A stretch of DNA of 61,090 bases, the filler included. It is 8 parts of 8 records of this genome, joined end to end, with 100 filler letters (N's around TTAATTAATTAA, not from the genome) between each part and the next. Parts side by side here need not be neighbours in the genome. Positions count along the whole stretch, not along the records: positions 49,362 to 53,591 come from SRR15195285_42; 7 more parts are not named here. The stretch is one strand, 5' to 3'. A model generated the notes under the pieces. The model saw only the letters and a list, made by a program, of their open reading frames with translations, was not told where the DNA came from and searched no databases. Below are positions 1-61,090 of the stretch, piece by piece; positions within the stretch are counted from its first letter, which is position 1, and each line of letters starts with the position of its first letter. The position numbers and the translations under genes are program-made.

Positions 1-1
1 G

Positions 2-3000
2 CCAGAGCCGCAGCCGGAGCCGGAGCCAGACCTGCAGAAAGATGTCGAACAGAAGCCGGCGGTGTCGGATTTAGAAGTGGTTGAGCGGGCAAGCTTGCCA
101 GCCAATGAGCTAAGCACCGCAGTACGCAAAGAGGTGAAACGGGTCGTTGCCCAAGAGATTGGTCTTGTCAAAGCTATGTCATCTTTGGTGCATATCAGTG
201 ATGGAAAGCGGAGAAACTTGCAGCGTGTGGCCAACAATGCCATCAGCGACCTCATTATCGACCCAGTGGGTCAGGTTCAGTGGACCTTTGGGCAACTTGG
301 CCTGGATTTGAAAGCTTCTAACACAGTTGAGTATGGACATCAACGATATGAGCAACTGCGACAAGCCGTTGAGCACGCATATACAGCTAAATTACTTCAA
401 GCCTCGGGATTCCTAGAAGAAGCTACATTTCGATTTAAGATTTGCATATCTGAGTACTGCAGTGCGGCAGGCTTCGACCACAGCTACACAGGCAGCAATC
501 CTATGCCTCTCAATCATGCTCGGGCTCGGATCGCTGACCACATTCTTTACACAGACCCTGAAATCGGATACCGCTTGCGTGTTCCTTGCTTGAAGGAAGA
601 ACTAGAAACAGTGTATTGCTCATACGGCCAGCTTGCTCTATCGTATTTTCTCTGCGCTGAAGAGGCCCAGGCCCACGCAGCACAGCTTGAAAAAGATGCA
701 CAAGCTTTCGACGAGGGCAACTCCTGCGCCGATGGCGAAAAGTCTCCAAGTGTGTTCGAGAAGATTGCAGCAGTAGCAGCTATTCGTGTGCTGTTTCAGA
801 AAATTACAGCAGCACTTAACTCATTGGAGTCGGTGCTAGACCCATCGCACGTGCAGACTGTACAAGATGCGTTTGATCGACAGGCCAATCATGAGATGCG
901 CCAGAGAACGGCCGCTGAGTATGTGCAGCAAACTGCCGCTGGTGTTACTACAGCGAGATCCTTCATTTGTTTCTTGGAACACAGGGAGCGTTGGGACACA
1001 CTGCCGACCAGTGCACTGATTGGAGCGAGTTCTCAGCTGATCTTGAAGTTGGTGCACCATGGCGAGATTGCACTAGCAACGAAGCTGTACAGCTGCGCGG
1101 AGTGGTGGCTTGATTGTGCTGCCGTCGATCAGCTCGATGTGCCACACCCTTCACCTATTCAGACCCAAGACTCTCGTTTCGGTGGTAAACTAGCGGCGTT
1201 GACCGACAGGGCTCTCCAGCTCTCCGGTGATGTGCTGCTGGGAAAATCCAACGTGATCACCGCCGCATGGACAGTCAAGGCATTGGTTGTTGAGCACGCC
1301 AAGAGTTTGAACGAATCAACGGACGAATATCTCGAGCACTGCAAACTATGCAATCGTTTACCAGACGTTCTCAGAACAACACAGCCATTTGAGCCATCGT
1401 TGCTTGGGCGAGTCTTCACGTTGGTGATGGCGACGCGAGATGTGCAGCTGTACTACGTCTCGATTACACTCTACTTCCTCAACATCAATCGGCAACTGTT
1501 TGGGATTGGTATTAGCAACTGGGACGAGCCCCCAAGGCTATTCGCGGACAACGAGTCCTGGGATATCTCGAGTGAATCGTGGGATGCATTCTCCTCAGAC
1601 AAGGACTCGAAGCTGTACGGCAGCCTCTCGCTTTTTGTAATGGTGATCTTTATCATTGCTTCCTGCTGGACGGATGATAAGGCTACGGAGGATCGGTTGG
1701 ACACTCCAGCACAAACGATGAAGGTAGATAAAGCACGAGCGACTGGTGTGAAGCGTCTAAGCGACCCCAAGGGCTTGCGATACTTGTTGAATGTTACACA
1801 GACGAGGCTGCTTTGGGAATTTGTATGGTTTCTAAATAGTTGGTGCAAAGGGCGTACGGACCTTGCGGGATATCAACAAGTCTTTGTGTACCTTCTCCGA
1901 TCAACTTTTCCCATCGCATGTCTCGGGCTCGTGTCTTGACACGTGTTGCTATATTGGCTGGAGCAGGTACAATGGCTTGTATTTGACTTTGCCACATCTT
2001 TTCATTTTGATGTTTCAGTTTATGTGCAAGCTATTGCGGTGGTATGGCATAGCATTTCAATTCGTCCATGCATGTGTGCCCGGCGAAGATGTAGTGCGGC
2101 AGTGCTGCAATGTCGGTCGCTGCTGTGAGGTTGGGTACATGTGTGTTGGGATCGACAGTTCAGCTGCTGATAGCGTTGATGGAGCTTATCTATTTCCATA
2201 TGATAACATGGTGTTCAGCTTCATTTCTACTGCTTCGGCACTTGCGTTTCTGGGAACTACCGCGACATTACTGTGGAAGGTTTTCTTCCTGATTTTCATT
2301 GCGTCTCAGCTCTTGCTTCGTGCAGCGTCTGTATGTGGTTTGCTGGTCGTGTTGCTTTCCGATTCTGGAGGTCTCTCACCAATCGCGGCAAACACCTCCA
2401 GCTACGACACCTTTGTTCCAGGCTCCGATCGCATTTCAGCGCAGCTTGGTGCTGGCACGCTGATTGATATGGGCAACACAGTCGGGTTGGACGCAGATGG
2501 CCTAGTACCAAGCACGCTGACTGATGCATCGTACTCTTCAGGCGGGTATGGTTTGGTCATTGCGTACATTGCTTTCAGTGGTGGGACCTCCCTCTTGTTC
2601 AACTCGCGATATGCGTTAGGTCTTTCGCAACGGACAGCGCCGATAATGAGCGTCCTGAACGTATTTGTCGCAATCGACGTGTCAGAATATTCTTTGCTCT
2701 CAAGTGCAGTGCCGCGGCCGCCGCGGCTTTCATTTTTTCTCTTCAGAATGGTGGATATGTCATTGTGCCTCGTGCTCTTTATGCGACACCTAGATCAATC
2801 TGTGCTTCCAGACGGGTTGAAGTTTGTGGCTGTCGGTCTCATCTTGCTTTGCCCTGCTCTATATTGCGTGTGTCTACTCGTGCCCCACTCAGACGTTGAG
2901 CCCTTTTCCAAGGGCGTCGCCCGAGCGTTGACGAACGGAGCAGTGAAGAGTGGCTTCCAAAGAGCTCAGGGTTATCCATGCCATCAAGACTGGGGACAGG

Positions 3001-3263
3001 CCGCGAAGAATGGCTGGACGGCCGTTGGGTCTTTCGTCTCTCTGATTGTGAGCTGCCACCTCTCGCTCGTTCCCACAAGCATCGAACCCTACATAATTAT
3101 TCGCTACCATCATTTAGTGTGGAAACTCTGGCGTATGTGCAATGCTGGCAGGTGTTCTGGGCTGTGTTGGACAGTGCGTCTGTCTGGGAAGAACGCAAGG
3201 TGGATCGGTTTTGCCGGAACGAAACGCTCGTGGGCGAGTGGATTGGTTGCGTTGCACACGTAG
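2..3263 (+). CDS. Unknown protein, 5'-partial: PEPQPEPEP tract, helical region, multi-pass membrane C-terminal half (weakly XK-related-like). Probable exons 2..1842 and 1967..3263
   Basis: The frame of ORF 62..1939 is open from base 2. A phase-2 intron 1843..1966 (GTGCAA...GCAG) joins it to ORF 1863..3263, reading FLNSW-YNGLYL; an alternative phase-2 donor lies at 1828. Many hydrophobic segments follow. LSFFLFRMVDMSLCLVLF only loosely recalls XK proteins. Confidence 0.6.
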
Positions 3264-3687
3264 CTCACGGACTAGCGTGAAGAATCTGCGCGCGGGTGTG
3301 CATTCATTTTTCTTTCAGACCATTTTTTTGTATGTGGAGCGGAGTAGTGGCAACGTAGGGTAGCGTGCACCAACTGCGCGCACGCCCTGTGGTGCTCATG
3401 ACGTGGGTGGGGGGCATGTGTGAATGTACGTTGCATTGGTCACGGATCACCGGCGATAAGCTTTGTCGAAATTTCAGATATATCTGGTTCTGTGTCAGGT
3501 TGCGCTCACGTTGAGCGGTGTCTCGCCTTGCTGCGGCTGCGTCGCGGCGGCGTTTCTACATGGGTGGTGCATGGGTAAAAGACGGTTGCGCTACTCACCA
3601 ACATCATAATCGTCATTGTTTATTGGCATCCCTACGAGTGTGGCACTCCCTCTGAGCCCAACCCTCGTACGCATACTTCGTACCATG

Positions 3688-3787
3688 NNNNNNNNNNNNN
3701 NNNNNNNNNNNNNNNNNNNNNNNNNNNNNNNTTAATTAATTAANNNNNNNNNNNNNNNNNNNNNNNNNNNNNNNNNNNNNNNNNNNN
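3688..3787. other. Artificial contig spacer
   Basis: N44-TTAATTAATTAA-N44, with stops in all six frames. Confidence 0.99.
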
Positions 3788-3789
3788 AC

Positions 3790-6700
3790 GATCGGTCGCG
3801 CGACTTGCAGGAACAGCTGCAGCGCCGCGAGGACCAAATTGCAGAGCTGCAAGAGAAGCTCGACGCATCAGATTCGTATGGTGATGAGATCAAAAGTTCC
3901 CTCGAGGAAATGCGACAAATGATCGAGGCTCTCTTCAAGGAAAACAACGATCTTCGGAGTGCCAACCTCCGCTTCCAACCGTTGAGCGTGGCGGCACCAC
4001 CGCAGACCAACCAAGCTCGAAGTGCGCCAGCTGCTCCGACACCGATTCCGCGGGTCTCCGACGAGGTGTCTCAGGCAGTATTCGAATCGGCACCTGCGCC
4101 TGCGCACGCAGACGATGCCAGCCAGAAGCCGGCAGCCGGGCAAACCGCAAGCATCCCTGAGGATGCACCTGCGGACACTGCTACTCCGGCGCGTACGCAC
4201 AGCTTCAGCCGTAGTCAAGCTGAGCTGGAGGGAACGCCAGCTCAGGAAGATGACGATGATGAGGACGATCAAGATCGGGAAACTTCAGCACCGACAGAAT
4301 CAGGTCCAGGCACGCCACTGCAGAGGCAGGTGCTCCGGATCCTGGGCAACGCGGGCCTCAGGATGACAGGTGGCCAGCAGGGTCTAACCGTGCCCGCTGA
4401 AGCTACGGTAGAGATCGAACAGCTCAAGGCAGCTAACAAACGCCTGTTGGATAATGCGATGGACGCAAGCGTATCATCCGACATGGGCGCGCTCAAAGCT
4501 AACGCAGAAAAATACAAGAAAAAGGCAGATCGTCTTGAGGCACAAGTGAAGGAGCTGAAGATTGCGCTGCGGAAAGCTGACCTCGGTGTTCCATGGGTGC
4601 CCCCAATGCCTTCAGCGGCACAGCATGAGGACCAAAAGGCAGCCGTCGTAGAGTCTGCACAGCAATTGGCGACACCTAAGCGCGGCAAGCCGGAAGTACC
4701 CGACGTACCAGAAGCACCCCTCACGCCTCGTGCAGTCTCCGGCGATCTCGCGTCGACTGTCCCGTATGATGACTACGTAGACTTGCAGACACAGCTAATG
4801 GAGGTCTTGATGGAAAATGAGGAGAAGGAAGCAGTGCTAACGGAAATGGAGAGGGTAATGGCGGGCCACGATAACGAGCTCCAGACTGCTGTCGACCGAC
4901 AGGCCCTGCTGTATCGCGAGCACCTGCGAAGCAATTTGAACTGGAAATCGCGCGTTGCAGAGCAGCAGGCGGAGATTAAGAAGCTTGAAACGGAAGCGCA
5001 GGCGAGGAGTCTGGAACTCGAACGCTACGGTAACCTGGACAAACTGATCGACGAAGCGAAAGCAGGCGTCACTGAGGGCAGCCCAATTGCTAAGAAGCTG
5101 GACGCCCAGATTATGGAAATGACGCGTAAGGCTACGGTGCTCGAAGTGCAGGAGATGCTTGCCAGACGCAAGGCAGAGTACCTAGAGGAGTCAGAGGGGC
5201 TGATTAGGAGACAATTTGATGCTTTGCGCGACAGCCATGCGTTGGTTGAACGTGAAATGCGCGAAAAAGTTGTCAATCTGGAGCAGCAGCGTATGGAGAC
5301 GGAAGCTAAGCTAGCTGATGCGCACGCGGAGATGAAGCGATCAGTGCCCAAGGAGCATATGGATCAGCTTCGAGCCGACCACGGCTCATTGATGCGCCGG
5401 CATCAAGGACTTGTGCTGGAGCACTCGAATGCTGCGACGCAAATGCTTGAGCTGAAGTCGATGCGCACCGAAATCTTGTCGTTGCAGACAGAGTTGGACA
5501 TGTCCAAGACCGACCAGCTCGCAGCCGAAGCTAGAGCGAAGGCAGCTGAGAAACTCATGGAAGAAGTAGAGCAGAATTCGCACCCAGACAACGTGGACAT
5601 GATCCAGCTTCGCCGCAAAATTGATATACAGGAAACACAACTGAAGACGTCAGAGAACCGTGCCGTCAACGCTGAACGCCGAGCAGACGCCCACCAGAAG
5701 TCGGAAGAAGCGCAAACAGAGCGCGTGCAGCAACTTGAATCGCAGGCCCAGGAGCTGACCGACAAGCTTCGTCTCGAGCGCGACGAGGTTGACAAGTTGC
5801 GTCGTGAGGTTGAAGGTTCCATGCCTAGGGACCAGGCCGCACGGCTAGAAAAAACGCTGAACGACAATCTCAGCGAAATCACTACACTCAAGGCGGACCG
5901 AAACAAGTATAAAGAGATTGCTGTGATTGCAACGAAGCAGGCATCTACAATCCAGAGCTACGCGAAGACTGATGCTGAGGTAGGCAACGCTCTCCGCAAG
6001 GCGATCGTTGACCTGCAAGCTGAAGGCGAGGAGAAGAACATCATTGCGAAGCTGCACATGCAACTCATTAATGCCCGACTGGTCGATGTCAGGAAAGATG
6101 AGAAGGCCGAGGCTGAACAAGTCCAGGCCAGGCGTGATCGTGCTCGCGTGATGGAGCTCGAAGAGGAATCTGATGCACTGAGGTCCAAGTTGCTCCGTGC
6201 GCACTCAGAGAATACTAAGCGTGAACGCGTACTAGAGAAACGATTGTGGGACGCACGTGACGCCTTGTCTGGATGTGTCAAGCTAGAGCAACAAGAGCGG
6301 ACAGTTGCGGGAGCACATAGATTGCAAGCAGTGAATGCCGAGCTCGAGAAAATCAACCGCAGACTCTCCGATCAAAAAGTTGACCTCGAGAGTAAACTGA
6401 AAGAACACGAGCTGCGCATTGAATCCGAAAGTGAGCTGAAGAAGCTGCAACTGCCATCTGTGGAGAAACACACCAGGGATCAGGCGCTGCGCGACATGAG
6501 CGAGAAGGTGTTGACGCTCCGGGTTTCCGAAGCACGGCTGCAGCGGGTGCTCAAGAACCTCGCGGAACACGAATCGTCGCTTGCGACACAAAATGAAGAG
6601 CTGGAAGCAAACCTGCGCGAACTCGAGGAGAAATCTATCAAGGATGAGGTTCAGGCAGAGGCACAGGTGGAGTTGATGGAGCAGCAGCTACAGGCTGCGA

Positions 6701-8042
6701 GGCAAGAGTTGCATCATGTACTTGAGGAGAACAAACAGATGAAACGCAAGGGTGTTGCGGCACCGACCCCGAGACGCGGTGGCGGAGGTGGAGCTGGCGT
6801 TGGGTCACCGCCGCATACACCTCGACGTCAAAACGCGATTGACGAAGAAATCGATGGGTCTGATACAGTCATCCAGAAGCTGCGCGAAAATGTGAGCGAG
6901 CTGAATGATGAAAACAGCCACCTGAACACGCAATTGGAGAATGCCGCCCGCAGCATTGAGGCACGTGACACACAGCTAGTCGAAGCAAAGCGACAGCTGC
7001 AGGAAGCGCGGTCCGATGCCGCACGTGCACTGGCTGCCACCGAAACAGGGGACATCGATGGCCCTTCGGCACAAGAGACTGACGAGAGTGAGCGGCTGGC
7101 GTCTGCGCAGCAAGACATCACTCGTCTCCAGAAAGATCGCGCGAAGAAGGAAGAGGAGCTGGTCCGCTACCAGGACGCTCTTCGGGACTTGCGCGAGCGT
7201 GCAGTCGAGGAGCGCGCCGTGCTTGAAAAGGAGATCGCAACGCTAAGCGACAAATTGTACGCCGCAAAGACTGAGGACGTCGAAAAGTTGCGCACCGCCA
7301 TGGGCAAGTTGGAACGCGGCGAAGTTGTAACGCAGGTGCACTACGATAGGAAGACTGGCACGACGAACTGGATGAAGCAGGCGCAAGAATGGGAGGAAAC
7401 GCTGGCGGAGAAGGACACCAAACTCGACGAAATGAAACGACAAGTTCGTCACGCTGATGTAGAGATTGAGAAGGCCAAGCTAGCAGAACAGCGTCATGCA
7501 GAAGAGATGCAGAGTCTTCGCGATGAACTCGAGGAAAGTCGGAATCGCAAGCCATCCGACAAGCTCAAAAAGCTTGTCAAGACGCTCAAACAGCAGGTTG
7601 CTACGAAGGAAAAGCAGATGCAGAAACTGCAGTCAGCTATCGAATCACTTCGTAACGATCAGGAGTCGTTTTTTACGCAGCAAGTCTCCAGCGGCGGCCC
7701 TGGCGAGGCCAGTGGGGCCGACAAAGAAAAAATGAAGGAGCTGCTGGACAAGCAGACAAAGTTCGTACAACAGCTAGGAAAGCGAAAGGTGGAGATCCAA
7801 CAGTTGAAAGATCGCGAAACCAGCTACAAGGCTGAGCTAGAGACCTGTCGTCCGGCAGCGGAGCAACTTGATGTTGAGAGGGCCCGAGTACAACAGTTGG
7901 AATCGGAGGTGAGCAGGCTACGCCGCGAAGTTGCCGCGCTGCGTAGAGATGCGTCTAGCGGCGGTGGCGGGAAACGTGGAGGCGGAGACGGCGGCGGCGG
8001 CGGTCGTGGAGGCGGAGACGGCGGCGGCGGCGGCGGCGGCGG
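3790..8042 (+). CDS. CEP290: Centrosomal/transition-zone protein CEP290 homolog, partial at both ends
   Basis: Long coiled coil with CEP290-like segments in the expected order: QLMEVLMENEEKE...RQALLYREHL, TRKATVLEVQEMLARRKAEYLEESE, KYKEIAVIATKQ, EEKNIIAKLHMQL. The ORF spans the whole contig. Confidence 0.88.
7959..8042 (+). repeat. GGC-rich tandem repeat encoding RGGGDGGGG at the contig end
   Basis: cgtggaggcggagacggcggcggcggc occurs twice, followed by (ggc)n up to the assembly break. Confidence 0.85.
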
Positions 8043-8142
8043 NNNNNNNNNNNNNNNNNNNNNNNNNNNNNNNNNNNNNNNNNNNNTTAATTAATTAANN
8101 NNNNNNNNNNNNNNNNNNNNNNNNNNNNNNNNNNNNNNNNNN
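8043..8142. other. Artificial contig spacer
   Basis: N44-TTAATTAATTAA-N44. Confidence 0.99.
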
Positions 8143-8544
8143 CAGACCCAGATATATCTGTAATTTCGACATTGTACATTCAAACATGTACATTATTCCG
8201 CATATTCGAATATGGTACTGTGAACAGGATTAAAGGTATACTATGAACGCTATCCACCGCAGCGCCAAAAGGAGTGTCACACGGAGGAATTCCTCGTACC
8301 TACGCTAGTAGACTATTCGGGTAGTATCGATGCGCGCACCAAGGGTCGTTGCTATAAACCTGGGGGTAGTGTAGGGCTAAACAAGAGAGAGAACTCCAAG
8401 GAGGCAGGAGCAATACGTCGCTCATTTGAAGAACAACTGAGATGCATTGACAAGGTTTAAGCAATCGCTTGCTTGGCAGCAAGAAGAAAGACTAGTTGCA
8501 TTCGCATGTTGTAAAACACAGCTTGCAAACTGAAGCCACCGAGC

Positions 8545-10956
8545 TCAACCTCGTGAAATCCCGAGCTCCGCGCGCAACGCGGCAATTTCGTGCTGCACAT
8601 CCCTGAGTTTCGTTGCGCGCCGGGCTAGTTCCCTCTGTTGCTCCAAGCTCAGCGTTGCGCCAGCCTCGAAATCCATACGCATCGCGCACGACGCCGGCTC
8701 GAGGTCTTTCGGCAGCTCCCAATCATCATCATCAATTCCAGACCGAGGATACTGGCGCTCGGTACGACCAGCTCCGCGCACAACGGTGCCGAAGACACGC
8801 AGCATTGAAGCAGTTCCTTCGGCTGAGCTCACCTCAAGAGAGTTTGCACAACATTGCGTCCACACAGGCTCGCTGCCGCATTCCTGCGCCTGTGTCTGCC
8901 TTTCTCCCCCTTCATCGCCGCCATCGTCGTCACTGAGGTCGTCCTCGTCTTCGCAATCAATCTCGTCGTCGCAGTCGAGGCCGCTGTCAGCGGAAGCAAC
9001 CTCAGCTGGTGCTTCGCCATGGTCACCATTCACACTTGCAGACACTGTGATCGAGCATCTCGAATCTGCTTCAGAAGTATCGCAAGGCATCTCGCCGGCT
9101 GCAGAGAATGGATTCATACGTCGGCTGTGCTCCTTGGCAGGGTCCGAATGGTCAACGCCGATATGGACAGCGAGTGGAATCAGCGTCGATTGCTGCATTC
9201 GATTCGGGTGCACAGGGTACCGCTGGACTGTGCTCGTAGGCCTGAAAAACAACGAGGCGGGCGCGAAAGGATTGCCATGCTCCTTTCCAACGCCGTCCAG
9301 TTCAGATTCAGACTCCGGCGACCCGTTGTCTGCATCGTTGTTCCAATCGTCAGGCAATCCCACGGCCGACTCCTCGAAAGCACCGGAGCTGACGCTGTCT
9401 CCCCCCTCCACCATCTGGTAAGCTACGGAAGACGTGGTAGTGTTGAAAACCACGAGGGACTGCGCGGTAACCGCGTTGCTGCTGCCGCTGCTGTCCTCGA
9501 TGGCCACAACGTGTTTATCTAAAGGCGCAGAACTCGGTAGAGAGGGAGGCTCCCACGCAGTCTCGTCTGTGCGCGTGCACCAGTAGTACACCCGCCCTGG
9601 GCATCAGCAGCAAATCACACCAGCCAGTCAACAACTGTGGCCAAGGGGGCAGTCGGAACTTCCCTCGCGGGGTAGTGGCAAGCGTCGTGCATGCACACCG
9701 TCAGCGGCCCTGACCTCCACCCATTCGTCGCTGGCGTGTTCGGTCTCCGGTTCTACCGACTGTCCAGCAGACGTGGACGCGGGTGAGGCAAACGCATTCG
9801 AGTCAGACACGGTTTGTCATCGTTGTGTGCGCACCGGCTCAGCCGGCGATTGCTGCACTGTCCCTGCGCGCAGTGGGTCTTGCACCGTGGGTGCGGCGAC
9901 GCAAGCTGCAGACTCACTCGCAGCAGCTGGGGCACTGTCGCCGCGCAGCCACATCAAGTAGCTTTCCTCGACTGACGCGGACATGGTGGTCGCAGCCACC
10001 GGCAGCTCCGGTGCAGTCAGCTGTGCCTGCGTTGTCTCGGCTCGGCCGTCGCCAGCTGCGCTACTATCGCTGATTTCTACCACCGTCACGTCGGCGGACG
10101 CATCTGTCTGACCTGCCACGATTTCTGCGACCTCAGGTTCTCGCGTTTCATCACCTTTGCCCTCCCCATTCGCGTCGGCTGACGCACCAGTCTGGCCTGC
10201 CACGATTACTGTGTCCTCAGCTCCTGGCACTTCGCCCCCGATGTCCACACCAGCCGCGTGGATGGACGCACCGGTCTGGCCTGCGCTGACAACGGCGGGC
10301 TCAGCCTCCGCCACTTCGTCACCGATCTCCACTTGGGCCGCACCGATAGGGTCAGGTGCGTGGACTGCGGCGACATCAGTGATCTCGGGCTTCACTGGAT
10401 CGGCCATCTGGCGCGGGGCGGCCGATTGGTCGCGCGCTCCTCTGCCGGGCTGCACCTGGTACAGGTGACCCCATGGGTGTGATCCAGGGGGGTGCGCAGG
10501 CCCGGTGGCAGCGTCGAGCGCTGCAATATCCTGCGCGGCCTCCGTGTACCACGTTGGTAGCTGCTCTGTCTCGACGGTGTCGGCTGGAGCGTCTCTCTCC
10601 GCGAGAACCCGGCCTTCTTCATCGTACCGCCACACATCGTCGCTGACGCCGCTGGGGCTGGAGGTAGCGCTGCTGCCCTGGGGGAGGACGGCATGCGCCG
10701 ACACCGTGGTACCATCTCGTGCTCGGGATACAGCTGTATCGGGGGGGGTCTCAGTCGCTGGGGTTGCAAGTGGTTGCCCGACGACCGCTACTGCAGCCCC
10801 GCCCACCGCCGCTGCTCCGAGCCATGACAGCACGTCGGACGCTGGTGTCGATGGAGGAGTACTCGCCGAGGCGGACAGCCGCCTGGCCTCGTGCACGCCC
10901 CTCTGCGCGCCACCGCCTTTGAGCCCTGGGGCCAGAGCCCGGGCCACCGAGCGCAT
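8545..10956 (-). CDS. Low-complexity acidic WW-domain protein with an N-terminal presequence-like segment and one hydrophobic helix; exons 10956..9835, 9759..9699, 9596..8545
   Basis: Introns 9760..9834 (GTGCGC..ACAG) and 9597..9698 (GTGTGC..CCAG) join three ORFs and rebuild a WW domain, EWVEVRAADG-RVYYWCTRTDETAWEPP. The first in-frame ATG is at 10956 (MRSVARALAPG...). A short coiled coil ends the protein. Confidence 0.8.
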
Positions 10957-11080
10957 CGGCCTCGGCTGCAGCCACAGCCACCTCCCTGCCGGTACAGCGA
11001 CTGGTACGCCCCCCTCCTCCACCGCCCACTGCTCTGCCACAACCACTAGCACAGCCACCTGCCTCCACCGCTACCAATGC

Positions 11081-11194
11081 AGCTACTGCGCCGCCACAGC
11101 TACGAGTACCGCCACAGCTACTGCCGCCGCCACGGCTACGAGTGCCGCCACAGCCGCCACAGCTACGAGCACCGCCACAGCTACGAGCACCGCC
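11081..11194. repeat. 18-bp minisatellite, about 6 imperfect units
   Basis: Tandem agctacgagcaccgccac-like units upstream of the WW gene. Confidence 0.85.
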
Positions 11195-11363
11195 AGCTGT
11201 TGGTGCCGCCACCGCTACTGGCGCAGCAGGGCGCCCATGTTAGCGCCCATGTTAGCGCTTGCATTCGCGCCCATCGGACGGGCTTATTCCTCTTTTCCAA
11301 TTCATATCCACGATTGGATTCTCCCTGAATCAAACCAAGGGTAGACTCAGCTGGGTTGGTCAC

Positions 11364-11463
11364 NNNNNNNNNNNNNNNNNNNNNNNNNNNNNNNNNNNNN
11401 NNNNNNNTTAATTAATTAANNNNNNNNNNNNNNNNNNNNNNNNNNNNNNNNNNNNNNNNNNNN
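11364..11463. other. Artificial contig spacer
   Basis: N44-TTAATTAATTAA-N44. Confidence 0.99.
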
Positions 11464-11756
11464 GCGCGCGCGCGGGCGCGCGCGCGCGAACATGCAGAGT
11501 CTGAGTTGGGTCCAGTTGCATGGGGATTTGATTACCATAGCAGCCTGTACCGGTACATGTACAGCTGTATGATCTGGATACAATTCAGCAAGTTCGTATT
11601 CGCTTTTTTGTGCTCATTCATTTCAATGTGCGATTTAGGACCACATTGTCACAATTGCTTATAAGATAATGAGCACTTCATTCATCACGATGCCCGACAA
11701 GCGACAGTACACACACAACCCCACACCTCGGCTTGCAGTACCCTCGCCCTGAGGGC

Positions 11757-14700
11757 TTACTCATATTCGAAAATGCCAGACTTGTCAATCGCGTGAAAAA
11801 CGATTGGACTGATGCCAGAGATCAGTGCTGCTGCAAAACCCTTGATCGTGTTTTGCCCTAAGACTATAAACCACAACTTTGTCCGCCGATCCTCAGCTCC
11901 CCAGTGCCCCCGCGAGCCAACACGATACTCGTCCCGCACAGTCTGGGCCAAGGTTTCCAGCAGTTTGTAGCACTGTGCTGTCATCGCCTCGCTTTTCGTC
12001 TGCGATGCCTCGCGCAGACGGATATCCGCCCAGATTTGTGACGGTTCTGGCAATAGAGCCTCCACATTGGCCACGCCAAGTGAAGGATCACGATATAACG
12101 GGCGTCCGGTGGGTTCTTCAGATGTAGCGGTCGAGCCATCGAGGTCAGCTGCAGAAGCATGTAGCCCATCATCTGTGGCCTTTGCGTTTATGGCATCAAG
12201 TAGCCGCAAGTCGCTGGAGTCATATATTGGATGCTGCCGTCGAGCCTGGTTGTCCTCGGCTTGCATTAGCAGCTCCACAATGGCATTTTTCGCAGTAGTC
12301 GGATCGTCGTTGCCTACTGGGTCTTCGACATCACCTGCTGCAGTAAGCGCAGCGTTGCTCACACCCAGCTTGCGGGCGCATTCCTCGAGCTCAGTCCTAG
12401 ACATCCGCTCGAGCGCGGGCCGCCTACCTTCATGCTCCATCACAACGGCCTCGTGTCTCGTTTCTAGAAGCTTCTTCAGAGCAGTTTTTGGAGATGCCGT
12501 GTCGTCAACAGCCTTGCGGATGTCTTCGTCACACACGCCTGTGAGCCTGCAGCGTTCGCGCAGCTGAGATACCTTGAGTCGATCTAATCCTTGGATCGAT
12601 TGCAGGTGGAGACCGCCCAATTCGCCGTAATGGTGTTCATGGAGCATGCATTTTTTCCGCGAGGTGGCCGCCCCCTCACTTCCATCGTGCGCAAATGAGC
12701 CGTGAAAAAAGTCGTGCTCGACGAGGTAGTGTGTGCTTTTCTCCAATAGCTCGGCCTGCTTTACCCGCAGGACGTGTGAGAAGCCGATTTGAGTGATGTC
12801 ATTGATGCTTTTGCCAGTAAATAAGATCGCGCTCAGGCCAACCGCAAGCATGCTCGTGGTGCTAAAGACAAACACCGCTTCGATGTCGACGACCTCATCT
12901 CCCCGACGCACCCAGGCTTTGACTGCTTGATAGATGCAAGTCGCAACCCACGCTGAGAGCAGGTACACCACAGACACCTGCAAACGTCGGCTAGACCGCT
13001 GCTCGTAGGTCTGCAAGAAGATTCTAAGCTTGTTCCACGCTACAATATTCGCAGTGGTGTCTAAATCAAACGTTGGCAACAGCCCGTAGTGTTCGTGTTT
13101 CTGGATTACCGCAGCTTCGCCAGCTATCGTCTTACGGTAGGTATGTTTCATCGTGCTCCATGGTGTCAGTTGAATGAAGTATAGCATCCGATGGTACTGT
13201 TCAAAGTAGTCTTCGTAACACCGGTACAGTCGGGAAGCAAGGGCATACGTTAGAACCGCGTTGGCCCAGTACGTTAGTAGATGTACTGTCGGTGTACCTC
13301 CACATGCCGCACACCCCAGGTCTGAACTAATCCCCAAAAACCTAATGTAGGACAGAGGGTTCATCAAGTGCAGCTGGCACGAGCTGGTGGTCGGCTTCGC
13401 CACTCTGTATTTACAGGACGGCCCCGCGGCGCTGCACCACCCCCAAATTGTTGGTGTTGCACCTGGTTTCACCAGTTTGTTGGCTGCACTCTGCAAAGGA
13501 AAAACAAGGTCTGCATCTTTCCAGTCTGCTTCATCTAGCCACTGCTGGTTGAAGCAGATCTTAACGTCCGATTGAAATGGTGCACAGTCGTAGTCTGCAC
13601 CACCGCGCCCGAAGTTTCCCCTGAGGCACACAGGATGGGCATCGGCGCCGTGTTCCCAAGCGATTCTACGATCTTTCGCATCACTATCTTCAATTTCAAA
13701 ACCTGACATGCACTGGCACGGACGACAGTCCACGTCACACTCCAAATGATCGGATCGGACATCGAGGTCTGACACCTGCGCGTCCGTACACTGTGGATCA
13801 TTCCCACCGTGATCATCATCGGTTCCACAGTACCCATGCTTCGAACAGAAATCGCGGCAAATTCCGTGCTGAAGTCGGGTATGGTTGTGCGCATCAGACC
13901 GGCAACCAATGCCGGTAGTCTCATTGAAAGCTGCACATCGTTGCCAAAGACGAGTTGTATCCCTGCAATCTCCGTAAAACCCACAGCGTGTACCAGCGCC
14001 ATCTGTTGTGTTCAGTAAAGCCTGACTGCACAGCTGCCTGTCGTCACGGCTGCATCTGGGAGAAGATGTGTTCTGCGGCACGACGAGCTGGCCCACAGCA
14101 CGTTCGGCATCTACCCATCCAAGAAATTCGGATGGACAGCATTCATATCCCAACGTGTCTCCAGGCGGTACCCGGAACACCTGCGTGCTTGTGCGTCCAG
14201 CGAGTTTGCTTGCAGCAGCTTGGTTGTTGTTGCAGCAGCAGTGCCCCTGCACATCGAGGATAGGGGCGCAGATGTCATCCTTTCCTGTGTCAGAGCGCGA
14301 TGCTTGATGACATTCTGCCGTTGAATTGAACAGGCACTGAATTCCAGGAAGGCCGAGAAACAGGAACGCCATTGCGAGCAGTGTATAGATGGAGAGGAAG
14401 ACTTTGGTGGTCCGGTGGTGTCCTCCAGTTTCATCCGAGACTCTGCTCGGTCTGCTTAGCACGAAAGCTACGATTACTGCCCCAATTCCAAGGTACACGG
14501 CCAACGAGGCAATGAGCGCCGGTATTGTAAATATAAGTGTGTAAATGTAAGGTATCGCTGCATGGCATAACGATATGTACCACAGTGTTCTCCACCACTG
14601 CTCTCGCCTTCTGAATTGCTGCGCCTTGCTAAGATAGAGAATCATCCTGGCGACTCGATCAGCTGAAATCGAGGACCCACCACCGATTTGACATCTATGC

Positions 14701-17700
14701 GACGTCGCCTGGGCCGTCTCTTGCTGCAAGGCCAAGATGTGGTGCGCGAGGTGGGTGGCGGTTGGGTCCGCTTCGTCAAGCAAGCCTAGCCAGGTTTCAA
14801 CGACAGACTGCAGCAATCCGATACTGACGCCTATTGCCACGCCAGCCCAAGGCGCCATTTCTCCTTCTCGCAGAGTTCCTAGTGCCACACCAAGCATCGC
14901 GCCGTATTTCAGGCACTTCCAGTACGTTCTTAGAGAGACGAAGCCTTTCAGGCACGACGGCACCCTCTCAAAACACTTAAAGGTCGATTGGCCACTGTGG
15001 GCAAATACCAGCGTACCGTTGAAATGCTCGAAGAATGGACCTGACGTGATATCTGCAGCGCCGTGAATGTGCTGACGTATCGCCGCTGCCAACTCGTCCT
15101 CTTCCTTCTCATACGCATAGTCCAGCAACTCGTCATTCGTGAGATGTTCGATCTTGCTTTGAATGGCTCGGTTATCAAAATCGCCTTGCTGCAAGGCTTG
15201 GACAGTGGCGCGGGGCCTAGATTTTGCCATCTCAGCTTCGAATTCGGCCTGTGCTTCCGGAGACGACACCAAATGTTTCAAGCAGATCTGCTTGATCTGT
15301 TTCTGTGCTTCAATTACACTCCAGTTTATCTGCAGCGCATTCTGTAGCTTGCTCTTTGCCTCAGATATCTCATCACTGCCCTCGGACTCCACAATGCGGC
15401 GCGCCATATCTGCACCGATTGTTTCGGCTTGAGAATCACTGTGGCTTGGTCCAATTTCACAGAGTGGCCTCAAAAGCGCTTTGAGCGCTTCCAAATCGTA
15501 CGTATGCTGGCCATCTTGCGGCTCGAACTTGACCGCCTTTGTGAGCTTGTCGACGAATTCTGACCGGAAATCGCTCTCTTGTTTCAGGTGTTGTCTGATC
15601 GTCTCAAATGGATACCTGGGTGTGTGAGTTGTGAGCCTGCCTTGGGTTGCGAGTTCCTCCGCTTGCGAGTTGAATGCGTTCTCTACACAGACAATCATCA
15701 ACCCCCGCACAAGTCTGCCGACTTTGTTCACATGCACCTTTTCTTGCGTCTTCCTGAGTGCATCGTTGTACTGGTCGACTAACGCGTCGATGTCTGACTT
15801 CTCAAATTTCTGATAATGAACATCGATGATCTCGGAGCACTGCAGCTCCCGAAATCGCCGAGTATAGCGCTGCGAATATTTCTCGGACTCGAAAGACAGC
15901 CGCCTGAGTTCTCGCACAACAATGTCGGCGAAAGTGTCGTTGAAAGCGTCTGCCCAACTGACATTTGCGACCCCTGTCAGCTTTGCCAGCACAAGTTTTG
16001 TTTTCTTGGTACTGTTCAGGATACTCTGCAGATTGGCATGATCAGAGGTGTCGAGCTCAACAACACAATGGCCCTCTGGTACTTTGAAGTACGGTTTTCC
16101 ATCGTCACTAGTCCTGATCCCCGGCCTGGGCACGTGATTTACAGGCTCCAGCTGTGGATCACGCTGTCGTCGAGACTCCCGGTCTATCACCAAATCTACG
16201 AGCTTTTGTCGTTTTTCTTCTTCAGTCTCACGGGCGATGTTTGCGAGCTCCTCACGTGAGACACCTGCGTCGGCTGCTCTGCGTTCCAGCATGCCCGTTT
16301 CCAGTTCGGAGAGCTGCGCACGAAGGATTTCGCGTTTGGTACCAGTGTCGGGAGGTGGGCAGACGCAGTTATTATCCGTGCACTTGTCTCCACAGCACTT
16401 TGGAATACCCTGGATTTCTAGTTTATTGCTCCCCGACCCTTGCAAGAAGCGACCACCCTTTAGTGCCGATATGTGATCCACCACATCTCCTGGCCTGCCG
16501 ACGACTGTTCCTACCCGACCAACAAACTCGGCAGGTAGAATCAGGCTGGGAGCACTGATTTCAACACGTTCGCCTTTCTTGACAAGTTGTAGAGATGTAT
16601 CTCCATCAAAACGAACGGCTCTAGCATTCTTGGATCGTGCTTGAGTCATGGACCGTCTTGCGTTTGATAACGCCACGTGGACCATCAGCGCACCTGGCCA
16701 CACTCCGAGAAATCCGACGACGAGCGAGATCACGGAAAACTCTCGCAGCCAATCAGTCAAACCATCTGGTGACCAGATCTTAGAATTTGAGAGAAGCCAA
16801 ACTAGGACCAGGAACATACCAATACCGGACAAGGCAGTTGAAACTGCCCGTCCGATCACCCGCGCAACTGCTTGGTGCCTTAGTTTCATATTCTCCGCGT
16901 CGCGCATACCAGCACCGGCCCTGTGCTCAAATGTGCTGGGCTCAGTATAGTACCCAGTAACAACCCAGGCACATATTCCGATACCGACTGACACCAAGCC
17001 CACGACCACAATGGGTGCCTTGGGTCGGTCATCAGAGTTCAATTTCGGACAGCCAAGAATGTAGTAATTGAGATCTATGACATACCAAAGGATCATCAGC
17101 ACCGAGACGACAATTGCGGACGTTCCCCCAACCACTAGGTACGTACTGTGTCGGTCTTTGGCGCGAGCTCGCTCTGTCTCCGACATCACAGGATCGTGGC
17201 CCATTATCTTGATCAATTTTACCCCAAAGGCAAGGATCCTATCGGTCTCCACGCTGTACTCGATGCGCATTCTTCTCGGGTAGCTAGTCTCTTCATGTGC
17301 GTGCACAAGAGCAAGCAGTAGAAAGGCAAACACCGGGAAGTACGTTACACTCAGCGGTGGGTCCACATACGCAGGGAGATCCTGGCCGCCAAACTCTACA
17401 GGCTGTGTGTTTGCAGGAAAGTTCGCCTCGAAAGGGTCCTTTCCGAAAATCAATTGTGACACTGCCCCCTGCTCTTGGCCAGACTTGTCGATGAGTTGCT
17501 TTAGCCGGTGATGAAAATCGGCACTGTGAATTAGAACTTCCCAGACCAGAAGGAAATAGTACATCCAGCCAAGGCACTCTGCACATCTGCGTACTGTGAC
17601 GAGTTTCTGCTTAGGACGCAGCGCTGGTTGCGCTGCCGCGTTGCCACTGCCCTGGTATCGTATCCGCACCCAGCGGTACACAAGTTCCATAAGGTATGCA

Positions 17701-18047
17701 GGAGGGATAGCCGCGCGGAAAACATGCGCAACGAAAGTCATCGTCGCTGCGCCCGTGGGAGGACACGTGGAGCAACCATCCTTACTGTCATCGTCGACGT
17801 ACTCTCGAGCCAGCTCTTGTGAGCGAGCCAGGAACGAAGAGCGTACGCTGCTTGCTGCTGACACGCGTTCACGAGTGAATGTTGTTCTCTGTGCCCACTG
17901 CTCGAAGTTGGATGCAGATCCGGGCTGGCGCGTGGGCTCGAGCTCCTCCAGCTCGGGCTCGGGCTCGGGCTCGGGCTCAACGTCGGTAATCGGGTCTGAG
18001 GGCTCCGGAGTCGCAGGCCGCGTAACATCAAGGAGCGGTGTCTCCAT
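11757..18047 (-). CDS. 2096-aa multi-pass membrane protein with a PHTF-like (7TM ion channel superfamily) C-terminus and a Cys-rich loop carrying a hevein-like motif
   Basis: Single ORF with more than 12 hydrophobic segments. [20 protein letters not shown]...[39 protein letters not shown] resembles the PHTF segment AERTYKQRLLFAKLFGHLT...[48 protein letters not shown] lies at ~13820..13860. The N-terminus has a PEPEPE tract. Confidence 0.7.
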   Translation of the reverse strand: [2096 protein letters not shown]

Positions 18048-18398
18048 TCGGGTCGCGGGCCCGGCGCCCGGGGGAAGGATCAGTGCACCCCCCTACCCAC
18101 GACGCCCAGCGATGCCGTTCTTCACAGACAGCAACCCACTGCACTGCTACCGCGCTCCTGATCAAGCTGCATCTCGAGCCCGCACGCGCGTCGGCGTCGA
18201 GGCGCCGCGGTGAGGACGGACCAATGCTACTACCATTCGGATAATGATACGATATTGCTTTTATTACTACCATCTTCTAATCTATACTAGTAGAAGCAAG
18301 CGGATGCTGCCTGCTTCCATTGCTATATATTCATAGTACCCGATTACGTGCCGGCGCCGGTGGTGACGATGAGACTGCATCAGCTTTTTATTCAGTTC

Positions 18399-18498
18399 NN
18401 NNNNNNNNNNNNNNNNNNNNNNNNNNNNNNNNNNNNNNNNNNTTAATTAATTAANNNNNNNNNNNNNNNNNNNNNNNNNNNNNNNNNNNNNNNNNNNN
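18399..18498. other. Artificial contig spacer
   Basis: N44-TTAATTAATTAA-N44. Confidence 0.99.
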
Positions 18499-18673
18499 AG
18501 GCAGGCAGGCAGGCAGACAGACAGACAGGGATCCCTGCCGCCACCACCCAGAGAGACGGGCTGTGCAGTCGGGGCGTCACCGCGCATACCGTCTTTTCCG
18601 CTCCTGACGTTCTTCTGTGTGTGCTTCGCGTTGTCGTTCGCTCGCTGGGCCGGCTGGGGTGGGTGTGGCGCAG

Positions 18674-19562
18674 ATTGAGGACAACCTCTACGACCTGCTG
18701 GACGTGGCTCCGGACCTGACCGAGGACCTGCTTGGATCAGTCGACCAGCCGCTGAAGACGTGCCTGGACCCGGAGGCGGGGCGCGAATTCCTGCTCTGCG
18801 ATTACAACCGCGATGCTGACTTCTACCGGTCACCGTACACGAACAAGTACTACGACCCGGAGGACCCGACCACGCCTGTCGACGACGAAGAGGAGTACGA
18901 CCGACCGTCGGATGAGCTGCGGAAATATGAGGAGGCCGCGAACGAAGTGTTCGACATGTACCGGGAGCGGTACTACTCCGGGCCGCCCGCCCCGAAGGCT
19001 AGCCTCTCGTCGGCGTACTTCTGGGACCCAGTCGATAGTGACGCTAGCATGGCGGGCTGCATCCTGTTTCACAACGTTGCCGAGACGCCGGTGCGCCTTC
19101 TGCTTTGCCGCACGCGCCGCTGCAGGCAAGCACCCTGCCCTGCGCTGCGCGACAGCTAAGACCGGCGCCTATCCAACTCTGCAGGGCATCGCTGGCACGT
19201 GGGACTCGATCCACGTCGCAGAGGTCACTGAGGGCGACAAGGGGACGTCGAAGTACAAGCTGACCACAACGATCATCTTGCAGTGTGACACAGAGGGGGA
19301 GGGAGTGAAAAACAAGGTGGGTGGCTACAGAATGCAGGTCACGGAGAAAGACATGAAGAACGACGCCGAGAACACGCACTTGGTCAACATCGGCACGATG
19401 GTGCAGGATATGGAGAACAAGATGCTCAGCCAGATGAAAGAGGTGTACTTCGGGAAAACCCAGGAGACGACAAAGAGGCTGCGGTATCTAGATGGCGGCG
19501 CTTCTCGGCAGGCTGGCGCAATGCTTCGCCAAGCTTTCATGGAGGCAGCCGGCGACAAGTGA
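18674..19562 (+). CDS. CAPZB: F-actin capping protein beta subunit, first exon missing; exons 18674..19090 and 19185..19562
   Basis: Hallmark motifs LTEDLLGSVDQPL, FLLCDYNRDADFYRSP, SSAYFWD, GTWDSIHV, YKLTTT, HLVNIGTMVQDMENKM and EVYFGKT. Acceptor CAG at 18671..18673. Phase-0 intron 19091..19184 (GTGCGC..GCAG). Confidence 0.97.
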
Positions 19563-19768
19563 GAAGATCGATTGCTCTGCCATTGCGATGGGGCCACGCT
19601 CGCCAAATGCATGATCGTTACCCACATCGCAACAGCCCTGCTGGGGCCGCATGCAGGAGTTTTCTCGATTTGGTTGCAGATTAGAAGGCGGGCAACAGAC
19701 TGCATTCCGTCGCATCCACTTCAGCGTCGCTCGTACTCCCTACAGCTGTACATCTGAAAATCACGTCA

Positions 19769-22700
19769 TCATGGCAGCAGCGTCACCGTTTCAATTTCGT
19801 TCGTGAGATCCTCCGCGGCTGTAGCCGAACCATCCGGCACGACATCTGTTCCAGCGGGGGCAGTTGGGGGCGACAGCAGCGGAGAGCTTTCCAGCGTGAT
19901 GCTTCTCACCGGGGTGGAACGGCCTGTGCCTCCAGCTGGCCTGGGCTCCATAGGGCGGCGCGGTGACATGACCTCGCTGTTGTCGTCGAGAACGGAGGCA
20001 TCGGCCCTGCTTTCCATCTCATCTGCACTGGTGGGATGCTGCTCGGGGTCCAACCCGGCCTCCATTAGCTCCGATTCATCTAGTTGCAGAGTGCTGCTGT
20101 TTTCTATCACGTCGTCCAGCTCCCGGTCGTACTTGGCTAAGAGATCCTCCACGCGCGATGCTTTCGTGCGCATCCCAGTCTTTTGCTCAATTAGCCGTTC
20201 TTGCACGCTTTCCGACAGCGCCGAACCATCCTGCAAGGCACCCAGTTTCTTCTTGGCCTTCTCAATTGCCTCCTCGTACATATCCATGATCGCATCGTAC
20301 GTAAGATTGTTCTCCAAAAGTTCGTCACTAAGATCGTGCGTCATAGGGTCCTCTAGACCTTGTGAAATCGGTGCACCTGAGGTGACCTGCTGCACGTCGA
20401 CCTTAAATGCCTCAACAAGCTTGTCAAATCTACTCATGGCTACGTTAAGCTTCACGTTGAGAATCTCGCGCTCTTCTTCATCGTCCACCTGCTGACGTTC
20501 GTACACATGCTTTTCCATGATGTGACTGTTCTTCATCGCATGGAACGCCTCGACGATGTTGTCAATGATTTCTGCCTGGGCCGCAGTCAGAAATTGCGTG
20601 AAGGTCGCAAGCTTGAGGCTGGCTTTTGCCAGCTGTCGTTGCTTCTTCGCCAGCTTGCGGCTTGCCTTTGCGACGGCAATACCCGACGCAAACTTCTCTG
20701 CACCGCTCGAGGCTGGAGGACCCAGACTGATCATCGCCTCTCCCGCTGCCGATTTGTTGGTGCTGTTGCTGATGTGGGAGCGTTGCTGCAAAGCAAGCTT
20801 GAATGCACCCGCAGCCTTCGTTCTTGTTGTCACGCTTGTTGTCAGGCTCGCCCATCTGGACTCTTTGCCAAACGCTACATCCTGGTTGAGCACTTCAGCC
20901 CCTGGATCCATTGTCGTTTGCTGAATGCCTTCGGCTGCCCTTTCGATCTCATCTTTGTCTTTTGCCAATTGATCTTCTTCTGAAAGCCCCCCAAGCTTGA
21001 TCATATCAGGGGTATCTATGCTCAGTTCGTCCCCTGGCTTCTCATCTTTCTCTCTGTGCAGGCCGTGCCACCGACGTTTGGCGTGGCCAACGACTAACAC
21101 ACGGATCGGTTCCACGGCGACCAAGTGTATCGCCACGGACAATGCGCAGCCGTGCAACCACTGCATCGTAAATGCTGCGCTGAGCTGCACAATATGGACG
21201 GCGATGACCACCGCGCAGCACGCCCCGATTGCAAGGATCGAAAGGTACACGCCGACGATGATACGCCTCGAGTGGACCGCCGGATCGTCAAGCTGAGGCG
21301 AGTAGTCGGGAATCTCTCGCACAAACGTCAGCGCGTCCTGCATGTCTTGTACATATCTACCCTGGTCATCGATACTAGTCTTGCCGAGCCTTTTCAGCTC
21401 TCTCTGCGCTACTATTTTCAACTTCGGCAGTGGCATTGCGCGCAATTCTTTCTTTCGTTTCTGGATTCGCTTGTAGTCTTCGCGGTAACGTACAGATTTG
21501 CGGAGTAACAAGTCTATGATCGTCGCTTTTCGTTTGTCGTCCAATTTCTTCAGAGCTTGCCTCCGCATTTGCGGCGCAACAGGAATATGGGACCCAGATT
21601 CGGTTGTGTACCAGACTTTCCTTTTTGGTAATGCCGGCAAAGCATCTAGGTCGTGAGCATTCTGAACTGCAGCAGCCATATCTACTTGCTCAGCGCCATC
21701 AATCTGCAAGCTGCCAAGCTCAGTCGGCAGCCGCATTAGTCGCCTCGATGAACGTTTCGTAAACGCGCGCTTGCTTCCGACGGCTTTTACGTCCATTAAA
21801 GCCTTCTCACGCTCCCTTTTCAGCGCATCACTTTCAGCTTCACGAAGCAAGGTACCTTCTACCCGCAACATGTCGAGAAACGGACGATGGAGATGATCAA
21901 GGAGTTGATGCACGAGAAGCGAAAGTATTGCCACAATGAAAGTCGTCAGCATCACAGCATGTACCTCACTCGGGACGTGCTCGTCACAGAAGTCGGAACA
22001 ATTCTGGATGGCACCACGCGGGCCAACCCGTGATGATGCTCCCTCAAATGGACCGACGGCGCAGTGTTCACACCCATTTGCTGAGAAATAAGTTTTACAC
22101 TCACACTCCTGAATTTGCTGCTCTATTGTGACAGCACTGCAGTTGGTGGACAATCCATGTACATCTGGACGACCCTCACAGACATCGATTGTGGGAAAGA
22201 TAGGGTTTTTGTAAAACATTAGCCCCACTGCCATGGTGCACAAAATTGCAACCAATATGATGACGACACGCTGTGCGCGGCTGGTCGGGTCGCCTACCAG
22301 AGGAATGCACAACGCACCAATATTCCACTTTGTGCGCAGCATTATCTCAGTGTGAACATGTTCCTGAAACGCTACGGTGGAATCAAAGCCTTTCAATGCA
22401 AATATCGCATCTGCATAATCGCCTTGTTTAATTGGATCGCCCGTAGCTTGTTCTTTGACCAGTCTCCTGGTGCGTGTGGCGCTGAGCGCCAAGTACCTCC
22501 AAGCGCTGCCACTGCAGCAAAACAATAGGCAGGCCAGGATTGCACCTGTGACGCTGAGCCCGATCGTTCCCTGTTCCCAACTTTCGAGCCGAAACGTTTG
22601 TATGAGCGATGGCAATTCAGCGGCTTGCGGAGCTGCGCCTATCATGGCACCGAAGTCAGTTAGATGGTTGAAGCTGCACAGCATGAAATTCGGTGTCTTC

Positions 22701-25700
22701 TCGAGGATGATACCATCTTGCATCCATCGCCCAGAAACAGGATTCCAGTAACTGCACGCTACTTCAGGTGCAAGATCGCAAGTGAAGGTGGACGGTACGG
22801 AGTCCACAAGTGACGCATTCGAGGTGTTCGAGGTGTTCAAAGCGTTCAAATTCATCGATATAGCAGCAGCTTCAGCAGCAGCCTCGCGGACTTCTAGAGG
22901 TACCCACTGATTCTTCGAGATTTCGCAAGCGCTTTGGTTGTTGGCTGTTGCCACCGGTCTGCCATCCACATGTTGACACACCCCTGCCCGTGGGGTGGTC
23001 CAATGGTTACCGTTTTGACATTCCGCTTCGTCAGAAAGCAGGCGTTCAGGCACCGCGTTCCGACCGGACAGGGTCTGACATGTGTATTCAGGGCGATGCC
23101 ATTCATGCAACGTAGAGAGGCAGACTGTCCGAGGAACACATGCCGTACCACGTGGCGTGTACTCACACGTTCCTCCACCTGCAGAAAGTGCCGTTGCTTC
23201 GCACGAAACCCTGCGGTCGGAGGCATCGCGCCCAGAAAAATCTACGCCATTAATGGTTGTAGCAGCACACGCCGCTTTGTCTGCTTCGGAACTGCCACGC
23301 GGAGCGATGCAGCTATCAGCATGCTCGCACCGGTTGAAATTATCAAGGCCAAGCGACCCGCAATTGTCGGCGTGATGAGCGGCTCCTTTCTGTGCACAGT
23401 CAGTTGCATCCATTATGGGACCGTACCGGGGCCCAGGATCTTGTCCCATTCCAGACAAGACCAACTGACTGGATGTTTCCAGGCACACGAAGGCTGAAGG
23501 ATCAGGGTTGATAACCCATCGTTTGCCACCAGTGCAGTTCGTTTCATCAGTTGGAGGCGGCGCTGGGCTCTCGGTCAAAGGCGAACAAAGTTTGTCGATG
23601 GCTGGATACCAAGTGTGACCGGTTGTTAAGCAGTCTGTCTCATTTCGAGCCTGAACAGGTTCCATCATAGGTCCCAGGCAGTCTCGGGCGTGAGTACACT
23701 CTGAGCTGCACGACAAGTCACAAAACCCGGCGAGTGGGCAACCAATACAGAAGTGTTTGTCACAATTATACCGCCCCTTGTCAAGCAAATCAGCGCACGC
23801 GCCATCGTAATGTGCAACATCGTACGTATTGATGCACTTTGCGTTCCTACATGTGTCTGGCACTCGGTAATATTCAGTTGGGTGCAGGGATATGTTTACG
23901 ATGACCGGCTCGGGAAGATTTCTAAGAATGACCTCATTTCCGTCCAAGAACAAGCTGAAGCTCACTATCTGTGACCGTAGTGCAACTGTCTCGCCTACAC
24001 CCTCATCTGCCGGTTTGACGCCACCAAACGCGAACGGATTGAAACCATCAGACCATATGATTGCTTGAGAAACGAGCGAGTCATCTTGGCTTTGGGATAA
24101 AGTTCTGTTCATCCACTGCGATTCATTTAGGTGCGTGATGTCCATGGCTGGCATAGTCACTAGTCCGTTGGCTAGTTTTGTCCCATTACTTCCTGTTGTC
24201 CGAAACTTTTGAGTTTCCATCACGAACTTTGTCACGGCAAGGACTTCCGGAGGCTCCCCAGGTACCAATCGGGCAGCTACACCAGCACTCACTTTGTTCA
24301 GTACGCCCACCAGCCGTGGAACTCTAGCAGCCGATGGAAATACAGGCCCATGGTCCAAGGCTATGAAGATGTTGTCTGCAGCGGATGCAATGGAAACGGC
24401 AGTCTCTGCCTCAAGAGCAGTCGTCTGGGTTACCAACCCGAGCAAGCTGATTACGGAATCCATACACTTCAGTGATACTTGGTCTGTCACCGCTGTCACA
24501 ACTGCTGCACTGGAGGCAAAAACTGAGAGAGCACTTTGTCTCTCTGATGCGTTCAGGTCCTGTGTTGCCAACATACTGGTGAGCAAGTACTCAGACAGCT
24601 GCTGTCTAGCCTCTACTGCACCTGTGTGCTCAACAGTTCCATTTTGCATGTGGCTAGCATTCATGTTCAGCATGAAAGCCATGACTCCAACTGCCGATGC
24701 AACTTGTGTACCGTTCTCCAACTGTGACAACTTCGTTTCAAACTCTTCGACAAAAGAGCCAGCTGGATACCACGGGTGAACGTCGACAACAGTTGTGTGT
24801 GTCGTTTGCGCACCGTAAAGGTCAGTTACCAGAACAACGAGGTCCTGGAGGTAGGTATCGTTGACTCCACGGGTCCCCTCGGGAAGAAATGTAGCAAACG
24901 TAGCATTGTTGGTCGGTCTGTTCATCCACGACGTTGGCTGTGATGCATTTCGTGATAATCCAAAAGTGTATGTTAGTGGTTGATCATCATCGACCCATCC
25001 GGTTGCTCGCACAACAAACGTATCTTCGATTGCAACCCCCACCCGGGGTGTTACAGATACCTCGCCGCCTCCAGGGCAATCGTTCACACCAAATCGCAAG
25101 TCCACGGATCCAGCGGTGTCCTTTACATCTCCAGGCCGACGAATGGTTGCAGTCAGGCGCACTCGATACCACGAACGAGGTGTAAGCTGCCCTGCCGCCA
25201 CAATCAAGAACGGGTCAGAGACGCCTGTGTCCGGAGCCAGGAACGGCTGGTCCATCTGAAATCGACGATCGATTCGATCCTCGGAAGGACCGTCCCACGC
25301 TGCCCAGTCGAGCAACGCACCATCCTCCACGGACGCAGTCAATGCGAACCGAACCGAAGGATTGATCTTTGCCCTGTTTCCATCGATGGGCTGAATCTCT
25401 ACATATGGTGGGATCGTTCCGCTGCAGTCTAGATCTTGTGTAGCCCTAAAATATTCGACCGTGCATCTAACGCACTCTCCATGCCCTCGCAGCCACGTCC
25501 CATTTGATGCACGATACCCACCATCATTGACATAGCCGTCTACGCAGTAGCACTCCCGGACAGTGCCGACAGCCCTACGCCCTCGAGTCCAGGTGTTCGC
25601 CGGGCATGGTGCACAGACCACACTGCCCGGAGTGCCTGTGTAGGAATCTGAGACGCATTCTGAACAGGTATCATGAGGCGCGGCGATGGTCCCAATATAG

Positions 25701-28700
25701 CCTGTGTTGCAGTAGCACTGATCAACGCCAGTTGCCGCGTGGAGTGGTGACGCGTCCAATGGGCCTTTAGTATTCGCGTTGACTGGGCACTGCATGCAGG
25801 CGCCACTGCCGACCTCGTCTTTATATTTTCCGGGGGGGCAAGCCACACACGGACTAACTGACACGCTGGAATCATATCCAGCACTGACTGACCCAGAGTA
25901 TCCTCGGTTGCAAATGCAGGCACTGGATATGTTCACGCCACGTCTCGTGAGGGTACTGGAGTGGTCTGGGCATGCGTCGCATTCATCTGCTGAGCTCTGG
26001 GACTCTTTGTACTGGTCTGCTGGGCACTCTTCGCATTCGACCATCGCGTCGTTCAATTGGCTTTGCACCTGTTTGAATCCAGGATTGCATGCGCACACGG
26101 TTTTGTTGTCTGGCACTTTCGGCGGAACGTACCATGACTCCAGTGCCTGAGTACCCGGCCCGCACTCGATACAGTCCGCAGCGCCGTACTCGGCCTTGAA
26201 AAATCCAAAGCTGCACATTGAACATGTCGACGACGTTCCACTGATTTGGCCTGAATATCCAGGTTTGCACGAACAGTTGGTAATGTCCGTCGCGCCTATC
26301 ACGTGTATTTTCAGGTAGTCATCATGGTTCTGGGCGAACGGGACGTAGCCTGTGCCAGCGTTCGCCGGGCATGAAACACAAGGTGCATCACCAGCGGTGT
26401 CCTTATACATGCCAGGGCTGCACCTCATGCAGGCTTCTGACTCATTCAGGAACCGGACTTTTTCCAAGCCAGTCTCACATTTGCAATCATCCACACTCGT
26501 AGAGTAATAGGCTCCTGACGTCCCGGAGAAATCGGGGCATTCAATACAAGGCTGCAAAGGCTGCACAGAAACGAATGCTTTGTATGTGTTTGGGTCACAC
26601 GGAGCACACGTCCCATCGGAGGAGGAGACATCACCGAAAAATCCTGGGTTGCACTTGCAGTCGTCCACGCCATCGCTCTTGTCCTCGAGAGTAACTGAGT
26701 CAGCGGGACATCTATCGCACGGGTGCGGGCCAACGTTGCTCTTGTACCAGCCCGCTGCACAGGGAAAACATCGGGAGTTTGAACCAGTCAGTAAACCTGT
26801 GTACTGGACATACTGTGTTTCTCCGTCCGCTTCGATAGGGCTGCAAAACGCCGGGTACTCTGACCCAAGGGGTGTATGGCATGGAGCTGGCAACTCGCGC
26901 AACATCGTGGGGTCCATGGCATATTCGGTCTCTGACGGCCAGCTTCCTACAGAGATCACTTCACCGCCGAAGTAGCCTTGATTGCATCCGCAGTCTGACA
27001 TGGATCTCGCGTTGGAACTCGAATAGGAAGAATCTGGGCAGAGTAGGCAATCACCAGTGCCGTAAGAGGCCTTGTATTTGCCTTCTGGGCACGCCTCACA
27101 AATGACGGACCCGTTCACGAGCCCACCTACATATCCAGGGTCGCAGGAGCAATGTGTTCCATCTATCGCACCAATGGCGCCGCGTGTGCCAGAATTTGGT
27201 GGGCATCTAGTGCAGTCCATAGGCCCTGGCGTGGGCTTGTACGTGTCGGAGTCGCACTGCCTGCATGTGACACCTGGTATCGACATATTACCTTGATAGC
27301 CTATTGCACACAAACAGTCCCCTCGCATTGCGGAAGCGGTCGTGGCGGTGTCGGTGTCGGAAGACTCATCGAGACATGCCTCACAGTCGGCCCTGCCAAT
27401 GGTGCTCTTGAATGTACCCACCGCGCATGCTGTGCACATGGAATCGCTGGTTGTGAGCAATCCCTGCGGAAGCGGGCCTCGCGAGCTCTCTGCCGGGCTT
27501 CGCCCCCTAAATTCCTGGGTACCTTGCAACGCGCCCGGGCCGTAATACCCGGAATCACACAGGCATTGGCTGACGAGATAGGAAGCACTTTGTCCTCGGG
27601 TGTGAGAGTTGTCTGCACATCGATCGCACGCGCCGTCGCCGTAGACCTCCTTGTAGTGGTCGGGCGGACAGGCAGCACAGTTCCCGGCAACCCCATCCAT
27701 GTAATATCCAGGGGCGCACTGACAGCTGTGTATGGTAGCGGATCCGGTCTGTTTCGCCACCGCGTGACTACGGACTGGGAAATACACTCCATCGTCATTC
27801 GCAGACCCTATGATGCCTGCGCCCGAGGACCCGCCGTTCCTGGACGGGTTCAAATTCGCTGAAGAGCTTACAGTCTCGGAGTTTGCAGGGCACAGTGTAC
27901 AATTCTGACCTCCTAGCGCGGATTTGAAGTAGTCAATCGCGCATTGACTACAAACGATCGTGTGAATGCTCAGGTCGCCGGTCCAGCCCGCGTTGCACTT
28001 ACAGTCTCCACGAAGGCCTCGAGCATCGGAGGTGTCTGTTGTAGACTCCGCAGGGCAAGCTAGGCAACGATCTGAACCCGAGGTCTCTTTGTATTTGTCG
28101 GCCACGCACGCTATGCAGCCGGTTGTGGCGCTGCCTGTGTAGCCTGGGTCGCATAAGCACTGACTCACATCAGTTCTGTTTTCACGCCCGGCGGTGTTCG
28201 AATTGGCCGGACAAGGAGTGCAGCTAAAAGGCCCCTTAACATCCTTGTACATATCCGCTGGACAGGCTGTGCATATAGAATCGAGGTCCACTAGGGTACC
28301 TGTGTAACCTAGGTCACACAGACAGTCCGTCACTGACTCGGACGCAAGCTTACCGTTTGTGCCAGAGTGAGCTGTACAGGCCTCACAGCGCGCGCCACTG
28401 TTGCTGTCCTTGAACTCGTCTTCAAGACACATTCTACACTCTCCAATGCCACTTCGGATCTGTGGTGGCTTGCAAAACACTTGTACATGACACCCACCTG
28501 CAACGCTGCATCCGGCATCCGATGTCGTTCTCCCGTAAGCAACAGGGGATCCCATTCGCAGTGGATCTGATCCCGAATGCAGATCGGTAATGGTAGTGCC
28601 CGGTATATTACCCCAGGTGGAGAAGCCGCGCAAATTCGGTGGCTTTGATGGAATGTAGGCGCAGACATCTGGCGTTGGGCCCGTCAATTCACAGCTGCTC

Positions 28701-31700
28701 TGACTAATAGCGTCAACACAAAGCTTGCTCTGTTGGCCAGTGACACCAGTTCGCTTCCGCAGCTTGCTTGCTGGCATCCGACTAGGGGCCGCACCATCAT
28801 CCCACTTGACTGTGTACTCTGCACCAGAAGCATGCACCGCAGCTATCGAAGCGTTTTGCCATACTGCAGTCCATCTCCAACCCTCCACGAGGTTGCCTGC
28901 GACGAAAGACCCTGCGGGACTTCCTCGTGTATCCTGAATAGCCGTGCACCGAGCTCCACCCCAGGCGCACACACGGTTGCCGTCGGGCAAAACAGCTGAG
29001 CAGGCAGCTTCCGTAAGAGCGGCCTCACACACGACCTTGTGCCTTGCCACGCACGCCGCAGACATGTTGGTTTCTTGGGGTGTGATCAACTCGGTGTTGC
29101 CCATAAGTAGATCTGCCTGCGAAGCACAGCGCTTTAAAGGGTTGTGGCTGGTCTCGTTGTAGTCATTCACGTCACCAAACTCACAAAAGATTGGCGGCTG
29201 GTCACGCTGTGTCGAGCGACGTTGGCACACCACCCCTTCCGCAGGTTTGAACGTACCAACGTTAGTCGAGACGGCGGGGTAACCCATCCACTCTGCCATC
29301 AAGCCGTCAGAAACTGGGCTTGCAGTTGCTCGACGGATATCGGTGCTGCCCCGCCTCTTGACTCCCACGTTGATGACAGCCTGCTGTGCTGTCAGCGGGA
29401 ATGCCATGACCCGAAGCTCGCAAATCGTGATCGCGCGGCTTCCGGGTTGTGCCACGGTCACATACTTTCCACTGTGCCTGCAAGAAAGGGCATCAGGGAC
29501 AGCAAGGTTGTTGCCGAGCGTTCCGCACAAGACGCCGGTGCCGTAAGCCGCTGATGTGCTGACGTAGACTCGGGCACCGACAAGTTCAGCGTCGCAAAAC
29601 ACGTTGCAGTTTGTCCGGTGATATATCTCGATCGCATCAATGTCGTACACGGCTCCCAGATCGACCTGCCACCACTCGTTGGTACCAGCATTTGTGTGGC
29701 TGCAGCTGTCAGCTAGGAAGTCCGAGCTGTCAATTCCGTCAACGGCCCGGCTAGCAGCCCCACCAAGTGCGGTGGACGATTGCGATGCACTTTTGTCCAG
29801 CGCTACATTGACAAGCGCAGTGCTTCTGATTACCACCGCGTCTCTCAAATCAATCAGCTCTCCGCCGAACCTGCTTTCTGCAGCAACGAGCTGAGTCACC
29901 AGGCTGTCTATCGCCATACCACCAGAATTGGTGTACTCTGCCCAGGCGTCAGATTCTGTGAGTGTCCGGTCCCAGATCTGCACCCTCTGCATCATACCGA
30001 AAAAGTAATCAGAGTAGGCCCCGTTCGCATCAAGGCGTGCACCAATCACCAGCGGCTGCTGACTGTTCATTGCGCCGGTATCCAGACTCTGAAGGCTGTG
30101 AGAACCTGCAATTAGCCCGTCGTGAAATGCTACCATTCCCCCATCTGCCCTGATGGTAAACAGGATGTGGCTCCACCCATGGACGAGACCGTCCTGAGTT
30201 GCCGCGCTAGTGCCAACGAAAAGCGTCGAGGAACTGCAAGCGGCACTGTGCAGCACAGCAAAGCGTTTTTCGTCGCTGACACCACCGCCCCACGAAACCA
30301 GAGATCTCAAAGGCAAGTCTCCTTCAGTACAATGATCTGGTCTGAACCATACTGAGACGGTGCGCATACTGGAGCCAGTGGGAACTCGTGGTCGGACGGC
30401 ACTGATGCTTTCGGAGCCATCAAACATTAACGCGGGCTGAGCAAGACCTGTCGGGACCTCGCAAGTATGTACCGCCAGCCCTGACCACAGGTTCGCATAA
30501 CCCAGCACGGCAAATGCACAGGATGGTACGCACGAACCATCGCACTCAGCCATACCCACTACACCGCAAACTGGGTGGGGTTCGTTGTACCGTGCCCAGC
30601 AGCTCTCACCGAATATTGTCGCAGCCACAGCCTCCGGGCGTCTCGACTGCACTAGGTCAGCGCATTCACCTGCGGTGCCAACTACGCCAATCTGTTCGTC
30701 CAGTCTCGCCCCACCACGGCATGTGAAGCTGAAACCAAATCCACTTTGCGCGGTATGGCCGTTGGACTCAAACTGGATGAGCACGTCTGGCGTACTGCCA
30801 GAGCGAATCTCTGCCTCGTTCAGTTCTCCGTGTAGCACTTCGCCCAGAACGCTTGCTAAATTTGACGGCCCGTCGAACACTCGGACATAATCACCATCTG
30901 CCTGCGTCGATACAGAATTGATGCTAACGACGGGTTGACCAACGGCACAGCTGAGACGCCACTGACAGTCTAACCCATGTCCATAATTGCCACCGTGCGG
31001 TGGAAACTGCACTTCGCCATGATTGACAAGCGCGGCGGTTCCGGTATTGGCAGTCAAACACGGGTGCGGCGAAAGACAAGGTGTATCAACGACAGCATCA
31101 GCACAACACCGAACCCCTAGATTCTGTGAGACGTCGGTCTGACATATGCGACTTCCATCACCATTGCCCTGCATAGACACAGCACCGCCAGTGCATGGAG
31201 TGGATGTCCAGACTTGCTGCAGATCGAAGCAACCGGTTCCTGTCGCTTCATCAGCAACCAGCTCGTCCGCAGTGCAAAGCCGTGCGCCTTGGGCGTGACA
31301 GATAGCAGTAGCGTGCCCAATACCCTCTACAACCGATGAATCGGCACCAAAGCAGGCTGGAGGGTCGATATCGGTCTCGCCATTGTGCGTAAGCCTGCTC
31401 GCGGCGCAGATGGAGTCGCTCCCAAATCCAGGTGGCCATCCTAGAGCATCGCACGACTCCGCTGACGTACACGAACCGCTGTCGGTGGTGGCTGCTCCTG
31501 GCGCAAACGTACACGCATCGACCCGGCGACCGCTTGGAAGATTGTCATCAAGACCCGGACCATAGAGATGGCAGTGACCATCTGCAACTCTGTGATCATA
31601 GGCCAAACAGTCCCCATTAGCGTCACAAGCTGCCTCACAATCTGCTGCTCCGACCGCATTCAAGGCCCGACCATTCACCCGGTCGTCCTCGGTAGTCCCG

Positions 31701-33598
31701 CGGCAGTGGCCGTCCCCAACATGAGTGTAGTTTCCGTGTGCTGCGCCCATCTGTCTGATAGTGTACTGCTCGGAGCACAAGTACTTGATGTGGCGCTCGG
31801 ATAGCTTGCCAGACGCGCTACCAGCAAATTGTGCACCCTCCTTTGCCATGACGGCAGAGTTTGCCGCTTCTGGTCGCGACAAACTGTCTGCTCGCCATCG
31901 TCCAAAATCTCGAGCAGAGTCGGCGACTTTCTGAACCAGCGTCCACCCTCCGCCATCGTTGGTCATGTCGCAATATACCTGGATATCGTCTGAATCCAGT
32001 GTCCTTGGGTCGATGATTATCGATATTGTGTACATGCCGTCCGGCGCCCCCGGGTCGCGGTCAAGAATGTCTCGACACGAAGCTGGTTTGAACACCTTTC
32101 CGGAAACTCCCGCTTTGCACGTACAGTCTTCCGCCGAGTCGGAACCGGTCATGTTTACAGTTGATGAATTGACTACGCATCCATGGCAGCCAAATGGCCC
32201 AGGTACCTCCTTGAACGTATCCGGGGGGCAGGCTGTGCAGTTGCCGGTGCCGCCGAGATCCCCAAGCTCCGAAGGGAAATAGCCCGGATCGCAGGCACAC
32301 TCAGACTGGCTGCTCGCCCCAGTTCGATGAAATGTCCCTGAATGAGCTTCGCATGCAGTGCAGGGCCCGGGTCCCGCAGCCTCTTTAAATGTGTCTTCTG
32401 GGCAGCGCTCGCACGTCGCATCCCCCCCGTCCAGTAGCGTTCCATGATACCCAGGGTCGCACAGGCATCCAGATTTCGTGCCATATCCCGGGTCACCCAG
32501 TCCAGAGCTACCAGAATTGGCAGGGCAAGAGACACACACGGCCGAGCCTAGGGCCGCCTTGAACGTTGCCGGTGGGCAGGCGACACATGTCTGGTCCGGA
32601 CTAGTGAGAGTGGCCGTGTACCCAGCACCGCATAGACAGCCTGAGACAGCCAGCGTGCCGATAGCGCGGGTGACGCTATGGGGTGGACACTCGTCACATA
32701 CGGTGGTGCTGGTATAGTATCGCCCCATTGGGCAGTCGCTACATTCTGTGGACGAAGCCATGTCGTGATCATACTTGCCAGGAGAGCATGGCACGCAATA
32801 TGTGGCCGAAACGTCAGCATATGACCCAGCAGCGCACGCTTGGCACACGGTCCCTGCGTTCGTATCCGTGTCCGCAAATCCTGCTGCGCAGTCGCTGCAG
32901 GAGACCGCATTCTCATCGGCGTACTGGCCGGCTGCGCAGTCTGTGCATGGGACATACCCAGTGGCGCTTGCTTTGCCTGGGGGGCACATCTGCTGGCACA
33001 AGGGGGCAGCAGCTTCTCCCGTGTACTTTGCGCATACAGGCCGATAGGCCCCAGCTTCGCCGGTGCCCGCGGCGCCAAACAAGTAGGCGTCGCTACCACC
33101 ATTCTCTTGCAGCGTCACGAAGCTCACCCACCCAGTGATCTCTGCGATTCCCGCGGTCGGATTGCAGCCTCGCTCCACCGGCAACCCAACACAGTAGTCC
33201 GGATGATCCTCGCTGCTGTGGCAGTGGAAAGAGCTGCTGCCACCGCATCCAGCGGGCCCCCAGGAGCCGTCGCCCTCATTTTCACACATCTCCACGTACG
33301 CTGCAACCCCCCAGCTGTTGTCATTCTGCGTGTTCGACCAGTCCGCAAGCGGGTCTTCAAGCAAGCAGATCCTGACGAACTGCCCATTCGGCCCGAGCTC
33401 CGGCTGCACGCCATCACTGCTGACCGTGCACTCAAATTTGCACGTGCCCTCAACCCGCCCAATCAGTAGAACGCCCAGGGCGATAACCAGGAGCACCAGC
33501 TCGCGGGGCTCCCAGTTCCACCCACGGCGCTTCTTCCCTGCAGCGCCGCCGCACACCGTCTCCTCCCTGCGCACTGCTCGCTTCCCACGCATCATCAT
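19769..33598 (-). CDS. Giant polycystin-1-like receptor (~4600 aa): signal peptide, ~20 GCC2/GCC3 (ephrin-receptor-like) Cys repeats, fibrinogen-like, PAN, C-type-lectin-like, CUB, LamG, F-type lectin, REJ, GAIN/GPS, 5 TM helices, coiled-coil tail
   Basis: Uninterrupted ORF; the start is ATG 33598 or 33655. Motifs: LVLLVIALGVLLIGRVEG/TC signal; VYCDMTNDGGGWTLV; YGHGLDCQW..DYVRVFDG (CUB); FFGMMQRVQIWDRTL (LamG); NVALDKSASQSS..ASRAVDG..WWQVDLG (F-type lectin); VTPRVGVAIEDTF..GWVDDDQPLTYTF (REJ); CSYWN..W..CSFNHLTDF (GPS); SRAQRV and WL..EPIRV (PKD1-type TM motifs). Confidence 0.88.
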   Translation of the reverse strand: MMMRGKRAVRREETVCGGAAGKKRRGWNWEPRELVLLVIALGVLLIGRVEGTCKFECTVSSDGVQPELGPNGQFVRICLLEDPLADWSNTQNDNSWGVAAYVEMCENEGDGSWGPAGCGGSSSFHCHSSEDHPDYCVGLPVERGCNPTAGIAEITGWVSFVTLQENGGSDAYLFGAAGTGEAGAYRPVCAKYTGEAAAPLCQQMCPPGKASATGYVPCTDCAAGQYADENAVSCSDCAAGFADTDTNAGTVCQACAAGSYADVSATYCVPCSPGKYDHDMASSTECSDCPMGRYYTSTTVCDECPPHSVTRAIGTLAVSGCLCGAGYTATLTSPDQTCVACPPATFKAALGSAVCVSCPANSGSSGLGDPGYGTKSGCLCDPGYHGTLLDGGDATCERCPEDTFKEAAGPGPCTACEAHSGTFHRTGASSQSECACDPGYFPSELGDLGGTGNCTACPPDTFKEVPGPFGCHGCVVNSSTVNMTGSDSAEDCTCKAGVSGKVFKPASCRDILDRDPGAPDGMYTISIIIDPRTLDSDDIQVYCDMTNDGGGWTLVQKVADSARDFGRWRADSLSRPEAANSAVMAKEGAQFAGSASGKLSERHIKYLCSEQYTIRQMGAAHGNYTHVGDGHCRGTTEDDRVNGRALNAVGAADCEAACDANGDCLAYDHRVADGHCHLYGPGLDDNLPSGRRVDACTFAPGAATTDSGSCTSAESCDALGWPPGFGSDSICAASRLTHNGETDIDPPACFGADSSVVEGIGHATAICHAQGARLCTADELVADEATGTGCFDLQQVWTSTPCTGGAVSMQGNGDGSRICQTDVSQNLGVRCCADAVVDTPCLSPHPCLTANTGTAALVNHGEVQFPPHGGNYGHGLDCQWRLSCAVGQPVVSINSVSTQADGDYVRVFDGPSNLASVLGEVLHGELNEAEIRSGSTPDVLIQFESNGHTAQSGFGFSFTCRGGARLDEQIGVVGTAGECADLVQSRRPEAVAATIFGESCWARYNEPHPVCGVVGMAECDGSCVPSCAFAVLGYANLWSGLAVHTCEVPTGLAQPALMFDGSESISAVRPRVPTGSSMRTVSVWFRPDHCTEGDLPLRSLVSWGGGVSDEKRFAVLHSAACSSSTLFVGTSAATQDGLVHGWSHILFTIRADGGMVAFHDGLIAGSHSLQSLDTGAMNSQQPLVIGARLDANGAYSDYFFGMMQRVQIWDRTLTESDAWAEYTNSGGMAIDSLVTQLVAAESRFGGELIDLRDAVVIRSTALVNVALDKSASQSSTALGGAASRAVDGIDSSDFLADSCSHTNAGTNEWWQVDLGAVYDIDAIEIYHRTNCNVFCDAELVGARVYVSTSAAYGTGVLCGTLGNNLAVPDALSCRHSGKYVTVAQPGSRAITICELRVMAFPLTAQQAVINVGVKRRGSTDIRRATASPVSDGLMAEWMGYPAVSTNVGTFKPAEGVVCQRRSTQRDQPPIFCEFGDVNDYNETSHNPLKRCASQADLLMGNTELITPQETNMSAACVARHKVVCEAALTEAACSAVLPDGNRVCAWGGARCTAIQDTRGSPAGSFVAGNLVEGWRWTAVWQNASIAAVHASGAEYTVKWDDGAAPSRMPASKLRKRTGVTGQQSKLCVDAISQSSCELTGPTPDVCAYIPSKPPNLRGFSTWGNIPGTTITDLHSGSDPLRMGSPVAYGRTTSDAGCSVAGGCHVQVFCKPPQIRSGIGECRMCLEDEFKDSNSGARCEACTAHSGTNGKLASESVTDCLCDLGYTGTLVDLDSICTACPADMYKDVKGPFSCTPCPANSNTAGRENRTDVSQCLCDPGYTGSATTGCIACVADKYKETSGSDRCLACPAESTTDTSDARGLRGDCKCNAGWTGDLSIHTIVCSQCAIDYFKSALGGQNCTLCPANSETVSSSANLNPSRNGGSSGAGIIGSANDDGVYFPVRSHAVAKQTGSATIHSCQCAPGYYMDGVAGNCAACPPDHYKEVYGDGACDRCADNSHTRGQSASYLVSQCLCDSGYYGPGALQGTQEFRGRSPAESSRGPLPQGLLTTSDSMCTACAVGTFKSTIGRADCEACLDESSDTDTATTASAMRGDCLCAIGYQGNMSIPGVTCRQCDSDTYKPTPGPMDCTRCPPNSGTRGAIGAIDGTHCSCDPGYVGGLVNGSVICEACPEGKYKASYGTGDCLLCPDSSYSSSNARSMSDCGCNQGYFGGEVISVGSWPSETEYAMDPTMLRELPAPCHTPLGSEYPAFCSPIEADGETQYVQYTGLLTGSNSRCFPCAAGWYKSNVGPHPCDRCPADSVTLEDKSDGVDDCKCNPGFFGDVSSSDGTCAPCDPNTYKAFVSVQPLQPCIECPDFSGTSGAYYSTSVDDCKCETGLEKVRFLNESEACMRCSPGMYKDTAGDAPCVSCPANAGTGYVPFAQNHDDYLKIHVIGATDITNCSCKPGYSGQISGTSSTCSMCSFGFFKAEYGAADCIECGPGTQALESWYVPPKVPDNKTVCACNPGFKQVQSQLNDAMVECEECPADQYKESQSSADECDACPDHSSTLTRRGVNISSACICNRGYSGSVSAGYDSSVSVSPCVACPPGKYKDEVGSGACMQCPVNANTKGPLDASPLHAATGVDQCYCNTGYIGTIAAPHDTCSECVSDSYTGTPGSVVCAPCPANTWTRGRRAVGTVRECYCVDGYVNDGGYRASNGTWLRGHGECVRCTVEYFRATQDLDCSGTIPPYVEIQPIDGNRAKINPSVRFALTASVEDGALLDWAAWDGPSEDRIDRRFQMDQPFLAPDTGVSDPFLIVAAGQLTPRSWYRVRLTATIRRPGDVKDTAGSVDLRFGVNDCPGGGEVSVTPRVGVAIEDTFVVRATGWVDDDQPLTYTFGLSRNASQPTSWMNRPTNNATFATFLPEGTRGVNDTYLQDLVVLVTDLYGAQTTHTTVVDVHPWYPAGSFVEEFETKLSQLENGTQVASAVGVMAFMLNMNASHMQNGTVEHTGAVEARQQLSEYLLTSMLATQDLNASERQSALSVFASSAAVVTAVTDQVSLKCMDSVISLLGLVTQTTALEAETAVSIASAADNIFIALDHGPVFPSAARVPRLVGVLNKVSAGVAARLVPGEPPEVLAVTKFVMETQKFRTTGSNGTKLANGLVTMPAMDITHLNESQWMNRTLSQSQDDSLVSQAIIWSDGFNPFAFGGVKPADEGVGETVALRSQIVSFSLFLDGNEVILRNLPEPVIVNISLHPTEYYRVPDTCRNAKCINTYDVAHYDGACADLLDKGRYNCDKHFCIGCPLAGFCDLSCSSECTHARDCLGPMMEPVQARNETDCLTTGHTWYPAIDKLCSPLTESPAPPPTDETNCTGGKRWVINPDPSAFVCLETSSQLVLSGMGQDPGPRYGPIMDATDCAQKGAAHHADNCGSLGLDNFNRCEHADSCIAPRGSSEADKAACAATTINGVDFSGRDASDRRVSCEATALSAGGGTCEYTPRGTACVPRTVCLSTLHEWHRPEYTCQTLSGRNAVPERLLSDEAECQNGNHWTTPRAGVCQHVDGRPVATANNQSACEISKNQWVPLEVREAAAEAAAISMNLNALNTSNTSNASLVDSVPSTFTCDLAPEVACSYWNPVSGRWMQDGIILEKTPNFMLCSFNHLTDFGAMIGAAPQAAELPSLIQTFRLESWEQGTIGLSVTGAILACLLFCCSGSAWRYLALSATRTRRLVKEQATGDPIKQGDYADAIFALKGFDSTVAFQEHVHTEIMLRTKWNIGALCIPLVGDPTSRAQRVVIILVAILCTMAVGLMFYKNPIFPTIDVCEGRPDVHGLSTNCSAVTIEQQIQECECKTYFSANGCEHCAVGPFEGASSRVGPRGAIQNCSDFCDEHVPSEVHAVMLTTFIVAILSLLVHQLLDHLHRPFLDMLRVEGTLLREAESDALKREREKALMDVKAVGSKRAFTKRSSRRLMRLPTELGSLQIDGAEQVDMAAAVQNAHDLDALPALPKRKVWYTTESGSHIPVAPQMRRQALKKLDDKRKATIIDLLLRKSVRYREDYKRIQKRKKELRAMPLPKLKIVAQRELKRLGKTSIDDQGRYVQDMQDALTFVREIPDYSPQLDDPAVHSRRIIVGVYLSILAIGACCAVVIAVHIVQLSAAFTMQWLHGCALSVAIHLVAVEPIRVLVVGHAKRRWHGLHREKDEKPGDELSIDTPDMIKLGGLSEEDQLAKDKDEIERAAEGIQQTTMDPGAEVLNQDVAFGKESRWASLTTSVTTRTKAAGAFKLALQQRSHISNSTNKSAAGEAMISLGPPASSGAEKFASGIAVAKASRKLAKKQRQLAKASLKLATFTQFLTAAQAEIIDNIVEAFHAMKNSHIMEKHVYERQQVDDEEEREILNVKLNVAMSRFDKLVEAFKVDVQQVTSGAPISQGLEDPMTHDLSDELLENNLTYDAIMDMYEEAIEKAKKKLGALQDGSALSESVQERLIEQKTGMRTKASRVEDLLAKYDRELDDVIENSSTLQLDESELMEAGLDPEQHPTSADEMESRADASVLDDNSEVMSPRRPMEPRPAGGTGRSTPVRSITLESSPLLSPPTAPAGTDVVPDGSATAAEDLTNEIETVTLLP

Positions 33599-34283
33599 CC
33601 CTGCACCAGCCCAACAGCCCTCCACACCCTCCATAGCGTCCAGGGTACGCTTCATCAGGCAGGCCGTCTGGCCTCCACAGCGTCCAGGGTACGCTTCATC
33701 AGTCGGCCTGCACGGCAACAACAGCAGCTGGCAGGATGCCAGCTGCCGCCATCATCATCGCGTCAATAGCATGGGACGCCCGACGGCGGACAGCCACACG
33801 ATCACACTACCGCATCCTACAGCCGACCTCCCGCCCTGGGGACCCAGCCTGCCTTGCCGCCTGCTGCCTGGGTGCGCGGTGAGGAGCACGGTGGCCGACC
33901 CAGGTACTCTTCCTTTACCGTGTTCTTGTCGCGCAGAGTTACCACATATTCGCATATTCGTACTTATTCGTATTAGTTTGCGAGGCATTCATACCATTGA
34001 CGGGTCCATGAATACGAGATTTGGCCGTGTGGCTCATGCAGCTGCATGAGCACGTGGACCCGTGCCGCCAGGGACTCCCGACTGCGACTCGCAAATTTGT
34101 ACGAACATGCCGGAGGGCAGCGGCCGTGTCGTTGGCGCAAATTTGTCGGCGGCGGGATTGGAGACCGGGTCTCCTGGGTTGGTATAATCCATCTTGAAAG
34201 CCGCGAGGCGACCACAAAAGCAGCTGCAGCCGGCCGGCAGGCGGCGCCGGGCTGGCGTGCTGAAACGCACGAAAAACGGCCAG

Positions 34284-34383
34284 NNNNNNNNNNNNNNNNN
34301 NNNNNNNNNNNNNNNNNNNNNNNNNNNTTAATTAATTAANNNNNNNNNNNNNNNNNNNNNNNNNNNNNNNNNNNNNNNNNNNN
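34284..34383. other. Artificial contig spacer
   Basis: N44-TTAATTAATTAA-N44. Confidence 0.99.
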
Positions 34384-35306
34384 CTCCACACGATTCCAAC
34401 CCAGCCTGTGACGGAGCGAGGGGCGCGCGCGCCCGCGCGGCCGGTACTATTCATAGTATACCATTGATATATTCGAATACCTGCGGCCATACCCTCTTCA
34501 TAGTACCGGAGTACCCACCGGTAGCTTAAGCTATTCATAGATCTACTAGTAGTAGTACTAGTACATCGGTAGTTCGTAGTAGCTAGTACAGTACGGCTCT
34601 ACGTACTAGATCTAGATCTAGTACTACATAGTGTACTACGGCTCTATATCTCTAGCTAGAGTACTATTCATCGTACACAGGTCCCCCCCCGGGGCTGGAC
34701 TGAACGTTTGAACGTCGTTTGTCAATTCCTGAGAATTCTCATCTCAGGAAATCAGGATCCTCAATCGTCGAGGAGCAGTACAGTAGCAGAATCGTGACCT
34801 TATGAAGGATAATCTCATTTTATCAGGGGTTGTTGTTTCCCCTGATTTCATAACACATCACTAGTACAGTACTTGTCGCAGTCGGTGGTACGCATTTGCT
34901 GTGTACACTATTGATAGATCTACGTACCCGTACAGTACTGTACGTACTACCAGTAGTACAGTACATGAGCACATGTACTGGCGTACTATCTGTACCCCAG
35001 TGGGCGGGCCTCATTGCACATTGGGGCACTGGCCGACGACCCGCGTGCGCCGCGCAGCGTGCGCCGGTGCGTACTGTGACGGTCGCGTGCCGCATCCACG
35101 CCGCTCGGCGTGAGAAGCTCCGTCGCACGGGTGCCGCGCCGGCTGGCAGCGGCAGGCTGCCGGTCAGGTGTTGCACATCCCCTCGGTATCCGCCAGACTC
35201 TACCGAACGTGGCCAATATTGCACCGGTTCGCGGCTGGGCGCGCCGTGGAGCGGCAAATAGCCGCTGTCTCTCTGCCGTAGGACCCTCACGTTTCCTGAG
35301 GTGGAC

Positions 35307-38300
35307 ATGAGGCGCAAACGTGGCGATGGCGCGGAAACCCGCGATTTTGACATTTTTGAGACGGATAATCCGATGGCGGAAGGGGCAGGGGCAGGCAGCG
35401 ACGAGGATGAGGTGCGCACATACGACATTCCGCCAAGTGGGTCATCATGTTTCTTACCCGTGCGAATTGTTGAGCGCAGCCCCCCGCCGCTCCTGGAGAT
35501 GACACATCCCCGGTCAGTGGAGACCCAGGGGTGTTTGAGGTAGAAGACACAGATACCGGGCGCGGGGACGGGAGAGAACTTTCTCCGCAGGCCATTGGAT
35601 TGGGTGGGACGTGTTTGCTGGTTCTTCCGTGCCCTGTCTTCTTGAGCTACTACACGTTGATGGTCAACTCGGAAGTTTCAAATCTGGTCATCATCATCGC
35701 AGCCTGCATATACGTGTACATGCTGGGTGTAACTCTTCTGGGTATCTTCAGGTGCGTCCTTTCAAGGCGGTGTATCTTCCTGCCCTCTTGTGCTGATCAC
35801 ATGCGCGCGTCGTTTACTAGTGCTTGGGAGTTTCAAAATGGGTCGACAGACTCAATGCAGGTCTTGATGTTCTTGATCACCCTCGCGATTTGTCAACAAG
35901 GCAGCTTCCTCGGCGTGATCACCTCATCTGAGTGTTCGGGAGGAGAAGAAGAAACTTGCCTATACAGCTCGGTTGTAGACGAAACACTGCGCGACTTCGC
36001 TAGCAGTGCACAGGACCAATGCCGAGTGGGAGTTGCCACTGATGGCTATTACGTACCTTGGAGTAGCCTGTGTCCGTGTCTACAGGATCCAAGGCTAGAT
36101 GGCGAAGAGTCCGCTTCATGGGAAGTTGGCGAAGAGTCCGCTTCATGGGCTGGGGCTCCAAGCAACGCGACTTCTTCTGAACCAGACCTGGTGTGCATTG
36201 CAGATGTCCTGAAAAGCGCGAACAACCCACCCAGTGACTTACTTTTGGGGGCTTGGGTGGCGCTCTGGCTGGAAGTTTTAGTCTTCTCCGTCACGTTTGC
36301 AATTTTGTTCACGACTACGGCGCAAGCGCAAAAGAAAGCGGCCGATCAAAGTGGTGGAGCCCAAGTGGCAACGTTGCGCGGCACTTTGGTCGGTGGAACG
36401 GGTCTTCGTTCAGGACACTCCGGGATACCACACGCGCAGAGACACACCAACTATAGCCAACGCTATGTCGTCCTGTCTGTGTCCAACCCAGCTGTACACA
36501 AGCTGTCTCACCGCGCACAGCAGATCAAGACGCCAGAGTCAGAAGACGACCCAAATCCAACATGGAACCACGAGTTCACCGGCCTGGCACTGTACGCTGA
36601 TTCGAACAAACTAGATATTCAGGTATACGATCAGATTGAAGGCGAGCCTGTGCTGATCGGCACTGCGATTACGGCGGATAGTGGTGGAAGCACTGACGGG
36701 ATTTTCATGGACCTGGACGAAGGCAAGCTGACTAGCCCAGAGTACAAAATGAACGGTGACATTGACAAGATGGTCAGTATCCAGCTGTATCACAAAAAGA
36801 CTGAGGATCAGCCAAACCGACCTGCGGGGACGCTTCAGCTGATTCTGAACATGTATCCCGAGAACACAATGTTGCTGAGCACGATAACATCTGTGATCGA
36901 GCAGTCCTTAAAATACGAGGCTGTCATCTTCGCAATGGTGTTGCTTTCAATGCTTGATCTGGCTCTGTGGAGTCCAGCAGCTGCTCTTTCTCCGACGATG
37001 CTGGCCGGACTGCACATTATTGAGTTGTTCATCGTTTTGGAAATGTGTTTTGAACTTGTTATTGAGATCGAAGCTGCGCGCCGGCGAGGAGAGACACAGC
37101 TATGGAGGAAGCCTGTCTTCATATTTGGGGTCTACAATCTTGCTGCAAACATGGTCTGGCTCGTCCTTGATAAAACTCAGGGAAACCTGTGGGTGCAAAA
37201 GTTCGTAGCTGTTGGTAGAGTCACCCGACTGGCAAGGGGTATAGAGCGTTTTCGCATTCTTCCCGACGTAGATGTGATCGAAGATGCGCTGGGAGCTGCT
37301 TCACAACTGTTTGCAATGGTGCTTGTCCTCATGTTTATGTTGACGTTCATGTTCGCAATTATTGGAGTCAGCAGCTTTGGTGGGGCATTACAGTTCGAAT
37401 GTCTCCTAGACGGAGTTCAAGAGTGTGACCAAGCTCAGAATGAGGTCGCTAGTCGACTTGGTGTAGAGTGCCCTCTACGCTGCCCAATGACTCTTGCATG
37501 TGCCGTTGATGGATACACTTGGCCGTGGGAAGAGGCGATGGGACTGTTCGAGGCACCCGACAAGCGGTGCGCGCCTGTTCGAGAGCCAATCCCCGTTGGC
37601 TATGACTCGTTCGGGATCCGAGATTTCGACAACGTTTGGCGCGCAACGGTCACCATTCTGGTTCAAGCAACAGGAGATGGAGGCATGCACACGATACCGT
37701 TGGCACTAAGCAATGCTGGCGCACGGTTCACAGGTAGAGGGTGGTTAGTGTCATTCATCATCTCAGTTCTTCTGAACCTGGTATGCCTCAACTTGTTTTT
37801 ATCCGTAGTCTGCTCTGCGTACAGCCGTTCTGCGGCGAAAGCCACAATGGCTCGTGCTGAAGAAAAAGCAGCAAAGGAAGCAACTATAAAGGAAAGCATA
37901 GCTACCGAGACGGCCGAGGAACGCAAGACCCGCATTGCCATAGAGGAGGAGGTGCGTGAGAAAGGAAAACCGGTCGCTCAGAGATCGGAAGAAAAAGATT
38001 GGGTGGCAGACGGAAGTGCATGGATGCCTCCACCCATTCGAATGACTTTGAAGAATATTGTACTTTCTGATTTATTCGAGACCGTGGCCTCCCTGATAAT
38101 CTTGGCAAACACAGTGACGATGTTAATGGCCCACGATGGGATGAGCGAGCAGATGGAATCAATATTGCAGGGGTTTGAAATGTTCTTCTTGTTTTGCTAC
38201 GTTGTGGAATCCATAATGATTTTTGTGGCACAGGGGTCGCAGCTCTTCTTTGAGTCGTCAGAAAACAGATTTGACCTGTTTGTCATTCTTACTTCAATCA

Positions 38301-41300
38301 TGGGGACCGTTGCAGAGTTTCAGCCGGAGCTAGTGGCCAAATTATTTGGAGGTGTCGATCTCGGGTCCGTGCAGTCGTTCCGTGCTGTGCGACTGCTGCG
38401 GGCCCTCCAGCTAGTGCGACTGGTTGGCGGACAAGGAGCATTAATTACCATCATGGGATGTATCTTCAAAGCCTGGCGACCGATTGTTCTTCATCTAGTG
38501 TTCTGCAGCTTTTTCATGGCGGTGTTTGCGATCACTGGAATGCATCTATTCGGAGGGGCACTTCGGGAGTGCGAGCAATCTCAATGCACGCTCGATGACT
38601 ACGAACGGGCACTTCCAGAGAATTTTGAAAGTTTTGGAGTTGGTATGCTGACTGTGTTTGAGTTAACTGTTGGATTGGATTGGTCACGATCTATGTACTG
38701 GTATACTGAACATGCGTCTCAGTCCATCGGCTATCCACAATGGATGGTCCAAGTTTTCTTCTTGATAATGGTGATTTGGATGAACTGCATTCTTTTCTCG
38801 ATGTTCTCAGCAATCTTAATCCACAACTTTGGACACCCAGAAGATAACCGATTCAATATGCAGAAACGAATTTATGGACGCCAGGAAAGACGGACAGCAC
38901 GGATGCTAAAACGACTTCGGGAAGCATTGGATCTCCGAAGTGCTGCGCACGAGGAAGAAAAGCTAGCAGAACACATCAGCCGTGCTGACATGGCATCGCT
39001 ACTTCAACACCACCACAAAAACAATGACGATGACGATATAAAGAACAGGTCACTGTATTGCTTCTCACTGAATAGCATTGTTCGCGACTGGTGTGCACAG
39101 AAGCTGGAGCAGCCCTCGTATCGGAGGAGGGTGATGCAAATGATCGTATTCTCGTGCATTGCGTTGGCTGTGGAGGGACGCGGTGAGCAAGGCATGGGTG
39201 CTGTTGCAGCTTCTGTGACATTCGTCAAAGACTTTGTGGGCTTCAGCTACTTCTCCGTCATCAACGTGCTGGTGTTCCTATTTTTCGTCGAAGAAGCCAT
39301 ACTGAAAATCATTACACACGGATTCATCTTAACATCTGGACCAACAAAGCCATACCTGCAGAAGAGGATGGATCAGCTGGACTTTTTCATCATCGTAGTG
39401 TGCTTCCTTTCCTTTCTTCCCTTCGATACATTTGCTGGACCATGGGTTAGAGCTCTGCGGGTCACTGCAGTAGCAAGACTAATTGGTCCACTACTAGACA
39501 AGACAGACGACCCACAGATATCGCTCGTGTTGATGTCATTCGGGCGCTCAATTCAGGATATTATGTTCGCGATGTTGCCGGTGGTAGTGATAGGACTCAT
39601 GTTTGCTATCGTTGGCGTCGCATGGTTTACTGGTACTCTCTCATACTGTGCAGCTCTACAAGATCCGTTGGCACCACTTCCGTCAGTGGATGCAGAGACA
39701 TGTGCTGCATACCATGAGCTGGCATTGAACACAAGTGCAGGCGCTATTTCCGATTCTGCCCCTGGATCCTGGAGCGCAACTGATTCTGAGTCAGAATCGG
39801 GATCTTGGGTGGATGATATCGTGCGCGCCCCTCTCGGCTTCAGTTGGGAGACGCCTGTGCTAACATTCGACGATTCTATTACTGGAATGGCATCACTCCT
39901 AGTCGCTGCTATAGACGGAAGTCATGAGTTCATGCTGAAAATGGCCGCGAGCTCTACGTCCTCATACTCGTACTGGGTCGTATTTCACCTCGTTTTCACT
40001 TGCTTCTTCGTCAATCTCTTTCTGTGCGTTCCTGTCGCTTCGTTTGCTGCAAACTCTGGCAGATCATTGATGACACTTGGCGAGCTTCAGAGGAGTGCTT
40101 CGGCACTGATGATTCAGAACTTCGAGCCAGGCAAAGTAGTTGGTGCTAACGTTGAGGAATTACGGCCACGGCGCGACTCTAAATGCTTGTGTTGCCAAAA
40201 AGCCCCGTCGTGGTGGTTTTCTCTGCGACAACTTGGGTTCAATATTGGGATCAACGATCGTTTGGAGTATATCTTTCAATTTATAACTCTAGCGAATGCC
40301 TTTGTACTGGCAACTGACACGTATCCAATCAACCAGTTCGAATTGCCTCATCGCGAGCTAGTCACCATTTTGAACATGCTGTTTCTGGTCATCGGTGCAG
40401 CCGAAGTTACACTGAAGCTCTTTGGATTCGGTCCAGCCGATATATTTGCTGATAAGTGGCTTGCGACAGACTTGCTGCTTGTGTACCTAGCAATAATTAT
40501 GGCCTTCGCGGGTGGGCGTAGTGGCATCGAGGTATTGCGGTGTATTCGCGTTGCTCGTATCTATGGAGTGGCAGTGCGTTTGCCAGGAATCGTCGCGCTG
40601 ATTGACATACTCATGGCAAGCATCAAAGCTAGCCTAGCTGTGATTGTTCTTGTGGCGCTCACAGTGTACATTTACAGCATTATGGGGATGTTCATGTTTG
40701 GTGGCTTGCCAACCAATGATAAGCTTCGTGCACTAGGCTTCACCGAGGAATCACCTGGATCTGGCTTTGACACCTTGCGCGAAACGGACGAGTTTTTTGC
40801 GACTGTGTGCCCTTCATGCAGCACCATAAGCCCATACACTAACTTTAACAACTTTGTCGCTTCCTCACAGTCACTGATACAAATGACATTTGGTCAGGGC
40901 ATCCGGGGATTTATCGAGGACCTGCAGTTCTTGGGATCGGGCTGGATGGGTACATACGCATATTTCGCGTCATTTTACATTGTTACAGTGTGGGTTTTCA
41001 TGAACATACTGGTCGCCACTGTGCTACGGAACTTCGACGCCGCCAATACATCTATGTCTGTTGGCAAGGAACCGATTGCCCCCTTTGATCTGGACGGGTT
41101 TGCGCACACCTGGGCTTCTTTATCCATAGGTGTTCAGCGCGCAAAGGCGCTGGAGCGCACTGGTGGCCTGCTACTGGGACATCTGCGTGGAGTCCTTGAA
41201 GAGGAGGAAGAAGGTCTTTCTGAAGGGATAGTTTCTGCCTGCTTTGAGGACGGCGCAGACGGTCAGACGGGTACCCTTTCTGTGACCGTCCTCAGTGTTA

Positions 41301-44300
41301 GTGGCCTCCGCGATCCTAAATCGACTCCATACTGCGCTGTCACGCTGCACAACAGGAACGTCGAGGGTCGCGATGCACAATGCACACGTACAGGAGCCAA
41401 CAAAAACGGGACTGCGAGCTTCCAGCCGAGGCAACCACCCCATGACCATCTACTCGGCGGTTTAGTGGATGGTCTTGGAGGCGTAGCGAAGGGTATTGGT
41501 GGCGTAGCAACGGGAGGCATTACAGGTGGTCTTGGCAATGTAGCGGGAGGTCTTGAAAGTCTTGGTGGGGGGCTCCTTGGGGCGATAGGCAACACGTTGC
41601 CTTTCAGCAGTGCGATTAAGCAGGACAACCACTTTCAATTCCATACGACAACATATACCACACACCTGACGTTTCAGTTGCACGAAGCATTCCAATTCGA
41701 AGATACGCTGCTCGGTGCATACAGCATTCCAATGAATAGTGCCGCTGGCCTCTCGCTGTTGCGGATGAGTTCAGCGGCAAGCAAGGAGGTTCAGTTGGAG
41801 CTGCTTATCAACGATGTTGGTAAAGTTGAAGCAGCTCTGGATGGCGAGGCAGACCGGTGGAAGCTATATAATACAGATATTACTGCCGTCGGTGACGTGG
41901 CTTCTGATGGAGAGGAAGGAGCTGACAGTGATTCTGGTGATGACGAGATCGTTGACCGTGAGGGCGCTGACGACGCCACCGACGATGACGACGAAGGTGT
42001 CGCCGTTTCTGGCAAGAAAAAAGCCAAGAAAACAGCGAAGCAGAAGGGGAAGTCGAAAAGGAATCTCAAAAACTTAGAACAGGAGCAAACATACGATCTA
42101 GAAGCAGCCTTGGCTGAAGCTGCCCCCACTGCAGACGCCATTCGTGAAGCCACGAAGGATGCTGCTGTCCATAGTGAAAAACTCGAGCAAGCACAAAAGG
42201 AAGCAGCAGCCCGACCGAACGACGCTCCCATCCCACGGCTCAGCAAGAAGCCCAAACTCGAATTTCCACCACGTGGCGAGTACCCATCTGATGATGAGGA
42301 CGAGCAGGACGACGAGGACGCTAATATCCCCAACCCATACGAAGGCTGGCAGCCCACTGGCATCAAACTTAAGGTGACCATTGAGTTCCTTCCTCTGGTG
42401 AACAACGTTCCGAAGACTCAGTGGCTGGGTGATCACGCCATTGCCTACCCAAGTATGCAAGCGACATGTGGAACAGAAGGCTGGCTGGAACTATCTGAGG
42501 CTGGCAACCCTTTCAAACGACGATACTGCTTTCTGCAGGCTTTCCCAGAGCCATGCTTCAAATTCTACCGAGATTGCAAAAGCGTAGCGGAGCTTGAACA
42601 GCGAAGCAAGCGCACCAAGCTGCGCGTGCAGAAAATTCTGGGTCAAAACATCATGAGCCTCAATGAGGGCCATGACTCAAAAACCTATGCTCGACGAAAC
42701 CAGTTCCATCACAACTTTCAGATGGAAGCCGAACAGGTTGTGGATGGTGGTGGTCTTGTCGAGCAACGTGTGGGTTTCTTGACCGGAGAGATCGTTGCAG
42801 CAGAGAACCTCACCGATTCACAGGCAGAGACTTGCACACTCTGCAAACGCCTATACTTTGAGGACCTCGACGACATCCATGATGACGATGATGACGAAGA
42901 GGACGATGGTGATGACGAAGAGGACGATGATGATGACGAGAACGCTGAGGATGCTGAAGAGGAAAACCGCATTGGGGCGAGCGGAATACCTCCTGAACTC
43001 ATCGTCGCGCAGTCATTTACAGTTGAGGACCGCCCTGACCAAACAAATATCAGACCCACACGCTATATGGCCGCAAGCCGTACGACCATTCGGCTGTCTC
43101 CCGATCCAAGAGCCACCAAAGTCGGCACGGTGGCGAAAGGGACTGTCGTCACTGTTGTTGCCCATAAGATTTTCGACGGTGTGAAGTTCTTGAGAACGAG
43201 TGATGGATGGATCGCCGGAAACAGTGAGCACCGGAATAACGTCCTCATGATTGCCGAAGACTCACAGGCGCACTACTTTCGAATTTTGAAAGAAGTCACA
43301 ATCGGCAAGGAGCTGTCGATAGCTGAGAATATTGATGCTGAGCCTGTGGGAACCTTGCCCAGAGGATGCGTAGTGGAGGTCATTTCGAGCAAGAAACACT
43401 TGTACCGTCCTGGAACAACCGCTGCCGATGCGCGGGAGGAGCGAGTGGCTCGCTCGGACGAATGTAAGTCGCTGAGTCTCCACGAGCTGAGGGAGCGTGC
43501 ACAGCAGATGGAGATTGACGATGATGATATTGCGGAGGCCCTCGACGATGAGAACCCCAAAGCAGAGCTGATAGAACTGATCCTCGATGCAGGTGATGTC
43601 AAAGGCGATGAGGTCGCAGTCATCAGGCATAAGGTAAAATGCGACTTAAGAGGTGTGCTGTACGGCGGTCCCAGTGGAAATTGTGATGGTTGGATCAGCG
43701 AATCTGATATTAACGGTAACATTACAACCGACACCTACTGCGTTGTTGAGACCGTGCCAGATATACCTGATAACACACCAAACACCCTGAGAGTGGCCAG
43801 ACGGGCTACTCAGAAGGCCCGATCACCTGTCATCGTGAACGACACGAATCCTGTTTGGCAAACCAAATTCGCTTTCAACGTGTACAACTCATGCTATACG
43901 ATCAGAGTATCTGTACGCGAGGAAGGCACGGACGAGGAGGTTGGGTCGGCGACGCTCATGCTTGGAATGGAAGCCGGCAAACGGTCTACAGATGGCATTC
44001 CTGGACCTATGCTGCAGACTCCTAGCGCAAAGAATGTCGAGCTGAGCATGGCAGACCTAACCGAACATCGTTTTCCCATTTCATCGTCCAAGGCCAATCA
44101 AGGCACGGTTGCCATCCGGCTGGGCTACGAGCAGCTGGTATCACATGACGACATATTCGAGAGTTACCAAGCTGCTCTTGCAGATGACAAGAGTGCAACT
44201 CTTGTGTCGTGCATGATGGTGCCCGATACGCGGCTGGTGAGGTTCCGGTTTCAGGCGCCAAATCCGACGATTCAGCGTGCATGGCTAGCAGCAATGAAGT

Positions 44301-45448
44301 GGGTCGCAAAGGGCTGCCCACGTGACGCTAAGCCGCGTGACGTCAAACTTCCTATCAATCTTCTCGCCACCTCTGACAGCAAGCGTGCAGAGCGGGATCT
44401 CAGCCTGGTCGACCTGCCATTTTCAAGAGTTGGACAACTACTACACGGGCTATATCTCCGCCGCGTAATGGGTCGGCGCAAGCCAACACTTCGACACGTG
44501 GCCTACACCGTTTTCCAGCTTGAAACACATTGTTTTGGTCCAGATAATCAAGACACTGCTCGAAAGCGAGGCATTCGAGGGGACGCAGATAAAGAAGGAG
44601 TATATCTGAGTGACCTGCGTGGTCTACGTTTCAATGCCACGTTGGAACGACTTATAATGACATACTATGGCAAGCGTCGCTGCTTGTCTTACCGCGACCA
44701 GGTGGAGGAATACGAGGTCGAAGCGCGCAGTATTGCATCTCAGATCATCCGTACCATGGTGTCACGTTGGGTGTTCAAGACGTGCGCTCGACTGGGCAAG
44801 ACTGTGGATGGACAGCCGTGGCCTTATCATCCATGTTGGCGCAACAACCCCGAGCTGTACGCTATCGCAGCAGACGCTGCCTGTGCTCAGCGAATGTACA
44901 CTCTCCGCAAACTGTGGTCCGAAGTGCAGCGCCAGTCTAAGCCAGAGTCTGGACTAGAGGAGAATGATCAGGTATCTGAGGCACTAGCGAGTGACAATGA
45001 TCCTATACCAGGGACTGGTGCTGACCCCTCGTTAGTTGAAAGTCTTCCTGTGGAGAACGGGGATGTGCCAGTAGACGACCTGGTTCACGAGACCCCAGAG
45101 ACGAGGAGGGAGCGTATCGGTGCTGCGTTTGCGCGCATCCGGGAGAGACATGATCTCACGGACGGCCCCGAAGACGAGCTTGAGGCTAGGCAGCTATTTG
45201 ATGTGCTGCCTCTGCTTAATGGTGTTGTGCTCACTCCTGACGACTTCAAGCTCATCGTCAACGCACTGGGGTGGTCGATGGACACAATTGTGTCGGTGGA
45301 CGAGCTCAGTAGAGCTTTCGAGACACTTGAAGTCCCTGCAGTTGACTTACTGCTTCACGACGACGATGAGAATCCTGACCTGGATAACTTTGACAACTTT
45401 GGTCTCGACCCACAGGAGGCGCTCCGAGCACTCGTGAACAAGCTGTAG
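35307..45448 (+). CDS. Four-domain voltage-gated cation channel alpha subunit (Nav/Cav superfamily), 3357 aa, with extra N-terminal TM helices and C2, PH, SH3b-like and EF-hand-like domains; exons 35307..35411 and 35480..45448
   Basis: Four 6TM repeats with S4 segments (GRVTRLARGIERFR, FRAVRLLRALQLVR, VRALRVTAVAR, LRCIRVARI), pore helices (DFDNVW, NFESF, TFDDS, NFNNF) and S6 ends (LNLFLSVV, MNILVATVLRNF). Phase-0 intron 35412..35479 (GTGCGC..GCAG) links an upstream ATG exon in frame. Confidence 0.93.
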
Positions 45449-46136
45449 TAGCGCCCACCTTCGCAAGTGCACATAGTAATGAGGGTGCCTCGATTACAAA
45501 TGAGCAATGCTAATTATGCATGGAACTGATGCACTACTAGTATGGCCGGGTCACGGGGCACGCGTATAGTAGTCCTTTTTAAGAACACAAACCACAACAA
45601 GTTTTTCGTTTACATGCCAGTCTTTTCCATTTAGCCATATAGGCTACACAAGCTCCTCAGCCGTCAGGGGTGCAGTAGTTTCGGCACAGTCCAGCTCAAT
45701 GCCCATGTCAGTATACCACTGATCCAGCAGTACTTGGTCACGGCCATGCTTGTCACCAGGATAGCTAGCCACCCACACCAGGTGTTGTGGGTTGCGTGCG
45801 ATCGCTTCCCACTCAGCCGCCACTGCGATCAATTCGCCATCGAGGGGCGATGCGAAGGTGTCTGAGGTTTCGCTAGACGATCAGTTTGTGGTGGTTTCCG
45901 CTTTTCTCAGCGGAAACCGCCACACGGCGCCAAGCTGCCTCCCTCGTGGCGCCAAGCTGCCACAAACGGCGATCGGGCGCGACCATGACGGCCGTGTCTG
46001 AAACAACTTGCAGCACAATCATGTATCTTCATGTATAATTATGGCGTGATGCTTGGAAGGTGGTTGTGCCAATTGGTCTTAAGTATTTTTGTTTGCTATC
46101 TACAAGCCTGTTCAGATCGATCCCGAAACACACAGT

Positions 46137-48802
46137 TCATATCGGCGGAAGTTCGAGCTGCTGTTTGCCAGCTGCACCCACCACCTTGTATTTGAGCGGG
46201 CTGTAATTTTGCAACGCTTCGTCACCACCGTTGTCATCACCCCTCACAGCTACTTTCTGCTGCCCAGAGTGTCCAATCTTTCGCCCCCTTCTCCCTCGAG
46301 TTTTGCTCTCTTTTGCCAAACCAGACCGGTTGCTGCCACAAAAACGAATGGGCAGCCCGAGCACGCTGGGATCTTTGTCGACTGGTCGCACTGGCACAAG
46401 AGACCGAGTTGAGGTGCGAGAACCTCCCATGGCCGCACCGAAGCCGGTACCATCTTCCAGCTTCTTCCGATTCGTGCGTGTAGTCTGCTCTCGGACTAAG
46501 CGCTGCTTCTCCAGATATTTGGAATCCTCCATCGTTCGTTGCACCCGCCGAGTGATGTTCTCGAACGCAAGCATTCGGCGAGGTTGGTTACTTGACATGA
46601 CATTGTCAAATTGCACGCCGCCGCCTGTCGCGATAGTGGTAGCCAAAGCAGCTGCCGCAGAATCTCTTGCTTCAGTTTGCACTAAAGTAGTAGCACCCTT
46701 GCCGGTTGGCTTCGTCGTTCGACGGATCCGGTCCCTGTATCTGTTCTCACGCGAGCCAATGTTGCGTCTAACACGAACGTCAGGCTCTGCCAGCTGTTCC
46801 GATGCCATCAGCGATGTGAAGTATCCTTGCAGCTGATTATCCGCACGTTGCCACCGTCGTTTCGCTCGGGGCCGAGGCAGGGCATCGACTGAGCTCCCAA
46901 GGACTCCACCTCCACCCGTGGTCGTTTGGGAGTTTCCGACTGTGCTGATGTCTACGCTAATGTTTGCTGCTCCTGCTGTACTTGCTGACGAGAGGTTCAG
47001 CGTAGACATGCTGCTACCACCATCGACCTCTCCACATTCGCTGGTGTGCCCAGGCAGCGCACGACGCCTGTTGACGTCAAGATACTGTTTCGTAACAGTC
47101 GGCGGGGGCTTGGCTGCCTCTGCTTCGACCCGCGCCAGCTGCCGCTTAAACTCTGCTTCCGCCTCTTCTTCATCTGAACTCTCAACCAGCCATTCAAATC
47201 CGTCCTTCATCGTCTCAGACATTGACCCGAAGCCACTGTCGTCCACGTCTGGTTGAGACGACGACGGCTGATGCTGGTTGTGGCGGTGTGCAGTGATCGT
47301 ATCCCCATCGTTGGTGCCAGAGTCCCTAGCCTCGGGAGCGAGATACCGGGCCGGGTTACCTGGATCAATCGGAACGCAGCTGCATGCAATGCAAGTGACA
47401 GCGAAAGGTGAGTTCACAGACGCTGCGGAAACACGCTAGTGGACAAAAGGCAGGAGTGCACGGATAGTCGTGATAGTTCTTACCATATTGGGCATTCGGG
47501 TATCCGCTCGAGACTATCTTTGAGGCATGTGCTGCAAAAAATGTGACCCTTTACGCATTGGCATGCTGGCGGCCGCAGCATCTCCTGACATATCCCACAC
47601 AGCTGTTGGGTCGGTTGTTGGCGACCAAGTAGCTGGCGTGTCATTTCATCGCGCTTGTTAGTCTCGGCAGCTGAGAAATTTCGATTTTCTCGTTGCTCTT
47701 TCTGTAGCTCACGTCGCCTTCGCTTTAGGCAATGCCAGGCCTCGCGTACCGCTACTCGACCACTGGCCGCAGCACCGAGCATCTGAGAGCCTGCTATAGG
47801 CAGGCTGCGGAAACTCTCTCGGTGCGTGGCAAGAATTCGATCAATTTTGACCAGGTCAGTCTCTGCTAGTGCCTGGGCCAGCAGCCGCACCTCGCCCTGG
47901 ACCAAGCGCTCGGCTACCGATACAACTCGGTTCTCATGTGCCGCTTGACCAGCGCCGTCGTCCTCTTCGTCTGATTCGCCCGCAGCATCGTCTTTTTCGT
48001 TACCCGCTTCATCTTCCACACTAGACCCCATACTGAGTTGCTGCGGAGCGCGCGCTGCGCTGAGATCGCCCAGGAACTTAGCCATTGCAGTCTGCGAGTG
48101 CCGCCGCGCGAGCACAGCTGCCGCACTCGTCTCTATTTCCAAACCCGCACCAAGAATTTTCTCGATATACAGGGTGTCTCCGATGCGGATTGCCTTAGCC
48201 ACCAGATTAGCGACCGCTTCCAGCCCATACCGCACCCCCACAACATCGCCTGCGTCCGCTGCGTTGTGGACCATGGCCAACAGTGCATCACGGGCCTCCC
48301 TGTCAAGCATGCACTCGAGATCTTCGCTTTTGCCGCGAGTTGCGTGCTCCGTGCGAAGCGCGGCGGACACCAGGGCTGCCGCAATTGTGGCTTTGCCATG
48401 TCTAGCGGCCAGCACGAACGGAGTGCAGCCACGTACATCTCGAGCGTTCAGCTCTGCACCGCGCTCAAGCAGCAGCGAGACCACGCCGACATTTCCTATC
48501 TGTGCAGCAAGGTGCAGCGCAGTCTGCCCGCTGGCATCCGTCTCCGCCAGCGATACCGGCCGCCAGGCAGGCAGGCGTGAGGACTCTTGCGCGCCGGCCG
48601 AGGATACGGCCACCACGCCCGCCTCTGCTTGCCTCTCCTCGAATCTTCCCTTTGAGCTACTGCCACCTAGAGAGCTGACGCGATCAGGCGATGACGCGCC
48701 GTACACATGCTGCCCGTGGCCATCGACACCTCGCACCGAGGGCAGCGCCTTGGTGAGCTCAGTCACATCGCCGAACCGCACAGCCCTAATCAGCACCGAC
48801 AT
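46137..48802 (-). CDS. Ankyrin-repeat and C3HC4 RING-finger protein (putative E3 ligase); exons 48802..47484 and 47379..46137
   Basis: GQTALHLAAQIGNVGVVSLLLERGAELNARDVRGCTPFVLAA. The RING CGIC..C..GHIFCSTC..CPI is completed to CPIC by the phase-2 intron 47380..47483 (GTAAGA..TGCAG). The exact 3' end is uncertain. Confidence 0.85.
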
Positions 48803-49163
48803 ACCACAGCACGCACCTCAGGCTCCAGCAAGCTTCGACACTTTCTACCGTATGTGTCTCTTACGGGCAGGCAGCAGCAGCCAGCAAACAAGCAAACAAG
48901 CAAACCAGCAAGCACACTCCAGCCCATACATCACCACCCAACCCAACAAGGTCCGCAACGAAGAAGACAGCACACAGGGTCTCACCTCCACAGCCGCGTG
49001 CCATGGATCGGGTCGACGCTCTCGCTCTCGGCCATGGGGACCCGCAAGCGAGTCACTCACACGCGACCCAGCAAACCAGGCGCAACTAACCGCAACTCTC
49101 CGTCTCCCATGCTCGGGCGAGCCGGCTGCTCAAGGGCGGTGTGGCGCCATAGACGCGGGGCGG

Positions 49164-49261
49164 CTCTATGCCAGCTCTATGCCAGCGGTATGACAGCTCT
49201 ATGCCAGCGGTATGACAGCGCTATGCCAGCTCTATGCCAGCGCTATGCCAGCGCTATGCCA
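49164..49261. repeat. 11-bp minisatellite, about 9 units, at the contig end
   Basis: ctctatgccag, cggtatgacag and cgctatgccag variants in tandem. Confidence 0.9.
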
Positions 49262-49361
49262 NNNNNNNNNNNNNNNNNNNNNNNNNNNNNNNNNNNNNNN
49301 NNNNNTTAATTAATTAANNNNNNNNNNNNNNNNNNNNNNNNNNNNNNNNNNNNNNNNNNNN
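49262..49361. other. Artificial contig spacer
   Basis: N44-TTAATTAATTAA-N44. Confidence 0.99.
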
Positions 49362-52300
49362 CACGCGTGTCCATGTCGACCGCCATCAAGCCTATGGTGG
49401 TTACTCATCAGGCCATCCCCGCCGCAGTCGAACGTCACGTCAATCAACCCACCATCTGGAGACCCGCCGCTCTCAAACATGAAAGGGCCTACCACAGCAG
49501 TAGATGCATGAATGTTATCGCTGCCAAAACGGCTCGTCGGGACAGAAAGCCATTTTCCATTGCATATGTCATAGATATCGGCGTTCTGAAGAGTGTCCGA
49601 GGTCACAACACCGTCAGCGTTCACCTGGAAGCCACCAGAGAGGTAGATCTTGCTGCCGATACCCACTGCACGAGCATATGCACGGCAGGTGGGCATCGAG
49701 ATGCTCGTCCAGCTGTCTGAAAGCGAATCATAGACGTTGACATCACATCCCCACTGAAATACACCGTACTGATTGTTTTGAACCGATGCCGCAGCAGTGC
49801 CGCATACATCAGCATCGGGCCCAAGCTTCGGGGCATCTTCGTACTGTCCGAGTGATCCAGTGTCAATATCGTACACATCAACGCTGTCGTATGATCCCCA
49901 CATGATCTTGTTGCCCACTCGGATGGCTGGTGTGTGGCAGCGAGCGATACTAGACGCAGCTGAGCCAATCTCAGTGGCCGTGTTGGATTCGATGTTGTAC
50001 TCTGTGAGCACGTCAGAGCGAGCACCGCTTGCGAGATCGCCTCCCCAGACGTATGCCCGACCATCGGTGCTGACAGGAAGCGGGTTGTTGAACGGAAACG
50101 ATGCAGTACGGCCAAGCGATCCTGAGGACCAGGTGCTGGTCGCCGTGTCATATATGTCAATCATCGATTCGGGATGAAGCAACTCCCAGTTACCATTGAC
50201 CTGCTTGAGCTGAAAGTCAGTCGTCAGTGCGCTTCCACCGAAGAAAATCGCTTGAGTTCCGTAAGCTGCCGCAGCAATACCACGACGGTCGACCGGAGAG
50301 TGTAGAATTGAACGCTCGAAAATCTGCTCGAGGGGATAATTAGACGCTGGTACTTGCTGCATCCAACCGTCCTGCTGCAAAAGCCGTGTCGGTTCGAACT
50401 CAATGGGATCATAGTTTGGGCACGGGAAAGCGTTCTCACACTGCTGCCCATAATACCCGCCAGGGCATTCGCAGAACGCAAGGTTGACACCATCGATGCA
50501 AGTCCCACCATTAGAGCAAGGATTAGATTCGCAGTTGTCTGTGTCATGACAGACCTGTTCGCTGAGCGCGGCAAGCAGTGCATCGAGAAGGTTGTCTGAG
50601 TTGCGGGACAGCTGGACAACAGAACCACGGCCCAGCTCGGTGACAAGATCTTGGTAGATCGGCATGGCCTCCGTGGTCACAAGGAAGAGCGGGATTATAC
50701 CGCTGCGCTCGAGTGCAGATTTTACCATTTCAGCGTCAGGGTAGTCAGTGACAGCACAATCAGCCTCAGAAGTCCCAGTCGACTGATCAACCAGTCCATG
50801 AGGTGGGTGCCATGGTGCCATCGTGGCACCGTCGCCCTTCTTGTGGTATGGTGAGTCGGTAGTGATCACGATTACACGCATGCTGCTAGACTCAAAACCA
50901 GCATCTGCAGCACGAGCGGCCACGCGATACAACGCATCAAGCTGGGCGTCAGGGCCGTCACCGCCGCCGTAATGAGTCAAGCTTCTTATCGACGCTTCCA
51001 CCTCTGACAGGTCTGGCGAGAGGCCTGAGATTTCGCGATAGCAGAACGCGTTAGAAGATCCGAAGCGCCAAGGCCACACAGGCTTGTCAGAGAAACCACC
51101 AACACCCATGCGCAGCTTATCGACTGCTCCAGCGACGGTAGATATTGTGGTTTTGACCAGCTCCTTCATCATCCAGATATCATCATAGAATGATTCTGTG
51201 AGGTCTTGAAGCAAGAACAGGTCGAGATCAATCGGGCACGCGCCGCCCGGAGTGAGCTGTCCACCTTCGCAACAGGCAGACGGAAGGCTGACCTGCGGAC
51301 GAGTCGAGGGCATCACATCGTACTCCACAGGACAACCAATCGAGTCGGCGCTAGGATCAACGCGCTCCGCGGCGGTCTTGAATGTGTTGATCAGGAAGTA
51401 GTCGTTCGCGTTGTGCAGATCAATGCCTGTGCTCAGAGTGGAGTCGCTCCACATGTCGATGTCGGCCGAGACTAGAAAGTTGGGAGCGTTTGGGCCACCA
51501 GCGTCCATGAGAGCACCATAGGCCTCTAGCTCGTCGTCATACTGCAACAGCACTGTATCCATTACGCCATTCACAGTGATGCCGACGAGCTGTGCTGAGT
51601 CGCCGCCACCGAGCTTCACCTTAGCAAAGCTTTGCCCGCCACATGCCATCGGATTTGACGCCTCGCGAAGATCGAGTTTGGCATCGATTTTCCGGCACGA
51701 TGCTGCAGCACGATGCTGCAGCACGTCGCGGTGGACGACGCGGCAGGCCGCATCACGATCAACAGAATCGCACCCACCGATAAGAAAGTGGCCTGGCTGA
51801 AAAGTCCACGCGCGGAGGGTAGCCACCTCGGTGGCATTGAGCGATTCAGAGCCACCAGAAAACCAAATATCGCACTCAGCCTGTGCCAGATAATAGTCGC
51901 CCACCTCAGGCAGGCTGTTGAAATCGAAGGCGTAATATCCGACCGCCCCTTGTCTGCACCCCACAACAATCACAACAGCCGCGGCCTTGTACTGTTAGAC
52001 CTGTAGTGTTGAGCTCTTGTGTCCGCTAATGCGTACAACTAATGTGCACAGCTCTGTTGCGCGGCAGCTTGCATCAGTGGCCATGCCAAGGAGAGAGGGA
52101 GTCAGATAGCGCCGGCGCACCGTCCGAAGATCTGTTGGTTGGAGAGTTTAGCCCGTGCGCGTGAAAACATTGGACCATTGAAGTCTCCGTAATCGCCTTG
52201 CTTTGAACAGATCTGAAATCGAGGGGGGACGTAGTTCGAGGCGCAGGTGGTAGACCTAGCAGCAACACGGCCTGAGACAGCGTCGATAGCGAGCTTGAAG

Positions 52301-53473
52301 GCAGATAGGACGAAGATATCGGCGGAGCCTCCGTTTTCAAGAGATGGACTCTCTGGGTTGATGCCACTGCCGCCGGTCACTGAGACAGTAGAGAAGAGAT
52401 CGACATCACCGCTGAAAACAGACACACGGTGGTGCGTTAGTAGGCATGTGGTTTGCTCGGCGCAGTTTTGCTGTACACAGCTCAGCTGAGTGTGCCAGCC
52501 AGGGGTGGCAACATGTTGTCCTGCTAGGCAGAACAAAGCGACTACTCATCGAAACACGTACATGAGGAGGATCTTCGGATGTGTGAGACTGTCGACCACA
52601 GCTGCGGGTGACCCGTCCGAGTATCGTGCTAGCGCCTCGAATGAGCTGCCGTTGAGATTGAACGTCGCAGCCCCGGTAAGGGTGCCGCCCACCGCCACAT
52701 CAGAGGTACCACCACAGCTGTTGTGCCACGATGGGAATGTCACAACAATCACCGATCTGTGCCTCAGTGCTGCCACTAGTATGAGCGAAGCTAAATGACA
52801 AGCAGAAGCAGCGCAAAGCTCGACAAGCTGGCTTGGCAAACAAGCGAGCCACTGCACTGTGGCGGGTGTGAGGCTGGCACTCTAGCGAAGCCGAGCGCAA
52901 CGCAGCAAAGACCAGCGCAGCATAGCACAGCACAGCGCAGCACAGACCAGCGCAGCATAGCCGAGCGCACCTGAGCGGATTGCCATTCGGAATCGCCGAT
53001 AGCAGCACGTTCTTGGACTCTAGCGGCGTGACCGGGGCTTCCGCCGGCATGCCCACCGCTCGGCAGACCTCGCCGCGAGCGTCCCCGTTGCAGGCCGCAA
53101 TCACGAACCGCGTGTCGGAGGCATTCACCCAACGGCCTAGTGCGAGCTTCTCATCGGTGCTCCAGCTCGTATCGTCACCAGAGAACCAGATGTCGCAGCC
53201 GCCGCCCTCGAGCGCAGCGGGTGTGATCCCGGTCAGCGGCGTCGCGAAGTGCAGCACGTCGGGTGCAGCAGAGCCGGTCGGCCCGAAGAATTCCAGGTTC
53301 CCGAGCTTCGACCTGAGGTTTTCCATCGGCCCGTAGCCGATCGTCCCTGGCGCCGCTGAGTTCCAGCTGTAAGCTTTGCCTGTGCAGACCGTGTACACGG
53401 CTGCTCGCGCTGAACCCGTGGTGAAGAGCAGCAGCGTCGCGAGGGACGCCGCTGCCAGCCCGCGCGACCGCAT
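49362..53473 (-). CDS. Secreted protein: signal peptide, two tandem ~240-aa alpha/beta modules, integrin-beta I-like VWA domain, Ca-binding EGF, kelch propeller; runs off the contig. Exons 53473..52971, 52717..52562, 52411..52121, 51953..49362
   Basis: Signal [24 protein letters not shown]. Three phase-2 GT-AG introns (52718..52970, 52412..52561, 51954..52120) give one frame in which the two CDIWFSG repeats align. Beta-I motifs [75 protein letters not shown]. Kelch GG..YD..W repeats. Confidence 0.85.
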
Positions 53474-53554
53474 ACCCGGCGTGGCACAGGCAGCCTCGGA
53501 CTTGACTCGAACAGGTGTGTGTTGAAAAACACAGCCCTTAGACCTGTCTCAGCC

Positions 53555-53591
53555 CTCTCTCTCTGTGTGTCTCTCTCTCTCTCTCTCTCTC
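53555..53591. repeat. (CT)n/(GT)n microsatellite at the contig end
   Basis: Read directly from the sequence. Confidence 0.9.
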
Positions 53592-53691
53592 NNNNNNNNN
53601 NNNNNNNNNNNNNNNNNNNNNNNNNNNNNNNNNNNTTAATTAATTAANNNNNNNNNNNNNNNNNNNNNNNNNNNNNNNNNNNNNNNNNNNN
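53592..53691. other. Artificial contig spacer
   Basis: N44-TTAATTAATTAA-N44. Confidence 0.99.
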
Positions 53692-53773
53692 TGAAACCAT
53701 GGAGTAGGCAGGGCCAGGGCGTTGGTGTCCACAGGGGGCACAGTGGGCGCAGCCTGCAGCTGCAGCGAGATCG

Positions 53774-56700
53774 ATGGCTCCGGGGGTGGCGGGCGGCGCC
53801 GACAGCTCGGAGCGGCTGCTGCGGGAGGCATGGCAGGCGGCGCGGCTGCGGCGTGCCTTCCAGCCGGTTGCGGAGCCCTCGCAGCGGCTGGACTTCGCGG
53901 CGGCCGTCTCAGTGTGGCGTGCGATCGGCGAGGCCGCGGCGGAGAAGCTGAGAGAGGGCAGGTAGGTCGGCCAGCTGATCCGTGCTGGCGCTTTTCAGCG
54001 TTCTGTGGCGTCAAGCTGCTGGAGTCAATCCGTCAGCCAGTCCCAAACCACACTGTATGAGACAGCACGGCTTGCACATTGCCTATGCCATATAGTGGCG
54101 TTTGCTTGTGTGGACACATGCGTCAAGGCTGTCGTTGCTGCTGGGAACAGGGGGACGGCGCTGAAAGGACTGGGATCGTTCGTGCTGCTGCATGGCGGTG
54201 CGAGTGGACAGCCCGGTGGGCTGCGCACGCCTGCGCTGCAGATGAGCCGCGACTTTGTGCGCAGCACAGGGCTAGTGCCGGCGGCTCCGGACGCACCGCC
54301 GCGCGCCATCGCTTCGACGTCGTCAGCGATGTCGTTCGCGTCGCTTTCGCGGCAGTGCGGTGTGCCCAAAGATATGGTGCAGGCGGTGGTCAAAGAGGTT
54401 TCGCTCGCGCTTGGCGTAGCGGCAGTCGAAAATACTGCAGGAGTCTGGCTCTCTCTGCCGCCACTCGGGTCGTTTCACTGCGCTAGTGGGAAGGCCAGGT
54501 TTGTGTTCAGCCGGGAGTTCTGTGCAGGTGCCGAGCTCTGCCAGGTAGCAGTCAAACTTGGACAGCCGAGCCCGCCACCCTCTTCGCTTCGTGAGTTCAC
54601 TGCTGCCGTTGGTGCCGAAGCTGGCTCAGCTGCAGCAGCTTCGCTACAGCCGGGCCAGACCTTCCGAGCCGGCCGCCACAGAGGCCAGCGTGGGCGCCCG
54701 AGCGGCGCACAGCACCAGTCACGGCAGCGGCGTTCATTGGTGGAGGGGCACGAGAAGGCGGATCGTGCTCCGGAGATCGACGACAGTAGCTCCGGCAGCA
54801 GTCATTCTCTGCGTGTTCGGCAGGCTGACGTGGGCGAGGCGTTTGAGCCGAGGGAACCGCCGCCGGCAGCGCGGAAGCACCGGCAGCATGCTGCCCCACT
54901 GATAGAGCAGGCCAATGTGCAAATGCCCAGGAGTTTGCAAGCCGACGACAGAGCTGTCGCGGCAGGCCAGCGCCGTGCCCCTCGTTCTGCTGCGGTGTCG
55001 TCGCGGGACGCGAGCGGCTACGGCACCGGCACCGGGGCTGGGCGAGGGGAGAGAAAAAGAGCATTAACCGTCGAGCAGGTCGCCTTGGTCCGACGGCTCT
55101 GTCGTCTCTTGGATGTATTTTGCGCGCTTGATGGCAGCGGACGTGGCGTCCTGAAGGAATTTGATCTGACCACCGGTTTGCCGAGTGCTCTCGGCGTGAA
55201 TCTGCCGCCGCCAACAATTCGCGCGCTGCTGTCATACTTGAATTCTGGTGCGTGGATCCCCGATCCTCCCTTTTGCCAGAACGCGCCTCTTGTTTCAGCT
55301 TTTCTTTCGTATTTTTGAATGACTGTATTTCCACCCCGATTCCCAAGATTTGAAGCAAAAGCAAAAGAAAAGTGAAATGATGATCTGGCTGGTCAGGGGA
55401 TGGGACCGAGAAGGTAACGCGGCCGCAGTTCGTGCGTAAGTTCATTCGATATGAAGAAACCGCCAGTGGCGGCGCCAGCCAGCGCTCAGCACGTATGGAG
55501 ATGATGGACCCGTACGGTGTGGCAAGCGCGCCACCTGCGTTTGCGAGCATCGTGGCACCGAAAGTATGTGATGTCCAGCTCGAGCTCGATTTCAGCCACC
55601 GCCGCACATTGCAGACACCAGCGGACGCTGCAGCAGTTCCTGTAACGCAGCTGCGAACACTGTTGGCAGATATACTCCCAGAGTGGTCGAACGCGGCCAT
55701 TGATAACGTGTTTTTCACCACGGTGCAGCCGAGACAACCTGGTGCAGGCGTTCCAGTGGTTGACTACAAGCAAGCATTGCTGCCACACGTGCAGTCTGAT
55801 GAGGGCGTGGAGTCTGCAGCTGTCGCACGCACGAATAGATTGGGTTCTGGAATTGCTGGAGGCAGTGGAGTGGCACCAATCTTCCGACTTGCTGAAGCAG
55901 ACCGCGAGCTGGTACGCTAATTCTTGTTCAGCAGTGATTGCAGGGTATACCTATTCCGCACACCAACCGAGTGCATTCACAATCAAACATGGCTCGGTTG
56001 ATCTCATATCTACTCTTTCGCTGCCTGGAACGGAATGTTTTGTTTGTGCGAGCAGGTGAAACAGGTGCAGGATGCGTTATATCGTAAGCGGTTTACTATC
56101 AAGGACGCATTCCGAAAAATGGACGCAGATATGGATGGATACGTCTCGATTCAGGAGTTATTGGGCTTTCTGAGCGAACTTGGTGTGGAGTCTACCGAGG
56201 CACAGCTGCGCTCTATGCTAGGTATTGTAGACGTAGCAGCGCCGAAAGCAACGGGTGGTGCATCCCCTAGCTCGCGCGGCTCTGTTGCGTATTCCACGCT
56301 GCGTCAGATCCTTGGTGCTCGAGTGACAACATATCCGCGACAGTCGGACTGGGAAGAGACTGTCTTTCAGGAGCTGCGGAAGTGGATGCAGAGGCGCCGT
56401 ATGACGTCGAAATCCGCCTTTGCGCAATTTGCGGGAACCGGCACTCCACCCAAAATGTCAGCGACCGACCTCAAAACTGCACTGCGCAGCGTTGCACCGC
56501 AAATGACACTTGCCAGCTGGCAGGTCGAACACCTGCTGCACCTAATGGACAGCGACGGCGATGGAAAAATTTCTGCAGATGAATGGAACCGTCGTTTCGA
56601 CGTCGAGACTACTACTGCTCGCTGGGATTCTTCTGCTCTGCGCAAGTTGCGAGATACCCTGTATCTCCAAAAGATCTCGCCGGCAGTGTTTTTGAGACAG

Positions 56701-59700
56701 TGCGATAGCAATCGTGATGGCTGTGTCTCTGCTGCTGAATTGCAGCGGACATTTGTGAATGTTGTCGAGGGTCTGAGTAACGCGGAGGCAGCAGAACTTG
56801 TGCGCGAGCTGATGCCCGGCGGTACCAAAGGGCGCGCTGCTGGTAAATCGAAGGCCGCACGGCCAGACCTCAACAAATTGCATGAGCTCTTGACCCAAAA
56901 TCCTGCGGCCAATGGTGGCTCAGAGGAGCGCCTGCTCAAGCGTGTGCGGGACAAGTTGCTCACTCTACCGGGTGGTGCAGAGCATGCTATCGCTAATGCG
57001 TTCCAGTCGTTCGATACTGACGGCGACGGCAGCTTGAGTCGAGAGGAGTTTCGTCGAGGAATCGGTTCGCTCCAGTTGGGTCTTGGTGTGCATGAGATCG
57101 ATAGGCTGCTCGACCTTGCAGACGAGAACGGTGATATTCCAACAAAGTCCTTTGTTTCAGTCAAGTTTCAAGCAAACTGAGTTTGATTCTGTGACAGGTG
57201 ACGGCGAGCTCGAGTTCGACGAGTTCGTCGATCGGATCTTGAAGAGGCCCAGCCAGCCTCACATTGGTGTTCGACACTGGAAGCGGCAGCTACAGCTGGC
57301 GCTAGCCGCAGACGGTGAGGGGAAGACATTGCGTGCTGTGTTTGGAGAATGGGACAGAAGTGGCACAAAACGTTTATCGATGAATGAACTGAAGCGCGGA
57401 ATGCTGGCCATGCCAGTCTTCAAGCGGCTGAAGCTACGTGAGACTGACATTGAGGCAATGTTCGTACAGGCAGACACAAAACAGGATGGTTTCATCACAA
57501 GGGAGCAGTTTGTGAGGTATTTTAGCGGCGACCACGAGGGGATGGCACTATCTGCCCACCTGCCGCCGGCGGTCCTCTTACAGCAGAATAAGCCGTGGGC
57601 TGTAGACTCGAAGCACGCGCTCGAGACTGCTGTGAAGACCGCCGCATGGGAAGGCCGTCTGGAGTACACTGTCTTGACATCGGACCCAATGCAGAGACTA
57701 CGCGATAGACTGTTCGAGAAGCGTGTCACGGCAACAGAAGTCTTTCGTGCATTTGATGCGGATCGTGATGGTTTCGTCTCACGTGATGACTTTATCGCAG
57801 GCTGCACAGGCTCGAGCCATACCGTCTTCAGCTGCTTGAAGGACACGAAAGAACTCGGATTGAGTGGGCTAGTGTGTTCTAGCCTGTTCGATGAGATCGA
57901 TGGTTCTTCGCGAGGTTTTGTCGAATTACCAGCGTGGCAACGTGCGCTGACTGAGCCACCAGTGAAGCGCAGTTATGAGGCCAATGTGGTGGCGACTATA
58001 CATAACTTGCTGGATAAGAGCAAATTCAGCGTAGACACACTATTTTCGGAGTGGAACACGAGCAAGGACAGCAGACTCACCGCTGCACAATTCTGCAGCG
58101 GCTGCCGTCGGGCGGGAGTGCAGCTGCCGCTTGCGCACTTGGTCGAAATGTTCCGTCAGATGGACACTCAGGATCGCGGGGCGATTGCACTGTCTGCGTT
58201 CAAGAAGCGATTTGCGTTCCCTGTTCTTCCATGGGATTGGGCGGAGCGAGCTGCAGATTCGCTTGGCCGCATCCTGTTTGAAGCTACAGGCGCTCAAACA
58301 GTCAGTGAGGTCGGCCTCGCTCTCTCGCCACAAGAGACACGACGGACGACACACCCGTACGTAACGCAGGACTCGTTCAAACAGGCGGTAGAGGGCGTGG
58401 TTGGTTCGGATAGGCTCTCCTCGCTGCCACTACGGCCGCAGCAGTGGGCCCCGTTCTTCAAGTTCTTAGATAGCGGCAATGGGATTGGCACTGTTGCTGT
58501 AGAGGGCGACGGAAAGCTAGCAGAGGATGACTTGGAGCGATGGCTCGGACATTTGGCTCCCGTTCCGCGAATTCTCGCCGAAATAGGGGTGCGCAGCCAC
58601 ACTACAGCGTTGTCAAGTGGCCACAGCAGCACTGCTTGTATGTGCCTATCTAACCTTAGGCTTTAATAGTTCAAAGATATCTTTGAAATTGCAGTGCAGT
58701 AGTCACTGTAGGATACTAACCGCTGGCTGACCGACCTTCGTGCCAAACGTGAGATCCGCGAACTTCTAACTCCATATTTCTTTGTGTAGGACCTACTTTA
58801 CATGAAGAAGCTCTCAGTTGCGGAAGTTTTCCGTCGCGTAGATGTCGATGGGAGCGGTTGGGTGCGCTGACAGACACCTTTACTGATAGTCAAAGGGATA
58901 CGCCTACATTGGAAACGCTTGTTGTGCCCGTTGGTAGGTGGACAAGGAAGATTTTTCTGAGGCGCTGGCAGCGCTGCGGGAAGGCCGGGGCACGCAGGCA
59001 GAGGCGGACGCGATGTGGTCACACCTCGCGCGGAGGAAGTCACGTGTTGGATTCGAGCAGTTCTGCGTGAGTCTTGCCCAAACAATACAGTTGACCGTAC
59101 CCTTCAAAGCTCGCTCAATGCAAGTTTGTGGGCCCTCTTGGTGTCTATGCAGGCGGCGCTTCGCGAATCACCGCTGCCTGTGGGGTGGAAGACCGCCGCA
59201 CAGTCTGCTCTGCGAATGCGCCTCCGGTCTAAGCATGGTCAGTCCGGTAATGTTAGTGCGATATTGGACGCAATGTGTGCTGTCGGTGGCTCCATTGGAC
59301 CGGGTCTGCTTGCACCTGTTGGTTGGAGGCGCAGTGTACAGCGCCTGGGACTTCGACTAAGCGCTCGGCAGTGTGACGAAGTGTTCAAGACCATTGATAC
59401 CAACAACGACAGTGCTGTCGATCTGCATGAGCTCTTAGCATGGCTCAACGGAGAGCAAGGCACCCCGGTACCGATTGTCAAGTCGGAGCACAGCCAGATG
59501 TCCGCTGTATCTGTGTCACAAGAGCGTGCCACTGAGGAGGTTGCTGCGGCCGTAGCGACACTGGTGCGCGAGCAGTTCGGTGGATCTGCTGAGACAGCAT
59601 TCTTGTATCTACTAGAGGTGACACCTCGTGCCTTGAACCACCCCGACAAGTCACAAGTTGCACAAAACGTCGCCAACTTGGATGATTCTGATCCGAGCGA

Positions 59701-60695
59701 GAGCGAGATGGAACTCGACGAGAGCGTATGGACACGGCAGCAGCAGCAGCAAGAACAGAAGGACCGGTGCGGTGAACTCGTTCAATGCATGGTTGATAGC
59801 AGTGTTCTGTCCAGGCCAGCATAGAAGTTTTCATTTGTTGTATAGTGATCACAAGCTGCATTGACTTGTGTGCACCTCTGTATATCTGTTGCAGGGAGGC
59901 GATACTCGCGACTTCGTTCACTCTACGCGGATTTCTGGCGGCCATGCAGCGTCTCTTTGTGCTCTCGAGCGGCAGCACGGCGCCGACTATCGTAGAGGCA
60001 GAGGCACTATTTTTCAGATCAACTGGGTTGCAGGCCGATACGCCAGGTTTCCTTCGCTTGCCGGACTTTCAACGACTATGTGCATTGGGTAGTTGCAGCA
60101 ATGTGGGTGCCGCGAGCCTGAAGGAGGAGATGCAGCCGCCCGCAGCGGTGGAGTACATCGGCCGGCATTGCGAGTTGATCCTCACGAATCTCACGAAACC
60201 TGCGGCGTCTGCGAACTTCGGACTTGAAGAAACGATCAACCAAGCAGCCGAAGGCTACGCCACGATGGTGCAGCTGCGTCAGGCGCTGTGTAAATCTCAC
60301 CCAACAAACAATCGACGTGGTTCGACCGGTCGTTCCAATGTTCGGCCGGGGCTGGTCCTAACGGAGAAAGGCTGGGAGGAGCTGGAGCGCCTCGCAGATC
60401 CAACGCGAGCCGGCGTGTTTGACTACGAAGCTTTTGTGCGGTGCGCATGGCCAGCCCATGATATGATCCTGCTCTTACTCTGGTTGCCCCTGGTTTGTGA
60501 CTCGCTGAGTTTAAACTGCGGTCATGGGTGAGCAGGCGCTGTCAGCTGCGTGTGCTAGCATGCGATGCAAGGCACCAGACTGGTAAAGCTCAACGTACTG
60601 CAGAGAGCCTACGTCCGCGGCTACGCGCACCGACACCGCGTGAGACCACGCGAATCTGGGGCTCTGCACGCTCCAACGTTGGGCTTGTCCGGTGA
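53774..60695 (+). CDS. CCDC81-like tandem HU-domain protein fused to a long EF-hand array; exons 53774..53961, 54151..55247, 55397..55911, 56056..57130, 57198..58588, 58790..58861, 58938..59066, 59153..59766, 59895..60440, 60536..60695
   Basis: Nine GT-AG introns keep the frame and rebuild EF loops across junctions (DENG/DGELEFDEF, DVDGSGW/VDKEDF). The N-terminus SVWRAIGE..GRGTALKGLGSF..TPALQMSRDFV..MSFASLSRQCGVPKDMVQAVVKEV..LGSFHCASGKARFVFSREF matches the two HU-CCDC81 domains. The last exon is the least certain. Confidence 0.82.
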
Positions 60696-61090
60696 CCGCT
60701 CAAGAGGGCCCAGGTGTCGTCACACTGCAAAACTACACGGCAAGCATAGTGCGGGTGCTCGAGATGCGAGAACGTATATGATAACGAGTCGTAACATGAC
60801 ACCAGCTGGCAGTGGGGCTGTTCAGCTCCATCTGGCCTCCATTAGTGATAGTGCAGTGCCGAGTCACCCCGGCATGCACATCGACTCACCGTTGGTGCGA
60901 ATGCACAGCAGAATGAGCGACTATCGAACGAGCTTGCGAAGGCCAGCGCGGAAAGCCGCATCTTGCGCGCACACCTTCAAGCTCTTGATGACCCCATGGC
61001 CTAGAGCGTCCCAACACTGTCGTTGCGTTTGCAACGAGTAGCTAGGGCGAGTGAACTAAGGGGCTGAAAGACAGACACTCGAGTGTGGAA

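Follow-up and report, generated by a model that had tools for sequence, protein, structure and literature searches.

A giant protist membrane protein with a predicted 7TM ion channel-like core in a PHTF-like layout and a cysteine-rich insert

7TM ion channels (7TMICs) are the smell and taste receptors of insects and have been recognised since 2023 as an ancient superfamily. Outside insects, we know of almost no 7TMIC with an assigned function, and this includes human PHTF1 and PHTF2. The locus considered here lies in a window of 61,090 nucleotides (the whole stretch of DNA analysed, filler included) and raises the question of whether a protist protein could combine such a core with a domain for sensing chitin. 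The initial annotation described positions 11780..14350 as a PHTF/7TMIC-like protein in which a Cys-rich loop carries a hevein-like motif, and proposed a channel responsive to GlcNAc or chitin. The chitin-sensing idea, which was the source of the appeal of this finding, is not supported. Instead, we consider it probable, on the basis of structure modelling, that the locus encodes a giant member of an unnamed protist family with a predicted 7TMIC core in a PHTF-like layout and a Cys-rich insert predicted to face outwards.

Gene layout and position of the insert

The flagged region is located within an open reading frame, of which it covers only aa 1233-2089, i.e., the C-terminal 41%. The complete reading frame is single, uninterrupted and intronless, occupies 11757..18047 on the minus strand (ATG at 18047, stop codon included) and codes for 2096 aa. 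The part upstream of it encodes TM1 and TM2, then four more hydrophobic helices and 605 aa of soluble sequence, and finally a Gly-zipper hairpin followed by TM3 and a further helix pair. About 15 hydrophobic helices are present in total, about eight of them extra. The features are given below in the order of translation; P0018 is a relative of the window protein.

17523..17585 (-), aa 155-175: TM1 of the 7TMIC-type core (hydropathy peak; aligned in A1 with P0018 helix 147-178)
17301..17363 (-), aa 229-249: TM2, followed by the family motif HAHEETSYPRR (BLASTP against P0018 208-232, E 0.006)
16668..17141 (-), aa 303-460: four extra hydrophobic helices inserted in intracellular loop 1 (hydropathy peaks 2.0-2.5)
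14853..16667 (-), aa 461-1065: soluble part of intracellular loop 1 (conserved block RRFRELQC and CCGDKCTDNNCVC cluster)
14784..14912 (-), aa 1046-1088: glycine-zipper-like hairpin (sequence; sub-threshold match in the P0012 equivalent)
14529..14585 (-), aa 1155-1173: TM3 with the motif HAAIPYIY; a conserved helix, MILYLSKAQQ, precedes it (BLASTP against P0018 402-446, E 0.054)
14343..14522 (-), aa 1176-1235: extra helix pair x/y with a basic 14-aa linker (hydropathy 2.57 and 2.14; 3 K+R in the linker)
13281..14342 (-), aa 1236-1589 (354 aa): Cys-rich insert in predicted extracellular loop 2 (composition, hydropathy, alignment)
13821..13859 (-), aa 1397-1409: hevein-like motif CRDFCSKHGYCGT (sequence; Chitin_bind_1 below cut-off)
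12711..13295 (-), aa 1585-1779: conserved core block TM4-IL2-TM5-TM6 (41% identity to P0018 466-658, E 3e-48)
11982..12815 (-), aa 1745-2022: intracellular loop 3 with two SAP/HeH-like repeats at about aa 1812-1858 and 1876-1928 (Pfam, sub-threshold)
11796..11981 (-): split TM7, consisting of TM7a (CYKLLETLAQTVRDEY), the break HWGAEDRRTKL and TM7b, aa 2060-2084 (BLASTP against P0018 744-803, E 2e-13)

The hydrophobic cores of TM4, TM5 and TM6 correspond to aa 1590-1612, 1689-1711 and 1722-1744, and the block containing them is the most widely conserved stretch across 97 relatives. TM7b is followed by a tail of 12 aa. No Pfam family matched the soluble stretch at aa 461-1065. The repeats of intracellular loop 3 scored below threshold (Rho_N 13.2 bits, SAP 9.2 bits), as did the stretch of P0012 equivalent to the Gly-zipper hairpin ('Glycine zipper 2TM', 19.4 bits with a cut-off of 24.2).

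The presence of a Cys-rich, sequon-bearing loop between two hydrophobic helices was confirmed. It comprises aa 1236-1589, is flanked by hydrophobic segments at aa 1213-1235 and 1590-1612, and is located between TM3 and TM4, downstream of the extra helix pair x/y. The loop contains 30 Cys (8.5%), compared with 28 in the remaining 1742 aa of the reading frame, and five N-x-S/T sequons (aa 1241, 1326, 1346, 1375, and 1388). Its ends are conserved (DxCxxILDTQGxCCC; CFxQxWLDE...TIxxWC...CxYxV...C...GCxACGG) and its middle is variable.

If the protein has the 7TMIC orientation, with its N-terminus inside and its C-terminus outside, its extracellular loop 2 is the one between TM3 and TM4. The four extra helices of intracellular loop 1 are even in number, so they would keep the topology, and the x/y pair preserves parity as well, so that the Cys-rich insert would face the outside or the lumen. 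We counted 5-7 K+R at the predicted inner flanks of the helices and 0-3 at the outer ones, with the parity depending on the reading of the Gly-zipper segment. The flanks of the insert have none, whereas loops predicted to be cytosolic are flanked by 5-7. The location of the loop outside the cytosol, implied initially, stands as a prediction based on the parity of the helices and on the positive-inside rule: the insert is likely to be extracytosolic under the assumed helix counts, provided that the Gly-zipper segment forms a hairpin or does not span the membrane. Sequons are no guide to location in this protein, because the predicted cytosolic aa 461-1065 also have five of them, along with 13 Cys. 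A cytosolic zinc-binding loop was considered as well and rejected on account of helix parity, the absence of K+R from the flanks and the paired Cys conserved at its ends.

Relatives, fold and relation to PHTF proteins

Among 1.84 billion representatives, the family includes 97 proteins at E<=0.001, 58 at E<=1e-10 and 33 at E<=1e-30. BLASTP has shown the window protein and P0018 to be colinear over TM2, TM3, TM4-TM6, and TM7. TM3-TM4 spacing was measured, with the membrane parts of both helices included, in the 21 sequences in which both anchors were recognised by the motif patterns. The two motifs lie 18 aa apart in the fragment P0011, 45 aa apart in short full-length members and up to 468 aa apart in others, and the number of Cys between them varies from 0 to 30. 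By these sequence comparisons, the Cys-rich stretch has been inserted into the TM3-TM4 loop, of which the short forms of the family have a short version. In P0028 and P0030 it is instead the TM5-TM6 loop that carries a Cys-rich insert, with 15 and 9 Cys, respectively.

The evidence on the fold comes from modelling P0018, a protein of 823 aa, with an 82-sequence alignment, and not from a model of the window protein itself. The mean pLDDT of this model is 69.7 and its pTM is 0.69; the blocks within 400-650 are mostly above 90, and TM1-TM2 reach only about 70. Insect OR/GR structures are the only ones matching it above background, and its seven-helix core resembles solved Or, Orco and Gr structures well above that level. 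Helix 147-178 of P0018 is where the OR/GR structural alignments start. At the level of secondary structure, helices 465-507, 552-589, 601-647, 734-760, and 784-814 fit the long TM4-TM6 and the split TM7 of 7TMICs, and these are blocks to which the window protein can be aligned. In the Foldseek comparison with PDB all five rows with a probability of at least 0.5 were GRs; no match reached E<=0.001 and the first row by E-value was MsbA. Sequence identity of the family to insect OR/Orco/GR structures (8z9z, 8z9a, 7lic, 8v02, 8v3d, 8vc1, 8jm9, 8jme) is 5-10%. A two-copy complex prediction for P0018 residues 400-823, made without use of the alignment, gave a score of 0.00 and a mark of 0.32, an outcome that bears on oligomerisation in neither direction. 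We find it improbable that the OR/GR match reflects generic helical-bundle likeness and that the family consists of unrelated multi-pass membrane proteins.

The predicted 7TMIC core can be compared with two known groups. Among the closest known systems are the PHTF/Class-B 7TMICs (Benton & Himmel 2023, PMC9998090, in its available passages). According to the available part of the preprint by Himmel, Moi & Benton (2023, bioRxiv 10.1101/2023.08.30.555482), the Class-B (PHTF-like) 7TMICs are defined by a long TM2-TM3 loop. Such a loop is present in the P0018 model (about 170 aa) and in the window protein (about 900 aa, extra helices included). As for the PHTF family in the strict sense, Phtf-FEM1B_bdg (PF12129) was absent from the whole protein (E<=1), its pieces (E<=10) and 17 relatives (E<=0.1). 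None of the five family motifs AWNK, GLLPTF, EDRRTK, PWSTM, and YEDY occurs in the curated PHTF set of PMC9998090 (2.28 million characters, with canonical oomycete, Guillardia and Capsaspora PHTFs), a count that copies spanning line breaks could escape. The window protein also differs from PHTF1 in size (2096 aa with about eight extra hydrophobic helices against roughly 760 aa) and, unlike PHTF/Class-B proteins in general, has a 354-aa Cys-rich insert in predicted extracellular loop 2.

The other group is the plant DUF3537 family (Class-A 7TMICs). A search for protein-atlas language-model look-alikes of aa 1571-2096 placed unnamed clusters first (0.87-0.89), with Tmp39 at 0.85 and DUF3537 at 0.82 (rank 29); all these scores are under the look-alike threshold of 0.9 and serve as leads only. 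Pfam DUF3537 had no match on the whole window protein or its pieces, and DUF3537 proteins, unlike the window protein, are without a long TM2-TM3 loop as far as the consulted portion of the Class-A description goes. When a profile of the family alignment A1 was compared with a collection of 5.8 billion proteins, five of the 8000 candidates retained were scored, all of them family members and none a PHTF.

The original assignment needs to be narrowed. Likeness to 7TMICs and PHTF proteins can be maintained for fold and architecture (via P0018), and conserved TM4-TM7 do follow directly after the loop, as had been noted for PHTF-like C-terminal helices, but the protein is not a canonical PHTF.

The hevein-like motif

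The motif CRDFCSKHGYCGT is present as described, starting at aa 1397 (window position 13859). Its part C-S-K-H-G-Y-C-G-T-D-D aligns with the core of Chitin_bind_1 (PF00187). The score is 15.2 bits for the loop (E 0.027) and rises to 16.1 bits for a 100-aa piece (E 0.013), where each E-value refers to a single protein and not to the roughly 20 long reading frames of the window. Both scores are only about half of the gathering cut-off of 27.8 bits and the match covers positions 16/17-35 of the 38 in the profile, i.e., half of it. Chitin_bind_1 was found neither on the whole protein at E<=1 nor in 17 relatives at E<=0.1, P0002, P0003 and P0012 included, and no hevein or CBM18 chains were detected in PDB at E<=10 with either the loop or the A4 profile. 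On these scores, the motif is not above chance.

Conservation was checked in seven complete loops of the relatives. The hevein-like core is retained at the equivalent place in three of them (P0002, P0003, and P0012), which share F-C-x-x-W-C-x(2,4)-[FY]-C-G-D-G-x-x-Y, and is missing from the other four (P0004, P0009, P0031, and P0033). The corresponding region of the window protein reads F-C-S-K-H-G-Y-C-G-T-D-D-D-H-G, with a single Cys before Ser. We take the hevein pattern to include a C-C-S doublet, an [FYW]-C pair and three sugar-stacking aromatics. Under this assumption the window sequence lacks both the doublet and the aromatic-Cys pair, and just one of the three stacking positions retains its aromatic residue (Tyr), while His occupies the remaining two.

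A working hevein/CBM18 module, with GlcNAc or chitin oligomers as its ligands and control over the gating of a 7TMIC channel, would agree with the C-S-x-x-G-[YF]-C-G-x-[DG] core, with its Cys-rich and probably extracytosolic setting, and with the predicted fold of the helical core, which is that of the sugar-gated GR channels. However, given the sub-threshold score, the place of the motif in the variable part of the insert, its poor conservation among the family loops and the lack of PDB relatives in the searches above, we regard such a module as very improbable. None of the results obtained supports a chitin-gated channel activity. The motif amounts to a weak local resemblance within the variable central part of the insert, and the sequence comparisons provide no evidence for chitin binding.

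Other searches with the insert gave no better lead. The loop sequence had no matches among PDB sequences at E<=10, and the four-sequence loop profile A4 had three at the same threshold, all unrelated and weak (DMAP1, E 0.17, two chains; TraT, E 0.44). An AlphaFold2 model of the loop only, based on the 19-sequence alignment A3, was too poor for fold comparison (mean pLDDT 39.2, pTM 0.20).

Possible role of the insert

In the reading that we prefer, the family core would have the seven-helix fold of the insect odorant and gustatory receptor channels with a long cytosolic TM2-TM3 loop, and the insert would be a disulfide-bonded, probably glycosylated ectodomain facing the outside or the lumen. 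According to the passages available from PMC12635824, GRs are tetramers in which S2-S6 line the ligand pocket. Since the ligand pocket of insect receptors opens to the side of the insert, the latter would most likely serve in sensing or contact and be coupled to the core helices. The core itself may form a cation channel, by analogy with ORs and GRs. A tetramer whose central pore is lined by TM7b, with cation conductance, characterises the 7TMIC superfamily. Insect receptors differ from the window protein in having no long TM2-TM3 loop, no extra helices and no ectodomain of any kind.

A less likely, though still appreciable, alternative is that the PHTF-like fold serves as an ER or endomembrane scaffold or transporter rather than a surface channel, with a lumenal insert used for folding, quality control or protein contacts. 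PHTF1 was reported to be predominantly ER-localised and to have no known activity (PMC9998090, available passages), a chemoreceptor role is described as not established for PHTF proteins in the accessible part of PMC12635824, and large cytosolic loops with SAP/HeH-like repeats would suit a scaffold. On the other hand, all functionally known 7TMICs in the consulted parts of the cited papers are ligand-gated channels, and repeated gain of Cys-rich inserts in predicted outward loops suits environmental sensing better; neither point is decisive.

The preferred reading, that of a predicted 7TMIC core with an outward Cys-rich insert, can be extended further. We speculate, while considering it rather unlikely, that these proteins may be the first 7TMIC-fold channels with dedicated ectodomains, grafted independently in different subgroups onto extracellular loop 2, as in this gene, or onto loop 3, in which macromolecular or surface cues would control gating. 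If so, Cys-rich ectodomains would be placed above the site used by insect receptors for small ligands, with prey, mate or cell-wall glycans as examples of such cues. No description of a 7TMIC with a Cys-rich ectodomain was found among the titles and passages of the 7TMIC literature that we searched, and the term 'extracellular loop' is absent from the main text of the Himmel preprint (bioRxiv 10.1101/2023.08.30.555482).

What appears to be new is a protist branch that keeps the PHTF-like layout and adds large Cys-rich, predicted outward inserts at the loops roofing the ligand-pocket side. Such inserts may offer a natural handle on what PHTF-like proteins sense, as the ectodomain could be produced on its own and long forms set against short ones. 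Screens that filter on seven-helix topology may overlook members with about 15 helices.

Segments resembling the four extra helices of the window protein, as judged by eye, were also seen in the long relatives P0002 and P0012.

A single long gene and its relatives

The gene is one uninterrupted minus-strand ORF (11757..18047) coding for 2096 amino acids. It contains 11780..14350, where the initial annotation had placed the protein, but is 2.4 times longer than that interval. The accompanying description of the loop as rich in Cys and sequons and carrying a hevein-like motif was correct by residue counts and a hydropathy scan, which was also used to call the helices.

Layout of the 2096-aa window protein (helices, first soluble stretch and glycine-zipper-like segment by hydropathy)
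aa 155-462: six hydrophobic helices
aa 461-1065: soluble stretch of 605 aa following the first six helices
aa ~1046-1088: glycine-zipper-like segment
aa 1155-1235: three helices
aa 1236-1589: Cys-rich stretch between helices
aa 1590-1612, 1689-1711 and 1722-1744: helices after the Cys-rich stretch
between helix 1722-1744 and the last helix: soluble stretch of 315 aa
aa 2060-2084: last helix, twelve residues short of the C-terminus

Pfam gave no match at E<=1 for the whole protein and none at E<=10 for its N- and C-terminal parts. A word-indexed search with aa 1100-1800 retrieved three long relatives; when aa 1040-2096 served as the query of an exhaustive HMMER search against 1.84 billion representatives, 97 proteins reached E<=0.001 (33 of them <=1e-30). 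Judging from sequence, the protein is thus without a named family, yet belongs to a real one. Metagenomes, run assemblies and EukProt supply the relatives (EukProt labels two of them ‘Picozoa sp COSAG02’ and ‘COSAG06’), and the searched collection does not contain the window protein. Regions widely conserved among the relatives are aa ~1579-1790 and ~2000-2095, and none of the 97 has its best match in the middle part of the Cys-rich loop. This middle part is common only to the window protein and the relatives P0002, P0003 and P0012, while the short full-length members P0018 (823 aa), P0016 and P0013 have no Cys-rich loop.

In the most divergent subgroup (P0061, P0065, P0075, P0085, P0087, P0092, and P0100), a Cys-rich stretch of the subgroup's own precedes TM4, and a segment with a ubiquitin-like look follows TM6; P0109, in the cluster of P0087, is 2156 aa long. 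Many members have acidic (E-P)n runs in their loops and close to the N-terminus (window 17950..18047, minus strand; also P0002, P0004, P0013, and P0018), and these yield spurious sub-threshold Trypan_PARP matches.

Predicted fold of the core and its relation to PHTF

P0018 was folded from an 82-sequence family alignment in which it stands first. The model (mean pLDDT 69.7, pTM 0.69; residue blocks 400-650 mostly above 90) has long helices at 465-507, 552-589 and 601-647, a last helix split by a break (734-760 and 784-814) and a loop of about 170 aa that joins the second core helix to the third. The Foldseek comparison suggested in the initial annotation, run on this relative against the PDB, returned nothing at E<=0.001 and MsbA as the first row by E-value, but all five rows with a probability of at least 0.5 were insect gustatory receptors (8ze0_A, 0.87; 8jm9_A, 0.72; 8x84_A, 0.60; 8jme_A and 8vc2_A, 0.54). 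The core was mapped onto the window protein by BLASTP, with colinear matches.

Core helices in the window protein (P0001) and P0018
TM2: P0001 232-256, P0018 208-232, E 0.006
TM3: P0001 1127-1171, P0018 402-446, E 0.054
TM4-TM6: P0001 1585-1779, P0018 466-658, E 3e-48, 41% identity
TM7a/b: P0001 2023-2084, P0018 744-803, E 2e-13

Since these matches are colinear and P0018 has only about 20 residues at this place, the Cys-rich stretch is an insertion between TM3 and TM4. Within the window protein's TM2-TM3 loop lie the Gly-zipper segment and four helices (aa 303-460). By prediction, the family has the fold of the seven-helix ion channel superfamily (7TMIC) in a PHTF-like layout.

Himmel, Moi & Benton divide eukaryotic 7TMICs into Class-A (Or/Gr/DUF3537-like) and Class-B (PHTF-like); the long TM2-TM3 loop, the Class-B criterion, makes our family PHTF-like. 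By sequence, it is nevertheless not canonical PHTF. PF12129 (Phtf-FEM1B_bdg) has no match in the window protein, its pieces or 17 relatives, and not one of five family motifs turned up in the curated set of PHTF sequences from PMC9998090 (a file of 2.28 million characters), in which Phytophthora, Saprolegnia, Aphanomyces, Guillardia, and Capsaspora are represented by well-conserved PHTFs. A profile search of a 5.8-billion-protein collection with the family alignment had no PHTF among the matches listed, and the likeness to PHTF1 comprises three blocks alike by eye only (before TM5, after TM6 and at the turn before TM7b). The initial assignment to PHTF-like 7TMICs therefore stands for the fold and the long TM2-TM3 loop, but not for canonical PHTF. 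PHTF-like 7TMICs of unicellular eukaryotes are already in print (2023). An architecture of about 15 helices with Cys-rich ectodomains in an outward-facing loop was not found in the literature on 7TMIC and PHTF, although supplements of the preprint, which speaks of ‘thousands of new 7TMICs’, could list the family; ‘extracellular loop’ is absent from the main text of the Himmel, Moi & Benton preprint.

The Cys-rich insert and its hevein-like motif

The insert has 30 Cys, whereas the remaining 1742 residues together have 28, and it carries five N-x-S/T sequons. Both its ends are conserved in a 19-sequence alignment, while the middle (aa ~1305-1490) varies in length and content.

Conserved ends of the insert (Cys kept / sequences present)
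N-terminal, D-x-C-x-x-I-L-D-T-Q-G-x-C-C-C: Cys 1260, 11/11; 1270, 11/13; 1271, 14/14
C-terminal, C-F-x-Q-x-W-L-D-E ... T-I-x-x-W-C ... C-x-Y-x-V ... C ... G-C-x-A-C-G-G: Cys 1498, 14/14; 1538, 14/14; 1557, 15/16; 1579, 14/14; 1582, 14/14

In the 21 sequences where patterns caught both anchors, the TM3 motif is separated from the TM4 motif by as little as 18 aa (fragment P0011), by 45 aa in the short full-length forms and by at most 468 aa, counting the membrane parts of the two helices, and the number of Cys in between varies from 0 to 30; the patterns missed other members, and these values are examples rather than a census. P0028 and P0030 have Cys between the TM5 and TM6 regions instead (15 and 9, respectively).

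The hevein-like motif, CRDFCSKHGYCGT, begins at aa 1397 (window 13859). The initial annotation had inferred a candidate GlcNAc/chitin-responsive channel from it, calling sugar binding uncertain, and proposed the Chitin_bind_1 HMM as a check. On the loop this profile reached 15.2 bits (E 0.027), and for a 100-aa piece the score was 16.1 bits (E 0.013), both under the cut-off of 27.8; the match covers only positions 16/17-35 of 38, half the profile. As these E-values are per protein and the window has some twenty long ORFs, one match of such strength is near expectation. P0002, P0003 and P0012 retain F-C-x-x-W-C-x(2,4)-[FY]-C-G-D-G-x-x-Y at the equivalent place, with no Chitin_bind_1 match at E<=0.1, and the motif is missing from the other four complete loops (P0004, P0009, P0031, and P0033). 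Compared with the hevein framework, the window sequence has neither the C-C doublet nor the aromatic-Cys pair and keeps one of three stacking aromatics. In PDB sequence searches with the loop and with a four-sequence profile, neither a hevein nor a CBM18 chain came up at E<=10, and a loop-only model (pLDDT 39.2, pTM 0.20) was too poor for fold comparison. These results argue against a chitin-sensing hevein module, and we consider a chitin reading of the motif highly improbable.

Orientation, possible working and neighbouring genes

Given the 7TMIC orientation (N-terminus inside, C-terminus outside), the insert is expected to lie outside the cytosol. TM3 would leave the cytosol, helix x (1176-1198) would go back in, helix y (1213-1235) would leave again, and after the insert TM4 would re-enter. 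Parity would be kept by the four helices in the first loop together with a two-helix reading of the Gly-zipper, with which a sub-threshold ‘Glycine zipper 2TM’ match in P0012 was compared. The flank charges fit an outside loop: K+R number 0 next to the insert and 3 in the 14-aa linker between x and y, while the N-terminus and the flanks TM2-a, d-e, TM4-TM5 and TM6-TM7 have 5-7. This topology was derived from helix parity and flank charge counts. The predicted cytosolic stretch 461-1065 also holds Cys clusters and five sequons. Long relatives (P0002, P0003, P0012, and P0004) have dense Cys clusters ahead of TM1, within the N-terminal 120-330 aa (e.g., C-C-D-Q-D-F-C-C-C and runs of C-x3-C), which are absent from the window protein. 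Cys-rich segments in the family are therefore not limited to outward-facing loops, and the density of Cys and sequons alone proves nothing on location.

The insert most likely forms a disulfide-bonded ectodomain above the outer mouth of the helical bundle. According to PMC12635824, gustatory receptors are tetrameric channels whose ligand pocket is lined by S2-S6, so an ectodomain at the TM3-TM4 loop would be well placed for ligand or surface binding and signalling to the core. PHTF itself, for which no activity is known, is reported to reside at the ER (PMC9998090). The large cytosolic loops carry SAP/HeH-like repeats (Rho_N and SAP matches are sub-threshold) and may dock partners.

This repeat is a helix-extended-helix motif of about 45 aa, L-x2-[LM]-x3-[EQ]-L-x2-[RC]-[AC]-x3-G-V-x7-A-x-D ... 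K-x-A-[LI]-[IV]-x-L, present in three copies in the window protein (aa 1812-1928 and 585-628; window ~12270..12614 and 16164..16293, minus strand) and also found in P0016, P0008 and P0086. Its Pfam matches, Rho_N at 13.2 bits and SAP at 9.2 bits, both stay below threshold.

The window is eukaryotic and intron-poor, and the neighbours of the gene are very long single ORFs, EF-hand proteins among them.

Other ORFs of the window
19769..33721 (minus): single ORF of 4650 aa; many Ephrin_rec_like repeats (285.8 bits), a REJ domain, and F5/8 type C / NedA-like galactose-binding, Laminin_G_3 and fibrinogen-C pieces; top PDB match fucolectin FBP32 (3cqo, E 3.8e-24)
35531..45448 (plus): ORF of 3305 aa; four Ion_trans stretches (312.6 bits) and a C2 domain (aa 2733-2813)
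49310..51973 (minus): ORF of 887 aa; integrin-beta VWA, EGF domain and Kelch repeats

The first, adjoining the studied gene, resembles a giant adhesion or lectin receptor of PKD-REJ-like type. The second encodes a cation channel of the four-domain, voltage-gated type whose C2 domain is C-terminal, and the domain combination of the third is unusual for a protist.

What the first reader, a model, noticed from the sequence alone, without database searches (positions are those of the whole stretch)
37622..40920. Four-domain channel with an atypical D/L/D/Q selectivity filter
Seen: manual alignment of the pore loops to Cav/Nav consensus puts Asp in repeat I (ATG-D-GG, 37676), Leu in II (TVG-L-DW, 38675), Asp in III (AAI-D-GS, 39914, one-residue deletion) and Gln in IV (TFG-Q-GI, 40895). 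The conserved Trp at +2 survives only in repeat II. Known filters are EEEE/EEDD (Cav), DEKA/DEEA (Nav) and EEKE (NALCN). Inference: the channel has new or relaxed selectivity, or is a non-conducting voltage-sensor scaffold. The ORF is intact, so simple decay is unlikely.
Basis: partly seen in the sequence, partly recalled or inferred. Interest (0 to 1): 0.8.

Follow-up and report, generated by a model that had tools for sequence, protein, structure and literature searches.

The report
Picozoan four-repeat channel, odd pore filter
This is an intact gene for a voltage-gated four-repeat cation channel of a tiny marine protist whose ion-selecting ring reads Asp/Leu/Asp/Gln instead of the usual acidic ring; it belongs to an undescribed, protist-specific channel family, so its ion preference cannot be read from known channels.

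Summary
One stop-free ORF (35531..45448, 3305 codons) encodes a four-repeat Cav/Nav-type channel. Three alignment methods place D716, L1049, D1462 and Q1789 at the selectivity-filter positions, and an AlphaFold model puts each in or at the edge of the loop between the two pore helices. Trp at +2 survives only in repeat II.

The filter is not a one-off. The gene belongs to a family of at least 15 full-length relatives whose baseline filter is D/E/D/Q, with one Trp. That family sits in a larger clade whose only organism-labelled members are Picozoa. Only the Glu-to-Leu change in repeat II is specific to the window's gene and its 67%-identical relatives. Leu also became fixed independently in a second clade.

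Pore loops are more conserved than the rest of the protein, S4 charges and S6 asparagines are kept, and population variants lean synonymous. Decay is therefore unlikely.

Best reading (inferred): a working voltage-gated cation channel with weakened divalent binding. A non-conducting sensor is not excluded.

This is a new variant of a known kind. Atypical protist filters are already on record in general.

The parts
35531..45448 (+). Stop-free ORF of 3305 codons (stop included in the end coordinate). The whole four-repeat channel gene, with no intron.
   Evidence: 100% identical to P0002; 67.5% identical to P0003 along its length from about aa 95
35801..35803 (+). Probable start codon (M91). Similarity to the relative P0003 begins here. 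It is followed by a signal-peptide-like hydrophobic stretch, a Cys-rich segment and one extra TM helix (aa ~247-270); that topology is read from the sequence, not tested.
   Evidence: first 100 aa are 4% identical to P0003, later blocks 53-88%
36443..36667 (+). N-terminal C2 domain (aa 305-379)
   Evidence: Pfam PF00168, E 2.5e-5, 24.9 bits against cut-off 22
36851..37855 (+). Repeat I (aa 441-775). S4 carries R563, R566, R569, E572, R573, R575.
37676..37678 (+). Filter residue of repeat I, D716 (TGDGGMH; no Trp at +2)
   Evidence: model residue 83, in the loop between helices 69-80 and 88-95
38066..38845 (+). Repeat II (aa 846-1105). S4 carries R951, R954, R957, R963. This is the most conserved repeat (83% identical to P0003).
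38675..38677 (+). Filter residue of repeat II, L1049 (TTG), followed by D1050 and W1051. The family baseline here is Glu.
   Evidence: model residue 416, between helices 402-413 and 418-432; confirmed by DNA contigs of X3 and X4
39101..40060 (+). Repeat III (aa 1191-1510). S4 carries R1307, R1310, R1316 and a 3-residue insert. S6 reads NLFLCVPVASF where the family has NLFLGVLSASF.
39914..39916 (+). Filter residue of repeat III, D1462 (IDGSH). The loop is one residue shorter than in canonical channels.
   Evidence: model residue 829, last residue of helix 816-829, next helix 832-839
40286..41035 (+). Repeat IV (aa 1586-1835). S4 carries R1670, R1673, R1676, R1683.
40895..40897 (+). Filter residue of repeat IV, Q1789 (FGQGIR; no Trp at +2)
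   Evidence: model residue 1156, between helices 1142-1153 and 1158-1167
41270..41404 (+). Weak C2-like match after repeat IV (aa 1914-1958), below Pfam's cut-off
   Evidence: PF00168, E 0.017, 15.7 bits against cut-off 22
43727..43969 (+). C-terminal C2 domain (aa 2733-2813)
   Evidence: PF00168, whole-protein E 3.1e-16; E 6.2e-7 on the C-terminal piece
34284..34383 (.). Spacer (N44-TTAATTAATTAA-N44) marking the left end of the contig that holds the gene
49262..49361 (.). Spacer marking the right end of that contig

Best explanation
The gene encodes a working voltage-gated four-repeat cation channel. It belongs to a protist-specific family in which every member that carries an organism label is Picozoa. 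The family's selectivity filter is D/E/D/Q, with a Trp at +2 only in repeat II. Family members also carry Gly-rich filter loops, conserved His residues in the loops of repeats I and III, and C2 domains on both cytoplasmic ends.

The window's gene is a fast-diverged paralogue. On its stem branch the repeat-II Glu became Leu. At the same time the S4 of repeats I and II and the S6 of repeat III also changed. The new state has been conserved since then.

Shown here: the identity, fold, filter residues, family context and conservation.

Inferred: the channel still opens with voltage, because S4 arginines and the S2/S3 counter-charges are kept. It still conducts. With only D716, D1462 and the +1 Asp D1050 as carboxylates, and no Lys, it should bind Ca2+ far more weakly than an EEEE or EEDD ring. 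It would then pass cations with little discrimination. In sea water that would make it mainly a Na+-carrying depolarising channel that admits some Ca2+. The C2 domains could couple it to Ca2+ or membrane lipid.
For: Fold and family. Four Ion_trans stretches. PDB sequence matches to Cav3, Cav2, Cav1 and Nav channels. AlphaFold model of aa 634-1832 with pLDDT 79.6 and pTM 0.80. Foldseek best hits are Cav2.2, Cav2.1, Nav1.7 and Cav1.2, E down to 7.5e-28, TM about 0.6.

Filter..

Family baseline. Of 15 full-length family members, repeat I is D in 14, repeat II is E in 12, Q in 1 and L in 2, repeat III is D in 15, and repeat IV is Q in 14. Trp at +2 is present in 0, 15, 0 and 0 of 15 for repeats I-IV. 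Among 97 other channels the counts are 96, 95, 92 and 82.

Tree. P0001+P0003 (support 100) are nested in the 19-row family (100). Their stem branch of 0.62 is the longest branch drawn inside the family, and their tips are short (0.20 and 0.14).

Leu is maintained. Three relatives also read D/L/D/Q: P0003, and P0196 and P0199, two further full-length members of P0003's cluster. A second clade fixed Leu independently: P0056 and P0121, 67% identical to each other, both read GLEWSKV.

Constraint. Pore loops are 77-88% identical to P0003 and repeat II 83%, against 67.5% overall. P0001 and P0003 both keep 303 of the 423 positions that are at least 90% conserved in the other family members. S6 asparagines are kept in all four repeats. 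S4 arginines are kept. Of 15 variants in metagenome contigs, 7 are synonymous, 8 are not and none lies in a pore loop; pN/pS 0.35, p 0.042.

Presence. Near-identical DNA is in seawater metagenomes. Contigs from two RNA libraries lie on the ORF.

Mechanistic background, recalled rather than tested here: single Glu substitutions in the Cav1.2 EEEE ring lower Ca2+ affinity but leave a conducting channel. Fux et al. 2018 (PMC6259924, passages seen) state that animal channels always keep electronegative residues in repeats II and III.
Against: No ion selectivity, conduction or gating was measured. The step from filter residues to selectivity is an extrapolation from animal channels, whose filters keep four Trp; this family keeps one.

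Coordinates of the model could not be inspected. Whether L1049 or D1050 faces the pore is therefore unknown.

The clade also lost S4 charges (R572E, R967G, K969G) and gained Cys and Pro in S6 of repeat III. Those changes could equally fit altered or lost gating.

Transcription is not proven, because contigs of an RNA library may derive from DNA. One RNA-library contig carries a 1-nt deletion at 36182 that neither DNA run shows.

The variant count is small (15) and p is only 0.042. dN/dS against P0003 could not be computed because no DNA of P0003 was found.
Confidence: 0.5

Rival explanations
1. It is still a Ca2+-preferring channel. D716, D1462 and the +1 Asp D1050 (Glu in P0003), together with backbone carbonyls of the Gly-rich loops, form a divalent site good enough for Ca2+ entry. 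The Leu merely tunes conductance or block.
For: The acidic residue at +1 of repeat II is kept in both members of the clade (D in P0001, E in P0003). It aligns with the +1 Asp of repeat II that Fux et al. call the 'calcium beacon' of animal calcium channels (PMC6259924, passage seen). C2 domains here, and EF-hand Pfam families in relatives P0004, P0010 and P0011, suggest the family works in Ca2+ signalling.
Against: Only three carboxylates remain, one of them off the ring. No acidic residue was gained in any pore loop among the 96 clade-specific changes. Three of the four Trp that stabilise canonical filters are absent.
Confidence: 0.25
2. It is a non-conducting voltage sensor or scaffold. The pore is closed or blocked by the hydrophobic Leu, and the protein signals through its large cytoplasmic C2-bearing tails.
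For: A hydrophobic residue sits at the narrowest ring position. The clade changed the S6 of repeat III (G1499C, L1501P) and lost S4 charges. About 1470 residues of conserved cytoplasmic C-terminus are 70% identical to P0003.
Against: Pore loops are conserved above the protein's average. S6 asparagines are kept in all four repeats. Leu was fixed twice independently within nearly the same local motif (GLDWS/GLEWSK in this clade, GLEWSK in the second) and then conserved, which looks like a selected pore state. One Leu among four positions need not close a pore.
Confidence: 0.12
3. It has a different selectivity altogether, for example K+, H+ or a transition metal. That selectivity would be set by the Gly-rich loops and the conserved His residues of repeats I (GGMH) and III (DGxH).
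For: In repeat I, His is present in all 14 family members that cover the loop. In repeat III it is present in 14 of 15 (P0014 has Asn). The filter loops DGG, DG and QG lack the Trp ring.
Against: No test was possible and no known channel gives a precedent with this motif. No paper came up in the one motif-word search.
Confidence: 0.1
4. It is a decaying gene copy or an assembly or sequencing artefact.
For: It sits on the longest branch drawn inside the family. One 1-nt deletion appears in a single RNA-library contig.
Against: The frame is open for 9.9 kb. The Leu codon is confirmed in two independent metagenomes. TTG differs from either Glu codon at two bases. Three diverged relatives keep D/L/D/Q. 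pN/pS is 0.35.
Confidence: 0.03

Closest known systems
[quoted passage not shown]
   Same: Four 6-TM repeats in one chain, arginine-bearing S4 segments, P1-loop-P2 pore modules, S6 asparagines, and a fold that matches solved Cav and Nav structures.
   Different: The filter is D/L/D/Q with no Lys and only one Trp at +2. There is an extra N-terminal signal-like segment, one extra TM helix and a C2 domain, plus C-terminal C2 domains. In the tree it falls in a 46-row clade separate from the 11 Cav1, Cav3, Nav and other rows used as outgroup. The root was set on those rows, not inferred.
Cav3 (T-type) calcium channels, filter EEDD
   Same: They are the best sequence matches among solved structures (7wli, 9ayg). 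Asp also sits at the ring in two repeats.
   Different: Identity is only about 20%. Cav3 channels keep Glu in repeat II and Trp in all four repeats (P0026, P0089). They were placed in the outgroup of the tree.
Atypical protist FVCC filters catalogued by Pozdnyakov et al. 2018 (PMC5824947; sections 6 and 10 read)
   Same: The paper reports a 'great variety' of filter motifs in protists. Examples are E/S/L/L, E/Q/D/E and N/D/D/N in Paramecium, D/D/D/D in ciliates, and T/E/N/D in Chlamydomonas. All are of unknown selectivity.
   Different: D/E/D/Q and D/L/D/Q are not mentioned in the sections read, and a term search of that paper for 'C2 domain' and 'DEDQ' found nothing. Its Figure 3 and supplements, which list every motif, could not be seen.
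Sister paralogues in the same and related organisms (P0006/P0015-type D/E/D/Q channels; P0062 D/D/T/Q; P0056 D/L/A/Q)
   Same: The repeat-I motif TGDGGMH/Q, Gln in repeat IV and the same overall architecture. P0015 and P0062 carry the same assembly prefix as the window's protein.
   Different: The window's gene has Leu where 12 of 15 family members have Glu. Both it and P0003 differ from the family at 96 of the 423 positions that are at least 90% conserved in the other members.

Membership tests
Four-domain voltage-gated cation channel superfamily (FVCC) | Four homologous 6-TM repeats in one polypeptide | tested here: met
   Pfam Ion_trans in 4 stretches, E 1.8e-93. AlphaFold model and Foldseek hits to Cav and Nav chains over about 1200 columns.
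Four-domain voltage-gated cation channel superfamily (FVCC) | S4 helices with Arg/Lys at every third position | tested here: met
   Repeat I: R563, R566, R569, R573, R575. Repeat II: R951, R954, R957, R963. Repeat III: R1307, R1310, R1316. Repeat IV: R1670, R1673, R1676, R1683. Some charges are lost relative to the family.
Four-domain voltage-gated cation channel superfamily (FVCC) | Re-entrant pore loop (P1 helix, filter, P2 helix) between S5 and S6 in each repeat | tested here: met
   DSSP on the model gives helix pairs 69-80/88-95, 402-413/418-432, 816-829/832-839 and 1142-1153/1158-1167. pLDDT of these blocks is 84-89.
Voltage-gated calcium channels (Cav1/2: EEEE; Cav3: EEDD) | Four acidic residues at the filter ring | tested here: not met
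   D/L/D/Q.
Voltage-gated calcium channels (Cav1/2: EEEE; Cav3: EEDD) | Trp at +2 in all four repeats | tested here: not met
   Trp only in repeat II. Of 97 other channels, 77 have four Trp. Fux et al. report the ring in all the channels they illustrate except repeat I of Cch1p.
Voltage-gated calcium channels (Cav1/2) | AID motif in the I-II linker and IQ motif in the C-terminus | not tested
   No motif search was run. Pfam reported none of the Cav-specific families (PF16905, PF08763) that the database lists for the Cav1-type hits P0027 and P0029.
Voltage-gated sodium channels (Nav1: DEKA) and NALCN (EEKE/EKEE) | Lys in the filter of repeat II or III | tested here: not met
   Leu in repeat II and Asp in repeat III.
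D/E/D/Q family (this report; unnamed) | TGDGGMH in repeat I, VG[E]DW in II, TDGxH in III, FGQ in IV; Trp only in II; C2 domain(s) | tested here: met
   All motifs are present except Glu in repeat II. The gene is nested in the family with support 100. C2 domains.

The most novel reading that the evidence does not exclude
The D/E/D/Q channels, and the D/L/D/Q branch in particular, are a new selectivity class of four-repeat voltage-gated channels. Their filter is built without the Trp ring, from Gly-rich loops, two Asp, one Gln and conserved His residues. Removing the repeat-II carboxylate gives picozoans a lysine-free route to a Na+-carrying (or otherwise non-Ca2+) voltage-gated current. That state evolved twice in parallel within the lineage.
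Probability: 0.2. Interest if true: 0.7.

Novelty: new variant of a known kind. Interest (0 to 1): 0.42.

Why it matters
Sodium selectivity in four-repeat channels is thought to need a Lys in the filter, and animal channels always keep acidic residues in repeats II and III. Here a large, conserved, apparently lineage-specific radiation breaks three of those rules at once: it has no Trp ring in three repeats, Gln in repeat IV and Leu in repeat II. It therefore offers a natural experiment on how much of the canonical filter is really needed for conduction and selectivity. It also gives a first molecular handle on excitability in an uncultured group of marine picoeukaryotes. If the channel proves to be a plain, weakly selective cation channel, the value is mostly a catalogue entry.

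Tried and rejected
- The whole genome is not held, so paralogues and any canonical EEEE channel of the same organism could not be sought.
- dN/dS against the nearest relative was not possible. Two scans of metagenome contigs gave no DNA of P0003, only L001 (37% identical) and L002.
- phmmer of the repeat-IV pore module alone against the PDB gave 0 hits. Repeat IV therefore rests on MAFFT, hmmalign and the model.
- Residue-level superposition on Cav1.1 or Cav3.3 was not possible. The tools return scores, not coordinates.
- The Protein Atlas search returned only generic Ion_trans clusters.
- The search for shorter relatives gave 2 hits and nothing new.
- I first read the neighbouring 4650-aa REJ-domain ORF as a divergent partner gene. 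I rejected this because the window is a chain of separate contigs.
- RNA-library contigs lie on the ORF, but no RNA contig covers bin 38540-38893, which holds the Leu codon, and DNA carry-over cannot be excluded. Expression is not claimed.
- The 'skips' in DNA run X3 (38482-40665, 41994-42299) have only 21 letters on the shorter side and are taken as other organisms or repeats, not introns.
- Literature. A whole-word search for DEDQ/DEEQ/DLDQ with 'selectivity filter' returned 1 unrelated paper. 'Picozoa' with 'voltage-gated' returned 1 unrelated preprint.
- Only 4 of the 23 listed runs were laid.


Full report
**What is there.** The finding lies inside one stop-free reading frame, 35531..45448 on the + strand, of 3305 codons. 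Pfam finds four Ion_trans stretches (E 1.8e-93) and C2 domains. The best sequence matches among solved structures are Cav3.3, Cav3.2, Cav2.3, Cav1.2 and Nav1.2, at E 1.6e-50 and weaker.

- D716 at nt 37676
- L1049 at nt 38675
- D1462 at nt 39914
- Q1789 at nt 40895

The window is not one molecule. Seven spacers of the form N44-TTAATTAATTAA-N44 join eight contigs. The gene's contig is 34384..49261. Neighbours beyond those spacers therefore say nothing about this gene.

**Are these the filter residues?** Three methods agree.
- MAFFT with named Cav1, Cav3 and Nav proteins aligns D/L/D/Q with the canonical E/E/E/E, E/E/D/D and D/E/K/A columns.
- HMMER pairwise alignments to Cav3.3 and Cav3.2 give the same pairing for repeats I, II and III.
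- hmmalign of all 192 collected proteins to a core profile gives D/L/D/Q again.

As a control, those same columns return EEEE for 59, EEDD for 12 and DEKA for 3 of the 138 other full rows.

An AlphaFold model of aa 634-1832 (42-row alignment, pLDDT 79.6, pTM 0.80) places D716, L1049 and Q1789 in the short loop between the two pore helices of their repeats. D1462 is the last residue of its first pore helix, ahead of a two-residue loop.

Foldseek matches the model to Cav2.2, Cav2.1, Nav1.7, Cav1.2 and others, with E down to 7.5e-28 and TM about 0.6.

D1050 next to the Leu aligns with the +1 Asp that canonical calcium channels carry in addition to their ring Glu. Coordinates could not be inspected, so side-chain orientation is unknown.

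The protein is 100% identical to a EukProt entry with the prefix COSAG02. It has a 67.5%-identical relative, P0003, and a family of further relatives at 35-45% identity.

Among 15 full-length family members the ring residues are:

| Repeat | Residue counts |
|---|---|
| I | D in 14 |
| II | E in 12, Q in 1, L in 2 (P0001, P0003) |
| III | D in 15 |
| IV | Q in 14 |

Two more members of P0003's cluster, P0196 and P0199, are also D/L/D/Q.

Trp at +2 is present in 0, 15, 0 and 0 of 15 for repeats I-IV. Among 97 other channels collected the counts are 96, 95, 92 and 82, and 77 of those channels have all four. Fux et al. [quoted passage not shown] So the family-wide traits, one Trp and Gln in repeat IV, are at least as unusual as the Leu.

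**Phylogeny.** I built a maximum-likelihood tree with IQ-TREE (quick search, LG+G4, 57 rows chosen by me from the 192 aligned, 1219 columns, SH-aLRT support only).
- A 46-row clade (support 100) sits apart from the 11 canonical rows used as outgroup. It carries mostly Asp in repeat I and Gln in repeat IV.
- Inside it, the 19-row D/E/D/Q family has support 100.
- P0001+P0003 (100) are nested in that family on a stem of 0.62, the longest branch drawn inside the family. Their tips are short (0.20 and 0.14).
- P0056 (D/L/A/Q) lies in a different sub-clade. Together with P0121, which is 67% identical to it, it carries GLEWSKV. Leu in repeat II was thus fixed twice and kept each time, in nearly the same local motif (GLDWS/GLEWSK in this clade, GLEWSK in the second).

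The root was set on the outgroup and is not inferred.

**Which organism.** All six relatives that carry an organism label are labelled Picozoa sp. in EukProt: P0205, P0056, P0012, P0062, P0088 and P0243. The prefix of the window's own entry, COSAG02, is labelled Picozoa on P0062. The same assembly prefix also holds P0015, sister of the D/E/D/Q protein P0006, and P0062 (D/D/T/Q). The organism therefore has several paralogues of this radiation.

**Is it under constraint?**
- Against P0003, identity is 67.5% overall, 83% in repeat II and 77-88% in 26-residue windows around the four filter residues. It is 4% in the first 100 codons, so translation probably starts at M91, nt 35801.
- There are 423 positions at least 90% conserved in the 13 other members of the family alignment. 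Both P0001 and P0003 keep 303 of them and both differ at 96. The differences include E1049L, R572E/T573R (S4 of repeat I), R967G and K969G (end of S4 of repeat II), and G1499C and L1501P (S6 of repeat III). No acidic residue was gained in any pore loop.
- S6 asparagines are kept in all four repeats.

**Presence in public runs.** Words of the 3.6-kb core are held by 19 listed runs from 16 studies, mostly seawater metagenomes. Two of those rows may be the source itself. I laid four runs.
- DNA contigs of X3 and X4 cover the gene in pieces, with 0-5 differences in the pieces listed. They span the Leu codon without change.
- Contigs from two RNA libraries (X14, X15) lie on parts of the ORF. This does not prove transcription.
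- The 15 variants inside the ORF split into 7 synonymous and 8 non-synonymous (pN/pS 0.35; one-sided binomial p 0.042). None lies in a pore loop.
- One RNA-library contig has a 1-nt deletion at 36182 that is absent from both DNA runs.

**How it probably works.** The fold, four arginine-bearing S4 helices, intact pore modules and conserved gate residues argue for a voltage-gated, conducting channel.

The ring has two Asp, one Gln and one Leu, plus the +1 Asp in repeat II, and it has no Lys. By analogy with Glu substitutions in Cav1.2 (recalled, not tested here), such a ring should bind Ca2+ weakly and discriminate poorly among cations. In sea water that would mean a mostly Na+-carried depolarising current with some Ca2+ entry.

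C2 domains lie on both cytoplasmic ends, and relatives carry EF-hand families. Both suggest regulation by Ca2+ or lipid.

All of this section is inference. I put it at about 0.5. The rivals are:
- a still Ca2+-preferring pore (0.25)
- a non-conducting sensor (0.12)
- a different selectivity involving the conserved His residues (0.10)
- decay or artefact (0.03)

**Comparison and novelty.** The protein meets the defining features of the four-domain voltage-gated cation channel superfamily. It fails the filter definitions of Cav (acidic ring, Trp ring) and of Nav/NALCN (Lys).

Pozdnyakov et al. 2018 already reported a 'great variety' of protist filters, including E/S/L/L and E/Q/D/E in Paramecium (PMC5824947, sections 6 and 10 read). 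An odd filter in a protist channel is therefore not new in kind. Two earlier notes of this scan on Ostreococcus channels say the same (not tested here).

I found no mention of D/E/D/Q, D/L/D/Q, a single-Trp filter or C2-flanked channels in what I could read or search. That paper's Figure 3 and supplements were not visible.

I rate the finding a new variant of a known kind, with interest 0.42.

Noticed in passing
window 3688-3787, 8043-8142, 11364-11463, 18399-18498, 34284-34383, 49262-49361, 53592-53691: Seven spacers of the form N44-TTAATTAATTAA-N44. The window is a chain of eight separate contigs joined by all-frame stop linkers, so gene order across the spacers carries no meaning.
   Followed up: yes
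window 19769-33721 (-): A 4650-aa ORF on another contig. It carries REJ, many Ephrin_rec_like repeats, F5/8 type C, Laminin_G_3 and a fibrinogen-like piece, so it looks like a giant polycystin-1/REJ-like surface receptor.
   Followed up: partly
window 49310-51973 (-): An ORF with an integrin-beta VWA domain, EGF and Kelch repeats. Its low-coordinate end (49310) lies inside the spacer's TTAATTAATTAA linker (49306-49317), so the ORF runs to the contig's end and is probably cut at its C-terminus.
   Followed up: no
window 11757-18047 (-) and 3805-8094 (+): Long ORFs of 2096 and 1429 aa with no Pfam family at E <= 1e-5.
   Followed up: no
window 42788-43141: An acidic low-complexity stretch (Asp/Glu runs) inside the channel's C-terminal tail. 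It draws summed contig depth of 55 to 2433 in all four runs laid, evidently from unrelated repeats.
   Followed up: no
window 36182: One contig of RNA library X14 lacks one base here. DNA runs X3 and X4 do not show the deletion. It may be an error or a rare variant.
   Followed up: no
P0056 and P0121 (relatives, not in the window): A second clade of the same radiation independently carries Leu at the repeat-II filter position, in nearly the same local motif GLEWSK.
   Followed up: yes
window 37685-37690 and 39923-39925 (M719-H720, H1465): His residues just after the filter are conserved across the family: GGMH in repeat I and DGxH in repeat III. Their role is unknown.
   Followed up: no
window 35801-36440: Before the first C2 domain the protein has a signal-peptide-like segment, a Cys-rich stretch and one extra TM helix. 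These are shared with P0003. This addition to the channel's N-terminus was read from the sequence only.
   Followed up: partly

Follow-up and report, generated by a model that had tools for sequence, protein, structure and literature searches.

The window analysed here is a stretch of 61,090 nucleotides joined from eight records of one genome, and all positions and features given below refer to its plus strand. A single frame remains open without interruption for 3,305 codons (35531..45448, ~9.9 kb), and its product, P0001, contains four Ion_trans domains (Pfam, E 1.8e-93), that is, four six-transmembrane units in one chain. On its sequence P0001 is predicted to be a four-repeat voltage-gated cation channel of a marine protist. 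Its best solved relatives by sequence are the T-type channels Cav3.2, Cav3.3 and Cav3.1 (E 1e-47 to 1e-42), of which the Cav3.2 chain 9ayg_A is closest (E 1.6e-47), and Cav/Nav chains in the PDB match it in three to four stretches. The S4 segments are arginine-rich, and Pfam places a further C2 domain upstream of repeat I. Canonical selectivity-filter rings are of the EEEE, EEDD or DEKA type; the corresponding positions of P0001 are presumably D/L/D/Q, as judged by eye against Cav motifs.

Immediately behind the S6 gate lies a cassette of ~1,100 residues that is predicted to hold folds nested one inside another. All eleven motifs quoted for this region in an earlier note on the same DNA are present, in frame and in place: IAPFDLDGFAHTWASL (41075-41122), TLSVTVLSV at the start of the first C2 domain (41273), EGWL (42476), FKRRYCFL (42512), GFLTGEIVAAENL (42773), DTYCVV (43730), DTNPVW (43841), FRFQAPNPTIQRAWLAAM (44243-44296), DLPFSRVGQLLHGL (44411-44452), RFNATL (44627) and IASQIIRTMVSRW (44732-44770), an agreement that exceeds chance. 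Residues 1849-3048 of P0001 (1,200 residues) were modelled with AlphaFold2 from 23 sequences, giving a mean pLDDT of 66.5 and a pTM of 0.40, with most folded blocks at pLDDT 70-93 and disordered linkers below 50. The model was then compared by VIA-align with 48,161 solved chains, and the 50 matches listed comprise 21 C2 chains on a first C2 domain (C2A), 18 C2 chains on a second (C2B), six PH chains, two lysostaphin SH3b chains and three multi-domain C2 or C2-PH chains. The pairing of split halves proposed earlier is upheld by the comparison of this model with solved structures and by the relatives of the protein, and reads PH[C2B[SH3b-1, SH3b-2[helical module]]], following C2A. Four different folds (PH, C2, SH3b and helical) are nested, with three levels inside the PH domain, and we regard the architecture as a nested cassette as highly probable.

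C2A begins with strands 1-4 (residues 1911-1968, 41261..41434), recognized from model strands, solved C2 chains and a Pfam C2 match confined to profile positions 1-44 (17.6 bits, under the cut-off of 22). A Gly-rich disordered tract follows (residues 1969-2031, 41435..41623; pLDDT below 50 at model positions 121-182), then strands 5-7 (residues 2032-2094, 41624..41812), which are identified from model strands, C2 chains and relatives. Next comes a charged linker (residues 2095-2267, 41813..42331), at first acidic and then made of K/E-rich helices (model 323-378, with pLDDT below 50 at 249-326 and 382-417), and the domain closes with its last strand, GIKLKVTIEFLPL (residues 2268-2293, 42332..42409), which is 88% identical in the ortholog P0003. 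The Gly-rich interruption noticed previously therefore stands, but the idea of a single split does not, as the linker of ~175 residues makes a second one; what looks like a linker between the C2 and PH domains is an insertion inside C2A, and GIKLKVTIEFLPL, which the earlier note left without assignment, is the final C2A strand beyond it. On the predicted model the 21 C2 chains cover positions 55..447 (2cjs_B, Z 15.2, being the best among the matches listed), and 127 residues within model 64..442 are matched to C2 chains, where only 123 would be available without the last strand. The Gly-rich tract is found only in P0001 and P0003, between which it has 18 gap columns, and is missing from other relatives; in P0022 and P0073, which lack the charged linker, the flanking C2A blocks abut.

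Strands 1-6 of the PH domain (residues 2304-2402, 42440..42736; model strands 468-555) are far removed from strand 7 and the C-terminal helix (residues 2895-2932, 44213..44326), whose Trp is nearly invariant across the 23 family rows, and in the model the loop between strands 6 and 7 contains C2B. The TAPP1 chain 1eaz_A matches the predicted fold over model 462..1082 (Z 11.2, rmsd 2.6, 100 of 103 residues), and since 100 aligned residues exceed what the N-terminal part alone supplies, the match needs both halves. Five of the six PH chains among the 50 listed span ~460..1085 and the sixth 174..1085. C2B in turn opens with the strand GFLTGEIVAAENL (residues 2409-2443, 42755..42859), which aligns with strand 1 of the intact C2 domain of the relative P0015 (Pfam profile 5-90), and resumes with strands 2-8 (residues 2732-2870, 43724..44140). 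The loop between its strands 1 and 2 contains an acidic disordered tract (residues 2444-2505, 42860..43045; pLDDT below 50 at model 599-652; 35 gap columns against P0003) and two SH3b domains. An eight-strand C2 fold that includes the distant first strand is matched on the model by 18 of the 50 listed chains (rmsd 1.8-3.9), with aligned ranges that begin at model 551-566 and finish at 1019-1048; examples are 7atp_A (Z 14.1, rmsd 2.3, 124 residues) and 6nyt_A (Z 13.6, rmsd 1.8). Linear scans miss this nesting, as had been anticipated: Pfam reports no PH match in pieces of P0001 at E<=10, and its C2 match on C2B (residues 2733-2813), above the gathering score at 34.2 bits against a cut-off of 22 (43.6 bits in the scan of family rows), is truncated, entering at position 22 of 104 and covering profile 22-91. 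Pfam PH matches five of the 23 family rows, all sub-threshold (best 24 bits against 25.1).

Within the C2B loop, SH3b-1 (residues 2506-2578, 43046..43264) is matched over model 649..728 by the lysostaphin chains 4lxc_A and 6rk4_A (Z 10.7, 78-79 residues aligned) and by Pfam SH3_3 in two stretches at 25.4 bits, under the cut-off of 27; SH3_3 matches seven of the 23 family rows, all below 27 bits. SH3b-2 is not among the 50 matches listed and is assigned solely through the match of its family profile to that of SH3b-1 (hhalign, probability 94.9%, E 4.7e-8). Its first part (residues 2579-2628, 43265..43414) was placed by hhalign, and its last strands, ending in DGWISE (residues 2694-2731, 43610..43723), by the model, hhalign and relatives. 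The two parts enclose a four-helix module (residues 2629-2693, 43415..43609; model helices 783-840), in which most 10-residue blocks have pLDDT 85-93. This module, which is Rho_N/HeH-like (weak Pfam Rho_N match, E 0.16), occupies an insert state of the SH3b-2 profile and occurs only in P0001 and P0003, their sister P0077 lacking it.

The ortholog P0003 is 64% identical to P0001 and covers 100% of the region. The membrane core is 72% identical between the two, the folded blocks 67-88% except for the second C2A block at 59%. Indels come in multiples of three and fall almost without exception inside low-complexity tracts. Beyond this pair, the cassette has 45 matches at E<=1e-3 (best 34% identity), and the EukProt-labelled members that we saw are all labelled Picozoa. 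Among 22 cluster representatives that span the PH domain, 17 also carry Ion_trans; three have an uninterrupted PH domain, five have PH[C2B], 12 add SH3b and two add the helical module. Judged from these sequences, the cassette recurs in a family of channels. The PH domain is contiguous in P0011, P0021 and P0040, and the Pfam C2 match enters at profile 17-34 in SH3b-bearing relatives and spans 5-90 in P0015 and 1-97 in P0022, which are without SH3b. Since the outer domain runs without a break wherever a relative is missing the inner module, each nesting level is upheld independently of the model. Block HMMs are colinear in every protein with at least two blocks detected, except P0026, which together with P0030, P0032 and P0033 belongs to a set of stand-alone proteins that also contain the SH3b tandem. 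A pattern search for related loci in metagenome contigs gave 587 matches, none of which was confirmed. We found no description of a nested domain cassette in channels of this class in the literature searched.

The structure into which the cassette is inserted is less certain. It had been proposed that the host is the EF-hand-like domain of Cav/Nav channels, and this was not confirmed, as weak similarity is confined to the post-S6 helix aI (residues 1849-1870, 41075..41140; model helix 3-17), the sole piece resembling the Cav/Nav proximal C-terminal domain; the conserved helical tail beyond the cassette (residues 2957-3130, 44399..44920), with putative helices aII-aIV and a long helix described as IQ-like, matches no Cav/Nav C-terminal domain. 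The IQ-like label is likewise not supported, because the family consensus does not retain the Q. The tail is nonetheless 83-85% identical to that of P0003 and helical in both models. One can envisage, at odds that we place a little below even, that the same cassette sits in another host: one post-S6 helix, then the C2/PH block, and beyond it a helical domain that is peculiar to this family and not related to the EF-hand-like/IQ module of Cav/Nav channels. Several searches agree with this. Neither GPHH nor Ca_chan_IQ (Pfam) was found in the 23 family rows at E<=1 or in pieces of P0001 at E<=10, and the identical scan does detect GPHH in two channels that are further removed, P0082 and P0083. 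The tail gave no PDB sequence match at E<=10, and a PDB search with family profile A3 returned weak C2 matches (best E 0.0036) and no channel C-terminal domain. An AlphaFold2 model of the tail by itself gave nothing at E<=1e-3 in Foldseek and, among the VIA matches listed, generic helical hairpins (Z ~8) and no Cav/Nav C-terminal domain, with EF-hand proteins matching the far C-terminal pair. Alignment of the family tail to two GPHH-bearing channels yielded E 0.15-0.74 (hhalign), and the best ESM Atlas score for the tail was 0.81, with no lead. Against a different host, helix aI lies about as far from S6 as expected, can be aligned with the point where the GPHH match of P0083 begins (E 0.009, hhalign) and falls within phmmer alignments of P0001 to Nav1.4 and Cav1.1 that extend to residue 1864; the tail helices have the order and spacing of aII-aIV by eye, and RFNATL resembles what we take to be a Cav motif. 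All of the negative searches, moreover, have low power for short helical segments. With the tail as query, none of 620 candidates among longer proteins passed, which is weak evidence, since known family members of that length were missed too. A complex prediction of helix aI (residues 1849-1898) with the tail (residues 2945-3104), run without alignments or controls, scored 0.00.

Since the entry and exit points of an inserted domain coincide, the cassette would form a side branch off the S6 gate-tail segment, under the inner leaflet. The chain would leave the proximal C-terminal tail ~20 residues past the first post-S6 helix, pass through ~1,100 residues of nested modules and return to the conserved helical tail. 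By binding phosphoinositides or acidic lipids, C2A, C2B and the PH domain could then keep the gate-tail segment at the membrane, in P0001 probably with no canonical Ca2+ sites; the two SH3b domains and the helical module could dock partner proteins, and lipid state or partner binding might set the gating or placement of the channel. We tentatively infer, at odds somewhat below even, that the block acts in this way on the gate-proximal tail, as a tether to the inner leaflet and a docking platform. As the tail is not tied to the Cav/Nav C-terminal domain, the argument for coupling to gating is one of position. Lipid binding by C2A, C2B and PH is not assured either, since the usual Ca2+-binding aspartates are presumably replaced in both C2 domains (by eye, from the family alignment) and the PH domain, which has the KRR of FKRRYCFL, seems to lack the lysine that PH domains of the phosphoinositide-binding kind have in strand 1 (also by eye).

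Separate C2 proteins act at animal release sites, and the block might instead sense Ca2+ within the channel itself or couple it to exocytosis, its Munc13/CAPS/ferlin-type modules binding vesicles or membrane on Ca2+ entry. The top VIA matches (C2A and C2B of Munc13-1, C2A of ferlin, C2A of E-Syt and the CAPS C2-PH pair) are in keeping with such a role, but the Z scores of the C2 matches are tied within ~2, so that the names Munc13 or ferlin carry no specific meaning. The basal relative P0022 has a strong Pfam C2 match (89 bits), and its C2B shows by eye the full D..D / DxDxxDD pattern, which we take to be the five acidic ligands of loops 1 and 3; true EF-hand pairs also occur at the far C-terminus of relatives. 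In P0001 itself, however, Ca2+-binding loop 1 is the site at which the two SH3b domains are inserted, the aspartates of loop 3 appear to be replaced (VREEGTDEE) and Pfam finds no EF-hand. We consider such a role unlikely for this protein, and prefer the tether and docking platform.

An artefact is close to refuted, be it a chimera in a single-cell assembly or an ORF call that runs on through in-frame introns or low-complexity DNA. In its favour, the window is stitched together from contigs, the identical database entry P0002, itself an ORF call, adds no independent evidence, and RNA support takes the form of contigs. Against it, the same colinear architecture recurs in independent JGI, ENA and Logan assemblies and with Ion_trans in most representatives, the frame is open for 9.9 kb with indels in threes almost all within tracts, and no joints appear where RNA contigs pass from one domain to the next. 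The expectation that transcripts would retain the region was borne out by metatranscriptome contigs that traverse it unspliced. Four runs gave no splice joints, 25 of 30 bins being covered in one of them, and the stretches 41131-41371, 41455-41863, 42326-42567 and 44088-44610 are each bridged by contigs; as products of RNA libraries, these could include DNA carry-over or pass over rare spliced isoforms. Taken together, an expressed and conserved nested cassette in the channel tail with a proposed tethering and docking role is the best explanation, to which we assign a probability of roughly 0.6.

The history of the nesting was examined with a tree built on repeats III-IV and helix aI, and simple gain-by-gain accretion of modules, which it does not support, was rejected. 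P0011, with its intact PH domain, is sister to the SH3b-bearing P0078 (support 95/99), P0012 and P0013 fall inside SH3b-bearing groups (support 87-89), and the SH3b character needs to change five times, at least three of these changes being forced by starred branches. From these placements and changes, several of the simple-form relatives probably arose by secondary loss. The basal placement of P0073 depends on a long branch. A broader proposal, which we hold to be on the doubtful side, is that in these marine heterotrophic picoeukaryotes (Picozoa-labelled) the gate-proximal tail is an insertion hot spot, with whole domains slotted into the loops of earlier insertions and cleanly taken out again, giving paralogues of zero to three levels, and that the block is a cis lipid sensor and scaffold that couples membrane state or a docked organelle to gating.

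Comparison with known systems places the cassette in context. The available excerpts of a survey of 277 four-domain channels contain no mention of a C2 domain, PH domain or EF-hand (PMC5824947). P0001 resembles four-domain voltage-gated channels in its four Ion_trans domains, arginine-rich S4 segments and a helix after S6 of repeat IV like aI, and differs in the missing GPHH/IQ match, the extra C2 domain before repeat I and the ~1,100 residues of C2, PH and SH3b in the proximal tail. PLC-gamma and syntrophin have split PH domains, and so does myosin X. The arrangement in myosin X is given as PH1N-PH2-PH1C in the text available (PMC3216653). As in all three, the PH domain of P0001 is assembled from two distant parts with signalling domains in the loop, but it is broken between strands 6 and 7, and the C2 domain inserted there is itself interrupted by two SH3b domains, of which one is interrupted in turn, giving three levels. 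In the accessible parts of a 2026 survey, C2 and PH are among the generalist inserted modules, and six-level nesting is reported in RNA polymerase (PMC13114784). So far as those parts describe it, the Si3 region of the cyanobacterial RNA polymerase beta' subunit shares the recursive domain-in-domain insertion but repeats one fold, whereas P0001 nests four different folds in a channel tail. CAPS offers a C2-then-PH order (the CAPS C2PH chain 7vs3_A aligns 204 residues, Z 12.6), and the C2 domains of Munc13-1 also match (C2A, Z 15.2; C2B, Z 13.6); with an rmsd of 15.6 the CAPS pair is arranged differently, the likeness to CAPS and Munc13 is one of fold only, and P0001 has no MUN domain. Finally, the fold match to lysostaphin (Z 10.7) relates the SH3b domains to the bacterial SH3_3 class of YgiM/lysostaphin type, and the database protein P0005 is named 'YgiM (DUF1202 family)' by JGI; in P0001, unlike bacteria, the copies are predicted to be cytosolic and tandem, in a C2 loop of a eukaryotic channel.

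Regulation of Cav and Nav channels works through the proximal C-terminal tail, by way of separate proteins such as calmodulin and of lipids, and it is at this site that P0001 bears ~1,100 residues of lipid- or protein-binding folds. Animal Cav channels recruit C2/PH release-machinery proteins in trans and are regulated by PIP2; if the proposed role is true, the PH/C2/SH3b block would do in cis what these channels recruit in trans. Because the nesting is unusually deep and combines different folds, and parsers missed the PH domain and truncated C2, P0001 should also be a useful test for domain parsers. The portion of the Picozoa genome paper available to us (PMC8599508) has no occurrence of 'ion channel' or 'calcium', and the literature searched for the group does not mention ion channels. 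The paralogues supply natural deletion variants, from an intact PH domain through PH[C2] to forms that add the two SH3b domains and others that add the helical module as well, so the role of each layer is directly testable, and the family would provide a first functional handle on excitability in this uncultured protist group.

The channel protein P0001 is encoded by a single, unbroken open reading frame of 3,305 codons at 35531-45448 on the plus strand, within a contig that spans 34384-49261. The window consists of separate contigs concatenated with an N44-TTAATTAATTAA-N44 spacer at each of seven joints (3688-3787, 8043-8142, 11364-11463, 18399-18498, 34284-34383, 49262-49361 and 53592-53691), and genes flanking a joint are therefore not genome neighbours. 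Very long reading frames also occur on other contigs of the window (19769-33721, minus strand, 4,650 codons; 11757-18047, minus strand, 2,096 codons). The channel frame opens with GTG at 35531, its first in-frame ATGs being residues 44, 64 and 91, and the ortholog P0003 begins at a position corresponding to residue ~95. An upstream ATG lies at 35308 and RNA contigs also cover 34985-35421; another start codon and a 5' exon of the channel gene are possible.

The stretch was found in 19 public runs, six of them RNA, and four metatranscriptome runs were compared with positions 34900-46100, where no joints were reported. In one of these runs, 25 of 30 bins are covered and each of the 26 aligned contigs is at least 99% identical. 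Contigs from RNA libraries bridge 41131-41371, 41455-41863, 42326-42567, 44088-44610 and 44104-44352, and they run unspliced across the junctions, as the earlier note had anticipated for an exonic region, while being compatible with DNA carry-over or rare isoforms. In run X14, a single base is missing at 35253 and another at 36182, the latter inside the reading frame, each in one RNA-library contig; these may represent assembly error or strain difference.

P0001 contains four Ion_trans repeats (Pfam, E 1.8e-93). Among solved structures, T-type calcium channels match its sequence best (Cav3.2 9ayg_A, E 1.6e-47), ahead of other Cav and Nav channels. The pore loops of repeats I-IV lie at about residues 700-720, 1040-1050, 1455-1465 and 1795-1805; judged by eye against Cav motifs, the selectivity-filter positions presumably read D, L, D and Q, which fits no standard ring. 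A third C2 domain precedes repeat I (36446-36667, residues 306-379; Pfam C2, 27.5 bits, above the cut-off) and is kept in P0003. At the far C-terminus (~45083-45340, residues ~3185-3270), the tail model predicts a fold resembling an EF-hand pair (EF-hand proteins, Z 8.0-8.1). Pfam EF-hand_7 matches this end in the relatives P0005, P0008, P0015, P0017 and P0077; P0001 gives no Pfam EF-hand match there, so its EF loops look degenerate.

Behind S6 of repeat IV lies a block of about 1,100 residues, the cassette, which the earlier note had read as a first C2 domain (C2A) followed by the nested series PH[C2B[SH3b, SH3b[helix]]]. Its motifs were all recovered in frame at the positions it had assigned. 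In the Pfam scan of the P0001 tail, a C2 match at residues 2733-2813 (34.2 bits) begins only at position 22 of the 104-position profile, a second C2 match, at residues 1914-1959, covers profile positions 1-44 and falls below the cut-off (17.6 bits), SH3_3 is sub-threshold (25.4 bits vs a cut-off of 27), Rho_N gives a faint signal, and PH, GPHH and IQ give none. Such a pattern is what interrupted domains would be expected to give.

To judge the packing of the halves, we aligned an AlphaFold2 model of residues 1849-3048 (model 1 = residue 1849), derived from a 23-row alignment (mean pLDDT 66.5, pTM 0.40), to 48,161 solved chains. Confidence is 70-93 pLDDT in most 10-residue blocks of the folded domains and below 50 in five long tracts. 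The 50 matches listed fall into five groups: C2 chains over model 55..447 (21 matches; best Munc13-1 C2A 2cjs_B, Z 15.2, rmsd 3.0, 127 residues), C2 chains starting at 551-566 and ending at 1019-1048 (18, including 7atp_A, Z 14.1, rmsd 2.3, 124 residues, and 6nyt_A, Z 13.6, rmsd 1.8), PH chains (six, five spanning ~460..1085 and one 174..1085; best TAPP1 1eaz_A, Z 11.2, rmsd 2.6, 100/103 residues), lysostaphin SH3b over 649..728 (two, Z 10.7), and multi-domain C2 or C2-PH proteins (three). The PH alignment is longer than its N-terminal part alone could supply (at most 94 residues), and that of the first C2 exceeds the 123 residues that remain if the strand at model 426-440 is left out; in the model the halves are therefore packed together. 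By predicted strand order, C2B would lie between PH strands 6 and 7, and the acidic tract with both SH3b domains between C2B strands 1 and 2. The proposed nesting is supported by these alignments and by relatives with uninterrupted outer domains. For C2A, the split by the Gly-rich tract holds, and a second had been missed: the last strand, GIKLKVTIEFLPL (residues 2268-2293), follows a charged linker of ~175 residues.

Searched exhaustively with HMMER, residues 1865-2974 recovered 45 proteins at E<=1e-3, nine of them at E<=1e-30 (best identity 34%), and repeat IV as query brought in five further family members. The cassette relatives are also channels by Pfam, and their named sources are all EukProt labels of Picozoa assemblies. 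P0002 is an ORF call with an identical protein and therefore adds no independent evidence; P0009 is a paralogue with the same assembly label. The ortholog P0003 (3,267 aa) is 64% identical and covers 100% of the region. The folded blocks of the cassette are 59-88% identical (67-88% without the second C2A block, at 59%), against 72% in the membrane core. Nearly all gap columns fall within tracts: the Gly-rich tract has 18, the acidic tract 35 and the charged linker 12. The second C2A block has five and C2B one, and none shifts the frame.

Block HMMs from the family alignment mapped the cassette in relatives; block order is colinear wherever at least two blocks were detected, with the sole exception of P0026. 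Twenty-two cluster representatives extend across the PH domain. It is uninterrupted in three (P0011, P0021 and P0040, with 9-17 residues between its blocks), holds C2B but no SH3b in five, and holds C2B with SH3b in twelve; in the other two, P0001 and P0003, the helical module is present as well. Relatives lacking SH3b give a whole Pfam C2 (P0015, profile 5-90; P0022, 1-97, 89 bits), and in those bearing SH3b the match begins at profile 17-34. The last C2A strand adjoins directly, with no linker, in P0022 and P0073, and the Gly-rich tract occurs only in P0001 and P0003. Aligned with hhalign, the family profile of SH3b-1 matches that of SH3b-2 (94.9%, E 4.7e-8), and the helical module carried by P0001 and P0003 occupies an insert state. 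The tandem SH3b pair is also found in short proteins in which no channel blocks were detected (P0026, P0030, P0032, P0033 and P0018), one of which, P0033, has a Pfam PH match as well; insertion of the pair as a preformed tandem is possible. P0010 carries a Pfam RRM_1 match at residues 1156-1205 (24.3 bits, above the cut-off), between the end of the PH N-part (1140) and the start of C2B strand 1 (1259); this is a further lineage-specific insertion at this hot spot.

Family history was examined in a tree built from repeats III-IV together with aI, the first helix after S6, using two channels with GPHH as the root. The helical module arose once; the sister of P0001 and P0003 is P0077 (support 96/90), in which it is absent. 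P0011, with its intact PH, is sister to the SH3b-bearing P0078 (95/99), and the SH3b label requires five changes, at least three of them forced by starred branches. The basal position of P0073 depends on a long branch. A tidy gain-by-gain series of layers is not supported by this tree, so clean losses of modules, and not gains alone, seem to have occurred.

The host of the insertion is less clear-cut. The earlier note had placed the cassette inside the EF-hand-like C-terminal domain of Cav/Nav channels, and for aI this likeness is modestly supported by sequence: phmmer alignments to Nav1.4 and Cav1.1 cover it as far as residue 1864 (E 0.005-0.009, mostly due to S6), and hhalign pairs its DLDGFAHTWA with DIEGFKEIWA at the GPHH-match start of P0083, a more distant channel (E 0.009). 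The post-insert tail, however, gave no match to a Cav/Nav C-terminal domain in Pfam, PDB sequence and profile, fold or hhalign searches. Within the family no other part is conserved as well (83-85% identity to P0003), and predicted models show it as helical; judged by eye, its helices seem to match aII-aIV in order and spacing. The odds of an EF-hand-like host are about even.

Split PH domains are present in PLC-gamma and syntrophin. One is described in myosin X (PMC3216653), and six-level nesting in cyanobacterial RNA polymerase (PMC13114784). A full-text literature search found no description of C2, PH or SH3b within the tail of a four-domain channel. In the main text, 'C2 domain', 'PH domain' and 'EF-hand' each occur 0 times in a 277-channel survey (PMC5824947), as do 'ion channel' and 'calcium' in the Picozoa genome paper (PMC8599508). 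Both the channel and its individual folds are already known; the way the folds are nested, where the block sits and the natural series of relatives with differing layers have no known precedent.

Since the inserted block begins and ends at one point, the cassette would form a side branch directly beneath the inner leaflet, attached to the short stretch that joins the S6 gate to the conserved tail. C2 and PH are the commonest membrane-binding folds, and the SH3b pair and HeH-like module look like docking sites. The basal relative P0022 presumably retains the full acidic C2 pattern (judged by eye on the alignment). In P0001 the role of a calcium sensor is unlikely: by the same kind of comparison, both C2 domains appear to be missing the usual Ca2+ ligands, and the position of Ca2+-binding loop 1 in C2B is occupied by the SH3b pair. 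These features favour a lipid-dependent tether and scaffold, with a probability of about 0.4, through which the cassette may set the gating or placement of the channel.

Follow-up and report, generated by a model that had tools for sequence, protein, structure and literature searches.

An Integrin-Beta-Type Domain, an EGF and a Kelch Propeller Encoded in One Chain by a Probable Marine Protist Gene

Introduction

Integrin heads are regarded as having been invented, in two-chain form, by the lineage that gave rise to animals, fungi and amoebae, and beta-I-like domains from other groups have been passed over as solitary domains. The Sib proteins of Dictyostelium and a beta-A-like protein of Trichodesmium carry an integrin-beta-like VWA domain outside animals and are not classed as integrins in the portions of the literature consulted. 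Likewise, in the consulted parts of integrin-origin papers, proteins with a beta-I domain only are not counted as ITGB (10.1101/2020.04.29.069435). A search of the literature, papers' supplements apart, found no report that pairs Integrin_beta with kelch, and none dealing with integrin-like proteins from Picozoa.

Here, we describe a gene encoding a beta-I domain, one EGF and a kelch propeller in a single chain. We lean towards the view that its product is a large mosaic protein, secreted or located at the surface, in which the beta-I domain and the propeller form a head, and which would be adhesin- or particle-receptor-like rather than an integrin subunit.

Gene Structure and Origin

The analyzed window is a stretch of 61,090 nucleotides in which several contigs are joined by linkers of 44N + TTAATTAATTAA + 44N. 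The gene is located on the minus strand of a 4.2-kb contig (window 49362-53591; Table 1). Since the window strings several contigs together, the feature stops at the contig end (49362) and not at the end of the gene. The original prediction placed the feature at 49420..51235; the domains there are real, but the gene is longer, starting at 53473, about 2.2 kb upstream of the feature as first described, and its propeller runs off the contig end.

A single open frame of 871 aa (P0001, 51973..49362) encodes the domains under study. The spliced model comprises four exons and three GT-AG introns in consistent phase, and gives 1180 aa without a stop. Residues 6-893 of this model were colinear with residues 1-896 of P0003, a 2081-aa protein from a Picozoa single-cell genome in EukProt (36.6% identity, E 5e-171). 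The region of exon 1 was a tblastn match of P0003 residues 46-158, and exon 2 was required if the spliced model was to align colinearly with both P0003 and N-module 2. RNA-library contigs from two studies mapped to the coding part, and none of the contigs from three RNA libraries showed a splice joint. One such contig (record 13) enters predicted intron 3 by 114 bases and another (record 15) lies almost entirely inside predicted intron 1, indicating that the library contained DNA or unspliced RNA, or that introns were retained.

The only extensions found were P0156 and a 4479-base contig of run X1, in which the same DNA is present in one piece. P0156, a public protein of 1191 aa, is 99.8% identical to the exon 4 product over 870 aa and extends about 320 residues past the contig end. 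The final ~95 residues of P0156 resemble read-through into an intron. Contig extension had been proposed as a way to a TM or GPI anchor; the extension was obtained, but P0156 displayed no TM-like segment, nor did the 1180-aa model or P0003, all of them C-terminally incomplete (Kyte-Doolittle, 19-residue window, >1.6). No membrane anchor was found in the 1180-aa model or P0156, the gene sequence stopping short of its 3' end. At least half of the sampled words of the stretch were present in 13 DNA runs, and the 19 matching rows span 15 studies. We consider it somewhat probable, jointly with the whole explanation favored here, that the gene is eukaryotic and intron-bearing and comes from a marine heterotrophic protist to which, among named relatives, Picozoa single-cell genomes stand closest.

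Table 1. Exons, domains and motifs of the gene, in window positions
Feature	Position	Strand	Description
Exon 1	52971..53473	-	ATG 53473; signal-peptide-like N-terminus and first half of N-module 1; donor GT after 52971
Signal peptide-like	about 53405-53473	-	aa 1-23; assigned by eye from a basic n-region, a hydrophobic core and small residues ahead of the cut
Exon 2	52562..52717	-	middle of N-module 1; AG acceptor and GT donor on its flanks
Exon 3	52121..52411	-	end of N-module 1; P0003 207-306 matches 52419..52123 (tblastn)
Exon 4	49362..51953	-	open to contig end: N-module 2, beta-I, EGF, kelch propeller (cut)
N-module 2	51254..51952	-	~233 aa, fold not assigned; conserved CDIWFSG motif; repeat of N-module 1
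Beta-I domain	50549..51232	-	aa 248-475; Pfam PF00362
MIDAS DLTES	51191..51205	-	D257-L-T259-E-S261
ADMIDAS-like D264 D265	51179-51184	-	after MIDAS motif
EGF, Notch-like, single	50432..50545	-	aa 477-514
Kelch propeller	49364..50296	-	aa about 560-870; six blades modelled, seventh begins, cut by contig end

Domain Architecture

The VWA domain is of the beta-I type and distinct from generic VWA domains. Its match to Integrin_beta (PF00362) covers aa 250-466 and profile positions 6-237 of 248 and scores 87.3 bits (cutoff 24.8; E 1.7e-24). Its best phmmer match in the PDB was integrin beta-7 (E 1.5e-18). The AF2 model of the domain had pLDDT mostly above 90; Foldseek gave E 4e-19 to integrin beta-3 chains, the rows listed being all integrin beta chains. 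In the VIA comparison the best fit was Z 30.5 (rmsd 1.8, 226 residues), and the I-like domains of integrin beta and Pactolus reached Z 27-30.5, in contrast to 15-16.6 for other VWA domains.

Acidic and hydroxyl residues of the metal sites are present as D257, T259 and S261 (MIDAS DxSxS), D264 and D265 (ADMIDAS DD), D296 and D339-G-P341-D342 (SyMBS-like D and DxPE) and D373 (the TD Asp), accompanied by the motifs GPDAQ (aa 340-344), HKKGDG (aa 377-382) and DYP (aa 410-412). Among 96 related domains, the conservation of the MIDAS and ADMIDAS-like positions is D in 94, S/T in 95, S in 91, D in 79 and D in 89. The first Ser of the MIDAS is Thr in the query, as in 25 of the 96. The Glu shared by MIDAS and SyMBS is replaced by Asp, found in only two related domains, while 87 retain Glu, and in the SyMBS-like loop Gly takes the place of Asn. 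Where beta-7 has the Lys of GDGKLGG, the aligned residue of the query is Ala; we take this position to be that of the beta-3 Arg plugging the alpha propeller.

The EGF matched PF00008 (28.2 bits, cutoff 21.5, aa 481-510) and the Notch1 EGF in the PDB (E 4e-13). Three kelch models scored above cutoff within aa 560-815: Kelch_1 (26.6 vs 20.1), Kelch_6 (27.4 vs 25.3) and Kelch_2 (22.5 vs 21.3). AF2 placed 24 strands in six groups of four at model residues 328-573, with pLDDT about 60-87. Against propellers, among them the KBTBD12 and KLHL7 kelch domains, this model scored VIA Z 15-17; WD40 and other propellers reach the same Z, so the kelch label rests on sequence. The propeller is probably seven-bladed, as the seventh blade can be read by eye in P0156.

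These results bear out the original prediction, which had read this stretch as a beta-I type VWA domain with one EGF and a kelch propeller: Pfam, PDB phmmer, Foldseek and VIA agree. It had located the motifs correctly, including the Asp in place of Glu, and the comparison it proposed between Integrin_beta and generic VWA came out on the side of Integrin_beta.

Upstream of beta-I are two copies of a cysteine-bearing module, which are 28% identical across 200 aa (E 5e-13); relatives of the module were detected in P0017, P0117, P0047 and P0003. N-module 2 had no Pfam match, the profile of the module gave only chance matches to PDB sequences (E 0.8), and AF2 on a 9-row alignment gave no usable fold (pLDDT 30). 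Leads from the ESM Atlas, set aside as weak, were unnamed Bacteroidota clusters (0.94, 0.93), DUF4960 (0.91) and TCAF_N (0.89). The domain past the propeller in P0156 is also kept in P0003 (E 7e-33) and had no Pfam match (P0156 905-1100). Its ESM Atlas leads, to VWA and Integrin_beta clusters, were all below 0.9 and were not adopted; a second, degenerate VWA domain would be a guess only.

Related Proteins

In word-index searches, P0002 and P0003 were the sole members of the family recovered, and scans of metagenome contigs found no relatives. The architecture is retained in P0003 at 37-44% identity; large insertions occur inside and after its propeller, and P0003 may be a paralogue rather than an orthologue. 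The beta-I domain itself is closest to that of P0003, followed by bacterial RTX-repeat proteins. Its pairwise scores were 120-150 bits (35-43% identity) to bacterial and protist beta-I-like domains, and at most 69.6 bits to animal integrins.

RTX repeats occur in 52 of 86 beta-I relatives, and Calx-beta, cadherin-like, PPC, He_PIG and Dicty_CTDC modules are also found; no RTX (HemolysinCabind) repeats were detected by the Pfam scan in P0001 or P0156. The original prediction saw the novelty in the combination of domains, and we agree, but a propeller in the same chain as beta-I also exists among the bacterial relatives, as FG-GAP in four of the 86 and as SBBP in one.

Predicted Head and Alternative Explanations

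Complex prediction of the beta-I domain with the propeller gave ipSAE values of 0.61, 0.67 and 0.67, against 0.00 for the best of three controls, which include none known as a propeller. Partner pLDDT was at least 77, and contacts agreed between runs by at least 61%. The docking mark was passed by 51 of 78 solved complexes and by 2 of 108 mismatched pairs; in eukaryotes, it was passed by 39 of 65 solved pairs without a like older complex and by 2 of 126 unrelated pairs. The predicted contacts are loops beside the MIDAS face. The modelling supports, in silico, a propeller packed onto the beta-I domain in an integrin-head-like arrangement. The docking score may instead represent the model's memory of solved integrin alpha/beta heads. 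In P0003, 6 of 21 contact residues in beta-I and 10 of 25 in kelch were identical, compared with 46% and 49% for the whole domains; in this one distant homologue the contacts are not better conserved than the domains as a whole, which limits the support for docking.

The original prediction of a single-chain analogue of an integrin head, with AlphaFold suggested for the interface, is partly supported in that contact between the domains is predicted, but the possible model memory, the Ala at the plug position and the ordinary conservation of the contacts limit this support.

The explanation we favor has the parts follow one another as signal peptide, two N-modules, beta-I with a full set of metal-site residues, EGF, kelch propeller and, past the contig end, one or more additional conserved domains. 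A divalent cation would sit at the MIDAS of the beta-I domain and bind an acidic group of a ligand, as the conserved residues suggest. The propeller, if it packs as modelled, would lie against the loops beside the metal site so that the two domains form one head, and the remainder of the chain may supply further binding modules.

Alternatively, the protein could be a mosaic adhesin in which beta-I and kelch are independent beads on a string, spaced by the EGF and without a stable head. This appears unlikely, though it has several observations in its favor. Relatives of the beta-I domain are shuffled with the many unrelated modules listed above, the AF2 single-chain model had a pTM of 0.47 with pLDDT below 50 for the EGF and linker, and both the ordinary conservation of the contacts and the large insertions of P0003 fit independent modules. 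However, the docking mark was passed by a wide margin (0.67 vs 0.00), and the order of beta-I, EGF and kelch is retained in the sole distant homologue.

It is very improbable that the protein is a true integrin beta subunit, or a direct descendant of one, paired with a separate alpha subunit, despite solved-structure matches headed by integrin beta chains and the retained metal-site residues. As the original prediction had noted, other integrin parts are missing: PSI, I-EGF stalk, beta-tail and other integrin models had no match in P0001 at E <= 1 (Pfam scan), and PSI, I-EGF stalk and beta-tail models had none in P0156 at E <= 0.1. The beta-I domain is flanked by N-module 2 before it and directly by the Notch-like EGF after it; for lack of room, and because the structural alignments cover beta-I only, the hybrid domain is taken to be absent, the scan having no hybrid model of its own. 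With no PSI, hybrid, I-EGF stalk or beta-tail part found, nor a membrane segment in the C-terminally incomplete sequences, the protein is not an integrin beta subunit. The higher scores of bacterial and protist domains, a loop aligned to the specificity-determining loop that is 14 residues shorter than that of beta-7, the lack of TM-like segments in the three incomplete sequences and the usage of the integrin-origin papers cited above also argue against a subunit.

A bacterial contaminant or a mis-joined assembly mimicking a fusion, for which the short 4.2-kb contig of a fragmented assembly and the mostly bacterial nearest beta-I relatives beyond the family might speak, is hardly credible, given one uninterrupted 871-codon frame for beta-I, EGF and kelch, the recovery of the same DNA as one contig in another run and across many runs and studies, GT-AG introns, a eukaryote-type EGF, homologues from Picozoa single-cell genomes and the absence of RTX repeats.

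Beyond the favored mosaic protein with a beta-I/propeller head, a bolder proposal, quite unlikely on present evidence, is that the beta-I domain docks within its own chain on a seven-bladed kelch propeller, making the protein an integrin-head counterpart in one chain, from a red-algal relative outside Amorphea. Its metal site and propeller face would make a composite ligand pocket with which the cell catches colloids or small particles. Such a head would have arisen independently of alpha/beta integrins, or from an old beta-I-plus-propeller partnership like that of the bacterial FG-GAP/beta-I proteins.

Comparison with Known Systems

Taken together, the query gene, the homologue from Picozoa and the FG-GAP/beta-I proteins of bacteria suggest that beta-I acting with a propeller may be an older and wider arrangement, one put together on more than one occasion. 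If the docking is real, the protein would offer a small single-chain system for studying a MIDAS site with a propeller ligand pocket, and a first candidate surface receptor in uncultured marine picoeukaryotes, the feeding of which is hardly understood.

The query resembles the integrin beta head in its beta-I fold (Z about 30, rmsd 1.6-1.9, 219-226 residues), in having the MIDAS, ADMIDAS-like and SyMBS-like acidic residues, HxxGDG and DYP, and in a propeller predicted to lie on the loops next to the metal site. The integrin head consists of two chains with an FG-GAP propeller, whereas the query has one chain with a kelch propeller. Integrin beta also has hybrid, PSI, I-EGF stalk and beta-tail parts, which the query lacks; no TM or NPxY was seen in its cut sequence.

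Like the Dictyostelium Sib proteins and the Trichodesmium beta-A-like protein, the query is non-animal and has an integrin-beta-like VWA domain. It scored 23.8 bits with the Sib family model vWA_SIBA-E (PF24909), below the cutoff of 27. Sib proteins have a TM segment and a talin-binding tail, while the query gene is cut before its C-terminus.

P0003 has the two N-modules, beta-I, EGF, propeller and post-propeller domain, all in order, and differs by having a Laminin_G_3 inside the propeller or behind it, plus a PA14 and the beginning of another propeller. The bacterial RTX proteins, such as P0007 (Methylobacterium sp.), have a beta-I-like domain with the metal-site residues of the query; they carry HemolysinCabind repeats and bacterial Ig, cadherin or Calx-beta domains and neither EGF nor kelch. 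FG-GAP repeats are carried by four of these RTX-repeat beta-I proteins, P0066, P0100, P0093 and P0124. The bacterial FG-GAP is N-terminal to beta-I, while the propeller of the query is C-terminal to it.

Gene structure and genomic context

The minus-strand frame carrying the finding (P0001, the query, whose residue numbers are used unless another protein is named) was open over 871 codons. Pfam Integrin_beta, one EGF and kelch models were all matched within it, in agreement with the domain set originally predicted, and the motifs of that prediction lay where it had placed them. The gene is larger than first reported. An upstream ATG on the same strand starts an N-terminus that, judged by eye, resembles a signal peptide, and four exons joined across three GT-AG introns of matching phase gave a stop-free frame of 1180 codons (the spliced model). 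Residues 1-896 of P0003, a distant homologue from a Picozoa single-cell genome, aligned in a single piece with aa 6-893 of this model (36.6% identity, E 5e-171). RNA-library contigs from two studies lay on the coding part. None of those on the gene contained a splice joint, one entered predicted intron 3 and another sat in predicted intron 1; support for the introns therefore comes from splice signals and the alignment with the homologue, and not from RNA. Predicted intron 1 also held a short GC-rich low-complexity stretch with CTGCG/CTGTG-type repeats, where summed contig depth was 212 and 112 in RNA and DNA runs against about 2-15 elsewhere in the gene. This stretch is probably a repeat common to many other loci or organisms.

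The first ~300 mature residues were a repeat, at 28% identity over 200 aa (E 5e-13), of the ~240 residues before the beta-I domain; thus the protein begins with two copies of one module. For this module Pfam gave no match, the AF2 model reached only pLDDT 30, a profile search against PDB sequences returned chance-level matches and the Atlas yielded weak leads only.

The 61-kb window is composed of eight contigs and is not one molecule, so genes on opposite sides of a linker are uninformative about each other. Eukaryote-type genes, including those for EF-hand proteins, were found on the other contigs. One open frame, of 4650 codons, codes for Ephrin_rec_like repeats, REJ, Laminin_G_3, F5/8 type C and a fibrinogen-C-like piece, and its product is a second giant mosaic protein of extracellular type from this organism. 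Four Ion_trans repeats together with a C2 domain were found in a 3305-codon open frame, which encodes a voltage-gated-type four-domain cation channel fused to C2. A further frame combines ankyrin repeats with a Sina-type RING finger at its C-terminus; this finger is truncated by the frame end, and the gene probably continues into another exon.

Coordinates of the gene and of other features in the window
Feature	Position	Strand	Remark
Contig bearing the finding	49362-53591		4230 bases; gene on minus strand
Open frame (P0001)	51973-49362	-	871 codons
Upstream ATG	53473	-	
Exon 1	53473-52971	-	
Intron 1 (predicted)	52970-52718	-	253 nt
GC-rich repeat stretch	52913-52945		in predicted intron 1
Exon 2	52717-52562	-	
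Intron 2 (predicted)	52561-52412	-	150 nt
Exon 3	52411-52121	-	
Intron 3 (predicted)	52120-51954	-	167 nt
Exon 4	51953-49362	-	extends to contig end
Giant mosaic frame	19769-33721	-	
Channel/C2 frame	35531-45448	+	
Ankyrin/RING frame	47480-48802	-	
Imperfect 12-base tandem repeat (GGCATAGCGCTG-like)	~49160-49261		up to the end of the adjoining contig
Seven linkers (44 N + TTAATTAATTAA + 44 N)	3688-3787, 8043-8142, 11364-11463, 18399-18498, 34284-34383, 49262-49361, 53592-53691		

Beta-I domain and metal sites

Pfam Integrin_beta covered aa 250-466, almost the entire profile (E 1.7e-24, 87.3 bits), and the best PDB sequence matches were integrin beta-7, beta-2, beta-3, beta-1 and beta-6 (E 1.5e-18 and weaker). 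AF2, run on aa 240-870 with a 43-row alignment, gave a model whose VWA part had pLDDT mostly >90, and Foldseek gave integrin beta chains only among the matches listed (best E 4e-19). In the VIA-align comparison with 48,161 representative chains, I-like domains of integrin beta and Pactolus scored Z 27-30.5 (rmsd 1.6-1.9 over 205-226 residues), while all other VWA domains scored 15-16.6. This wide gap indicates a domain of the beta-I type and not a generic VWA, as had been proposed.

Metal-site columns were tabulated over 96 domain instances drawn from the best 150 library matches. They were almost invariant (D in 94; S in 70 or T in 25; S in 91; D in 79; D in 89), with further columns holding D in 96, D in 95, P in 84, E in 87 and D in 93. 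The query retained every column, except that Thr259 stands in place of the first Ser and Asp342 in place of Glu, the latter replacement occurring in 2 of the 96 only. The loop aligned to the specificity-determining loop (SDL) of integrin beta-7 was 14 residues shorter in the query.

EGF, propeller and 3' end

The single Pfam EGF (aa 481-510, 28.2 bits) resembled Notch EGF modules in PDB sequence matches, and three kelch models exceeded their cutoffs within aa 560-815. The AF2 model showed six blades of moderate quality (pLDDT about 60-87), with EGF and linker poor and pTM 0.47. The propeller is truncated by the contig end. A public protein of 1191 residues, P0156, from a 4479-base contig present also in run X1, was 99.8% identical over 870 shared residues and extended ~320 residues more. 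By eye, its continuation completes a seventh blade, followed by a further domain common to P0003 (P0156 862-1096 against P0003 1473-1704, E 7e-33), for which Pfam gave no match and other leads were weak and VWA-like only. No TM-like stretch was found in the spliced model, P0156 or P0003, all three being incomplete, and two metagenome scans for further extension or relatives found nothing more.

Predicted docking of beta-I and propeller

Three predict_complex runs took beta-I (aa 240-476) and propeller (P0156 516-912) as separate chains. The runs scored (ipSAE) 0.61, 0.67 and 0.67, against 0.00 for the best of 3 controls, which include no known propeller; pLDDT of the partners was 77 or higher, and contact agreement between runs was at least 61%. 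Among solved complexes, 51 of 78 reached the score mark, as did 2 of 108 mismatched pairs; for eukaryotes, the figures were 39 of 65 for solved pairs without a like older complex and 2 of 126 for unrelated pairs. The prediction supports, but does not show, binding. Confident beta-I contacts (W300, aa 312-317, R350 to G359, aa 400-408) fell within the short loop equivalent to the SDL, the helix that follows DxPD and the long loop that leads up to DYP. Each of these adjoined the metal site, and no MIDAS residue was itself among the contacts. Propeller contacts were scattered from 564 to 890 and were read as five of seven blades, therefore as face-on docking.

The docking arrangement may have been learnt by the model from solved integrin heads. 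Conservation in P0003 was lower for contact residues, identical at 6 of 21 (beta-I) and 10 of 25 (kelch) positions, than for the whole domains, with identities of 46% and 49%. At the position aligned to Lys of the beta-7 motif GDGKLGG, equivalent to that of the beta-3 Arg plugging into the alpha propeller, the query and 42 of the 96 relatives, including all four with FG-GAP repeats, have Ala. Thus any docking would not be of the integrin Arg-in-cage kind. The proposed single-chain analogue of an integrin head has in-silico support from the predicted docking, within the limits set by these points.

Relatives and comparison with integrins

A HMMER search of 1.84 billion representatives returned 5899 matches at E <= 0.001, and only a handful had more than one domain in common with the query: P0002 and its cluster, which are the same gene and include a EukProt member identical to the window's frame; P0003 and P0004, from Picozoa single-cell genomes (EukProt); and fragments P0006, P0017, P0018, P0047 and P0117. 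Word-index searches added no family member. The next-best relatives, including Methylobacterium, a Myxococcales MAG and two gregarines, matched beta-I alone (35-43% identity, 120-150 bits), whereas the best animal integrin in PDB reached 69.6 bits, about half of their scores. Pfam scans of 86 of these relatives (in sets at 1e-5, 1e-8 and 1e-8) found RTX repeats in 52, as well as Calx-beta, cadherin-like, PPC, He_PIG and Dicty_CTDC modules, and a kelch match in none of the 86. These matches and modules place the query domain in a broad non-animal beta-I-like group, and the kelch combination is limited to a small Picozoa-linked family. P0011 from the gregarine Blabericola migrator (EukProt, 1894 aa) had five tandem beta-I-like domains, in all of which ND/NS-Y replaced GDG after His.

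Identity as an integrin beta subunit was rejected. PSI, EGF stalk and beta-tail had no Pfam match in the query or P0156, which bears out the reported absence of PSI and I-EGF parts, and the Notch-like EGF directly follows beta-I. A preprint on integrin origins gives the canonical integrin beta parts as PSI, hybrid, beta-I, EGF stalk, beta-tail, TM and NPxY, and sets aside the beta-I-only proteins of Trichodesmium and Didymoeca and the Dictyostelium Sib proteins as not integrins (10.1101/2020.04.29.069435). A beta-A-like protein of Trichodesmium that lacks EGF and TM has also been described (PMC3192720).

The query gene encodes a secreted-type N-terminus, a beta-I fold with its metal-site residues, an EGF and a propeller, and this whole order is kept in the distant homologue. 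The MIDAS would bind an acidic ligand group in a cation-dependent manner, with the propeller packed beside it. The protein would serve in adhesion or particle binding, to which the lectin-like Laminin_G_3 and PA14 modules of the homologue may contribute, and a particle receptor is an attractive putative role.

Four of the 86 relatives (P0066, P0100, P0093 and P0124), bacterial-type RTX proteins, carried in one chain both Integrin_beta and FG-GAP repeats, which are of the type that forms the propeller of integrin alpha, and one (P0059) combined SBBP propeller repeats with Integrin_beta. These five may be closer single-chain counterparts of an integrin head than the query. In our literature search, neither this architecture nor integrin-like proteins of Picozoa were the subject of any paper. 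Mosaic proteins with beta-I-like domains are known outside animals; we rate the kelch partner domain as new, with a head-like packing predicted.
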